Assembly (NCBI RefSeq): GCF_902784195.1
Contig: NZ_CACZTX010000014.1
Span: 1-30,971 of the forward strand
Direction of reading: 5' to 3'
Length of the DNA stretch: 30,971 nt
Source: an uncultured Methanobrevibacter sp.
Lineage (GTDB): Archaea > Methanobacteriota > Methanobacteria > Methanobacteriales > Methanobacteriaceae
Part shown: positions 1 to 30,971 of the stretch, in pieces
How positions within the stretch are numbered: position 1 is the first letter of the stretch
How the letters are laid out: each line of letters starts with the position of its first letter
Notes under the pieces: generated by a model
The model's database searches: none
The model's input: the letters and a program-made list of their open reading frames with translations, nothing else
Told to the model about the DNA's origin: nothing
Made by a program: the position numbers and the translations under genes

Positions 1-302
1 GCATGATTCAATTGGGCTATTGCAAAACAGTTTTCCTTGTGAATGGCATCTGTCAGTTTTTTAAAGCTGTCTATAACGGAATCATCTGCCATGGAAAGTT
101 GTCTTTGACTTGACTTGCCTTCTAAAGATATATAAGCATGTTCTGTAATTATAAGGCCAGTATATTCCGCTCTTTTCTTGTAGTAATCAATCAGTTCATC
201 ACTTGGCTTTCCTTCAATGCTCGCTTCCCTTGCCATAGGAGGCATAACTATACGATTTTTAAGGCAAATGTTTTTCAATTCTAATTTTTTTTCAAGCATC
301 AT
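1..302 (-). CDS. NADH:flavin oxidoreductase, Old Yellow Enzyme family (N-terminal 100 aa; rest of gene lies left of the window)
   Basis: Own translation of the minus strand from ATGATG at 302-297: MMLEKKLELKNICLKNRIVMPPMAREASIEGKPSDELIDYYKKRAEYTGLIITEHAYISLEGKSSQRQLSMADDSVIDSFKKLTDAIHKENCFAIAQLNHA. The LKNRIVMPPM, GLIITE and AQLNHA(G) motifs are characteristic of OYE-like FMN oxidoreductases. It is absent from the ORF track because no stop codon falls inside the window. Confidence 0.7.
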   Translation of the reverse strand, partial: MMLEKKLELKNICLKNRIVMPPMAREASIEGKPSDELIDYYKKRAEYTGLIITEHAYISLEGKSSQRQLSMADDSVIDSFKKLTDAIHKENCFAIAQLNH

Positions 303-379
303 TTTTTCACTTTTCTTTCAATAAATTTAATATATGACTTATCCATAATTATAATTACTTATTAATTTGAGCTGATATA

Positions 380-1177
380 ATGACTAAAAAAGCTATTGTA
401 TTCGATAACTCAGGAACATTATTGGAAAGGTTCAGGGTTATAAAGGATGTGTCTACAGGGGAATTTATTACTCATGTAAACTCTTTGGACTTGATTGACA
501 CTTGCTTGAATGCCGCACTTGTAGTTCTCCAATTCAATACAAGTCGTCTAAAGGACTTGGATCCAAATACATTGATAAGCGATTTTGTATTGGAAAACAA
601 CATAGAGTTTGACATCAGCTATTATTCAACAGAAGTTTCAAAAGAGGAAATCACAGCTATTCTGGAGAAGGATACAGCGGTCATCAAGGACATTACAGAC
701 ACTTTCCCACTATTGAAGGAAAGGGTTCCACATATGGAATTATGCAACGGTTCAGCTGTCATTATAGACATTGCAGAAGAGAGAATAGCTTACACTATAA
801 CATCTGCTGGCCAATTGTTCGGCGGTGTCAAGGACACAATAGCCAAGCTTCAGGATAAGGACATAGATGTTTTCATTGCTTCAGGTGACAGATCTGGTGC
901 TATCAAAAAGCTTGCAAACATCACTGGAATACCTGAAGACCATGCTTTTGCTACAGCAAGCACACATAGAAAAGCGGAAATTGTCTCAAAACTTCAGGAT
1001 GAAGGCTATAAAGTCATGATGGTTGGTGATGGCCCAAATGACATTTTGGCATTTGAGCAAGCGGACAGCGCTGTTTTAACAACTGAACAGAAAGATGGCG
1101 ATTTTCCAGATAAATTAAAAGGATATGCTGATTTTGTAATAGAAGACATTTCAGAAGTTCTTCAAATTGATTTTTAG
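380..1177 (+). CDS. HAD-superfamily hydrolase, soluble P-type-ATPase-like subgroup
   Basis: 265-aa ORF. It has the N-terminal nucleophile motif IVFDNSGTL, an ASGDR motif and the C-terminal MVGDGPNDILAF motif, as in the HAD/P-type ATPase catalytic core. There are no membrane segments. A GCTGAT SD-like element lies 3 nt before the ATG. Confidence 0.75.
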   Translation: MTKKAIVFDNSGTLLERFRVIKDVSTGEFITHVNSLDLIDTCLNAALVVLQFNTSRLKDLDPNTLISDFVLENNIEFDISYYSTEVSKEEITAILEKDTAVIKDITDTFPLLKERVPHMELCNGSAVIIDIAEERIAYTITSAGQLFGGVKDTIAKLQDKDIDVFIASGDRSGAIKKLANITGIPEDHAFATASTHRKAEIVSKLQDEGYKVMMVGDGPNDILAFEQADSAVLTTEQKDGDFPDKLKGYADFVIEDISEVLQIDF

Positions 1178-1222
1178 ACTAGCTATTTTAAGTTCTTATA
1201 CCTAGCCAAATTTTTTCTATTT

Positions 1223-1981
1223 TTACTTATTTTCACTTAAGAAATCCTCTATTACCTTTTTGCTTTTCATCACATTATCGAAATTATTCAATTCAATGAT
1301 TCCATTTTTCACATATTTCAATAAGTTCAAGTCAAGGGTACCGTCACCGATTGCTTGATGCTTATCCTTTATTCCATCATTGTCATTTATATGGTTATAT
1401 AGGATATTAGGAATCTTGAAGAAACTTTCCTGATCTTCGCATGTATTGACATGGCCTAAATCTATTGTAATGTTACAACCTGTCTCATTGGTAAGGTTTT
1501 CCAATTCATAGGCACGGTTTCCAAGATAGGAAAAGCGTTCTGGCATGTTTTCTATGGATATTTTAGCTTCCTTGTCCTCTGCATAAGCCACCAGTTCATG
1601 GGTTGTTTCAGTCAAGAATTCTAGTGCCATATCCCTTAGGTACTTTTCAGGCCTTCCTATTTTACCAGGGTGCGCTGTAATTCCGATAGCACCTATCTCA
1701 TCAGCAAGGTCAAGGCAATCCTTTGTCTGTTTCACAGACTCCTTACGTATTCCCGGATTAAGGCTTGCAAGGTTAATGTCAACATTCACTGCATGCATGT
1801 AGATATCCAAGTCATATGAGTGAAATACTTCAGTGATTTCCTTGTTTCCAAGCATTTCATCAGGTCTATATGGGCCTTCAGCCAATAGTTCAACACTATC
1901 AAAGCCATTTTCTACTGCTATATCAAGCATTTCATTTACATCTTTCATGAAAAGTGAAAGAAGTGAAAATCCTAATTTCAT
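1223..1981 (-). CDS. sugar phosphate isomerase/epimerase, xylose-isomerase-like TIM barrel (AP endonuclease 2 family)
   Basis: 252-aa ORF with spaced metal-ligand style motifs YMHAVNVD, ITAHPG, SIENM, IDLGH and HINDNDG, typical of this TIM-barrel family. GGGGAT SD precedes the ATG. Confidence 0.65.
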   Translation of the reverse strand: MKLGFSLLSLFMKDVNEMLDIAVENGFDSVELLAEGPYRPDEMLGNKEITEVFHSYDLDIYMHAVNVDINLASLNPGIRKESVKQTKDCLDLADEIGAIGITAHPGKIGRPEKYLRDMALEFLTETTHELVAYAEDKEAKISIENMPERFSYLGNRAYELENLTNETGCNITIDLGHVNTCEDQESFFKIPNILYNHINDNDGIKDKHQAIGDGTLDLNLLKYVKNGIIELNNFDNVMKSKKVIEDFLSENK

Positions 1982-2170
1982 TTCAATCCCCGTGTTGTAA
2001 TTTAGTATAAATTATTTTTTATTTAAATTAAAATTAGCTATTAAAAAATTTTTAAAATTTTCATCTTTTTCATTGATAGATAATGGAATCAATTAAGATT
2101 CCAATCATCTACCAATCCTTTGATTTATTGATGTTATGTGGATAATCATAATTTAGATTTAGTAAGTATC

Positions 2171-2815
2171 TTACAAATGATTAAACAATGTCCAAATTTC
2201 AGGATACTTTTCAGCTATTGCAGCATCTATCAAGTCTGATGCTTCACTGCTTATGCTGAATTCAGGTTCGGTTTTTCTCAAGTACCTTAGTACAGCTGCT
2301 GATTTTGCTGACCATAAAGTGATTCTTGGGTTTTTTTCCACAGTTTCGATGACTTCATCTACTAGTTTCTCTTCTTTTTCTGAGAGAAGACTACCAACTT
2401 CTTTTATATCATCAGAAGCTTCAATTATTTCACTACTTGCATCAGTTTCTTCATTTAAATTAACTGTAGAATCAATATTTTCTACACTTTTTTCTGAACT
2501 GATTTTTTCTTCAGTTTTTATCTCATCATCTTCCACTTTTTCATCGTCATTGAAGAAAACATTTGTGTACTCGGATGAGTCTTTAGGTTTTTCATCTTCA
2601 ACATCTGCTGATTTTTCTAAAACTTGAAGTTCATCTTCACCATCAAATTCCTCTTCAACTTCTTCCACCAGTTCTTCAAATGTTTTTGACTCATCTTCGG
2701 ATTCCCTTAATAAATCTTCAAGACTAATGCCCTCTTCGACTTCTGTCTCTTCGATCTTTGGAATCAATGAATCCAATCCTCTTCCTAATCCTGTATTCTT
2801 TTCCTTTTTAGCCAT
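2171..2815 (-). CDS. ParA partner protein: ParB-type N-terminal peptide + long acidic linker + small C-terminal RHH-like domain (SegB/ParB-adaptor-like)
   Basis: 214-aa ORF, 89 bp downstream of and co-oriented with the ParA gene. The N-terminus MAKKEKNTGLGRGLDSLIPK closely resembles the ParA-stimulating N-terminal peptide of bacterial ParB/Spo0J (GLGRGLxALLP). Residues ~25-160 are E/D/S-rich low complexity. The last ~55 aa (NPRITLWSAKSAAVLRYLRKTEPEFSISSEASDLIDAAIAEKYPEIW) have a strand-helix-helix pattern. No ParB HTH or GERRxR box is visible. Confidence 0.5.
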   Translation of the reverse strand: MAKKEKNTGLGRGLDSLIPKIEETEVEEGISLEDLLRESEDESKTFEELVEEVEEEFDGEDELQVLEKSADVEDEKPKDSSEYTNVFFNDDEKVEDDEIKTEEKISSEKSVENIDSTVNLNEETDASSEIIEASDDIKEVGSLLSEKEEKLVDEVIETVEKNPRITLWSAKSAAVLRYLRKTEPEFSISSEASDLIDAAIAEKYPEIWTLFNHL

Positions 2816-2904
2816 TTTACCAAACCCTTTCGTGTTTAAAATTTAAAATTTAATTATAATTCATAATCATCAAAATCATTGTTCTAAATCAATATATCCT
2901 CTCT

Positions 2905-3690
2905 TTATTTTCCATCTCTTTCCAATATTTCCTTAGCAAGTTTCAAGTAAGCTATTGCTCCTTTACTTTCTGGATCATAGACAATACATGGTTTTCCATA
3001 ACTAGGAGCTTCTGCCAAACGTATGTTCCTTGGAATTACTGTATTGAATACATATTCCTTGTCCTTGAAGTATTTTTTTAGTTCGGAATAGACTTCCCTT
3101 CCTAACCGGGTTCTTGCATCATACAGTGTTAGAAGTATTCCCTTGATAGGTGTTGGGCTTCTTAATCTAGTTTCCACAAGCTTGATTGTATTCATTAAAT
3201 CCGCTAATCCTTCAAGTGCAAAGTATTCCGCTTGAATTGGTATCAATACGCTGTCTGCTGCTATCAATGAATTTATTGTAATTATTCCTAGAGATGGTGG
3301 CAGGTCTATAATAATGTAATCAAAAATGCCTTTAATCGGTTCAAGTAAGTTTTTCAATGCTATATGATAGTTAGCTTCCTTGCTTAATTCCACTTCGATA
3401 CCACTTAAGTCGATATTGCTTGGTAGTATGAATAGGTTTTCAATTTTAGTAGGAATTGTTGCTTTTTGAACGCTGCATTCGTTTACTAAAGCAGTGTATA
3501 CTGTCTTCTTGATTTCTGTTTTATTTATCCCAAAACTTGTGGTAGCATTAGCTTGAGGATCCATGTCAACTACAAGCACTGCCTTTCCCATTGCAGCAAG
3601 TGATGTTGCCAAATTAACTACTGTTGTAGTCTTACCACATCCGCCTTTTTGATTCATTACGGCACTTAGAAGTTTTTTCTTAGCACTTAT
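2905..3690 (-). CDS. parA: ParA/Soj-family (SegA-like) partition ATPase
   Basis: Deviant Walker A NQKGGCGKTT, DMDPQ, Walker B IIIDLPP, and C-terminal RLAEAPSYGKPCIVYDPESKGAIAYLKLAKEI as in Soj/ParA. The ORF-track ATG (3657) lies one residue before the P-loop and would delete strand beta1. The frame stays open upstream (ISAKKKLLSAV), so I extend to ATA at 3690-3688, just after a GTGAC SD-like element. The family call is firm; the start is uncertain. Confidence 0.85.
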   Translation of the reverse strand: MSAKKKLLSAVMNQKGGCGKTTTVVNLATSLAAMGKAVLVVDMDPQANATTSFGINKTEIKKTVYTALVNECSVQKATIPTKIENLFILPSNIDLSGIEVELSKEANYHIALKNLLEPIKGIFDYIIIDLPPSLGIITINSLIAADSVLIPIQAEYFALEGLADLMNTIKLVETRLRSPTPIKGILLTLYDARTRLGREVYSELKKYFKDKEYVFNTVIPRNIRLAEAPSYGKPCIVYDPESKGAIAYLKLAKEILERDGK

Positions 3691-3710
3691 TAGTCACAAC
3701 CTCATAGTTA

Positions 3711-3975
3711 TTACTTATATATTATAATTTATAAGTTATACTATATAAGTTTTAAGTTATATCTTATTACTTTTACTTTATAATTTATCATTTATAAGTT
3801 TTTACTTTTAACTTATTTCTTATAATTTTATAAGTTATTAGTTATAACTTATAACTTATAACTAAAAATTATCATAAGAAATAAGAAAAATATAAGAAAA
3901 AATACCTAAAAATAGATGAAAATATTAGAAAAATTCATTAAAAAGAGAGAGAAGTTATCACTTATAAGTGATAAC
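3711..3975. repeat. array of ATAAGTTAT/ATAACTTAT-core repeats with (TTATAAC)x3 and a perfect 22-bp palindrome; candidate centromere/operator upstream of parA
   Basis: TATAAGTT cores occur at 3730-3740, 3745-3752, 3793-3800 and 3829-3838, with TTAAGTTATA at 3752-3761. The inverse ACTTATA occurs at 3713-3719 and AACTTAT at 3810-3816. Three perfect tandem TTATAAC heptamers lie at 3842-3862. GTTATCACTTATAAGTGATAAC at 3954-3975 is its own reverse complement. Confidence 0.5.
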
Positions 3976-4054
3976 AAGAGTTTTTGTTTGTATAAAATCA
4001 GTATTCTATGTAAAAAACAATAAAAAATAAGAAAAAAATAATGGATAAGGAAAT

Positions 4055-5356
4055 CTATTTTGAGTTTTCCATAGATCCATCCATATAACTTGCATAACCT
4101 TTAAAGTCCATTAAACCATGGCCAGAGAAGTTAACAACAATAGTTTTTTCTTCACCAGTTTCCTTACATTTTTTAGCTTCATCAATAGCTGCCTTGATTG
4201 CATGGTTTGTTTCAGGTGCTGGAATGATTCCTTCGCACATTGCAAACATTTTACCTGCTGCAAATACATCTCTTTGGTGAACAGCTACAGGTTTGATGTA
4301 GCCTAAGTCTCTAAGCAAGGACACTTGTGTGTTCATACCGTGGTATCTAAGTCCACCTGCATGTACAGAAGGAGCAACGAAGTTGTGTCCTAATGTAAAC
4401 ATCTTCAAGAGAGGAGTGAATCCAACTTCATCACCAAAGTCGTATCTGTATTCCCCTTGAGTCAAAGTAGGACATGCAGAAGGCTCTACAGCTATGAATT
4501 CAGTATCAGAATTGCCTTGGATCTTGTCTTTAATGAATGGGAACAATGACCCACCAAAGTTACTTCCTCCACCAACACAAGCAATCATAGTGTCTGGCTC
4601 TTCTTCAACTTTTTCAAGTTGCAATTTAATTTCCTGACCGATTGTAGTTTGATGCAAGATAACGTGGTTCAATACACTTCCTAATGTGTATTTTACCTTA
4701 TCATCAGTCAAAGCATCCTCTACAGCTTCAGAAATAGCTATTCCAAGGGAACCTGGAGTGTCTGGATTTTCTGCAAGAACTTTTCTACCCACTTCAGTAT
4801 GTTCACTTGGGGAAGCATGAACCTCTCCGTCATACAATTGCATGATTGTTTTTCTGAAAGGCTTTTGGTCATATGAAACCCTTACCATATAAACGGTACA
4901 ATCGATTCCCATCATGGAAGCTGCAAGGGATAATGCAGTACCCCATTGTCCTGCACCGGTTTCTGTGGTAATTCTTTCAATGCCTTCCTTTTTAGCATAG
5001 TATGCTTGAGCTATTGCACTGTTTAGCTTGTGACTTCCTGTAGGAGATGTATCTTCCCGCTTATAATAGATTTTTGCGGGCGTATTAAGTTTTTCTTCCA
5101 ATCCTCTTGCTCTAACTAAAGGAGTAGGTCTTCCTAATCTTTGGTAGAGTTCCCTTACTTCTTTTGGGATACTGATGTATCTGTCAGTAGCGAACTCTTG
5201 ATTAAGACATTCGTTTACGAATATTTGAGGTAATGTGCTTATTTGATCCTTTCCTTCACTGTTTTTAGGAGCAGGAAGTTCTACAGGTAAATCAGCGTTA
5301 ATATTGTACCATTTGGTTGGTACTTCGTCATTGGATAAATCAATTCTGTATTGCAT
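4055..5356 (-). CDS. trpB: tryptophan synthase beta chain-like protein, TrpB2 type (PLP-dependent), stand-alone
   Basis: 433-aa ORF. It has the PLP-lysine motif TGSHKLNSA, ETGAGQWGTALS, GGGSNFGG and the N-terminal extension typical of TrpB2. GTGATATTATG start context. No other trp genes are adjacent. Confidence 0.85.
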   Translation of the reverse strand: MQYRIDLSNDEVPTKWYNINADLPVELPAPKNSEGKDQISTLPQIFVNECLNQEFATDRYISIPKEVRELYQRLGRPTPLVRARGLEEKLNTPAKIYYKREDTSPTGSHKLNSAIAQAYYAKKEGIERITTETGAGQWGTALSLAASMMGIDCTVYMVRVSYDQKPFRKTIMQLYDGEVHASPSEHTEVGRKVLAENPDTPGSLGIAISEAVEDALTDDKVKYTLGSVLNHVILHQTTIGQEIKLQLEKVEEEPDTMIACVGGGSNFGGSLFPFIKDKIQGNSDTEFIAVEPSACPTLTQGEYRYDFGDEVGFTPLLKMFTLGHNFVAPSVHAGGLRYHGMNTQVSLLRDLGYIKPVAVHQRDVFAAGKMFAMCEGIIPAPETNHAIKAAIDEAKKCKETGEEKTIVVNFSGHGLMDFKGYASYMDGSMENSK

Positions 5357-5634
5357 AATATCACTTTTTGTTTTTTAAATAATCTATTGTAAAAATTTTT
5401 TAAGAATGTCCTTTAATCATTCTGTACTAATATTATGTATAATGTACTATATAAAGCTTTGTAGTACATATTTGTACATTAAAGAACTTAAATATTAATC
5501 TCTTTAAGTTATATTTCTACCATTATTTTTAAGAAAAAACAAATATTTAGGCATTATTTTTCACTTTAATGATTTTTATTCATTTTTTCATCAATTCAAA
5601 AAAATTTAAATATTTACAAAATAAATAAAAAACT

Positions 5635-6693
5635 ATGAAAATTTTAGCTATTGATGTAGGAACCGGTACTGAAGACATTCTATTGTATGACAGTGAAAAA
5701 GAGATTGAAAATTCAATGAAATTGGTCATCCCTTCTCCTCATTTAACCATTGGCCAGATGATATCCGAATGCGAAAGTGACATTTACTTTGACGGCGTCA
5801 TTATGGGTGGGGGAAAGATCAAGGATAGATGTCTTGAACATATGGAAAAAGGATATAAAGTTGCTTTTGAGGATTTGGCAGCAAGAACCATCCGTGACAA
5901 TATAGATCAGGTAAAGTCATATGGGTTTGAAGTTGTTGAAGAAAATGCTTATGAAAAGGATTCTGCCTATTCAAATTATACAAAAATTTCATTAAAAGAT
6001 GTGGATGTAAACCATTTGATTGAGATATTCTCTTCATTTGACCTAGACTTGAAGGTTGATGAGCTTATAGTGGCTGTTCAAGATCATGGATACAGTGAGG
6101 ATATGGGGGATAGGGACTTTAGATTCGAGAAAATCAAGGAAAAGCTTCCAGAACCTAAAGAGCCTGAAACATTTGCAATGGAAGCTGAAAAAGTTCCTGA
6201 ATACTTTACAAGGATGCAATCTGTAATAAAGTCATTAGCTAAAGATAATCCTGAATTTAAGCCGGTTCTCATGGATACAAAATTTGCATCAATCGCTGGT
6301 GTATGCTACGATAAGGAAGTTCTAAAGTTAAACAGCTTTGTTGTTATGGATATAGGAAACGGCCATACTACTGTAGCATCAATTGAAGACGGTAAAATAC
6401 AAGGTGTATTCGAGCACCACACAAGAGATTTAACTTCTCAAAGACTTGAAGAACTCGTTTTAGCCCTTGCTGACGGAACAATTAAGCATGAGGATGTCCA
6501 TGGTGAAGGAGGTCATGGTGCATTTGCATTGAATCCTATTTCAAAATTGGAAAAGGTTATTGTTGCAGGTCCAAAAAGAGCATTGATTGAAGGAACAGAT
6601 CTTGATTATTATCATGCAGCTCCCGGTGGAGATGTTATGATGACTGGAACTGTTGGCCTTGTAAAGTCAATGGAATTCTTAAGAAAAAAATAA
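5635..6693 (+). CDS. ASKHA (actin-like ATPase) fold protein, DUF1786-like
   Basis: 352-aa ORF starting MKILAIDVGTGTEDILLYD (phosphate-1 DxGxGT motif), with a second motif VVMDIGNGHTTV. It resembles the archaeal DUF1786 family; the family name is from memory and not searched. Confidence 0.5.
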   Translation: MKILAIDVGTGTEDILLYDSEKEIENSMKLVIPSPHLTIGQMISECESDIYFDGVIMGGGKIKDRCLEHMEKGYKVAFEDLAARTIRDNIDQVKSYGFEVVEENAYEKDSAYSNYTKISLKDVDVNHLIEIFSSFDLDLKVDELIVAVQDHGYSEDMGDRDFRFEKIKEKLPEPKEPETFAMEAEKVPEYFTRMQSVIKSLAKDNPEFKPVLMDTKFASIAGVCYDKEVLKLNSFVVMDIGNGHTTVASIEDGKIQGVFEHHTRDLTSQRLEELVLALADGTIKHEDVHGEGGHGAFALNPISKLEKVIVAGPKRALIEGTDLDYYHAAPGGDVMMTGTVGLVKSMEFLRKK

Positions 6694-7067
6694 AATTTAT
6701 ATATTTATTATAATCATTATAATATAGTTAGATTCAATTTTACATTTAATAATAATTTAATAAAATCTTATAAAATCAATGTATTTACATACATTTTTCT
6801 TATTTTTCTATTTTTTCTTATCACTTTTATTCTTTATTCAGTAATTTTATTCTAATATTTTCTCATTTCCTAGTAACTTTTTTATTTTTCCTTGCAACTT
6901 TTTTCTAGTATACAGTAAATTTTTTTTCAAGATATTTTTAGTTTTTTGAAATTTTTCACTGATATTTATGGATATATAAAAAAAGTTTATAATGGATTAA
7001 TGCTAATATAACAATTGATAATATTAATCAATAGTAATTTTATTTTATACAATAAACGAGGCATAAT

Positions 7068-7733
7068 ATGAAATTTGATCCGCATATCCATAGTGTTTAT
7101 TCAGGTGATTCCCGTTCAGAAGTTATCGATATTTTGATCCAAGCTGAAAAGAAAGGTTTAGATGCTATTGCAATCAGTGATCATAATGAGATAAAAGGCT
7201 CAAGACTTGCTAGGTCTTATGGCGGAAGCATTATTGTAGTTCCATCAATAGAAATTTCATCCGACAAAGGCCATATTTTAGGATTAGGTGTAGATGAAAT
7301 AATTCCAAAAGGATTGTCTGCTGTAGAAACTGTAGACCGGATCCATGATGCAGGTGGACTAGCTATTGTTCCTCATCCGTTTTCATATTATAGGCATGGT
7401 CTTTTCTGCAAGGTTGACAAGAATCTCAGTGTGGATGGAGTGGAAACAAAAAATGCGAGATACATTTTCGGATACTCCAACAAGCAGGCAGAAACTTTGG
7501 CATACAATAAAAGACTTGCAACTTTAGGTGCCAGTGACTCTCATTTTCTCAAATCTGTAGGAGATGCATTCACTGAAGTCAATACCAAGGGAAATGATTC
7601 TGTAGATGGAATCCTAAAAGCAATTAAGCATAGACGTTGCAAGGCAATGGGTCATAGGACAAGCAATTTCCTGATAGCTAAGGAAGTCTTTGTAAAAAAA
7701 GTCCTTAGAAGATATCCTAAAAGAGAAGAGTAA
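7068..7733 (+). CDS. PHP-domain metal-dependent phosphoesterase
   Basis: 221-aa ORF. Motifs MKFDPHIHSVYSGDS (HxH), AISDHN, EISS..GHILG, VPHPF and GASDSH form the PHP motif series. Confidence 0.8.
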   Translation: MKFDPHIHSVYSGDSRSEVIDILIQAEKKGLDAIAISDHNEIKGSRLARSYGGSIIVVPSIEISSDKGHILGLGVDEIIPKGLSAVETVDRIHDAGGLAIVPHPFSYYRHGLFCKVDKNLSVDGVETKNARYIFGYSNKQAETLAYNKRLATLGASDSHFLKSVGDAFTEVNTKGNDSVDGILKAIKHRRCKAMGHRTSNFLIAKEVFVKKVLRRYPKREE

Positions 7734-7769
7734 TTGAAATCATAATTGATATGGATATGTGATGATAAT

Positions 7770-8627
7770 ATGCCTACTGTAGACACTTTTCTTCCAGATA
7801 TTATACAAACTACTTTTTTCTCTGGATACACTGTTTTCAATACAATAGTCTATACACTAATTTTAGTGATCTTCATATTGGCAATCATTAAAATGTTTAA
7901 GAAGTTGGAGATTGATCCGCTTTCAATTTTCTATTCAATCATTCCATTTATTTTTCTGGGATCTTCAACTCGAGCTTTAGTGGATAATGGAATTCTTCTA
8001 AAAACTGTTTTTCTAATCACCCCTGGACTTTACATTCTTATAGGATTGATAACAATAGTATCATTTTTATTTTCCATTTATCTATTCAATAAAAAAGGAA
8101 TTGATTATAGATATTCATTATTTTCCTTAGGTGTGATCTTTTCATTGCCTAATATAATATTTTTTTCAAATGTAAATTACACTGCACTGATTAATGTCAT
8201 CTTGACATGGATATTGTCATCATTGATATTTATTGGAATCGTGTTTTTAGTTTTATACATTCGAAACAATATTTTCAAAACTGAGGATAAGATCAATCTT
8301 TCAAAGTTCATTGAAAAAATAAAAAAATATAAAATTAATTTTTCCATTGTGCTTGCACATTTGTTCGATGCATCAACAACATATGTTGCTGTAGAATACT
8401 TCAATTATGTGGAACAGCATGTTTTACCAAATGCTATAAATCAGCTATTCGATACATATCTTACATTATTTCCTATGAAAATTATAGTCATAGTTGCAGT
8501 ATTATACATAATCGACCAATATTTCGATGACTTAACAATCAAAAATCTATTAAAATTAACAGTATTTGTATTAGGATTAGCACCAGGATTAAGGAATATT
8601 TTGACATTAATTCTTGGTACTGTATGA
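7770..8627 (+). CDS. polytopic membrane protein, DUF63-like
   Basis: The ORF track gives 7746-8627 from a TTG. I prefer ATG 7770 (MPTVDTF...), preceded by GTGAT. About 8 hydrophobic helices are visible. It lies 13-37 nt after the PHP gene on the same strand. The DUF63 assignment is from memory of archaeal membrane families. Confidence 0.5.
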   Translation: MPTVDTFLPDIIQTTFFSGYTVFNTIVYTLILVIFILAIIKMFKKLEIDPLSIFYSIIPFIFLGSSTRALVDNGILLKTVFLITPGLYILIGLITIVSFLFSIYLFNKKGIDYRYSLFSLGVIFSLPNIIFFSNVNYTALINVILTWILSSLIFIGIVFLVLYIRNNIFKTEDKINLSKFIEKIKKYKINFSIVLAHLFDASTTYVAVEYFNYVEQHVLPNAINQLFDTYLTLFPMKIIVIVAVLYIIDQYFDDLTIKNLLKLTVFVLGLAPGLRNILTLILGTV

Positions 8628-8830
8628 TTGAAATTTTATGAAAATTTAAAAAATTTTTCTTCAAGTTTCGAAAAATATTTTTTTTCAAATTTTATAATAT
8701 ATATTTTTAAAAATAGTAAAAAAGATTAAAAAAATAATAAATGAAAAAAGATGAAAAATAATAAAAAATAAAAAAATGTAAAAGAAGAAAAAATAGTAAA
8801 ATGAAAAATTGTTTAAAAAATAAAAAAAGT

Positions 8831-10366
8831 TTAGATATTTTTCTCAATAGCCAATAATCTATTGATTGAGTTGATGACTGCTACCACACTTGAAATGATA
8901 ACGTCCTCTCTAGTAGCTCTTCCTGTTGCCCTATGGCCATCATTGTCTGAAATCACTACAAAAGTTTCGGCCAATGCATCAGTACCACCGCTTACCGCTT
9001 CAAGTCTGTACTCTTCAAGGTTGATTTCAACAGTTTCATTAACGAGTGATTTGATTGCACCAATAGCCGCATCAACTGGACCCACTCCAATTTGAGAGGT
9101 TTCAATAACCTTTCCTTCGATTGAAAGTCTTACGGTTGCTGTTGCAGATACTGACTCTCCAGTCATTACGCTCATTCCAAGCAATTTGATGTACTCTTTT
9201 CCACTGGTACTCAATTCAGTGATCGCAATGGATTTCAAATCCTCATCTGTAATGCATTTTCCTTTATCCCCAAGTGTCTTTACCTGATTGTAAATGTTTT
9301 CGAATTGCTTAGGACTTACTTCTATATTGAACTCTTCCAATTTGGACTTTATTCCAGCATGGCCGGTATGCTTTCCAAGGGCAATTCTTCTTTTGTGCCC
9401 TACAAGTTCAGGTGGAATCGGTTCATAGGTAGAGCTGTTTTTCAATATTCCATCCACATGGATACCGGATTCATGTGCGAAAGCATTTTCTCCAACAATT
9501 GGTTTTGTAGGAGGCATCTTTATACCTGTAATTGATCCGATGAAATTGGATGTGTCATAAAGTTTGGTTGTGTCTACACCTATGTTTGCACCATAAGCTA
9601 TCTTCAAGCTGACAACAAGTTCCTCTAAAGAGGTGTTTCCAGCTCTCTCACCGATACCGTTTATTGTACAATGGGCCTGGTTTGCCCCTTCTTCAATACC
9701 GATGATTGAATTTGATACAGCAAGTCCAAAGTCATTATGGAAATGAAGACTAATCGGAACATTGATTTTCTTTCTCAAGATTCTTATTAAATCTCTTGTA
9801 GTGGATGGGACTAAAATTCCAACAGTGTCTGGTACATTTATCACATCTGCTCCTGCACCTTCAACGCCTTTGTAGAATTCTATTAGATAGTTAAGTTCTG
9901 TCCTTGTTGCATCTTCAGCTGAAAATTCAACAGTGAGGCCATGATCTTTAGCATATTCAACCGCTTCAATGGATTGATTCAATATTTCCTCTTTTGATTT
10001 TTTCAGCTTATAGTCTCTATGCAGTGGGGAAGTTCCAATAAACAAATGTGCGTATGACAAGTCAGAGTCAATAACTGCATCTATATCCTTTTTCAACACT
10101 CTTGCAAGACCACATAAATTAGACTTGAATCCTAATTCAACCATTCTTTTTGCAGCCTTTCTTTCACCTTCTGATACAGTTGGAAAACCCATTTCAATGG
10201 TGTCCACTCCAAGTTCATCCAGCTTTTGAGCTATCTTTATCTTTTCATCAACTGTTAAAGCGATGCCGGGAGCCTGTTCCCCATCTCTTAAGGTTGTATC
10301 GAAAATTCTGATCTTATCAGGGAGTTTCAATTCTTCCTTTACATCTTCAATGTTTATTGCATTCAT
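8831..10366 (-). CDS. 2-isopropylmalate synthase / (R)-citramalate synthase family (LeuA/CimA)
   Basis: 511-aa ORF. Motifs IFDTTLRDGEQ, LHFHNDFGLAVSN and HESGIH are present, plus a C-terminal LeuA-type regulatory domain. LeuA and CimA cannot be separated by eye. Confidence 0.85.
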   Translation of the reverse strand: MNAINIEDVKEELKLPDKIRIFDTTLRDGEQAPGIALTVDEKIKIAQKLDELGVDTIEMGFPTVSEGERKAAKRMVELGFKSNLCGLARVLKKDIDAVIDSDLSYAHLFIGTSPLHRDYKLKKSKEEILNQSIEAVEYAKDHGLTVEFSAEDATRTELNYLIEFYKGVEGAGADVINVPDTVGILVPSTTRDLIRILRKKINVPISLHFHNDFGLAVSNSIIGIEEGANQAHCTINGIGERAGNTSLEELVVSLKIAYGANIGVDTTKLYDTSNFIGSITGIKMPPTKPIVGENAFAHESGIHVDGILKNSSTYEPIPPELVGHKRRIALGKHTGHAGIKSKLEEFNIEVSPKQFENIYNQVKTLGDKGKCITDEDLKSIAITELSTSGKEYIKLLGMSVMTGESVSATATVRLSIEGKVIETSQIGVGPVDAAIGAIKSLVNETVEINLEEYRLEAVSGGTDALAETFVVISDNDGHRATGRATREDVIISSVVAVINSINRLLAIEKNI

Positions 10367-10476
10367 TTTTCCCTATCCTTTTTGATTTAATAAGTATAAT
10401 CTTAATATAATCTTAATATACTTAATTTTTTATTTTTTAGTATTTATTATTTTTTTATCTATTAATTCAGTGTCTA

Positions 10477-11592
10477 TTAGTAGTTATCCAAAGCTGATTG
10501 ATAATTTCCATCTAGTTTTATATATGGCTCTGCCCTTTTTACCACAACACCTATTCTTTGAAGCTCTTCCAATTTTTTAAATGGCTTGTTTCTTCGGATG
10601 GCCATAATCTTCCTTGCAGATTTTGGGCCTATTCCTGGAACTCTAATCAAATGCTTGTATGATGCATAATTTATTTCTACAGGGAAAATATCCATTTCCC
10701 TTGCGGCTAAAATTTTAGGGTCTTCCCTTAAGGATAATTTGTCGTTCTCATCAAATACAAGTTCTTTCACGTCAAACTTATAATCGTTAATTAATGCATC
10801 TGCATGATACAGTTTAGTGGTTCTATCAGTATTGCATGATTCCTTTTTCTCAAATTCTGTTCCTTCTACAGGTGAAAATGCGCTGAAGTAGCTTCTTCTC
10901 AAGTCCACTTTCTTATATAGGCTCTCCATTCTTTTGAGAATTTCAAGGTCGGTTTCATCATTTGCACCAACAATCAATTGTGTTGTATGGCCGGATTTTG
11001 CAAAACTTGGATTTTTTCTAGCTATTTCATTCATCCAATCAAGTCTTTTCAGGATATCCTTATTGTAATCCTTGGTGCTTGTGATTTCATTAAGGCCGTC
11101 TTTTGTAGCTGCTTCAATATTCAGGCTTACCCTATTAGCCAAGCTCATGGCCCTTTTTATTGAATCCTTTGATGCTCCTGGAATGATTTTTAGATGTATA
11201 TAGTCATCATATCCATAGTCTTTTCTAAGGATTCTTGCAGTCTCTATGGTCTTTTCCATAGTGTTGTCTATAGTATCTCCAATTCCTGAACTTAAAAAAA
11301 GACCATTGACATAACCGTTGTTGTAGTAGTGCAGGAAAGCTCTTGAAAGTTCTTCAGGACTTAATTCAAGACGAGTGAAATTGCGTTTGCTTTGGTTGAT
11401 GCAATATTTGCAGTCGTTTTTGCACTTGTTTGTCATCAATGTTTTAAATAGAGGTATCTTGCATCCATTATGTCCTGTAGCATGGTAAATCCCAGGGAGA
11501 TTGACCTGTGAGCTCTTGCTATGGCTGACATAATCGCAGAGATCATATTGTGCGCTATCTGCCAAAACCTGCATTTTTTCTAATGTGGACAT
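10477..11592 (-). CDS. radical SAM protein with C-terminal helix-hairpin-helix (putative DNA modification/repair radical SAM family)
   Basis: 371-aa ORF. CKNDCKYC matches CxxxCxxC. The C-terminal LIRVPGIGPKSARKIMAIRR is an HhH motif. Size and architecture match the family described as TIGR03916 (from memory). GGTGAATTATG start context. Confidence 0.75.
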   Translation of the reverse strand: MSTLEKMQVLADSAQYDLCDYVSHSKSSQVNLPGIYHATGHNGCKIPLFKTLMTNKCKNDCKYCINQSKRNFTRLELSPEELSRAFLHYYNNGYVNGLFLSSGIGDTIDNTMEKTIETARILRKDYGYDDYIHLKIIPGASKDSIKRAMSLANRVSLNIEAATKDGLNEITSTKDYNKDILKRLDWMNEIARKNPSFAKSGHTTQLIVGANDETDLEILKRMESLYKKVDLRRSYFSAFSPVEGTEFEKKESCNTDRTTKLYHADALINDYKFDVKELVFDENDKLSLREDPKILAAREMDIFPVEINYASYKHLIRVPGIGPKSARKIMAIRRNKPFKKLEELQRIGVVVKRAEPYIKLDGNYQSALDNY

Positions 11593-11902
11593 AATTCACC
11601 TCTTTATTTTTTTTAAAATTATTGAATTTTGTTTAAAAAAATTATTCTATTTTATAATTCTTATAAAGATACTTTTTTATAAATCTTCTGATTATTAATA
11701 TCTATAATTATTATCTTTATTTATATTAATAAATTTTAATAAATTTGAAATATTACTTTTTAAATTATTACTATTTTTAATTATTACTTTTTTTAAAAAA
11801 ATCCCTTATTTTTATTATTTTTATCATAAATCAATTAAAATTTAAAATAATTCATTCTAAAGATAAGAAAATTTTATATAAAATATATGCTAATGTAATA
11901 TT

Positions 11903-13387
11903 ATGAAAGTCGTACTAGCTGGAACTGGAAGTGCTGTTGGAAAAACCACTATTTCTACAGGAATCATGAAAGCACTTCAAGATGAAAATGTCCAACCGTT
12001 TAAGGTTGGCCCTGATTTTATTGACCCTTCTTATCATACAATTGCTACAGGCAATGTGTCAAGGAACTTGGATTCATTTTTCATGGATGAGTTTCAAATA
12101 ATCAATTCATTTGAAAGGGCACTTAAGATATCCAAGTCCAATATGGGCATTATTGAAGGTGTAAGAGGTCTATATGAAGGTATCAGTCCTATTAGTGATA
12201 TAGGTAACACTGCCTCCATTGCAAAGGCCTTGGATGCACCTGTAGTGCTTCTTATGGATTCTAGAAGCTTGGTGAAAAGTGCCGCAGCTGTTGTTTTGGG
12301 CTTTAAGGCTCTTGACCCGGATGTACGTATTGAAGGAGTTATCTTGAATAAGGTCAAAGGCCAAAGACATTACCTAAAGGCTAAGGAATCAGTAGAAAAA
12401 TTGGCTAATGTTCCAGTAATAGGCGGTATTCCAAGAAATGAAGAGATAGCAGTTGAAGAAAGGCATCTCGGTTTGGTCCCAGCTCTTGAAAAGGAAAAGA
12501 TCAATAGGAATATTGAACTTTGGGGGCATATTGCAGAGGAATATATAGACTTGGATGCTCTAAAGGATATAATGAAAACATCCAGCAAATCTGCTGTAAA
12601 AGACAATAAGAATAAGGCTATCGAATCCATGGAAGAGGATAATAATTATGGCCATCGTGTAGATTTATCCATACATGAGGATGAATTCAATAGGGAACAT
12701 AATGAGGCAATTAACCTTGAAGTAACCAATGGTTCAAAAACCGGAGAGCTATGGAAAACTGGAAATAAAGCCCCTATAAAAATTGGTGTGGCTATAGATG
12801 AGATATTCACCTTTTACTATAAGGAAACATTGGAATCTCTTGAGGATAATGGCGCTAAGATTGTTCCATTCAGCCCTTATAAGGATGAGGAAATTCCAGA
12901 TGTTGATGCTCTTTACATTGGTGGAGGATATCCTGAAGTCTTCAAGAGGGAATTGTCTGAGAATGAATCCATGCTTAATTCCATCTATAAGTTCCATAAG
13001 GAAGATAGGCCAATATATGGTGAATGCGGTGGATTAATCTATTTATCCCAGTCCATTGATGGCCTAGGAATGGTCAATGCAATTCCTTACAGCGCAGAAA
13101 TGACTCCTAGAGTACAAGGATTGAATTATGTTGTAGCAAGATCAAATAGGGATAATCTCATATCTGAAGAGGGAGATATTTTCCGTGCTCATGAATTTCA
13201 TTACACTAAACTCAACATAGACAGTACAGATGAGCTTGTATTTGATGTGCTCAGAGGCAGAGGAGTGTTAAATAATATGGATGGAGTAAGTGTTGGAAAC
13301 ACTTTAGCTAATTACATTCACATTCATGCTTGTTCATGTCCTAATTTTGCATACAATTTCACTAAAAACATAGCAGAGTTGGACTAA
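11903..13387 (+). CDS. a,c-diamide synthase of the CbiA/CobB/CfbB family (cobyrinate or Ni-sirohydrochlorin a,c-diamide synthase)
   Basis: 494-aa ORF. It has an N-terminal P-loop [10 protein letters not shown] and a C-terminal glutamine amidotransferase domain with [10 protein letters not shown] and HEFHY. A long hydrophilic linker (about residues 226-291) separates the two domains. Confidence 0.85.
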
Positions 13388-13913
13388 ATTTATTTTTTCT
13401 TTAAATTTTTTTAATTTTTTTTGATTTCTACCGAATTTAATTTTTCAATTCTTTAAACATTTTATCATATTTTTTAATTTTTCTATTTTTTTATCTCCTC
13501 GGACTTTTTTTAAAATTTATTTTTGTATAATGTATACATTTTTTCCATCATTTTTCCATCATTTTTTTACAATATACAAAATTTTTTATTTTTTGAGAAA
13601 ATTTTTCTCATAAAAAAGTATTACTTCAAGAATCTTAAGGATTTTTTCCAAAAAAATTTTTAAAAATCAAAATCTATTTAAATCTATTATTTTATTCTAA
13701 AACTTGAGTTTTTTTAGTTATTTTATTAAAAAACTATAACGATTATTTATTTTTTTAAAATAATTATTTTAAACTATATTTTCTACCACTTTTTTCAGTG
13801 CTGTTTATAACTTTTTGTAGATACAACGTTAACTCAATGATATTACATGCTATATTTTTGTACATTTATGTATATGAAATCCATCTTTTTTTAAGTTTTT
13901 TCAAAAACCAATA

Positions 13914-13927
13914 ATCCTGGCCAGGAT
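13914..13927. repeat. perfect 14-bp GC-rich palindrome ATCCTGGCCAGGAT in an AT-rich spacer
   Basis: Read directly; the sequence is its own reverse complement. It lies between the inverted copies CTCAATGATATTAC (13833-13846) and CTCAAATGATATTAAC (reverse complement of 13953-13968). Confidence 0.6.
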
Positions 13928-14004
13928 CTTCATATTTTTTTAAAAATAATATGTTAATATCATTTGAGATTTTAAGAATTTTTTGAAAAATTTATTTCAA
14001 ATTT

Positions 14005-14030
14005 TGTAACTCAATTTTTACACTTGAAAC
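14005..14030 (+). repeat. composite box TGTAACTCAAT-TTTT-ACACTTGAAAC (ORB-like core ACAnTTGAAA)
   Basis: Read directly. TTTACACTTGAAA (14017-14029) is repeated perfectly in inverted orientation at 15295-15307. The composite order recurs at 15219-15242 on the minus strand. Confidence 0.55.
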
Positions 14031-14136
14031 GATACTAGTTATTTTTTCTCAATTTTTTCAAATTTTTAAATCATCTTAAAAAAGTGATAACTCAAATTAT
14101 CTCAGCTAAATCATCTATGTAATATCATTATGACTC

Positions 14137-14173
14137 CTCAAATTTTTTTTCAATTTTTTTTCAATTTTTTGAG
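14137..14173. repeat. phased oligo-T tracts CTCAAA-T8-CAA-T8-CAA-T6-GAG (11-12 bp period)
   Basis: Read directly. The tracts lie between oppositely oriented GTWAACTCAWT-type boxes (14087-14097 plus orientation, 14169-14177 minus orientation). Confidence 0.6.
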
Positions 14174-14303
14174 TTACAAATTTGATTTTTTTTATAGATT
14201 TTTAAATTAAGTTTATATGCAATGAGTTAACATATATAATAATGTTAATAATTTTTTATATAATTTAATTATTTTATTCATATAAAAAATTTTTAGAATT
14301 TCA

Positions 14304-14316
14304 ATGATAATATCAT
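14304..14316. promoter_or_regulatory. 13-bp palindrome ATGATA-A-TATCAT, 25 bp upstream of the orphan gene start; candidate operator
   Basis: Perfect 6-bp arms with a 1-nt spacer. A second copy, ATGATA-T-TATCAT, lies at 15445-15457. Confidence 0.45.
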
Positions 14317-14340
14317 TTTTTTCATTACGAAGGTATTTTT

Positions 14341-15036
14341 ATGTTAGAAAAGGAAGTCAAACAATATAAGAGAGGAAACAGTTTCACTTACCGTATCGAC
14401 CTATCAAAAAAAGATAATTTTGAAGGTGGAGAGAAGGTAATGATTCTTAGGTTAAGTGAATATGAATCTTATCTGCAGGAGATTGATGATCTCAAGGCTA
14501 AAATTGATGATAATAAAAATACCATTTCAGATTTGAAGCAATCACGCAGTGAAGCGGATTCTTCCATAAATGAAATTATGGAACAAAGGAATCAGGAAAT
14601 TTCAGAAAAGAATAAGGAAATCATGGACCTGGTTGAAGAAAACAAATCTGCCATTGCAAAATGCTATGAAATTATTGATGAAAAAGATCAGCTTATCAAA
14701 CAGGCTAATGAAGAGATTAGGCTTGAAAGGGCAAAGTCTGATTTAGCTCAGCAAAAGGCTGAAGAAAATCTCCTTGAAGAGAGAAAAAGACATGATGAAC
14801 TTGTCTTGGAAAAAGACAAGGAATTGCATAATGTCAACCAGCAGCTTCAAGATAGCCTTAAGGAAATCGCTTATAAGGATCAATTGTTAACTGCAGATAG
14901 ACTTTTAATTGACAGATATAAAAACAGAAGTTTCATTGATCGTTTATTAAACAGGCAACCTGATGACAGTGACTTGCAAATAGAGAGCAAGCCAAAGGAA
15001 ACCTATGTTTTGGAAGCTGAAAAAACAGATGAATAA
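14341..15036 (+). CDS. orphan coiled-coil protein with a short basic N-terminal domain (possibly AbrB/MazE-like swapped hairpin)
   Basis: 231-aa ORF with GAAGGT SD-like sequence upstream. Residues ~45-185 are heptad-like and E/K/Q/L-rich (coiled coil). The N-terminus KQYKRGNSFTYRIDLSKKDNFEGGEKVMIL loosely resembles the AbrB/SpoVT pattern (xGNSxxxxIP...GDxV). It is flanked by 953 and 764 bp of non-coding DNA. Confidence 0.6.
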   Translation: MLEKEVKQYKRGNSFTYRIDLSKKDNFEGGEKVMILRLSEYESYLQEIDDLKAKIDDNKNTISDLKQSRSEADSSINEIMEQRNQEISEKNKEIMDLVEENKSAIAKCYEIIDEKDQLIKQANEEIRLERAKSDLAQQKAEENLLEERKRHDELVLEKDKELHNVNQQLQDSLKEIAYKDQLLTADRLLIDRYKNRSFIDRLLNRQPDDSDLQIESKPKETYVLEAEKTDE

Positions 15037-15218
15037 GTTTTCATCTTCTATTTTTTATTCTATTTTTACATTTTTCTAATATTTTATTCTAATTTCTCTA
15101 TTTTTTCATTCTAATAATTGTAATGTCATTTTATTTTTGAGGATATGCAATTCATATGCATTTTCAATTCATTGAGTTGTATTTTTCGATTAATTTTTAT
15201 TGTAACTCTTAGACATAT

Positions 15219-15242
15219 ATTTCAACTGTATAATGAGTTAAC
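15219..15242 (-). repeat. composite box (minus strand) GTTAACTCAT-TAT-ACAGTTGAAAT
   Basis: The reverse complement of 15219-15242 was read directly. It has the same order and nearly the same spacing as 14005-14030. Confidence 0.55.
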
Positions 15243-15293
15243 CTGTTATTATCATTTTTTGCCAATTTTAGGGCCAGAAATTCCTTGACGTAA

Positions 15294-15307
15294 ATTTCAA
15301 GTGTAAA
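15294..15307 (-). repeat. ORB-like box (minus strand) TTTACACTTGAAAT
   Basis: The reverse complement of ATTTCAAGTGTAAA was read directly. It shares 13 bp of identity with 14017-14029 in inverted orientation. A weaker copy, ATAACATTTGAAAA, lies at 15331-15344 (minus). Confidence 0.55.
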
Positions 15308-15444
15308 TTTTTTTAATATTTTTTTAAGATTTTTCAAATGTTATTATCAAAACATAATCATGTTAATTTATTTTCATTATCATTTCAAATCTTTTGTAAT
15401 ATCATTTATTTTAAGGATTTTTCTCGATTTTTTTCTCTAAAAAA

Positions 15445-15457
15445 ATGATATTATCAT
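15445..15457. repeat. 13-bp palindrome ATGATA-T-TATCAT (second copy)
   Basis: Read directly; it pairs with 14304-14316. Confidence 0.45.
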
Positions 15458-15800
15458 AAAATTTTCTTAAATTTTCTAAAATTTTTCAAGATTTTCATCA
15501 ATTTTTAATGATTTTTTGTATTACTTAAAGATTTTTTATCTATTGGAAAATTTGTTTTATATTTTTCAAATTATTCTTCTTAAAAAATCAGTTTTTCTCA
15601 ATATCATGTAAATTTTTCATCTTCTCAAAATATTTTCCTACATACTTTTTCTCTTTTTCATTGGAAAATTTTTTGCATGTTTTAATATGAAATTCTATGA
15701 TTATTTAAAAAATCCTTAAAACCCTCTTCAAGCCTTTTAAAAAACTTATTATAATAGTTTAAACAAAATCAAAAATAATGCTTTTATAAAAGGGGTTTTT

Positions 15801-16946
15801 ATGAACTATAATTTTAAAAATGGAAACTTTGATCTATTTCATCCGCTGATTGTTGTTGTCATGACAATCCTATTTCTAATCATAGCTATGCCTATGTGGT
15901 ATTTTTATCGTGAATTGCCTACCCCTAATTTGGATTTGTATCTTTATATTGGTTTAGGGCTTTTGTTCTTTATTTTTGGTATTTGTCTATCTAACTGCAT
16001 ATTAAAAAAGAATTTTAAAATCGATACAGTTTTATCCTTTAAAAAAATTTTAAGTGCTGAAAAATTATCTTTATTTGATAATTATTCTAAAAATGAATTG
16101 ATTCTTGTAGGGCTTGTATCATTAGGTATTCTATTGCAGATTATAAACATAGCATTATTAGGAGGCATACCTCTTTTCTCAGCAACATTAAAGGCAAAGG
16201 CAGCAACTAAAATTTGGCTCATATCTTACATAATTTTCTTGCCTTCCATCAATGTCTTGCTTGCAAAATACAATAGAAAATCACATTATCTATTGTTGTT
16301 AATTGGTTTAGTATTGTTTGCTCTTACTGGATACAGAACCACTCCTATTGCAATCATGCTATCTGCACTCATTACCTTGTATTACACAAGGGATGTTGAT
16401 GTGAAATACATAATTTTAGCTATTTTGGCTATTGCAGTTGTGCTTTTGGCTGTGGGATTCATAGCAGTTCAAGCCATCAGCTGGCAACATTGGTCATTGA
16501 ATCCAATTGAATTGGTCTCTTATAGGGCAGCATTTACATTGAATGTGCTTTCCAAGGCAATTGAAAATCAATTCACTACAATGGGAAATCTATTCTACAC
16601 AACATTGACAGGATTCTTTACACATTCAGATGCAAGAGTCCTAGTAGGCCAAGCAACAATCGGCAGAGTTCATTCAATAACCTCTACAATATTCGGTCCT
16701 GCACTACTTGATTTCGGTATTGTGGGAATGCTTATTCAAATGTTTTTAATTGGCCTTATCCTAAAGACCTTACATAGCATACAAAATCATAGTAAAAGCA
16801 TCTTTACAGCATTTTATGGAATTTTACTTGCACAAACAATCATCTGGATAGAAACAGGCCCAACTGATGTTGTGGTTTGGCTATTCTATTTAATTGGCAT
16901 TTTCCTCATCATCCATTTTTTAAGGGGTGCTAATCATGAAATCTAA
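15801..16946 (+). CDS. polytopic membrane protein, oligosaccharide repeat-unit polymerase (Wzy)-like
   Basis: 381-aa ORF with roughly 10-12 hydrophobic helices and a larger loop near residues 70-100. Size and topology resemble archaeal repeat-unit polymerases. The family call is tentative. Confidence 0.45.
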   Translation: MNYNFKNGNFDLFHPLIVVVMTILFLIIAMPMWYFYRELPTPNLDLYLYIGLGLLFFIFGICLSNCILKKNFKIDTVLSFKKILSAEKLSLFDNYSKNELILVGLVSLGILLQIINIALLGGIPLFSATLKAKAATKIWLISYIIFLPSINVLLAKYNRKSHYLLLLIGLVLFALTGYRTTPIAIMLSALITLYYTRDVDVKYIILAILAIAVVLLAVGFIAVQAISWQHWSLNPIELVSYRAAFTLNVLSKAIENQFTTMGNLFYTTLTGFFTHSDARVLVGQATIGRVHSITSTIFGPALLDFGIVGMLIQMFLIGLILKTLHSIQNHSKSIFTAFYGILLAQTIIWIETGPTDVVVWLFYLIGIFLIIHFLRGANHEI

Positions 16947-18057
16947 AAATATTGCTATTGCAGGAGAAATCACTCCCTCTAAAACAATCATTCCTATCAT
17001 AGAAAAACTTAAGGAACGTGAAGCAGAAGGCAAATTAAGCTTCAAGATCAATAAGATAATTGGCCTTTATCATGGTGAATCATCAAGAGATTTCCTCGAA
17101 CCTTATTGCAGTGAAACATATTCTATTGGAGAAGGAAGAAGAGGTAAAAAAAATTCTACAGGAAAATTGGCATACCTCATTTCAAAGGATATCTTAAAGT
17201 CATTCAATGCCCTTAAAGGGAAGGATATAGATTTGCTGATTACTGCAGGAAATGCAGGTGATGTCAGAAAAGCCATTGTCGCTGCAAATATTTTGAAAAT
17301 TCCAGTTTTGCATATAGAGCAGGATATTTACAATCCGATAGAAGTAATTTCACAAGCCAACCTTGTAACTGTTCCTTCAAATGCCTATAAGGAATATATG
17401 GAGAACCATTATGGACTGAAAAATGTTGTCAATATCGAGGGTTATCCTATGGCAAAATATGTTGACAACTTTATAAAAGAAGATAATTTAATCGATAAGG
17501 ATGAAATCTACGGAGAATATGGAATGAAGGAATTTGTCCTTGTGGTTCTTGGTGGAGATTTGAAGGATGATGATATTGAACCATTGATACGGTCTGTAGA
17601 AGAGCTTAATCTTAAGGCATTGATTGCACCTTACAGGTTTGATAGGGATATGGTTAAGGAATTGGTTCTATCACCCAACATCAAGATTTTGCCTCAGTAT
17701 GTGGACATGTTAAGCTTTATGAATGCTGCATCCCACCTAATATATGCTGCAGGTATGGGAATGACCATTGAAGCGGGAGTATTCAACATTCCATCATTAA
17801 AGATAGAAGGATTCCATAAAACCCATGGAAGTGTGGATTTGGCAAAGGAACTTAATATACCAATCGTAAAAATAGATGAAATCCCAGAGGCCTTTGAAAA
17901 TCTCCCAGACCAAAAGGAATCTGATCTTGTAAAGAATAGTGAGATGGCTATTGAGAGATTAGCGGATTTGATAAATGATTTTGATGAGAAATCACTAAAA
18001 AGAAGCGGTTTTAAATCCACTAAGCAAATTTGGAACAGCCGTAAAGTATACAGATAA
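16936..18057 (+). CDS. GT-B fold glycosyltransferase-like protein (MurG/GT28 C-terminal-like)
   Basis: The ORF track starts at GTG 16927. ATG 16936 (MKSKNIAIAG) follows AGGGGTG by 6 nt and overlaps the upstream stop by 11 nt, suggesting translational coupling. The C-terminal motif LIYAAGMGMTIEAGVFNIPSL resembles the MurG-type nucleotide-sugar binding half. Confidence 0.45.
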   Translation: MKSKNIAIAGEITPSKTIIPIIEKLKEREAEGKLSFKINKIIGLYHGESSRDFLEPYCSETYSIGEGRRGKKNSTGKLAYLISKDILKSFNALKGKDIDLLITAGNAGDVRKAIVAANILKIPVLHIEQDIYNPIEVISQANLVTVPSNAYKEYMENHYGLKNVVNIEGYPMAKYVDNFIKEDNLIDKDEIYGEYGMKEFVLVVLGGDLKDDDIEPLIRSVEELNLKALIAPYRFDRDMVKELVLSPNIKILPQYVDMLSFMNAASHLIYAAGMGMTIEAGVFNIPSLKIEGFHKTHGSVDLAKELNIPIVKIDEIPEAFENLPDQKESDLVKNSEMAIERLADLINDFDEKSLKRSGFKSTKQIWNSRKVYR

Positions 18058-18133
18058 TTTTATTTTTATCTCTAATTTTTAACTTTTTTTGATTGCATTC
18101 TCCTTCATATTTTTTAATTTCAATTTTCTTTTT

Positions 18134-18457
18134 TTAATCAGCATCTTCTTTCATGGTTTCAAGCAAAAAGCTTACAGGACGGAAACCATCATTGCATGAG
18201 ATCATAGCGGATTTCTTGTTCTTCATCCAACCATCGTAAAAGTCTTCTGCACCATTTGCCAAAGCCATTACAAATGGGGATAAGACTTCCCATGCACTAG
18301 GACAGAAGTTTTCTGGCTTTTCCCAACCATTTGCTATGAAGACATCTCCACATTCAACATCGCATTCATGTTCCAATGGATTTTCATACTCTTCAATCAA
18401 GTCATCATGCCTTACTTTTTTCATGACTGTAATCTTAACTTTTTTCAATTGATTCAC
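18134..18457 (-). CDS. small conserved Cys-containing protein (TIGR04076-like)
   Basis: 107-aa ORF. KKVKITVMKK..., GDVFI, FCPSAW..., the LANG loop and SCNDGFRPVSFLLE match my memory of the TIGR04076 family pattern. Not searched. Confidence 0.55.
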   Translation of the reverse strand: MNQLKKVKITVMKKVRHDDLIEEYENPLEHECDVECGDVFIANGWEKPENFCPSAWEVLSPFVMALANGAEDFYDGWMKNKKSAMISCNDGFRPVSFLLETMKEDAD

Positions 18458-18626
18458 CTAAAACTTTAGTATTTTTTAATTATTTTTTATTTCTTATCAT
18501 TTAAATATTTTAAAAATTGAAAACCAAAACAATACTTAAATAAATCATCAAAAAATTTTAAATATCATAATCCCTTTAAATTTAAATGGAATACTATTTT
18601 TTTTAATTGGTAGGAAAGGTTTTAGA

Positions 18627-19280
18627 ATGGAGATGAGGATGGATAAAAAATTAATAATCAGATACATTTTACTTATTCTTGGGGTGACAATAATGTCTTT
18701 AGGCATTGCATTATCTCTTAAGTCCACTTTAGGAACTCCCCCTATATCATGCATTCCTGCTGTTCTGGCTGTTGCTTTTCCTTGGACTGTAGGAGAATTC
18801 ACAATAATTTTCAATGCCTTGCTTGTCATATTCCAAATGGTGCTTTTGAGAAAAATCACATTATCACAAATAGCTCAAATGCTTGTCTGCATTCTATTTG
18901 GCTATATGATTGATTTTAACTTAGTTCTCATTGATTTCATCAATCCAACAAATTATATAATCCAATGGATCTTGCTTATAATAAGCTGCCTTGTTCTTGC
19001 ATTCGGGCTTGTCATTGAAGTAAAGTCAGACATTACCATGCTTCCAGGAGACGGTGCTGTAGTGGCGATAGGTGAAGTGCTGAACAAGGATTGGGGTAAG
19101 GTCAAGCCATTTTTTGATGTTACTGTTGTAAGTATTGGTGTCATTTTGGCATTGGTATTCATAGGCCACCTTGAGGGGGTTCGTGAAGGAACCATTTTTT
19201 CAGCTATTACAGTTGGTTTCATCATTCAATTTTACAACAATATTTTTGGTGAAAAAATTGATAATTATCTAGAAGAATAA
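18627..19280 (+). CDS. YczE/DUF6198-like integral membrane protein
   Basis: 217-aa ORF with 5-6 helices. The N-terminal pattern LLILGVTIMSLGIALSLKSTLGTPP resembles YczE (COG2364). Three in-frame ATGs (18627, 18633, 18639) follow GGTAGGAAAGG. Confidence 0.6.
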   Translation: MEMRMDKKLIIRYILLILGVTIMSLGIALSLKSTLGTPPISCIPAVLAVAFPWTVGEFTIIFNALLVIFQMVLLRKITLSQIAQMLVCILFGYMIDFNLVLIDFINPTNYIIQWILLIISCLVLAFGLVIEVKSDITMLPGDGAVVAIGEVLNKDWGKVKPFFDVTVVSIGVILALVFIGHLEGVREGTIFSAITVGFIIQFYNNIFGEKIDNYLEE

Positions 19281-19283
19281 TTA

Positions 19284-19330
19284 TATTTTTTTTAAAATCT
19301 TGGTAATTTTTTCAAGATTCAAAATTTTTT
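19284..19330 (+). terminator. oligo-T run plus AATCTTG/CAAGATT hairpin downstream of the YczE-like gene
   Basis: A T8 run lies at 19286-19293, just after the stop codon. A 7-bp stem (19296-19302 / 19313-19319) has a 10-nt loop and is followed by a T6 run. Archaeal termination typically uses oligo-T tracts. Confidence 0.4.
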
Positions 19331-19502
19331 AGATTAGATTATATATTCCTTATTTTCCTAAAATACTTTATTTCTGTTCTTTATTTTTTCCATTAATTTT
19401 TCATAAATTTTAAAAAAAATTATTCTAATATATAAAGTTTTTTATTTGTTTTTTTACATTAACTTTATAATAAGCAAATACTATAAATATTATTGTGATA
19501 TT

Positions 19503-20333
19503 ATGGTAGTTAAAATCGCTATATTAAGAAGTGGTAATATTGGTACTTCACCAATATTAGATTTATTATTAGACGAAAGAGCAGACAGACCAAACATCGA
19601 CGTAAGAGTATTTGGATCTGGAGCAAAAATGAACCCTGAACAAGTCGAAGACGTTGTACCTAAATTCAAACAATTCGACCCAGATTTCTGTATTTTCATT
19701 AGCCCAAACCCAGCAGCACCTGGTCCAGCTAGAGCAAGAGAATTATTATCTGCAGAAGATATTCCTGCTATTATCATCGGTGACGCTCCTGGTAAAGGTA
19801 AGAAAGATGAAATGGACGAACAAGGTTTAGGTTACATTATTGTAATGGCAGACCCAATGATCGGTGCAAAAAGAGAATGGTTAGACCCAACTGAAATGGC
19901 TATTTTCAACGCTGACATCATTAAAGTATTAGCAGAAACCGGTGCTTTAAGATTAGTACAAAAAACCATTGACGGTGTAATCGAAGCTGTTGAAGCAGGT
20001 AACGAAATCGAATTACCTAAACTCATTGTAACTGCTGAAAAAGCTGTAGAAGCTGCTAAATTCCAAAACCCATACGCAAAAGCAAAAGCTATTGCTGCAT
20101 ACGAAATGGCTGGTGCTGTAGCAGGTTTAGACATGAAAGGTTGTTTCATGACCAAAGGTTTCGAAAACTTCATTCCTTTAGTAGCTGCTGCTCACGAAAT
20201 GGCTGCATGCGCTGCTGCATTAGCAGCTGAAGCAAGAGAAATTGAAAAATCCAACGACACTGTATTAAGAACCCCTCACATGAAAGAAGGTAACGTTGGT
20301 TGCAAACTCGATTTAATCAGCAAACCAGAATAA
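19503..20333 (+). CDS. mtd: F420-dependent methylenetetrahydromethanopterin dehydrogenase
   Basis: The 276-aa product MVVKIAILRSGNIGTSPILDLLLDERADRPNIDVRVFGSGAKMNPEQ... is unmistakably Mtd. The start is ATG 19503 in the GTGATATTATG context, so the ORF-track 5' extension from 19446 is spurious. There is a strong C-ending codon bias (AAC, ATC, GAC, TTC), unlike the neighbouring genes. Confidence 0.95.
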   Translation: MVVKIAILRSGNIGTSPILDLLLDERADRPNIDVRVFGSGAKMNPEQVEDVVPKFKQFDPDFCIFISPNPAAPGPARARELLSAEDIPAIIIGDAPGKGKKDEMDEQGLGYIIVMADPMIGAKREWLDPTEMAIFNADIIKVLAETGALRLVQKTIDGVIEAVEAGNEIELPKLIVTAEKAVEAAKFQNPYAKAKAIAAYEMAGAVAGLDMKGCFMTKGFENFIPLVAAAHEMAACAAALAAEAREIEKSNDTVLRTPHMKEGNVGCKLDLISKPE

Positions 20334-20345
20334 GTGTATTGGATT

Positions 20346-20395
20346 AAGTAGCTTTTTAGCTACTTATTTTTCTTTTTTCTTTTTTAAAACAAATT
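20346..20395 (+). terminator. mtd terminator: AAGTAGCT-TTTT-AGCTACTT hairpin followed by T-rich tracts
   Basis: A perfect 8-bp stem (20346-20353 / 20358-20365) has a 4-nt loop and is followed by ATTTTTCTTTTTTCTTTTTT. Confidence 0.55.
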
Positions 20396-20690
20396 CAAAT
20401 CAAATCAAATAAATCAAATCTCAAATCAAAAATCAAAATTTACTTTTTTTCTTTTATTTTAACACAATTTCAAAACTTTGTATGCCAATGTTTTATTCGT
20501 ATAATTACTAACTTTTTTTCATTAAATTTTTTAAAATAATTGCCTTGGCGTAAAAAGTGTATATGTTAAAAATAGAATAATGTTTTAAAAATTGAAAGTT
20601 TATATAAATAAACTTTAAAGGATTTGAAAATTAAACAAAGAGTAAAATTAAAAAAAGACTAACTAAGAAAAAAAGAAATAAAAAGATATT

Positions 20691-21269
20691 CTAAAGAACA
20701 CCTTTTGTACTTAAAATTTCATCGTGCTCAATTTTGCATCCATCATATAATGATTTTGCAAATGCCTTGAAAAGAGCTTCTGCCTTGTGGTGGTCATTTG
20801 CACCTTCACAGGTTCCATATATATTGATCTTACCACTGGAAGCAAAGGATTCAAAGAAGTGAACTACAACATCACTGCTTAAGTCACCAATCTTGTCATG
20901 CTTGAAATCCAAATCCATATTGCAGTAGCTGCGGCCGCTGATGTCTATAGCAAAAGTTGCAACGGAATCATCCATAGGGACTATTGCATGACCCATTCTT
21001 CTTATTCCTTTCTTGTCGCCAATAGCTTCTGCGAAAGCTTCACCTAACAATATGCCAACATCCTCTACAGTGTGGTGATCATCGATTTCAATATCACCGA
21101 TTGCCTTAATGTTTAAATCCATAAAGCTGTGTTTGGAAAAGGATTCCAACATGTGGTTGAAGAAATTGACTCCAGTGTCAATATCATATTTTCCAGTTCC
21201 ATCAATATTTAATTCTATTTCAATATCTGTTTCAGATGTCTTTCTTGAAACTTTAGCTGTTCTAGTCAT
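20691..21269 (-). CDS. hisB: imidazoleglycerol-phosphate dehydratase
   Basis: Motifs [11 protein letters not shown] and [10 protein letters not shown] (the two D/HHxxE boxes) are present, and the N-terminus [21 protein letters not shown] is typical. I place the start at ATG 21269 (AGTGATTCAATG context) rather than the ORF-track GTG 21281. Confidence 0.92.
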
Positions 21270-21408
21270 TGAATCACTCACTGATTAAAGTTCTAAATAA
21301 TTATTTCCTAAAAATATTTCCTAAAAGTATTTCCAATAAGGGCATAATATAGTAACAATTTATAGAAAAATTTTAAACTATATTTAAATTAAAATAACGA
21401 TTAATTAT

Positions 21409-21609
21409 TTACTCATCTGGCGCATTTCTCATAATTTTAATTGCATCTGGACCACATTTCATTGCACATAATGTACAAACATGACAATAATCTAAATTTG
21501 ATACATGTGCAACAGTATCAATAGTCCAAATATATCCTCCTTTAGGACAAATCTCTTTACAATTTCCACATGCAGTGCATTTGTCCTCATCAACTATAAT
21601 CTTTAAAAT
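21409..21609 (-). CDS. 2x[4Fe-4S] ferredoxin (66 aa), not in the ORF track
   Basis: Own translation: (I/M)LKIIVDEDKCTACGNCKEICPKGGYIWTIDTVAHVSNLDYCHVCTLCAMKCGPDAIKIMRNAPDE, with two CxxCxxCxxxCP clusters. The frame is open from 21645 but has no ATG/GTG/TTG before the first cluster. ATT at 21609-21607 sits in GTGATATTATT, the same 10-mer that precedes the ATG of mtd and trpB2. Confidence 0.7.
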   Translation of the reverse strand: MLKIIVDEDKCTACGNCKEICPKGGYIWTIDTVAHVSNLDYCHVCTLCAMKCGPDAIKIMRNAPDE

Positions 21610-21716
21610 AATATCACCATGAATAAATCTGTAAATAATCTTATTTTATTTAAAATATATAAAATTATGGCTATCTGTGAAAAAATATCTTATTTTCATT
21701 TATTCAAATCAATTAC

Positions 21717-22409
21717 CTATAATTTTAAGGTAGCTATTGACAATGCCTTAAATCCAATGTAAACTTCTTTTCCCAAACTTAAATCCAAGTCCTTACCTGC
21801 AGATAAGGTAATGTCTGAGAAAATGTTCACTCCGCCAATGTCGATTTTTACACGAACCATTTCATCCTGAAGTCTCATTTCAGTGACTTTTCCCTTGAAG
21901 ATGTTTCTGATGCTGGATGCTTGGGGCTCCAACATTATGAAGATATTGTCATAGCTTATTAAAGCAAGAATCTTATCTCCAACTTTATATTCCTTTTTCA
22001 ATGGGATAGTTATGACCAATTCATTCATTTGAATTTTCATGACACCTTTTGCCTTGTCAATTTCAAGGATTTCAGCTTCAATTTCATTGGTTTCGCTGTG
22101 AAGTTCCATGATTGCATTGATCTTTTTACATTCCTTTAGAATCTGCAAGCCCTCTTCGGTAAGAGTGGTGCTTCCTCCACCACCGCTTCCTCCTTTTTTA
22201 GTGTTTACAATAGCTATATCCAAAGTTGATTCTATCTTGTCGATATAGTTTAAAGCAGTTCTGTAGGAAATTTTAGAACGCTTAGCAGCTTCTGTAATTG
22301 ATTCGCTTTCATTTATATAAATCAACAGATTGAATTTCTTTTGATCCAATAGAAAAGAATTTCCATCTATATTAATCTTATATTCTACTCCAGCTTTTAC
22401 TTCAGTCAT
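21717..22409 (-). CDS. ModE-like regulator: N-terminal HTH + glycine stretch + two TOBE/Mop domains
   Basis: 230-aa ORF. It has the HTH ITEAAKRSKISYRTALNYIDKIE, the KKGGSGGGGSTTLT stretch typical of the ModE N-domain, and C-terminal TOBE-like GKVTEMRLQDEMVRVKIDIGG...GKEVYIGFKA. Confidence 0.7.
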   Translation of the reverse strand: MTEVKAGVEYKINIDGNSFLLDQKKFNLLIYINESESITEAAKRSKISYRTALNYIDKIESTLDIAIVNTKKGGSGGGGSTTLTEEGLQILKECKKINAIMELHSETNEIEAEILEIDKAKGVMKIQMNELVITIPLKKEYKVGDKILALISYDNIFIMLEPQASSIRNIFKGKVTEMRLQDEMVRVKIDIGGVNIFSDITLSAGKDLDLSLGKEVYIGFKALSIATLKL

Positions 22410-22760
22410 TTTAATCGTCCCTTTTTACCTTATAATTATTTTTCAAGAATTACCCAGTTGATAATTAATATATACCTTTTATTAATTAAACTTATTCATT
22501 TTAAAGGGATATTCGCTTATTATCTCAAAATTTATTTTTGATTAAATCGTGTTTTAAGATAAAAAAAGAAAGAATATTTATTTTAACTCGTTATGATAAA
22601 TATCTGTAATCGATAATTCATTTATAAGCGATCTTTTTAAAGAATCGATATGAATTTTAAAAAAAATAAGGTTTAATTCGAGTAAAAAAAGAGTAAAAAT
22701 TAAAATTAATAAAAAAGTAAAGATTAAAGTTTTTAGATAATTTAGGCTGTATTCTATAGA

Positions 22761-24329
22761 TTATTTAGAACTGTATTTATCTATAATATCCAATAATTTA
22801 TTTGCATATTTTCTTAAAGGACCTAATTTTCTGGTAAATTTCCTGAATCCTGCTACATCATCATGAGACAATGTTCTAAGTGCTACAATTGCAATCATAT
22901 AGATTATTGGGCAGATTATCAATCCTGCAATCAATCCATAGCTATTGTTTGGAAGTACAACCACAGGCAATGCCATAATCAATGAGGCTATTGTGACTTT
23001 AGTTAGGAATGAATAAGGGGCATGGGTTTTGGTTAATCTGAATTGAAGCAGGAACATAGGTATCATCATTATGAATGAAGCTATTGTTGTTGCTAGAGCT
23101 CCTCCCTCAATGCCGTAAGTAGGAATCAAATACCACCCGAGGCCTAAAGTAATGATACAGCCGAATATCAAAAGATACATTGGAATTCTTGGGTTTCCAA
23201 TACCTTGAACAATACTGCCTGAAATTGTATATATTGAATAGAATGTCATACCTAAAACAAGAATTGCAAGAGACATTGCACCGTTCATGTAAGCTGAATT
23301 TGTGAAGTATACAAGCCCCATGATTTCCTTTGCAAAGATAGCTATTCCTACACACATCGGAATTACAAAGAACATTCCGTATTTATAGGATGCATTCACA
23401 TACTTTTCAAGAAGGTTTTGATCCTTGAGAGCATATGCTTCAGATGCTGCAGGCAATATTGTAGTTGCAAGTGAGCTTGAAATGATTAGAGGAAGTCTTG
23501 AAATAGGGTCTGCCGCTGTAAAGTAACCTATTGCAGATGCAGCTAAGAATCCTCCCATAAGCAAGGTACAAATACTGTAAATACCCATTTCAGCAAGTGC
23601 AGTTACTGTAACTGGAATTGAAAAGAAAAGAAGTCTTTTTGCAAGACCTAATTCCTGTTTGAAGGTGAACTTAAAGTCAGGATTTGCAGGAGGGATGTAT
23701 TTTCCCATATATTTTTTAAAGATATATACTGCAGACACTGCTGATGCTGCAAAACCGAGTACAGAACCTAATACTGCACCAAAAGTGGATAATCCTAAAA
23801 TTACAAGGGCAGTTGCAAATAGAATCATGAATATCTGTTCAATTGCACGGGTGTAAAGGATGTATTCCATCTTGTACACACCTTGGAAAGCACCTCTAAA
23901 TGCACCGACTATTACACTGAAAGGAGTGATTAAACCAACAGCCTGAAGTGGCAATAAAGCCTCTGGCTTGTGATAATAGTTTGTAATGATAGGTGCAGCT
24001 ACAAATACCATAACCAGTCCAAAGAAGAATCCTAAAAAGACCATTATCTTCAGTGCTGTGAAAACGGTTTGACGAGCAAGATCCTCTTCATCAAGAGCAT
24101 TGTATTCTGATACGTATTTAGCTATTGCTGGTGGAAGCCCTGCTGCAGACAATACCTGGAATATTCCTTGAAATGGAGTTGTAAGTCCAAGTATACCATA
24201 TGCTGCCGGTCCTAAAAGTGATGCCATAAGAAAACGGTATAGGTATCCCCCTACACGGAAGATAACATTTCCTATTAAGATAATAGCGCTTCCCTTTGCT
24301 ACTTTAGAACTTCCGGTTGCCTCGCCCAT
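22761..24329 (-). CDS. MOP-superfamily oligosaccharide/polysaccharide flippase (Wzx/MurJ-like)
   Basis: 522-aa ORF with ~14 hydrophobic helices. The N-terminal pattern GSAIILIGNVIFRVGGYLYRFLMASLLGPAAYG is typical of polysaccharide biosynthesis (RfbX/Wzx) transporters. Confidence 0.75.
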   Translation of the reverse strand: MGEATGSSKVAKGSAIILIGNVIFRVGGYLYRFLMASLLGPAAYGILGLTTPFQGIFQVLSAAGLPPAIAKYVSEYNALDEEDLARQTVFTALKIMVFLGFFFGLVMVFVAAPIITNYYHKPEALLPLQAVGLITPFSVIVGAFRGAFQGVYKMEYILYTRAIEQIFMILFATALVILGLSTFGAVLGSVLGFAASAVSAVYIFKKYMGKYIPPANPDFKFTFKQELGLAKRLLFFSIPVTVTALAEMGIYSICTLLMGGFLAASAIGYFTAADPISRLPLIISSSLATTILPAASEAYALKDQNLLEKYVNASYKYGMFFVIPMCVGIAIFAKEIMGLVYFTNSAYMNGAMSLAILVLGMTFYSIYTISGSIVQGIGNPRIPMYLLIFGCIITLGLGWYLIPTYGIEGGALATTIASFIMMIPMFLLQFRLTKTHAPYSFLTKVTIASLIMALPVVVLPNNSYGLIAGLIICPIIYMIAIVALRTLSHDDVAGFRKFTRKLGPLRKYANKLLDIIDKYSSK

Positions 24330-24478
24330 ATTTACACCTAAATATAAAAATAAGTTTCAATTGTTTATTTTTTTAAACAGTAAATCAACAATTAAATTGT
24401 GATTAAATGTCCATTTACTATAAATTACTTTTATTATATTAATTTTTATTTATATATGTTTTGATAAAAGATGGATAG

Positions 24479-25078
24479 CTATTGTTTTTTAAACTCCAAT
24501 AAAAACTCTTTAAAATTGTTTATTGTCATATCCAATGTCTTGAGCCCATACTCATCTTTCTTAACACCTTCGGCACCTTCATCCTGTGACCATAGGCACG
24601 CTCCTAAATTGGCTCCAAAGGATCCTCCGCTTAATGGAATGATCTTATTCAATAGGTAGAATGTGTTAATCTGTTGGATAGCCAACTCCTGACCTCCAGA
24701 TCTGTCGCCTCCAACAACTATTGAAATACCTACCTTGTTTTTAAATATGTTCAGGTCTTCCATGATCATTGCCTGGCATCTGTCAATGACAGCCTTCAAT
24801 TGAGCGGATATGCTTCCAAAATGAACGGGGCTTGCAAGTATTATGCCGTCAGCTTCCCTAAGGGCATCATAGATTTCATCCATATCATCATGAATTGAAC
24901 ATTTTCCCTTTGTTTCCACACAATCGTTGCAGTGAGTGCATGGTGAAATGTCCTTATCCCTTACGCTTATAAAGATTGTTTCAAACGAATCTTCACTTTC
25001 AAGCTCTTCCAATGCCCTTTTCAATAAGAATTCACTTGCACCTTCACGTGGACTTCCACAAATTCCAAGAATTTTCAT
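24479..25078 (-). CDS. iron-sulfur flavoprotein / NADPH-dependent FMN reductase family
   Basis: The start is at MKILGICGSPR (ATG 25078, with AGGAG upstream), so the 18-aa ORF-track extension is spurious. The flavodoxin-like motif GSPR, the compact Cys cluster CTHCNDCVETKGKC and ILASPVHFGSISAQLK match methanogen Isf-type proteins. Confidence 0.8.
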   Translation of the reverse strand: MKILGICGSPREGASEFLLKRALEELESEDSFETIFISVRDKDISPCTHCNDCVETKGKCSIHDDMDEIYDALREADGIILASPVHFGSISAQLKAVIDRCQAMIMEDLNIFKNKVGISIVVGGDRSGGQELAIQQINTFYLLNKIIPLSGGSFGANLGACLWSQDEGAEGVKKDEYGLKTLDMTINNFKEFLLEFKKQ

Positions 25079-25729
25079 ATTTTGACTCCTGTAATAATTA
25101 TTGTTGTATATAATATGACTATATAGTTTCATATGAATATAATTTTAGAAAAATGATTCAAATTCATGTCAAAAATTTGGTTTTGAGTTTTGAATTTTTT
25201 TGATTTTCTCCGGTTTTAGGGCTGATTTTCAGTTTACTTCGTTATACATCAATTTTTTACATATCATCAATTTTATTCATTATTTTTCAAAAAAAGTATA
25301 CAATTACATAATTTATCTGAACTTTACTAAATAAACTAATAATTAATTTAATAAAATATATACATTTCTATATACTATAACAATATATGATATGATAACA
25401 TTTATATATGGAGTATTTACAATATTATAATACTTGATATTGTTAATTGATTTAGGTTGATGTAAAAATATTATCAAAAAAATTATCTTTTTGATAGTGT
25501 GATTAGATATTTCTATGAAATTATATTCGAAATTTTCTAATATTAATTGAAAAGTTAATATTCATGTTTTTTAAAGATGGCCAACTTTAGAGGATGTAGG
25601 CCCTTCGCTCAATTTTTGAGCATTTTATGAACATATATGGAATGAATCTCAAAAGATTTGTTGTTTCGCTATTTTTACTCGACCCTTTAATTACTTAACA
25701 TGGTTAATATTTAATACTATCTACATTTT

Positions 25730-25861
25730 AAACTAGATTTAAACTAGATATAAATGGGATGAATTTAAACAAAACATCAACCTAAAGCTTTTTTTTATTT
25801 TCATCCCATCTATATCTAGTTTTTAACTAGATACACGGTATGATAAACCTGGTTTACCATA
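25730..25861. promoter_or_regulatory. adhesin leader element cluster: AAACTAGAT direct/inverted repeats, 23-bp inverted repeat, 23-bp near-palindrome
   Basis: AAACTAGAT occurs at 25730-25738 and 25741-49, ATCTAGTTT at 25814-22, and AACTAGAT at 25825-32. The arms 25741-25763 and 25800-25822 are reverse complements with one mismatch and a 36-nt loop. TATGATAAACC-T-GGTTTACCATA lies at 25839-25861. Confidence 0.45.
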
Positions 25862-25903
25862 TCGTTTTTAATAATATAATTAATAAAAAAAGGAGGACAT
25901 TTT

Positions 25904-28900
25904 ATCAATACTAAAATAATTAATTCGATTTTAATTATTTTGATGTTATTCTGTTTAATATCTTTAGTTGGGATCGCTTCGGCGGAAGATATTTCTGATA
26001 ATGAAATAATATCTTATGATGATACAATTGATATATCAACGGAAAATTCCAATCTGCAAGAAATTTCTGATCTGAGTTCTGCTTCAGATTCAAATGATAT
26101 ATCAAACGAGATTTCGAACGCCGATGATTCTGCTGATGATACATCTGATGATGTAATCACCAGTAGTTCATCAAAAGAAGTACTTGGTGCAAACAAACTT
26201 TATGCTAGCTATGATTTATCTGGCTCAACACTCGCGGATATTCAAGCTTATTTGGATTCTGGAAGTGTGGTAGCAGGAGACACCATTTACTTAGGTAATC
26301 AAACATGGAATTCTGGAAATTGGGGCCCTTATAGTGGGGGACCTGTTCAAGTCAATATTCCTAATTTGATTATTAGTGGTGGAACAAGTGGAAGTCCTAA
26401 TGACTTTGCTACTATAAGTGCCGGAAGTAAGATCTTCCAATTAAATGCGCCGGGCATTACTTTGAAAAATATTGCATTTACAAATACTGCACAAGGACCA
26501 TGTTGTGCTGTAAACATTCAGTCATCAGATTCTACCATAACCAATTGTGTTTTCGACCATTGTTATAATCAAAATGGTGCTGCAATTTATGGTTCATCTT
26601 CCTCATCAAATACAAAAATTGAAAATTGTAATTTTACAAACAATGAAGCTATTTGGAGTGGAAAAGGAACTGTTTATTATGAAGGTTCTGATTTAACAAT
26701 TACTGGCAGTATTTTTGATGCTAATATTGGTGGTGCAGTTTACTCTGAAGGAGATACAGAAATAACCGACTGTATATTTGAAGATCATACTACTGATAAA
26801 ATTATAGTTGACCTTCATGGTACTGCAAAAGTAACCAACTCTAATTTCACCAATAACAATGTTACTGGATGGAATGTAGGAGCATTAAATATCGGTGGTG
26901 AAAACAGTTTAATTGAAAACTGTAATTTCATTAATAACAGTGCTCAAGGTTACGGTGGTGCAGTTGGTGTCAATGGTATTAACTCCCAGATAAAGGATAG
27001 TACTTTCACCAATAACCATGCTACTAGTGGTGGAGCAATACATGACTCTGCAAGTGGATTAACTGTAAGCAATTGTGCATTTGAAAACAACACCGCGAAT
27101 AGTGGTGGAGGTGCAATTGATCTTTCTTATGACAATGCTGTTGTAAGTGACTGTAATTTCACCAATAATAGTGCGAACAGTCAAGGTGGAGCTATTTACA
27201 TTGGTTGGGATTGTAATCGCCAAACAATCACTAATTGTGATTTCACTGATAATGATGCAGGTAGTCAGGGTGGAGCTATTTACGCTGACTCAGAAGGAAA
27301 TAAAGTCACTTATTCCAACTTTACTGGAAATAGCGCTCCTAATGGTGGTGCTATCCAATTAGGTGGAGATAGTGATGATTTCGATCTTGAACATGTTATC
27401 TTTGAAAATAACCATGCGTATGTTTATCAAGGTGAATGGGGTCCTGTTGGTGGTCACGGTGGTGCAATCAATGCCGATAACCATAATGAAATCAACCCCG
27501 ATATTGTTGATGTAACTTTCATTAACAACACCGCAGATATTGCAGGTGGTGCAGTAAAACACCATTCCAACTGGACATTTACTGACTGTGAATTCATTAA
27601 TAACTCTGCAAATCCGGATAATAACCCATCTTATGTAAGTGATGAAATATCATTCGGTGGAGGAGCACTTTGGTGTTGTGATGGAATTAGTAATTTAATT
27701 AATACTGATTTCATCGGTAACAATGCAACCTTTGGTGGTGCTATCAGAGGTGCAGTTAATGCAAAAGACTGTCTAGTAGAAAACAATACCGCTTTCAATG
27801 GTAATGGTGGTGGTATTGACATGACTATTGATGCACGTCTTTTTGAAAATGAAACATTCCTTACAGCTGTAAATGTGAAGGACTGTACTTTTATCAATAA
27901 CAGTGCTCAAGGAGATTACCAACCTAGTGAAGAAGCAAAAGGTGGTAAGGCTCAAGGTGGTGCTATTCATGTTTACAGAGTAGATGGTATGGTTCTTGAT
28001 AACATTACCTGTATTGACAACAGTGCTTACAGAGGAGGTGCAATTGACCTCTATGTAATGAACTTCACTACCCTTTCAAATTCAACATTGTTAAACAATA
28101 CCGCTACCCTTGGTGGAGGTATTGCTGTTGTGGGTAACCACACTCGTTTTGACAATGTTACCATGACTGAAAATGCTGCCGTAGTAAACGGTAGTCAAGA
28201 TGGTCAAGGTGGTGGAATATGGGTTATTGGAGAAGACTGCAGAATCTTTAACTCTACTATTGACCACAATATTGCAGAAGGTCAAGGTGGTGGAGCATGG
28301 ATTAACGGATCCGATGTTCAACTAAATAACACTGTCCTAGATTCAAACGTAGCAGAAGCTGAAATGCTAGCTGCGGGTGGTGGATTGTTTGTAGAAGGTG
28401 ATGGTTGTATTTTCAACAACAATACAATCACAAGGAACAATTGTTCCAGTGATTCTGGAACCGGTGGTGGAATATGTGTCACCGGTGAAAATTGTATTTT
28501 TACAAATAATACAATCGACTATAATTTTGCTACTTATGGTGGTGGTGTATCTGTTGATGGTGCAAATACTAATTTCACCCATAACAATATGTCATATAAT
28601 AGAGCAGAAACTGGTGGAGGATTCTTTGTACAAGGTGAGGATTTATATGTTGAAGATTTATATGCCTTCAACAACACTGCTGAAAACGGTGGTGCTGCAG
28701 CAACTCTTTTAGCTGACGGTACCATATTTAAGAATTCCACTTTTGAAAACAACACTGCTATAGGTGACTTATCTGAGGATAGAGGTGAAGGAGGAGCAAT
28801 TCATATTTCTGCTTCTTCAAACGTGCTTGTACAAGCAGATTTCATTAATAACACAGCTTGTAATGGTTCAGCTATTTATGTAGATAATTTCTGGGGACTC

Positions 28901-30556
28901 CCTTCAGATGTAAAAGTCATAAATAGTACTTTCTTTGAAAACCAAGCATGGTCTTACCTATTAAACATCACCCCAGAAAACAACACTTATCTTAACGAAG
29001 GTCAAGAATTCAATATAAGTGTTAGCCACCAAGGTGGAGACAATATTATAAATGCAATCTACAATGATGAAGATTGTGAAACAATTTTAAACAATGTAAC
29101 TTATCCATTCATGACATGGGATGGACAGTTAATAAACAAAACAACCCCAACTCAAGATATTCGACCTGTAATGGGTGCGGAAAACAGTGATTATGGTAAT
29201 TTATTATACCAAGATGATTTCGAAAATAATCAAATCATTAATGTTCTAGTAAAAGATAAAAATGGAAATGTAGTTGTCGACAAAAATGGAACAACCTTAA
29301 GTTTCGAGGGTTTGAAAACAGATATTTTCGGTGATATTTTCATTGTAAAAGATGGAGAAATCATTAGATGCATACCTGTAGCCGGTTTAGAACCTGGAAG
29401 GTATTATGTAGAAGCTACTCACCCAGAAGACAGATATTATTTAGAAATTTATAATTTCACTGTCCTTAGAGTCGGTCCTACTGATTTAGAGATCAATAAA
29501 ACAGTAAGCAATGCTAGTTGTGATGTTGATGATATTGTCGACTGGAATGTCACTACCGGAAACATTGGACCAATTGATGCTGAAAATGTTACTGTAAGAG
29601 ATACCTTACCTGAAGGTCTTGATTTACTCGATTTAACTTTCAACTTCTTTGATTCAATTAACGGAAACTGGTGTACTGGTAAACTCAATTTAACTACTAA
29701 CACTTTAACTTATGGAGTTTACAATGCAACTGCAGGCACCTGGACTTATAATGAAGCAAGTTATGATGGAACTGGCACATGGAATATTGTCATTCCAGAT
29801 ATTGATGGAAATGTTGATATCTTAAAGCCAGTTACAATTAGCTTAACCTTAAATAAGGGTTCAGACACTACAGTTACTTTATTTGTAAGCGACTTATTAG
29901 AGCAATCAAGTGTTGTCATGAACTTAGTTACCAATGTAACTAAAGAAGGTGAATTTACCAATTTTGCTAATGTAACTACCGACACTCCAGAAACTAATTA
30001 CACTAACAATAATGCTAGCAACACTACAACAACAGTTGTTGAACTCACCAATCTTACTGTGATTAAGGTTTGGGATGATGAGAATAACCAAGATGGTGTC
30101 AGACCTGTCAATGTTACCATTGAGTTATTTGCAGATGGTGTAAAGATTAATGAGACTGTTTTAAATGAAGGTAATAATTGGAAATATACTTTCACTGATT
30201 TACCTGTTAAGAATAATGGTCAAGTTATAAATTACACTGTTAATGAGACTGTCATTAATAATTACACAACAGTAATTAGTAATGAGACTGCTTATAACTG
30301 GACTGTACTTAACATTCACGTTCCTGAATTGACTGAGGTCAATGTGACTAAGGTTTGGGATGATGAGAATAACCAAGATGGTGTCAGACCTCCTAGTGTG
30401 ACTGTTATTTTGTATGCTGACGGCACAGAAATCAACCGTACTGTTTTGTCTGAGGAGAACAATTGGAAATGGACTTTCCCAGACTTAGATGTCTATAAAG
30501 ACGGTGTTTTAATCGTTTACACTGTTAATGAACAATTGGAAATGGACTTTCCCTGA
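25904..30556 (+). CDS. secreted adhesin-like protein: signal peptide, acidic S/D-rich segment, long right-handed beta-helix (Pmp/PbH1-type GGAI repeats), DUF11-like domain, CnaB-type repeats; frame broken at 30531-30556
   Basis: ORF track 25940-30556 (1,538 aa). It has dozens of NxTFxxNxAxxGGAI-type repeats, the DUF11-like LEINKTVSN...NVTVRDTLPEGL, and CnaB-like units KVWDDENNQDGVRP...YTVNE. I extend the 5' end to ATC 25904, which lies 7 nt after AGGAGG and gives MNTKIINSILIILMLFCLISLVGIASA-ED, a complete signal peptide. The start is uncertain. Confidence 0.85.
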   Translation: MNTKIINSILIILMLFCLISLVGIASAEDISDNEIISYDDTIDISTENSNLQEISDLSSASDSNDISNEISNADDSADDTSDDVITSSSSKEVLGANKLYASYDLSGSTLADIQAYLDSGSVVAGDTIYLGNQTWNSGNWGPYSGGPVQVNIPNLIISGGTSGSPNDFATISAGSKIFQLNAPGITLKNIAFTNTAQGPCCAVNIQSSDSTITNCVFDHCYNQNGAAIYGSSSSSNTKIENCNFTNNEAIWSGKGTVYYEGSDLTITGSIFDANIGGAVYSEGDTEITDCIFEDHTTDKIIVDLHGTAKVTNSNFTNNNVTGWNVGALNIGGENSLIENCNFINNSAQGYGGAVGVNGINSQIKDSTFTNNHATSGGAIHDSASGLTVSNCAFENNTANSGGGAIDLSYDNAVVSDCNFTNNSANSQGGAIYIGWDCNRQTITNCDFTDNDAGSQGGAIYADSEGNKVTYSNFTGNSAPNGGAIQLGGDSDDFDLEHVIFENNHAYVYQGEWGPVGGHGGAINADNHNEINPDIVDVTFINNTADIAGGAVKHHSNWTFTDCEFINNSANPDNNPSYVSDEISFGGGALWCCDGISNLINTDFIGNNATFGGAIRGAVNAKDCLVENNTAFNGNGGGIDMTIDARLFENETFLTAVNVKDCTFINNSAQGDYQPSEEAKGGKAQGGAIHVYRVDGMVLDNITCIDNSAYRGGAIDLYVMNFTTLSNSTLLNNTATLGGGIAVVGNHTRFDNVTMTENAAVVNGSQDGQGGGIWVIGEDCRIFNSTIDHNIAEGQGGGAWINGSDVQLNNTVLDSNVAEAEMLAAGGGLFVEGDGCIFNNNTITRNNCSSDSGTGGGICVTGENCIFTNNTIDYNFATYGGGVSVDGANTNFTHNNMSYNRAETGGGFFVQGEDLYVEDLYAFNNTAENGGAAATLLADGTIFKNSTFENNTAIGDLSEDRGEGGAIHISASSNVLVQADFINNTACNGSAIYVDNFWGLPSDVKVINSTFFENQAWSYLLNITPENNTYLNEGQEFNISVSHQGGDNIINAIYNDEDCETILNNVTYPFMTWDGQLINKTTPTQDIRPVMGAENSDYGNLLYQDDFENNQIINVLVKDKNGNVVVDKNGTTLSFEGLKTDIFGDIFIVKDGEIIRCIPVAGLEPGRYYVEATHPEDRYYLEIYNFTVLRVGPTDLEINKTVSNASCDVDDIVDWNVTTGNIGPIDAENVTVRDTLPEGLDLLDLTFNFFDSINGNWCTGKLNLTTNTLTYGVYNATAGTWTYNEASYDGTGTWNIVIPDIDGNVDILKPVTISLTLNKGSDTTVTLFVSDLLEQSSVVMNLVTNVTKEGEFTNFANVTTDTPETNYTNNNASNTTTTVVELTNLTVIKVWDDENNQDGVRPVNVTIELFADGVKINETVLNEGNNWKYTFTDLPVKNNGQVINYTVNETVINNYTTVISNETAYNWTVLNIHVPELTEVNVTKVWDDENNQDGVRPPSVTVILYADGTEINRTVLSEENNWKWTFPDLDVYKDGVLIVYTVNEQLEMDFP

Positions 30557-30971
30557 ATTGGACAAATACAAGAACGGTGAATTAATCGTTTATACTGTTA
30601 ATGAGACTGCTGTTGCTAATTATACTGTTAACATTACTCAGGTGGGCAATGATTTCACCTTGAACAACACTCATGTTCCTGAATTGACTGAAGTTAACGT
30701 GACCAAGATTTGGGACGATAACAATGATCAAGATGGTGTCAGACCTCCTAGTGTGACTGTTATCTTGTATGCTGACGGCACTGAGATCAACCGTACTGTT
30801 TTGTCTGAGGAGAACAATTGGAAATGGACTTTCCCTGAATTGGACAAATACAACAACGGAATCTTGATTGTCTACACTGTTAATGAGACTGCTGTTGCTA
30901 ATTATACTGTTAACATTACTCAGGTGGGCAATGATTTCACCTTGAACAACACTCACGTTCCTGAATTGACT
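30035..30971 (+). repeat. tandem CnaB-type coding repeats: units of 285, 355 (282+73) and 282 bp, with the next unit cut by the window end
   Basis: The anchors GTT(GTT/CCT)GAA(CTC/TTG)AC lie at 30035, 30320, 30675 and 30957. Units 2 and 3 share long near-identical DNA stretches. Confidence 0.85.
30531..30971 (+). CDS. continuation of the adhesin CnaB repeats in the +1 frame relative to 25904-30556 (open to window end)
   Basis: Own translation from 30531: NNWKWTFPELDKYKNGELIVYTVNETAVANYTVNITQVGNDFTLNNTHVPELTEVNVTKIWDDNNDQDGVRPPSVTVILYADGTEINRTVLSEENNWKWTFPELDKYNNGILIVYTVNETAVANYT... There is no stop codon before 30971. It is not in the ORF track, and the listed minus-strand ORF 30582-30956 is its mirror image. 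Confidence 0.8.

Follow-up and report, generated by a model that had tools for sequence, protein, structure and literature searches.

We propose that the segA–segB pair in the window (the whole 30,971-nucleotide stretch of contig NZ_CACZTX010000014.1 analyzed here) is, with high probability, the euryarchaeal form of a chromosomal SegAB partition operon, belonging here to a rumen Methanobrevibacter, with a SegB-bound heptad array as its centromere. The observed basis for this comprises the homology of both proteins, the presence of a peptide motif in one and of pocket residues in the other, and the heptads beside segAB, which are unique in the genome, phased and conserved across lineages. The initial annotation had combined an NTPase, an adaptor with an activation peptide, an acidic linker and an RHH-like C-terminus, and a cis site into a candidate partition cassette, and this overall reading is supported. 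To our knowledge, no archaeal chromosome-partition system other than SegAB has been studied, and all the experiments come from Sulfolobales.

Table 1. Features of the segAB locus (positions in the window; a dot marks features without strand)
Feature	Positions	Strand	Description
segB	2171..2815	-	214 aa, SegB family; stop codon included; from the ORF list
SegB DNA-binding domain, predicted	2174..2380	-	Residues 146-214; aligned to 7DUV residues 42-105
Presumed RHH strand RITLWS	2309-2326	-	Within the SegB C-terminal domain
Acidic disordered linker	2381..2755	-	SegB residues 21-145
Conserved SLEDLL motif	2708-2725	-	SegB linker residues 31-36
N-terminal basic peptide MAKKEKNTGLGRGLDSLIPK	2756..2815	-	SegB residues 1-20
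ParA-binding motif LGRGLDSLI	2762-2788	-	SegB residues 10-18
segA-segB spacer	2816..2904	-	89 bp, AT-rich
segA	2905..3657	-	250 aa here versus 257 aa intact; Soj/ParA-type deviant Walker A ATPase
Remnant segA leader	3658..3705	-	Open frame as far as an in-frame TGA (3694-3696) that follows ATG AGG TTG
Heptad array	3707..3861	.	22 phased units, consensus TTATAA-(G/C); candidate segS centromere/operator
Perfect 22-bp palindrome GTTATCACTTATAAGTGATAAC	3954..3975	.	Candidate satellite SegB site; T-rich tract next to it

Locus organization and distribution

The partner ORF lies exactly 89 bp 3' of the ParA gene on the same strand, as had been described, with the correction that all these features belong to the minus strand. 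The intervening spacer possibly holds an internal promoter driving segB; numerous other genera have no such gap, their segA and segB being adjacent or overlapping. The gene order itself is strongly conserved: in 30/30 loci, representing 27 genera, segA directly precedes segB, as it does in three distant lineages (loci L143-L145) and in 10/10 conspecific contigs. Hence, the synteny of the pair in related genomes, the loss of which had been named as a refutation of the cassette, holds. SegB was found in 115 of the 121 genomes of the family and in 254 of the 265 genomes of our phylum sample (29/29 genera), while the exact SegB sequence of the window recurs in 227 blocks of public assemblies. This prevalence, together with the conservation of the segAB neighbors among conspecific contigs, indicates that the pair is core chromosomal. 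The genome has a single Soj-type ParA gene, and a Pfam profile search recovered no ParB_N domain above the cut-off anywhere in it. In three complete genomes segAB is 33-45 kb from cdc6-1, and two further genomes are compatible with such proximity to the origin (<=~105 kb, with sizes rounded); however, as two others have distances of about 200 kb and 310 kb, we do not claim that segAB is origin-proximal as in bacteria.

SegA, a ParA-type ATPase with a lost 5' end

The window's SegA matches PF13614 (E=2.7e-64) and, going by sequence comparisons, belongs among the ParA-type Walker ATPases of bacterial chromosomes and not to the Sulfolobales SegA type. Its intact conspecific version is 48.8% identical to Myxococcus xanthus ParA (8RAY; E=1.6e-76), against which SegA scores 260 bits, as opposed to only 70 bits, over a partial alignment, against Sulfolobus solfataricus (Sso) SegA. 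The match to the latter (7DUT; E=2.2e-18, residues 5-169) is weaker than those to bacterial ParA/Soj proteins (E=1e-56 to 1.6e-76), and even archaeal MinD scores better; SegA is thus no close ortholog of the S. solfataricus protein (about 220 aa, with an atypical non-sandwich dimer). The features expected of a bacterial ParABS ATPase are present, namely a deviant Walker A motif (KGGCGKT, with K11 and K16; D40 is likewise retained) and the pocket for the ParB peptide: the six M. xanthus pocket residues V116/L150/L152/L155/L187/L192 map to SegA V96/L130/I132/I135/L167/L172, all 6/6 being identical or Leu-to-Ile replacements. Likewise, the DNA-binding R238 of M. xanthus ParA corresponds to SegA R220.

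The initial designation of this gene as a canonical Soj/ParA accordingly stands with respect to the type of ATPase but not to its completeness: the gene is 5'-truncated, starting at the Met before NQKGGCGKTT. Alignment with conspecific contigs places the junction of an 81-bp deletion between positions 3663 and 3664, the missing piece being the same 81 nt (TATTCATTAC...AGGAGAATTAATATAATGGGAGAAACTATT) in 8/10 of these contigs and slightly different in two variants. The deletion takes out the AGGAG ribosome-binding site, the ATG and codons 1-5, and because of it the window's SegA lacks strand beta1; its 250 aa otherwise match the conspecific protein exactly over residues 8-257. Selenocysteine incorporation or read-through at the TGA upstream of segA was rejected, as the conspecific alignment shows a deletion. 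Should the deletion be real, the partition system may be crippled here. Indeed, we give a little under even chances to the system being defective in this genome, with segA untranslated or yielding a protein without beta1, and only segB active from a promoter in the spacer. This would fit the absence of the canonical translation-initiation elements, an upstream in-frame ATG that meets the TGA after two codons, the rarity of the 250-aa form (just 3 contigs versus 720 for the intact 257-aa SegA), and the retention of the start M(G/S/A/V)E(T/I/V)I(A/S) or its equivalent in each of the 29 relatives for which the locus includes the 5' end. Yet, the loss could be an assembly or consensus error, the other 250 codons do not differ from those of the intact allele and hence show no sign of decay, and translation may occur from Met8 or a non-canonical start (ATA/CTA).

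SegB, a predicted RHH adaptor with a ParB-type peptide

Whether the 214-aa partner is a SegB homolog had been left open; profile comparisons indicate that it is. A profile built from 26 sequences of the family matches the PDB chains of S. solfataricus SegB over the RHH domain (7DUV, E=6e-17; 7DV2, E=7e-15; 6.2e-17 and 7.4e-15 to one decimal), with the next-best PDB match at E=0.024. The partner has zero Pfam and NCBIfam families, which implies that it has no ParB HTH or CTPase domain, bearing out the earlier description of an adaptor devoid of these; thus, the combination of a ParB/Srx CTPase domain with an HTH typical of bacterial ParABS partners is lacking.

The C-terminal domain displays 26 invariant columns across 33 relatives. 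It had been delineated as a strand-helix-helix unit of ~55 aa; in our delineation it spans about 69 aa and has the order helix/PRITLWS/helix/helix in AF2 models. The model of the last 75 residues (140-214; pLDDT 80.8) is a monomer without a beta strand, in which PRITLWS is coil, and a Foldseek search with it places the SegB chains 7DUV/7DV2 at ranks 1-3, although weakly and not significantly by itself (E=0.18-0.34, TM 0.42-0.45). The ribbon-helix-helix fold predicted for this region rests on sequence homology. A recent study defined the SegB signature as (K/R)-(D/N)-P-(K/R)-I-(G/T)-(V/L)-W-S-(Y/P)-(P/E) (bioRxiv 10.1101/2025.04.15.649018); residues 161-171 of the window's SegB (K-N-P-R-I-T-L-W-S-A-K) fit its first nine positions but not the last two (A-K). 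In our own mapping from alignments, the window's SegB shares three of the eight listed DNA-contact residues of Sso SegB (W168, S169, S189) and has a K-to-R replacement at a fourth (R164), while K75 and K81 are replaced by Ser (S187, S193), R78 by S190, and R106 is without an aligned counterpart.

The N-terminal peptide is conserved in all SegB family members that we inspected, and a profile of these N-termini retrieves a single match among 177,635 PDB sequences, residues 1-18 of Thermus thermophilus Spo0J (E=0.0039), in line with the proposed resemblance of the first 20 residues to the ParA-activating peptide of ParB. [quoted passage not shown] At its center most members have R or K, which is also the case for bacterial ParB, whereas some genera have M or L. 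With the Sulfolobales counterpart MSELDFLL the common part is only L-D-x-L-(L/I); at the level of sequence, the conserved motif is of the ParB and not of the MSELDFLL type, and the peptide would be expected to activate the SegA ATPase.

Between these elements lies the linker, earlier described as ~135 aa and poly-acidic, which we recover as residues 21-145 with 39% D+E and a pI of 4.05. The AF2 model of full-length SegB is poor (pLDDT 56, with residues 44-141 mostly below 50) and supports disorder alone. Across relatives, the linker ranges from 22 to 247 aa, with a motif of the form S/T-L-E-D/E-[ILM]-[LM] in 92/105 of them; variable SegB linkers have already been described (bioRxiv 10.1101/2025.04.15.649018). 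The adaptor architecture, termed unusual at first, is so relative to bacteria, but is the normal layout for euryarchaeal SegB.

A phased heptad array next to segAB

Tandem Repeats Finder (TRF) describes the array as 22 copies of period 7, contiguous but for one 1-nt phase slip. Its lag-7 identity is 0.675 versus 0.40+/-0.035 in 2000 shuffles, 0 of which reach it; in-phase scoring of the whole 2.05-Mb genome peaks at this array, 8.5 SD above the mean; and every exact double heptad of the genome falls within it. The 22-bp palindrome occurs once in the genome, reads in the heptad register as three more units (TTATCAC TTATAAG TGATAAC), and is retained with changes in close relatives (loci L002-L004); it may also be the terminator of the upstream PALP gene. 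The sequence TTATAAGTTATAAC offers a candidate target DNA for dimers of the SegB C-terminal domain. The array and palindrome, which had been placed immediately upstream of parA, are both there, although in intact relatives the array ends about 110 nt upstream of the gene. An origin or DUE role for the array was rejected, given that the 4 kb around it are devoid of ORB-like boxes and that a different contig carries cdc6.

Heptads adjoin segAB across Methanobacteriales and also in Archaeoglobi-like, Methanotrichaceae and ANME-1 loci, with the TTATAA-(G/C) unit, the spacer and the 7-bp phase kept beside segAB in genomes of 23% to 49% GC from four orders; the unit is found upstream of segA in genomes of 37-49% GC. 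In five complete genomes, 67/69 exact double-heptad matches (19/21 sites) lie <=100 kb from segB, reversed-pattern controls yielding 0-5 matches. One lineage (G121) has no heptads adjoining segAB, with six sites 30-94 kb away; five of these six belong to a repeated module of ~100 bp, and may have another meaning than that of dispersed centromeres. The TTATAA-(G/C) array is probably the centromere of SegAB.

We consider it unlikely that the array is solely a transcriptional operator, with SegB acting as an omega/CopG-like autorepressor of segAB and the ATPase having another cargo or a role outside partition. Heptads do overlap the presumed promoter region just upstream of the segA start in families f2 and f3 and at loci L143-L145, omega and other RHH partition proteins double as global repressors, with parS heptads that overlap promoters (PMC4498918), and even the Sulfolobus sites could be regulatory (review PMC5120986). 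However, arrays of ~20 units far exceed the needs of an operator; in some genera the long array is 3' of segB with just 3-4 units at the promoter; complete genomes have further heptad sites kilobases to tens of kilobases from the operon; the peptide and the pocket constitute a partition-type activation module; and the operator and centromere roles are mutually compatible. More improbable still is that another factor (TBP/TFB or a different regulator) binds the heptads, or that they form a structural AT-rich element, with SegB recognizing some other sequence: TTATAA does resemble the archaeal TATA box, the SegB-heptad link is predicted from sequence, and Ser takes the place here of K75 and K81, basic phosphate contacts in Sso SegB, but the unit, its G/C spacer and phase persist beside segAB despite the span of base composition and orders, their geometry equals that of the proven Sulfolobus SegB site, the strand NPR(I/V)(T/S)LWS is almost invariant in the Methanobacteriales that share the unit (other orders having variants, e.g., NPRVVVWS), and ORB-like boxes are absent near the window's array.

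Comparison with known partition systems

The Methanobacteriales SegAB homologs have already been listed in the literature. Their Sulfolobales counterparts (SSO0034/SSO0035 of S. solfataricus and those of S. acidocaldarius; PDB 7DUT, 7DUV, 7DV2) share the order segA then segB, and a SegB with a short N-terminal ATPase-stimulating region (predicted here), a variable middle and a homologous C-terminal RHH domain (E=6e-17). Their sites, like the candidate sites here, combine a palindromic hexamer with one G/C in a 7-bp register near segA, the consensus being TCTAGA-S-TCTAGA with one dimer per half-site in the structure (PMC12284271, PMC8682754). They differ in the SegB N-terminus (MSELDFLLKKK versus GLG(R/K)GLD(S/A)LI here), in the strand (K-I-G-V versus R-I-T-L), in the hexamer (TCTAGA in isolated 13-bp palindromes versus TTATAA in a 22-unit array) and, as noted above, in the type of SegA.

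Bacterial chromosomal ParABS (M. xanthus 8RAY with ParB residues 1-20; T. thermophilus Soj/Spo0J, 1WCV/1VZ0) resembles the archaeal pair in its ATPase (signature lysine, Walker motifs, DNA-binding Arg and the six pocket residues), in the partner N-terminus with L-G-R/K-G-L-x-x-L-I equally far from Met1, and in the cdc6-1 proximity seen in three complete genomes. In contrast, SegB has no ParB/Srx CTPase domain, HTH or clamp and would bind DNA by its predicted RHH domain, a candidate heptad array takes the place of the 16-bp parS, and the CTP-dependent clamp closure that juxtaposes peptides in bacteria cannot apply to it.

A third likeness is to the delta2/omega2/parS system of pSM19035 (inc18 plasmids) and TP228 ParF/ParG, in which a small RHH dimer has an unstructured tail that stimulates a small Walker ParA (as predicted here); in the omega parS, 7-10 heptads of 7 bp follow one another without gaps, in both orientations, and overlap promoters (PMC4498918). 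While the architecture and heptad logic are alike, those systems, as type Ib plasmid partition cassettes (an RHH centromere-binding protein, small ParA, iterated repeats), are plasmid-borne, whereas the pair here is core chromosomal; further, the omega heptad sequence differs, the SegB acidic linker of about 125 aa sets it apart from omega/ParG, and no omega or ParG chain matches the SegB profile in the PDB at E<=10.

Proposed mechanism

Briefly, we advance the following mechanism for the SegAB operon. SegB would dimerize via its C-terminal ribbon-helix-helix domain and, by analogy to Sulfolobus, bind the heptads, with one dimer per palindromic TTATAA hexamer of the 7-bp-phased array, much as two SegB dimers occupy the halves of TCTAGA-S-TCTAGA. 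With this stoichiometry, the 22-heptad array and the 3-heptad palindrome could nucleate a helical nucleoprotein filament, which would serve as the centromere and, given the location of the array at the segA promoter, probably also as an auto-operator. The bound SegB would then display its ParB-type peptide (L10-G-R12-G-L14-x-x-L17-I18) on the long acidic disordered linker, the outcome being the usual ParA-gradient transport of the chromosome region bearing the array; the cargo of the system would thus be the chromosome.

Implications

The published view holds that SegB is unrelated to any bacterial protein (PMC5120986; bioRxiv 10.1101/2025.04.15.649018), the euryarchaeal SegAB copies have been proposed to be acquired by transfer from Sulfolobaceae, and no convincing SegB motif was found in a euryarchaeon in PMC12284271. 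In the literature that we searched, we did not find a bacterial-like ParA with the six pocket residues, a ParB motif on SegB, or phased heptads beside segAB. We tentatively raise the possibility, to which we give rather low odds, that euryarchaeal SegAB might be a distinct and widespread partition type instead of a transfer from Sulfolobaceae, uniting a bacterial-type ParA, a ParB-type peptide on a SegB RHH protein and a near-universal heptad centromere (T-T/G-A-T-A-A-S) common to Methanobacteriales, Archaeoglobi, Methanotrichales and ANME-1. In some lineages the array would then run through the segB frame, making the variable SegB linker a translated centromere array.

If our main reading holds, the ParB-type peptide and the matching ParA pocket would represent a ParA-activation module common to bacterial ParB and archaeal SegB, and the TTATAA-S heptads would supply methanogens of the gut and rumen, as well as several other euryarchaeal orders, with a concrete candidate for the centromere. 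Finally, the truncated segA of this genome would then offer a natural variant with which to ask whether cells can do without the ATPase.

A conserved operon with a SegB homologue

The ParA-type gene (segA) and its 214-aa partner (segB) were confirmed on one strand, the minus, with the spacing given in the initial annotation, and the repeat array and perfect palindrome that it placed upstream of parA were likewise recovered. Its description of a partner without ParB domains and with an acidic linker also holds: the protein has zero Pfam and zero NCBIfam domains, and D+E make up 39% of the linker (residues 21–145). The C-terminal ~69 residues are conserved.

Features of the segAB locus and its upstream region
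Feature	Coordinates	Strand	Remarks
Partner ORF (segB)	2171–2815	minus	214 aa
SLEDLL motif, SegB residues 31–36	2708–2725		S/T-L-E-D/E-[ILM]-[LM] kept in 92/105 relatives
Spacer between ParA-type and partner ORFs			89 bp
ParA-type ORF (segA)	2905–3657	minus	250 aa
Remnant leader	3658–3705	minus	deletion junction 3663/3664
Heptad array	3707–3861		22 heptads, strictly phased, one 1-nt slip
Perfect 22-bp palindrome	3954–3975		single occurrence in genome

A whole-library HMMER search recovered 205 cluster representatives of the partner family, nearly all of which share the C-terminal ~60 residues, with the N-terminal motif present in most. A profile built from 26 of them matched S. solfataricus SegB in the PDB (7DUV, E=6.2e-17; 7DV2, E=7.4e-15; next match, E=0.024), and the window protein agrees with the published SegB signature motif at 9/11 positions. 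Hence, the earlier doubt as to whether the partner is a SegB homologue is settled, at the level of sequence homology, in the affirmative. SegB belongs to the ribbon-helix-helix centromere-binding proteins, and its N-terminus, which is unstructured, stimulates the ATPase SegA (PMC8682754). AF2 modelled the last 75 residues (pLDDT 80.8) with the elements ordered as in SegB, the strand being absent in the monomer, and Foldseek with the C-terminal model places SegB chains at ranks 1–3 with weak scores (E=0.18–0.34; TM 0.42–0.45); the fold assignment thus stands on sequence homology. Relative to S. solfataricus SegB, several basic DNA contacts are replaced by Ser. Certain representatives, such as P0184 and P0224, display two tandem SegB-like C-terminal domains and lack the N-terminal ParB-type peptide.

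The window organism is a Methanobrevibacter, with rumen/gut MAGs and M. olleyae as its closest named relatives. Within the family, 115/121 genomes have SegB; in the phylum sample it is present in 254/265, with 29/29 genera represented. Synteny of the gene pair in related genomes, named beforehand as a test, was seen throughout, with a ParA gene directly upstream of segB in 30/30 loci examined; ten conspecific contigs share the same gene neighbours. The segAB pair is a core chromosomal operon. It lies 33–45 kb from cdc6-1 in three genomes and within ~105 kb in two more; in another two the distance is about 200 and about 310 kb. Earlier publications have noted SegB homologues in Methanobacteriales, and also the variability of the SegB middle region.

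A bacterial-type ATPase and a ParB-type peptide

The best match of the intact conspecific SegA (257 aa) is M. xanthus ParA (8RAY), at 48.8% identity across 252 residues (E=1.6e-76), followed by H. pylori and T. thermophilus Soj, whereas S. solfataricus SegA (7DUT) aligns only partially (E=2.2e-18). By these similarities the ATPase is a bacterial-type ParA, the only Soj-type ParA in the window genome. It keeps the signature lysine, D40 and the DNA-binding arginine (R220, M. xanthus R238), and the ParB-peptide pocket mapped in the M. xanthus study to V116, L150, L152, L155, L187 and L192 corresponds to V96, L130, I132, I135, L167 and L172.

The partner N-terminus reads MAKKEKNTGLGRGLDSLIPK. The M. 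xanthus study defines the ParB motif as L11-G-R13-G-L15-x-x-L18-I19; its counterpart in the window SegB is L10-G-R12-G-L14-D-S-L17-I18. Against the PDB, the sole match of the 25-residue peptide is T. thermophilus Spo0J residues 3–19 (E=0.44), and that of a 20-position profile of family N-termini is Spo0J residues 1–18 (E=0.0039), identifying the peptide, as judged from these alignments, as ParB-type. The motif recurs in SegB homologues named Methanothrix, Methanotrichaceae, Archaeoglobaceae and 'Ca. Methanospirare'. In contrast, Sulfolobales SegB begins MSELDFLLKKK, with only the L-D-x-L-L part in common. A Met or Leu takes the place of the central R/K in one group of genera (GLGMGLDALI; relatives L083, L098, L106; P0151, P0154, P0155, P0164), which is unexpected if a basic residue is required for ATPase activation. 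The SLEDLL-type motif, ~12 residues past the peptide and with a short helix predicted at residues 32–41, may provide an additional SegA contact. No ParB_N domain exceeds the Pfam cut-off in the window genome; a 214-aa open frame at G000:C1:103521-103697 has a ParB_N-like match below it (25.5 vs 26.3 bits) and no adjoining ParA.

An apparent deletion at the segA start

About 81 nt present in the ten conspecific contigs (the same piece in 8, slightly different in 2) are missing from the window at the junction 3663/3664. They include the AGGAG ribosome-binding site, the start ATG and codons 1–5 (MGETI). The other 250 codons match the intact allele exactly, and the 257-aa form is on record on 720 contigs as against 3 for the 250-aa form. 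The absence of the 81 nt from the window may be an assembly error. From this comparison, the in-frame ATG-AGG-TTG-TGA upstream of segA is array-flank sequence moved up to the gene.

The heptad array and its counterparts in relatives

Positions 3, 5 and 6 of the heptad (consensus TTATAA-(G/C)) are A in 21–23 of 23 parsed units, with G, C or A at position 7. Lag-7 identity is 0.675 vs 0.40±0.035 in shuffles (0/2000 reached it), the in-phase score is the maximum across the 2.05-Mb genome (8.5 SD over the mean), and no exact double heptad occurs in the genome outside the array. In heptad register, the palindrome comprises three further units. The A-rich stretch in between (3865–3948), with 21- and 32-nt periodic ATAAGAA repeats, possibly represents degenerate heptads.

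The unit also precedes segA in other Methanobrevibacter, in sister genera and in two other families whose genomes have 37–49% GC, where an AT-only array is conspicuous. In L023, L029 and L030 a long array lies downstream of segB, with 3–4 units left at the promoter. Across five complete genomes, 67/69 exact TTATAASTTATAAS matches (19/21 sites) fall ≤100 kb from segB; reversed patterns, as a control, gave 0–5 matches per strand. In a 1.24-Mb relative (G121) no heptads adjoin segAB, and six identical four-heptad sites (G121:C1:1073611-1136475; L137–L142) lie 30–94 kb away. Five of these are inside a repeated module of ~100 bp, in which the 17-mer TTACACTTGAAATTTAC, an ORB-like box absent elsewhere in that genome, lies 27 nt from the heptads.

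In three distant loci, Archaeoglobi-like, Methanotrichaceae and ANME-1 (L143–L145), segA overlaps segB, and the ~90 bp in front of segA are filled with T(T/G)ATAAS units. Their linker-coding DNA (L143:3001-3483, L144:3001-3429, L145:3001-3531) is 7-nt periodic (lag-7 identity 0.44–0.48 vs 0.23–0.33 at lags 6 and 9) and reads as heptads, GTTATAAGTGATAAG encoding V-I-S-D-K; the SegB linker there resembles the translation of a heptad array. No 7-nt signal is seen in the linker DNA of the window (lag-7 identity 0.26).

A euryarchaeal variant of SegAB

The proven Sulfolobus SegB consensus is TCTAGA-S-TCTAGA, with one dimer per half-site in the crystal (PMC12284271, PMC8682754). The heptads share its geometry, a palindromic hexamer plus one G/C in a 7-bp register, and the change of hexamer is paralleled by one in the SegB strand (R-I-T-L in the window SegB, K-I-G-V in Sulfolobus). 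In omega/parS of pSM19035, 7–10 heptads overlap promoters (PMC4498918). None of the papers searched describes, for euryarchaeal SegAB, the ParB-type peptide, the ATPase of bacterial type or the heptads as a candidate centromere. The locus belongs to a known class, the SegAB operons, of which it represents a euryarchaeal variant. We propose that one SegB dimer would bind each heptad, with the array nucleating a helical filament in which dozens of ParB-type peptides are presented on acidic tethers. These would then activate nucleoid-bound SegA, while the array, by analogy with omega/parS, might also serve as the operator.

Follow-up and report, generated by a model that had tools for sequence, protein, structure and literature searches.

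Layout of the locus

The window analysed here is a 30,971-nucleotide stretch of DNA from an uncultured rumen Methanobrevibacter sp. (contig NZ_CACZTX010000014.1). It contains a 2.4-kb island in which a single gene for a 231-aa protein (ORF 14341-15036, + strand) lies between two long non-coding spacers, one upstream (13388-14340; 953 bp, GC 0.167) and one downstream (15037-15800; 764 bp, GC 0.190). The island is bordered by the gene for CfbB on one side and by an O-antigen-polymerase-like gene (15801-16946) on the other. An earlier note on this DNA had singled out the two spacers as unusually long and AT-rich; its coordinates are exact, and both spacers lack ORFs of ≥60 aa. The remaining spacers in the window measure 12-569 bp, except for an 807-bp adhesin leader. 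Every spacer in this genome is AT-rich (intergenic GC 0.10-0.28), and TRF and other repeat finders return numerous low-complexity matches.

Searches of the whole window with Rfam, at gathering thresholds, and with a tRNA scan returned nothing. An RNA element was also rejected for the downstream box module described below, where RNAalifold yields −1.08 kcal/mol and the sole predicted pairs join two palindrome boxes. Hidden small genes were considered as well and dismissed, the 25-47-aa ORFs within the island spacers being of low complexity.

Motif families

Motif counts in the island spacers (1,717 bp) were compared with those in the other spacers of the window (5,219 bp) and in 500 dinucleotide shuffles of the island. 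The three motif families that the earlier note had seen on both sides of the gene exceed both references, and their density in the window's other spacers is not similar to that in the island. The exact motif ACANTTGAAA occurs four times in the island and once in the other spacers, with a shuffle mean of 0.11 and none of the 500 shuffles reaching four. TAACTCA is found six times in the island and never in the other spacers (shuffle mean 0.23, 0/500), and the palindrome ATGATAWTATCAT five times against none with up to two mismatches (shuffle mean 0.43, 0/500) or three times against none with up to one (shuffle mean 0.02, 0/500). The six TAACTCA boxes and five full palindromes, together with additional half-sites, are distributed over both sides of the gene.

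Two of the families needed redefinition. The boxes first described as ACAnTTGAAA are real, but their true unit is the 13-mer TTACACTTGAAAT plus a 3' extension; likewise, the GTWAACTCAWT boxes exist, but their conserved core is the heptad TAACTC(A). Across 16 island-bearing loci, the 13-mer family, identified below as origin recognition boxes (ORBs), is represented by 46 copies (up to one mismatch) in 34 kb of island, compared with 10 in 271 kb of flanking DNA. ORB-like pairs are not confined to the island in M. olleyae, where one or more other spacers contain them.

Identity of the ORBs

The 13-mer family corresponds to the published Methanobacteriaceae ORB, TT[TA]CACTTGAAAT[GTA]T[CT][CG]TC (PMC4164010), and its link to replication origins is therefore real. 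Measured against the 13-bp core TT[TA]CACTTGAAAT, the upstream ORB TTACACTTGAAAC (14018-14030, +) has one mismatch, the first downstream ORB, d1, ATACAGTTGAAAT (15219-15231, −) has two, and the second, d2, TTACACTTGAAAT (15294-15306, −) has none. The guanine of TTGAAA, reportedly invariant in archaeal ORBs, has been retained by all three boxes as well as by each ORB listed across the loci. Furthermore, d1 and d2 share the 3' extension nnAYGTCT with canonical oriC ORBs (tails ...AAATatATGTCTaag and ...AAATttACGTCaag, compared with ...AAATacAccTCT / ccATGTCTtg), so that they agree with them over ~20 bp, extension included. The tail of the upstream ORB, gGTACTt, is conserved but unlike the canonical one, which leaves the canonical extension in two of the three ORBs. 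A conserved 3' extension is said to be needed for stable binding of Cdc6-1. Judged by their sequences, the three boxes are full Methanobacteriaceae ORBs, the same as those at the chromosome's replication origin.

Arrangement of the boxes

The upstream spacer, whose total length ranges from ~565 to 1,480 bp between species in the synteny comparison, begins with a T-rich distal part (13388-13802, no strand assigned) that varies in length and is conserved among close relatives only (alignment A4). A distal conserved block (13803-13872, +) follows, with invariant columns across the eight loci of A4. In all 20 loci compared, it is found 176-204 bp 5' of the upstream ORB. The block comprises GTTAACTCAAT (13828-13838), AATGATATTACATG, a TTACA half-ORB-like piece (13836-13849), and the palindrome TACATTTATGTA (13861-13872). 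A further palindrome box of the ATGATAWTATCAT family, ATGTTAATATCAT (13951-13963, +), is located 57-70 bp 5' of the upstream ORB. The ORB itself is the second half of a composite element (14006-14030, +; alignment A2) that starts with GTAACTCAAT and its TAACTCA heptad (14007-14013). It is found ~320 bp before the start codon in the window and 264-480 bp before the ATG, on the + strand, in all 22 loci with an upstream flank.

On the gene-proximal side of this ORB, a block at 14088-14128 (+) combines GATAACTCAAAT, whose TAACTCA (14088-14094) is invariant in 11/11 A2 sequences and lies 50-70 bp 3' of the ORB across loci, with the palindrome half-site ATGTAATATCAT (14117-14128). Another TAACTCA heptad follows at 14170-14176 (−). 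A putative archaeal promoter for the gene (14209-14241, +), assigned by the archaeal TATA consensus, coincides with the conserved block TtTATATgcAATGAgTTATcATATATAATA, whose columns average 0.85 identity, and contains the TATA-like sequence TTTATATG (14212-14219). Between this conserved TATA-like box and the expected start site sits one TAACTCA box (14223-14229, −), which lends the earlier idea of a heavily regulated promoter partial support. The leader carries an exact palindrome, ATGATAATATCAT (14304-14316, +), 25 bp before the ATG and present in close relatives only, and then a Shine-Dalgarno-like GAAGGT (14329-14334).

Past the stop codon, a variable T-rich spacer (15037-15200, +) contains oligo-T runs that are probably terminators, and leads to a rigid module (15201-15460, −) defined by alignment A6 and by the comparison of box spacings. 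A6 covers 12 loci in 308 columns, of which the first ~225 are almost gap-free, and has a mean column identity of 68% over its whole length. With positions given relative to d2, the module consists of GTAACTC (15202-15208, −92), d1, TAACTCA (15234-15240, − strand, −60), a palindrome (15243-15255, −51), d2 itself, a weak ORB (15331-15343, − strand), a second palindrome (15338-15350, +44/45), half-palindromes near 15377 and 15399, and an exact palindrome (15445-15457, +140 to +152). Among 22 loci, 21 have d1 and d2 exactly 75 bp apart, a spacing kept in every locus with both copies, across 51-97% protein identity. The rest of the spacer (15461-15800, +) is AT-rich and poorly conserved, and presumably includes the promoter of the O-antigen-polymerase-like gene.

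While the module is rigid internally, its distance from the stop codon varies from 107 to 472 bp across species, and in M. ruminantium it reaches 2,119 bp because of an IS insertion between gene and module, which has left the module uneroded. These observations bear on a rival view of the locus, an ordinary but complex promoter whose ORB-like boxes would be targets of some transcription factor distinct from Orc1/Cdc6 and would resemble ORBs by coincidence or convergence. In favour of this view are the deviating tail of the upstream ORB, the ORB-like pairs found elsewhere in M. olleyae and the presence of further palindromes of the transcription-factor type. Against it, d1 and d2 equal canonical oriC ORBs well beyond the core, and a module that is placed 3' of the gene, at a variable distance, and that tolerates an IS is difficult to square with simple control of this gene through its promoter. 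We regard this explanation as improbable.

Conservation and origin of the island

The order CfbB–spacer–gene–spacer recurs in about 25 Methanobrevibacter loci (L001-L025). In all of them, the three ORBs occupy the same positions and strands, and the TAACTCA heptads and ATGATAWTATCAT palindromes hold a fixed register relative to the ORBs. Since this register is kept even where the flanking proteins have diverged to ~50-60% identity, the earlier proposal of a dense protein-binding locus, as opposed to inert spacer DNA, is upheld by the identity, order, strand and spacing of the boxes. In this island, one coiled-coil gene is surrounded by an array of predicted protein-binding boxes that is conserved and rigidly spaced.

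The opposite possibility, that the island has no specific function and reflects AT-rich composition, or else unannotated small genes or non-coding RNAs, could draw on the AT-richness of all spacers in this genome and on the many low-complexity repeat matches. It is largely refuted by the enrichment of the motifs above both shuffles and other spacers, by the genus-wide conserved register of the boxes and by the outcome of the searches for RNAs and small genes, which gave no Rfam or tRNA match, no consensus RNA fold and low-complexity ORFs only; we consider it highly improbable.

Conservation among relatives, one of the points raised in the earlier note, holds for these ~25 loci but not for some congeners, where the site is empty: the cfbB/O-antigen-polymerase junction lacks the island in M. 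cuticularis (L150) and in a Methanobacteriaceae metagenome-assembled genome (L152). The island thus shows presence/absence polymorphism at one fixed chromosomal junction, as a mobile element would. No integrase, transposase or flanking att repeats were detected in the window, and a search for direct repeats at the island ends gave only low-complexity AT-rich matches. We read the island as a lineage-specific cassette that probably derives from a mobile element.

The enclosed protein and its relatives

The gene had been called an orphan, a label that does not survive the finding of 78 homologues. Among them are a protein of M. olleyae, at 86% identity, and mru_2149 of M. ruminantium, at 72%; a literature search on mru_2149 found nothing. 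The N-terminal 31 residues are invariant and predicted to form a β-hairpin, residues 38-194 are predicted to form one continuous helix of 157 residues, and the C-terminus carries the conserved motif RLLIxRYKNRSFIDRLLNR. The AlphaFold model is confident for a single long helix, whereas the N-terminal hairpin scores low (pLDDT <50). Neither the full protein nor its N-terminus has a meaningful match in Pfam, PHROG or the PDB. An AbrB/MazE-like N-terminus was considered and rejected: 18 N-termini of the family have no Pfam match, and hhalign against E. coli MazE gives a probability of 0.6% over 17 columns only.

Three of the four remote homologues inspected adjoin tyrosine integrases, on contigs of small unannotated ORFs. 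The protein family, new and with ties to mobile elements, is a usable result in its own right. Neither a tblastn search of phage and plasmid sequence collections nor a scan of viral contigs gave a match. ORBs were searched for around the integrase-linked homologues and none were found, from which it follows that the pairing of ORBs with the gene is specific to this chromosomal lineage. At one integrase-linked locus (L026), there are a few palindrome-like sites and a single TTTGTAACTCTT, a suggestive combination that is not above background.

A long coiled-coil protein with relatives on mobile elements recalls KfrA, and heptad and inverted-heptad iterons around or within a system's own promoter are shared with KfrA, ParR-parC and the omega-heptad systems. 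The island could accordingly be a centromere-like or nucleoid-organizing site, in which a KfrA/ParR/omega-type protein would coat the heptad and palindrome arrays to either side of its gene and tether the region for segregation, with the ORBs as auxiliary elements. The 7-bp and inverted-heptad iterations that flank and overlap the protein's own promoter, the single 157-residue helix with conserved termini, the mobile-element ties of the family and the ~95-bp distance between the downstream palindromes at −51 and +44/45 of d2 would all fit. We nevertheless find it distinctly unlikely. There is no detectable homology to these systems, no DNA-binding fold (RHH, HTH) was found by Pfam or PDB searches, with the N-terminal hairpin modelled at low confidence, and the island has no adjacent partition NTPase as partner. 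Nor does it explain why the ORBs are the best-conserved elements; the systems named are not known to contain initiator boxes. A ParA gene at 2905-3657, 10 kb away, to which the earlier note had drawn attention, is accompanied by a partner gene and TTATAAC heptad iterons of its own, and nothing ties it to the island.

Relationship to the replication origin

In Methanothermobacter thermautotrophicus, Cdc6-1 reportedly binds a cluster of 13-bp mini-ORBs beside cdc6-1. The canonical Methanobrevibacter-type oriC, beside a Pfam-confirmed Cdc6, consists of three to four ORBs on the − strand, an AT-rich gap and two ORBs on the + strand. This (−)…(+) polarity was seen in ~40 metagenomic clusters and in five cdc6-adjacent Methanobrevibacter-type origins (L092, L141, L127, L054 and L124), which come from M. 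thaueri/gottschalkii-type clades and not from the island-bearing clade. The island resembles the Methanobacteriales oriC in its TTACACTTGAAAT box, the nnAYGTCT extension of d1 and d2, its AT-rich setting and its several boxes at fixed spacing. It differs from it in polarity, ORB(+)–gene–ORB(−)ORB(−), as opposed to the canonical ORB(−)/DUE/ORB(+), so that the 3' sides of its boxes face inward around the gene; in having only three to four boxes, spaced 75 bp apart where those of oriC are about 48 bp apart; in the lack of an adjacent cdc6; and in its absence from some congeners. Its two extra box families are likewise its own, as the canonical origins contain no TAACTCA and no palindromes, save for a single two-mismatch match in one of the five origin spacers.

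Neither the window nor the ±10 kb around the ~25 island-bearing loci contains a Cdc6/Orc1 or WhiP domain. For the island-bearing clade, the position of cdc6 was taken from the M. ruminantium M1 genome paper (PMC2812497), and by this position the island of M1 is 100 kb from cdc6-1. Taken together, the reversed ORB polarity, the lack of a near cdc6, the 100-kb distance from cdc6-1 and the empty site count against the island as main origin, which it probably is not. The IS tolerated between gene and module in M. ruminantium points the same way. The earlier suggestion of a replication origin was right about a link to origins, while its reading as the chromosomal origin is unsupported.

A second origin, be it active, conditional or dormant, is a separate matter. 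Here, Cdc6 would load MCM into the AT-rich flanks under the control of the cassette protein. The island has three full-length ORBs, compared with only about five to six in the canonical Methanobrevibacter-type oriC, and its flanks, 81-83% AT, are unusually long, a feature conserved across loci. Other archaea do have origins that are not next to an initiator gene. Polarity alone would still permit firing, as ~33% of predicted archaeal origins deviate from ORB(−)/DUE/ORB(+). Moreover, a circularized cassette would read ORB(−)ORB(−)/AT-rich/ORB(+), which would fit an integrated mini-replicon split in its unwinding region. On the other hand, the ORB polarity is opposite to that of every canonical cluster recovered, neither flank contains an opposing ORB, and there are congeners that share the synteny in every other respect but lack the island. 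Methanobrevibacter skew profiles have also been described as single-origin and bacterial-like (PMC12999951; PMC2812497), and cumulative GC skew has no clear extremum or switch at 13.4-15.8 kb, a weak test in a 31-kb window that is too short to judge. Overall, a second origin appears unlikely.

Possible function

The reading that we tentatively favour, at nearly even chances, is that the island is a self-contained, lineage-specific cassette, composed of a gene and two rigid box arrays, that binds the initiator outside the origin. The host initiator Cdc6-1 would bind one ORB ~190 bp 5' of the gene's promoter and the two ORBs downstream, which would present themselves on the same helix face, their 75-bp spacing amounting to approximately seven helical turns. 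A second factor, for which the cassette's own protein, as a coiled-coil dimer or oligomer, is the prime candidate, would occupy the ATGATAWTATCAT palindromes and the TAACTCA heptads. Two of the ORBs have heptads on either side, and heptads also lie between TATA box and start site. The outcome would be autoregulation together with a fixed nucleoprotein complex of which the initiator is a part. The geometry of the island suggests a binding site for the initiator away from the origin, as the 3' sides of the ORBs face inward, across 1.2 kb with a gene, and not outward across an AT-rich unwinding gap. The locus may thus couple expression of its gene to initiator occupancy, or it may hold or modulate the initiator, while firing of the chromosome would occur elsewhere.

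More specific versions of this cassette model seem rather unlikely to us. In one, it would be an archaeal counterpart of datA/DARS that controls the availability or activity of the initiator, with three phased ORBs and a coiled-coil factor on interleaved TAACTCA and palindrome boxes; in the other, it would be a second origin that fires conditionally and descends from an integrated mini-replicon that depended on the host initiator and whose origin was split on integration. In E. coli, datA, DARS1 and DARS2 are clusters of DnaA boxes outside oriC with sites for IHF or Fis, which titrate or recycle the initiator. The likeness concerns a possible working mode only, that is, a rigid cluster of initiator boxes with sites for accessory proteins, distant from the origin (100 kb in M1). 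The E. coli loci belong to another domain of life and another initiator, bear no sequence relationship to the island, and are not known to enclose a dedicated gene, whereas the island has one.

A geometric parallel is offered by the Thermococcales, in which dp1 houses an ORB cluster and cdc6 has one such cluster on either side (Matsunaga et al. 2007, PMC1904270). As in the island, ORBs are found on both sides of a gene, and Cdc6 binds an ORB cluster there that does not unwind (PMC1904270). Their enclosed gene, though, encodes the initiator and their clusters adjoin oriC, whereas the gene enclosed by the island encodes a coiled-coil protein with no relation to the initiator and, in M1, is 100 kb away from cdc6-1.

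Replication control in archaea is understood almost entirely through origins that adjoin initiator genes. If the cassette model is true, the island would provide a concrete and testable case of an initiator acting away from oriC, be it as a regulator, at a titration or remodelling site, or at a cryptic origin. The M. ruminantium/olleyae group, to which this case would apply, includes major producers of rumen methane, and its cell-cycle control is essentially unstudied. Independently of function, the comparison yields a usable consensus architecture for the canonical Methanobrevibacter oriC, along with a warning: predictors that count ORBs per spacer will score the island as an origin.

Three box families recur in the island

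The window comes from the Methanobrevibacter olleyae/ruminantium group, and among public sequences rumen MAGs, M. olleyae and M. ruminantium are closest to it. Among typical methanogen genes such as those for Mtd, the Ni-sirohydrochlorin a,c-diamide synthase CfbB and HisB, it contains an island (13388-15800) in which a 231-aa ORF (14341-15036, + strand) is enclosed by two non-coding spacers, one of 953 bp upstream (13388-14340, GC 0.167) and one of 764 bp downstream (15037-15800, GC 0.190). Neither spacer has an ORF of at least 60 aa, and the smaller ORFs there are of low complexity.

The earlier note had described three families of short motifs recurring in these spacers, ACAnTTGAAA, GTWAACTCAWT and TATCAT boxes; here they are treated as boxes of the origin recognition box type (ORB, the Orc1/Cdc6 recognition box), TAACTCA heptads and ATGATAWTATCAT palindromes. 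We counted them in the 1,717 bp of island spacer, in all other spacers of the window (5,219 bp) and in 500 dinucleotide-preserving shuffles of the island. Exact copies of ACANTTGAAA occur four times in the island and once in the other spacers (shuffle mean 0.11), and TAACTCA occurs six times versus none (0.23). The palindrome is found five times versus none with up to two mismatches (0.43), and three times versus none with up to one (0.02). In each case, none of the 500 shuffles reached the island count. The enrichment described in the note is real, a composition effect being excluded.

The Methanobacteriaceae ORB has been given as TT[TA]CACTTGAAAT[GTA]T[CT][CG]TC in the Ori-Finder 2 paper (PMC4164010). 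The island has an upstream ORB at 14018 (+, TTACACTTGAAAC) and two downstream ORBs, d1 at 15219 (−, ATACAGTTGAAAT) and d2 at 15294 (−, TTACACTTGAAAT), of which d2 matches the published box exactly; a weaker copy lies at 15331 (−). The 3' extension of ORBs in canonical origins, AAAT-nnAYCTCT or nnATGTCT, is common to d1 (…AAATATATGTCTAAG) and d2 (…AAATTTACGTC), and the upstream ORB carries a conserved 3' tail that differs from it. Judged by sequence, the arrays hold three genuine ORBs and two box families private to the cassette; that a factor other than Cdc6 reads these ORB-like boxes appears improbable. A further ORB-like 13-mer, CCACACTTGAAAT, lies within a LeuA/CimA-like coding sequence (8884-8896) and recurs in several loci; most simply, it is a conserved codon string rather than a binding site.

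The arrays are conserved in order, strand and spacing

We compared 21 loci from species-representative genomes together with those of M. ruminantium M1 and M. olleyae. All share the gene order rSAM, CfbB, long spacer, the 231-aa gene, long spacer, and an O-antigen-polymerase-like gene or Mtd, and box order, strand and spacing are kept. The upstream ORB (+) lies 264-480 bp 5' of the start codon in every locus that covers the upstream flank (323 bp in the window), while the ORB pair (−) 3' of the gene is spaced by exactly 75 bp in all loci except M. acididurans, whose d1 is too weak to reach the match threshold. This pair is kept while protein identity falls from 97% to 51%. Across 16 loci, ORBs with up to one mismatch number 46 in 34 kb of island versus 10 in 271 kb of flanking DNA.

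The downstream module is 260 bp long in the window (15201-15460). In 12 diverse loci, it aligns nearly gap-free over its first ~225 columns, with a mean column identity of 68% over 308 columns. Relative to d2, it comprises GTAACTC at −92, d1 at −75, TAACTCA at −60 and palindromes at −51, +44/45 and +140 to +152. The upstream module consists of a distal TAACTCAATGATATTACATG block, palindrome, TAACTCA, ORB, TAACTCA and palindrome, and ends 3' in a TATA-like TTTATATG with a reverse TAACTCA right behind. Between 107 and 472 bp separate the stop codon from the downstream module, depending on the locus. M. ruminantium M1 has an IS element with a DDE_Tnp_1 transposase (L022 11003-12511) inserted between the homologous gene mru_2149 and this module, which is intact, including the 75-bp spacing.

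We found no RNA family, tRNA or consensus fold behind this conservation. Invariant boxes set at fixed distances in otherwise variable sequence have the look of protein-binding-site arrays; that they might form a centromere-like site seems to us rather unlikely. The island is a lineage-specific cassette whose non-coding flanks form conserved arrays with rigid spacing.

M. olleyae YLM1 has another two ORB-like 13-mers, TTTCACTTGAAAT and TTATACTTGAAAT, spaced by 82 bp (L024 17665-17760, also L025 12163-12257). They lie in a spacer 7.7 kb downstream of the island, with a very large surface-protein gene on either side, so the island may not be the only place outside oriC with an ORB pair.

The cassette encodes a coiled-coil protein

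The gene is not the orphan it had been taken for, as a protein search returned 78 homologues, including those of M. olleyae (86% identity) and M. ruminantium (mru_2149, 72%). Residues 1-31 hardly vary, the central coiled coil is variable, and the C-terminal part has a conserved motif, RLLIxRYKNRSFIDRLLNR. AlphaFold models residues 38-194 as a single uninterrupted helix (pLDDT >90) and gives an N-terminal hairpin of low confidence. Searches of Pfam, PHROG and the PDB gave no match, and a suspected likeness to MazE/AbrB was unsupported by hhalign.

An exhaustive profile search for relatives yielded only 41 cluster representatives. The distant ones (140-275 aa) keep the N-terminal motif, the coiled coil and the C-terminal motif, and they adjoin tyrosine integrases in three of four contexts examined, on contigs full of small unannotated ORFs; no ORBs were found around the integrase-linked relatives in these contexts. 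None of the phage, plasmid and viral-contig collections searched contained the family. One contig (L026 146-8564) looks like a mobile element: besides an integrase and an RHH protein, it encodes the nearest of the remote homologues of the 231-aa protein (P0083) and a large protein whose MTBMA_p00010_2nd domain is named after a Methanothermobacter plasmid protein.

The island differs from canonical origins

A single search of metagenome contigs for ORB pairs in direct orientation gave 120 loci, none of which encodes a relative of the 231-aa protein. In many of them, ORB(−) clusters are followed by ORB(+) clusters, and ORB(−)/DUE/ORB(+), with an AT-rich unwinding element (DUE), has been described as the typical archaeal arrangement. 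In one recurrent AT-rich type, a 635-bp spacer holds three or four ORB(−), separated by an A-rich gap of ~100 bp from two ORB(+); the adjoining gene (385-391 aa) is Cdc6 by Pfam (Cdc6_lid, Cdc6_C) and belongs to the M. thaueri/gottschalkii clade, not to the island-bearing one. At five loci (L092 8026-8669, L141 8193-8827, L127 3689-4323, L054 1909-2544 and L124 1948-2825), the canonical Methanobrevibacter-type oriC occupies 635-880 bp between cdc6 and a DUF2299 gene (then cobD, cbiG). Such origins have only about five or six ORBs, with a nearly overlapping head-to-head pair after the A-rich gap, a further ORB(+) 48 bp on and a variant box of the TTCCAGTG type near the cdc6 start. The five spacers contain no TAACTCA heptads and no ATGATAWTATCAT palindromes except for one 2-mismatch match in one of them.

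In canonical clusters, it is the 5' TTACAC ends that point towards the AT-rich gap. In the island, by reversed polarity, the 3' extensions point inward over 1.2 kb that includes the gene, and there is no opposing ORB in either outer flank. There is no cdc6 in the window, nor within 10 kb at any compared locus. The 2.937-Mb record of M. ruminantium M1 has the gene at ~2.837 Mb and begins at cdc6-1, where its authors placed oriC based on skew and homology to the M. thermautotrophicus origin (PMC2812497). This puts the island ~100 kb from cdc6-1, the sole firm oriC distance and one based on that paper. M. cuticularis (L150) and another Methanobacteriaceae MAG (L152) share the neighbourhood, but their O-antigen-polymerase-like gene directly follows CfbB, and the spacer between them (375 or 494 bp) has no ORBs, palindromes or TAACTCA boxes; the cassette is thus accessory. 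Given the reversed polarity, the lack of a nearby cdc6, the distance in M1 and these empty sites, we do not call the island the origin; the earlier note had listed a replication origin as a candidate.

Chief among the competing explanations is a second or dormant origin, which we regard as unlikely. In favour of this explanation, the cassette, when circularised, would regain the canonical ORB(−)ORB(−)/AT-rich/ORB(+) order; this would fit a replicon, small and dependent on the host initiator, that had integrated through its unwinding region, a candidate history of the island.

The most likely reading, to which we give slightly less than an even chance, is that of an initiator-binding locus outside the origin with a regulatory or architectural role. 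Cdc6-1 would bind the ORBs, and a second factor, for which the coiled-coil protein of the cassette is the simplest candidate, would bind the heptads and palindromes, which bracket d1, abut the upstream ORB and overlap the core promoter predicted at 14212. Such binding could result in autoregulation and a fixed nucleoprotein complex.

Other features of the window

A ParA/MinD-type ATPase gene (2905-3657, −) precedes a 214-aa gene without Pfam match (2171-2815, −), and the spacer upstream of the ATPase gene holds ~22 TTATAAC heptad iterons (3706-3863; whole feature 2171-4054). Together they look like a separate partition cassette with its own centromere; similar iteron arrays are also found in distant loci (L015 5981-6075, L017 5890-5987).

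An apparent spacer at 21282-21716 (− strand, ~21395-21575) shows 79% identity over ~248 bp to distant relatives and contains a 2×[4Fe-4S] ferredoxin-like ORF (…DEDKCTACGNCKEICP…CHVCTLCAMKCGP…), which is missing from the ORF list because it has no ATG, GTG or TTG start; M. cuticularis has an 86-aa Fer4 gene at this position. Lastly, a 73-bp tandem duplication (30457-30604; two copies, 82% matches) extends from the 3' end of a 1,538-aa adhesin-like ORF into the beginning of the reading frame that follows.

Follow-up and report, generated by a model that had tools for sequence, protein, structure and literature searches.

In bacteria, the datA, DARS1 and DARS2 loci of E. coli and the DnaA-box clusters of B. 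subtilis act on the initiator DnaA. Among the Methanobacteriaceae, the cdc6-1-adjoining origin of M. thermautotrophicus was reportedly described by Capaldi and Berger in 2004 and by Majernik and Chong in 2008, the latter being said to have found that a 3′ extension after the core of the origin recognition box (ORB) is needed for stable Cdc6-1 binding. In canonical origins of this family, for example L036, L094, L096 (Methanothermobacter, 12 ORBs) and L129, a short AT-rich gap of about 100 bp has minus-strand boxes to its left and plus-strand boxes to its right, and the published regular expression for Methanobacteriaceae ORBs is TT[TA]CACTTGAAAT[GTA]T[CT][CG]TC (PMC4164010, the Ori-Finder 2 motif). 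Outside origins, multiple Orc1/Cdc6 sites were detected in Sulfolobus by ChIP-seq, with transcriptional roles suggested for them (Samson et al. 2013, PMC3607249), and an Orc1-2 DNA-damage regulon is described in a further report (PMC9738581).

The window, that is, the whole 30,971-nt (31-kb) stretch of DNA that was analysed, comes from an uncultured rumen Methanobrevibacter whose closest named relative is M. thaueri. It holds a gene with ORBs on either side:

14018..14037, plus strand: ORB box 1, TTACACTTGAAAC GATACTA, with 12/13 core positions and a weak 3′ extension
14341..15036, plus strand: gene for a conserved 231-aa protein (78 homologues, alignment, AlphaFold model)
15212..15231, minus strand: ORB box 2, ATACAGTTGAAAT ATATGTC, with the CAG variant in every lineage
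15287..15306, minus strand: ORB box 3, TTACACTTGAAAT TTACGTC, with 13/13 core positions

Because these boxes stand on both sides of a conserved gene and the true origin is about 26 kb away, the locus looks like a satellite site for the replication initiator and not like a second origin. Its boxes share with the ORBs of Methanobacteriaceae origins the 13-nt core that contains the critical G, and boxes 2 and 3 share their 3′ extension as well. Unlike those ORBs, they lie away from orc1, number only three, are spaced by 75 bp instead of about 52 bp, run in the reversed orientation and enclose a gene, not a short AT-rich unwinding element; moreover, the family's origins are without the flanking TAACTCAWT and TGATAWTATCA motifs, both of which are present here. 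The likeness to the Sulfolobus sites consists in an initiator-family protein outside origins (presumed here) with a proposed transcriptional role. However, the Sulfolobus sites were bound experimentally, are not described as conserved structured clusters and belong to a different phylum, whereas the present locus shows structure and conservation, its binding is presumed, and its boxes lie off the predicted core promoter. With datA, DARS and the DnaA-box clusters, the locus has in common a few initiator boxes in a fixed geometry, sites for an accessory protein and a conserved place away from the origin, but the initiators differ (DnaA versus Orc1/Cdc6) and the likeness is one of design only.

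The preliminary description of this DNA had proposed ORB-type elements from a consensus of the ACA-N-TTGAAA type. This consensus was right, as the published family ORB (PMC4164010) matches, and the coordinates and strands of all four boxes named at that time were confirmed. So were the perfect 13-bp inverted repeat (TTTACACTTGAAA at 14017-14029 on the plus strand and 15295-15307 on the minus strand) and two composites, which read TGTAACTCAAT-TTT-TTACAC... (14005-14030, plus) and GTTAACTCATT-ATACAG... (15219-15242, minus). The 13-nt core, including the critical G of TTGAAA, is found in boxes 1-3. The canonical Methanobrevibacter 3′ extension, obtained from 79 ORBs, is (A/G)(T/C)A(T/C)(C/G)TC; it is present in box 2 (ATATGTC) and box 3 (TTACGTC) and also in the orc1-adjoining ORBs of the same species and genus. 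The corresponding sequence of box 1, GATACTA, does not fit in the host species, and other lineages have a partial ..CTT there.

A scoring matrix was built from the 79 canonical Methanobrevibacter ORBs, which themselves score 5-35 bits (median 28.5), and 12 bits was used as the cut. Box 3 reaches 23.5 bits and box 2 reaches 23.2 with 11/13 core positions, its C-to-G position being variable among canonical ORBs too. Box 1, at 14.1 bits, is weak in the host species and is a weaker, core-only ORB copy. Of the four boxes originally claimed, these three are genuine ORBs, but the fourth (15331-15344, core 10/13) did not hold up: it is probably a chance match, because it scores below 12 bits, its critical G is lost in three strains and it has no counterpart in other species.

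The core pattern ACANTTGAAA occurs seven times in the window against 1.23 expected (0/100 shuffles reach 7) and four times in 13388-14340 and 15037-15800, the two intergenic regions, for which local dinucleotide shuffles predict 0.12 (0/5000 reach 4). The matches at 8164, 8886 and 24355 each score below 12 bits and were taken as chance. Since the pattern was picked post hoc, conservation across species is a stronger test than this enrichment. A full-text literature search with the box sequences returned unrelated papers only.

Evidence from other genomes points in the same direction. The oriC of the host species contains TTACACTTGAAATATATGTC and five further ORBs adjoining orc1, and the counterparts of boxes 2 and 3 in M. 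ruminantium and M. olleyae show 20-nt identity to one of these ORBs. When the 20-mer taken from boxes 2 and 3 (TTACASTTGAAATNTATGTC) was searched among 185,579 species genomes, at least 106 blocks of 8 kb were matched; this is a lower bound, as M. ruminantium M1 and M. olleyae YLM1 match exactly yet stand outside the 106. About 96 of the 106 belong to the Methanobacteriaceae, and 41 blocks lie in a canonical orc1 neighbourhood (35 with the orc1-family gene itself), in arrays of up to 15 copies. Judged against the family consensus, boxes 1-3 are true copies of the replication-origin motif of this methanogen family, and boxes 2 and 3, with their extension, are in sequence indistinguishable from the orc1-adjoining ORBs of the same species.

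The arrangement of the boxes is deeply conserved. Boxes 2 and 3 are kept in 8/8 Methanobrevibacter lineages, downstream of the gene and facing it, with exactly 75 bp from the start of one to the start of the other, and box 1 is kept in all seven lineages whose sequence covers the upstream region, where it lies 268-480 bp before the ATG and scores 12-29 bits. Across the eight lineages, mean column identity is 0.91 in box 2 and 0.94 in box 3 compared with 0.58-0.71 in their flanks, and the C/G variant base of each of the two boxes is fixed per position. The boxes are invariant among strains diverging by up to 6%, and the lineages that keep them share only about 50% identity in the encoded protein. 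The long flanking intergenic regions, consisting of very AT-rich DNA (17-19% GC), are conserved as well. The downstream neighbour of the gene varies by species and the boxes travel with the gene, but in M. ruminantium boxes 2 and 3 stand 2.1 kb from the gene because of an insertion sequence (IS). They are intact there, so they may act independently of the gene.

Two further motif families, TAACTCAWT and TGATAWTATCA, are interleaved with the ORBs and do resemble the sites of another protein. Their copies, together with a conserved block, are the following:

13795..13880, no strand: conserved non-coding stretch with TAACTCAATGATATTACATG, which hardly varies in the 5-species alignment
13950..13962, no strand: near-palindrome TATGTTAATATCA, upstream of box 1, with TG..A.TATCA conserved in the 5-species alignment
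14005..14015, plus strand: accessory motif TGTAACTCAAT, 2 nt 5′ of box 1
14303..14316, no strand: palindrome AATGATAATATCAT, between the predicted promoter and the ATG, an exact GATAWTATCA match
15201..15211, plus strand: TGTAACTCTTA, inverted partner of GTTAACTCATT, directly 3′ of box 2 (TAAGAGTTACA on the ORB strand)
15232..15242, minus strand: accessory motif GTTAACTCATT, directly 5′ of box 2, at a fixed position in most of 8 lineages
15243..15255, no strand: TGTTATTATCA, a AATGATAWTAWCA-type near-palindrome whose position between boxes 3 and 2 is fixed
15338..15350, no strand: second near-palindrome copy ATGTTATTATCAA, 5′ of box 3 and overlapping box 4; the motif is conserved, box 4 is not
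15444..15458, no strand: AATGATATTATCATA, a perfect palindrome core and exact GATAWTATCA match

Both families fill the locus, and canonical origins have hardly any copies of them. TAACTC occurs seven times in 13388-15800 and seven times in the remaining 28.6 kb of the window; per kb it is found 4.0 times in the locus as against 0.58 times in canonical origins and 0.22 times in other intergenic DNA, while TGATAWTATCA reaches 2.2 in the locus and 0 in both other classes. As a general companion of satellite ORBs, TAACTC was rejected, being found at 11/104 single or paired sites, mostly as coding coincidences. The register of these motifs is conserved: TAACTCAWT and AATGATAWTAWCA stand in fixed register beside box 2, the AATGATA.TAACA sequence at 15243-15255 is conserved in register in 8 lineages, TAAGAGTTAC is kept with single substitutions in 8 lineages (columns 15201-15211 being invariant in the 5-species alignment), and TG.TATTATCAT at 15444-15458 is invariant in the same alignment. 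The adjacency of TGTAACTCAAT to box 1 is kept in most of 7 lineages, with the variant CAACTAC in M. ruminantium.

The bracketed gene carries promoter-like and terminator-like signals of its own. Its promoter is predicted as follows:

14210..14232, plus strand: predicted promoter of the 231-aa gene, AGTTTATATG (TATA box) followed by CAATGAGTTAACA

The prediction follows the archaeal TATA consensus. CAATGAGTTAACA, placed like an operator, is a minus-strand TAACTCATT motif, so that one TAACTCATT copy falls after the predicted TATA box and before the expected start of transcription; the promoter block AAGTTTATATGCAATGAGTTA(T/A)CATATATA is conserved in 4/5 species. About 180 bp separate the end of box 1 from the predicted TATA box (14212-14219) downstream of it, and boxes 2 and 3 occupy the stretch from 176 to 270 bp after the stop codon.

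The gene had been called an orphan, a description that does not survive the finding of 78 homologues: it is conserved across Methanobrevibacter, and all homologues belong to Methanobrevibacter or the Methanobacteriaceae where the source is named. In the protein, the first 25 residues are invariant, as are 31 of the first 32, and two short strands are predicted in this part; then come one long helix of about 155 residues (38-194) and, conserved at the C-terminus, the motif RSFIDRLLNR. The AlphaFold model likewise shows one long helix, with an N-terminal domain of pLDDT below 50. No Pfam family was assigned to the protein, its sequence matches in the PDB were coiled coils only, and the distant relatives returned by an exhaustive profile search were without a Pfam domain. 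From its near-invariance and strand pattern, one may guess that the N-terminal domain binds DNA, only a guess because the domain is modelled at low confidence.

The true oriC is well placed for comparison. In locus L129, assigned to the host species because its DNA is 97.5% identical to that of a contig overlapping the window, six ORBs at 5941-6240 lie directly upstream of orc1 (6549-7715); a comparison with such orc1-adjoining repeats, proposed in the preliminary description, thus found the same ORB motif in the same species. This oriC is about 26 kb left of box 1 and outside the window, a distance that depends on joining three contigs of different samples (97.5-99% identity); in M. ruminantium it is 99 kb, and in M. 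olleyae likewise about 100 kb or more. The earlier statement that the window lacks orc1/cdc6 is correct, as no Cdc6 domain was found in it or within 10 kb on either side, while an orc1/cdc6 gene lies about 12 kb beyond the left end. An adjacent initiator gene, usual but not obligatory for an oriC, is therefore missing here. The Cdc6 of an abundant Methanobrevibacter (P0184) was rejected as that of the host, since it belongs to another species (79% DNA identity), and the 2.9-kb circular DNA of M. smithii (PMC12134362) is a different locus, msm_0077-0081. A search of a phage database for a viral Methanobrevibacter Orc1 returned haloviruses only, and no tRNA or Rfam family was found in the window. 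GC skew across the 31-kb window follows gene orientation only.

What had been described as the classic archaeal oriC layout is in fact its reverse: plus-strand boxes come before minus-strand boxes, with a 1.2-kb gap holding a conserved gene where inverted ORBs around an AT-rich element would be expected. By its architecture, the locus is not an origin. The best explanation, to which we assign a probability of roughly 0.5, is a conserved non-origin cluster, in which three Orc1/Cdc6 boxes bracket a Methanobrevibacter gene about 26 kb from the orc1-adjoining origin. The attributes of such a cluster, namely at least three boxes, a conserved geometry and adjacent accessory sites, are all found. The initiator (Orc1/Cdc6) would bind box 1 upstream and boxes 2 and 3 downstream, as at oriC, and a locus-specific DNA-binding factor, most likely the gene's own product, would bind the interleaved TAACTCAWT and TGATAWTATCA motifs, which abut boxes 1 and 2 and cover the gene's own predicted promoter. 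Together, initiator and accessory factor would build a nucleoprotein complex around the gene; most likely, expression of the gene would thereby be coupled to initiator occupancy, that is, to the replication or cell-cycle state. Against this explanation, no ORB overlaps the predicted core promoter (BRE, TATA box or start site), as would be looked for in an initiator acting as a transcription factor and which is unusual for archaeal repression; in addition, box 1 is weak here (14 bits), and the M. ruminantium boxes are intact though separated from the gene by the IS.

This separation counts in favour of an initiator-control locus, which would titrate Orc1/Cdc6 or change its nucleotide state with the help of an accessory factor while the neighbouring gene is not regulated. 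Three boxes of fixed spacing with tightly juxtaposed accessory motifs match the DARS/datA design, the locus is origin-proximal both here (26 kb) and in M. ruminantium (99 kb), and further strong ORBs occur singly at scattered places near oriC, for instance a 31-bit site at window position -2224. Such a locus nevertheless appears unlikely: three sites titrate little protein, we know of no archaeal example of the datA/DARS kind, and the accessory motif recurs in the predicted promoter of the gene, so the module seems tied to the gene. Equally tentative is an origin-proximal nucleoprotein centre providing datA/DARS-like feedback on initiation or a centromere-like organisation or segregation of the origin, where Orc1/Cdc6 would sit on the three ORBs and a coiled-coil DNA-binding protein on its own iteron-like motifs; to our knowledge, neither initiator-control nor origin-organising, centromere-like elements have been described for Orc1-type initiators.

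The preliminary description had also considered an origin uncoupled from its initiator gene, a secondary or dormant origin, or an array of another protein. A secondary or dormant origin using the orc1 26 kb away in trans is very improbable, even though the ORBs are genuine and inverted, the DNA is very AT-rich, the conserved flanking intergenic regions are unusually long, and dormant origins are said to exist in haloarchaea. The polarity is opposite to that of every canonical Methanobacteriaceae origin inspected, the boxes stand 1.2 kb apart (3.3 kb in M. ruminantium) around a conserved gene, and there are three of them against six in the same-species oriC and up to 15 in other genomes. Their 75-bp spacing departs from the canonical 52 bp or so, a fully equipped oriC is only 26 kb away, and real origins have next to none of the locus-specific motifs; neither origin reading is supported. 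The least probable reading is that the boxes are bound by another protein and merely resemble ORBs, or do so by chance. The match to the published consensus and the extension of boxes 2 and 3 make a look-alike array unlikely for the ORBs themselves, as the form of these two boxes is that of a canonical 20-nt ORB, their counterparts in M. ruminantium and M. olleyae share all 20 nt with a host oriC ORB, and the TTACASTTGAAATNTATGTC 20-mer is almost confined to the Methanobacteriaceae. In favour of this reading, the two further motif families are clearly those of another factor; conservation in 8 lineages and the local shuffles exclude chance.

For origin-prediction tools, the locus is a warning against taking every ORB cluster in a long, AT-rich intergenic region for an origin. 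Control of the archaeal Orc1/Cdc6 initiators beyond the origin is little understood, and the non-origin sites of Sulfolobus have been reported but not dissected. The present locus offers a compact (about 2.4 kb), deeply conserved test case with testable parts, namely three initiator boxes, two accessory motifs and one candidate partner protein, in a genus that matters for gut and rumen biology.

The four ORB-like boxes of the preliminary description were confirmed exactly where it had placed them, TTTACACTTGAAA forms a perfect 13-bp inverted repeat, and both longer composites read as it described. In the window, ACANTTGAAA occurs seven times, as compared with 1.23 expected copies. The two long intergenic regions flanking the gene at 14341-15036 hold four copies where local dinucleotide shuffles predict 0.12, and none of 5000 shuffles reached this number.

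14017 (+), box 1
14341-15036 (+), gene encoding a 231-aa protein
15219 (-), box 2
15294 (-), box 3
15331 (-), box 4

The ORB consensus given in the preliminary description agrees with the Methanobacteriaceae motif of Ori-Finder 2, TT[TA]CACTTGAAAT[GTA]T[CT][CG]TC (PMC4164010), whose 13-nt core is matched at 13/13 positions by box 3, 12/13 by box 1, 11/13 by box 2 and 10/13 by box 4. The 20-mer TTACASTTGAAATNTATGTC, derived from boxes 2 and 3, was used to scan one genome per species in 185,579 species. At least 106 blocks of 8 kb were matched, all from Methanobacteriaceae except for about ten stray bacterial ones; these counts are lower bounds, because the known positives M. ruminantium and M. 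olleyae were overlooked. At least 41 of the 106 blocks represent the canonical orc1 neighbourhood, at least 35 of them with the orc1-family gene itself. The main Orc1 paralogue there is 41-45% identical to the Orc1 query, and its gene is usually a few hundred bp away from ORB arrays, in which up to 15 copies repeat about every 52 bp. A matrix of 79 canonical Methanobrevibacter ORBs takes the form TTACACTTGAAAT (A/G)(T/C)A(T/C)(C/G)TC. Scored with this matrix, box 2 reaches 23.2 bits, box 3 23.5 bits and box 1 14.1 bits, compared with a median of 28.5 bits (range 5-35) for canonical ORBs, while box 4 and the three remaining ACANTTGAAA sites of the window stay below 12 bits. Judged from these matches, it is unlikely that the boxes are look-alike sites of another protein. 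An exact 20-mer, TTACAGTTGAAATTTATGTC, is also repeated within giant adhesin-like ORFs (blocks L019, L028, L067, L079, L088, L103 and L107); this repetition is apparently coincidental, arising from coding repeats, and yields false ORB matches.

The window organism, which is not M. smithii, is an uncultured rumen Methanobrevibacter, with M. thaueri as its closest named relative. As had been noted, the window lacks an orc1/cdc6 gene; no Cdc6 domain was found there or in the 10 kb to its left and right. The initiator gene and its repeats were instead located by chaining contigs from the window through L011 (98-99% identical to window 1-11095) to L129 (97.5% identical to L011 across 8.8 kb), in which six ORBs adjoin orc1. 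The gene order in L129 is as follows, with window coordinates obtained by chaining:

DUF2299 gene
5941-6240 (window about -12,690 to -12,391), six oriC ORBs of 22-34 bits
6549-7715 (window -12,082 to -10,916), orc1
pyrB
hisG
histone gene

By these chained coordinates, box 1 lies about 26.4 kb from oriC, a distance that depends on contigs from separate samples. In M. ruminantium M1, the homologue mru_2149 starts near 2,837,833 in a genome of 2,937,203 bp that is numbered from the start codon of cdc6-1, with oriC immediately 5' of it (PMC2812497), placing the gene about 99 kb from oriC. The distance also varies by strain, since the gene content in between differs among strains of the window species, both left of the window (L012 versus L011) and right of an amidase gene (L129-L131); examples are glycosyltransferases and a permease versus riboflavin genes, and a PadR/ABC transporter insert. 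Strongly variable between strains as well is the ORF at 25940-30556 (+), with a TTG start and 1538 aa, which probably encodes an adhesin-like surface protein; Cna_B/CLIPPER/Beta_helix domains are present in the homologous regions of L013 and L014.

The locus had been likened to the classic archaeal oriC layout, a comparison that does not hold. All inspected canonical Methanobacteriaceae origins, including that of the window species (L129) and a Methanothermobacter origin with 12 boxes (L096), have a short AT-rich gap with minus boxes to its left and plus boxes to its right, whereas the locus has the reverse polarity. Its gap is 1.2 kb and holds a gene that appears to have a TATA box and terminator-like oligo-T tracts. 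Its boxes number three, as opposed to six in the oriC of the window species and up to 15 in other genomes, and are spaced at 75 bp rather than about 52 bp. GC skew across the window tracks gene strand only. A secondary origin is thus unlikely, given the reversed polarity, the gene-bearing gap, the few boxes and a complete oriC only 26 kb away.

The gene, previously regarded as an orphan, has 78 homologues, whose source, where named, is always Methanobrevibacter or Methanobacteriaceae. In 7/7 loci spanning both flanks, cfbB is followed by a long intergenic region, the gene and a second long intergenic region. Box 1 lies on the strand of the gene, 268-480 bp 5' of its ATG, in all seven lineages with the upstream region; boxes 2 and 3 lie downstream on the opposite strand in 8/8 lineages, their starts exactly 75 bp apart in each. 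The variant base is constant in the lineages examined, with CAG in every box 2 and CAC in every box 1 and box 3. This arrangement persists although protein identity between the remotest lineages is only about 50%. In an ungapped stack, column identity reaches 0.94 for ORB 3 and 0.91 for ORB 2, compared with 0.58-0.71 in the flanks. Boxes 1-3 do not vary among strains that diverge by up to 6%, whereas the G of box 4 is lost in three of these. The neighbouring gene 3' of boxes 2 and 3 is not the same across species. In M. ruminantium M1 (L015), an insertion sequence with a DDE_Tnp_1 transposase (7003-8511) separates the gene from boxes 2 and 3, both intact; further downstream, a unit of about 50 bp (GGTGTTTCATGTTTTTTGGGGCATTGTGATTTTTTCT...) is repeated in tandem. 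A conserved non-coding block at window 13795-13880, which contains TAACTCAATGATATTACATG and then CATT.ATGTATAT, hardly varies among five species and has no Rfam match; it could serve as a promoter, encode a small RNA or form a protein-binding platform.

Two accessory motifs, at fixed positions, crowd both intergenic regions around the gene. TAACTC(AWT) reaches 4.0/kb at the locus, versus 0.58/kb in 13 canonical Methanobrevibacter origins and 0.22/kb in the window's remaining intergenic DNA. TGATAWTATCA reaches 2.2/kb and is absent from both comparison sets. Since TAACTC shows no association with satellite ORBs (those outside oriC) elsewhere, it is a feature of the locus.

2 nt 5' of box 1, TGTAACTCAAT
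just past the gene's predicted TATA box, TAACTCATT
directly 5' of box 2, GTTAACTCATT
3 nt 3' of box 2, GAGTTAC, an inverted copy of GTTAACTCATT
between boxes 3 and 2 at a constant distance, AATGATAWTAWCA

The obvious candidate for binding these motifs is the 231-aa protein itself. Within its first 32 residues, 31 are invariant, including all of the first 25 (MLEKEVKQYKRGNSFTYRIDLSKKD); two short predicted N-terminal strands are followed by a single helix (38-194) and a conserved RSFIDRLLNR motif. The family is small (39 cluster representatives), and no Pfam or PDB family match was found.

Other ORBs also occur outside oriC. A single very strong one, TTACACTTGAAATGCACCTC (31.3 bits; L011 7398, L129 16407, window about -2224), lies about 2.2 kb to the left of the window, in the 92 bp that separate an amidase gene from a CobQ-like GATase_3/CbiA gene, and close variants occupy this junction in at least six more Methanobrevibacter genomes (L027, L037, L095, L110, L121, L124). 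A second class of arrays, with 3-7 boxes in one orientation and a period of about 53 bp, lies between aminotransferase and YtfJ-like genes in Methanobrevibacter (L023, L025, L033, L044, L048, L063, L064, L116). These arrays adjoin neither initiator gene; where the block reaches far enough, a second, divergent Orc1 paralogue, probably cdc6-2 and 27-28% identical to the query, is found about 3-5 kb away. An ORB-like sequence of 20-29 bits is conserved within the CbiG coding region about 2-3 kb from oriC (L129 3798, L034 3393, L036 4234, L086 7819 and others); it may be a mere conserved peptide (ITLEL in L036) or dual-use. About 50 of the 106 blocks carry single ORBs of 20-34 bits, which occupy shared intergenic junctions in related genomes of Methanobacterium, Methanosphaera (L049/L070/L087/L098/L120) and Methanobrevibacter, for instance L020/L042, L039/L073 and L041/L047. 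Because of this recurrence, scattered non-origin ORBs seem to be a general feature of Methanobacteriaceae. Additionally, two genes about 15 kb from oriC could form a partition-like pair, which in L018 is two genes away from the one for the 231-aa protein:

2905-3657 (-), ParA/MinD-type ATPase gene (AAA_31, ParA, MipZ)
2171-2815 (-), 214-aa gene following it on the same strand, no Pfam match

Taken as a pattern of sequence, the locus is best read as a non-origin Orc1/Cdc6-binding module tied to the gene at 14341-15036. A close rival, drawn by analogy, is that the module would act back on the initiator, as its design resembles datA, DARS and the B. subtilis DnaA-box clusters, all of which act on DnaA. 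To our knowledge, an ORB cluster that is conserved and structured and has its own accessory motifs has not been described. For the preferred non-origin binding module, Orc1 sites outside origins have a precedent in Sulfolobus ChIP-seq (PMC3607249). We infer that the initiator would occupy the three ORBs and a locus-specific factor the interleaved accessory motifs; together they would bracket the gene and its predicted promoter, and gene expression would likely be coupled to initiator occupancy.
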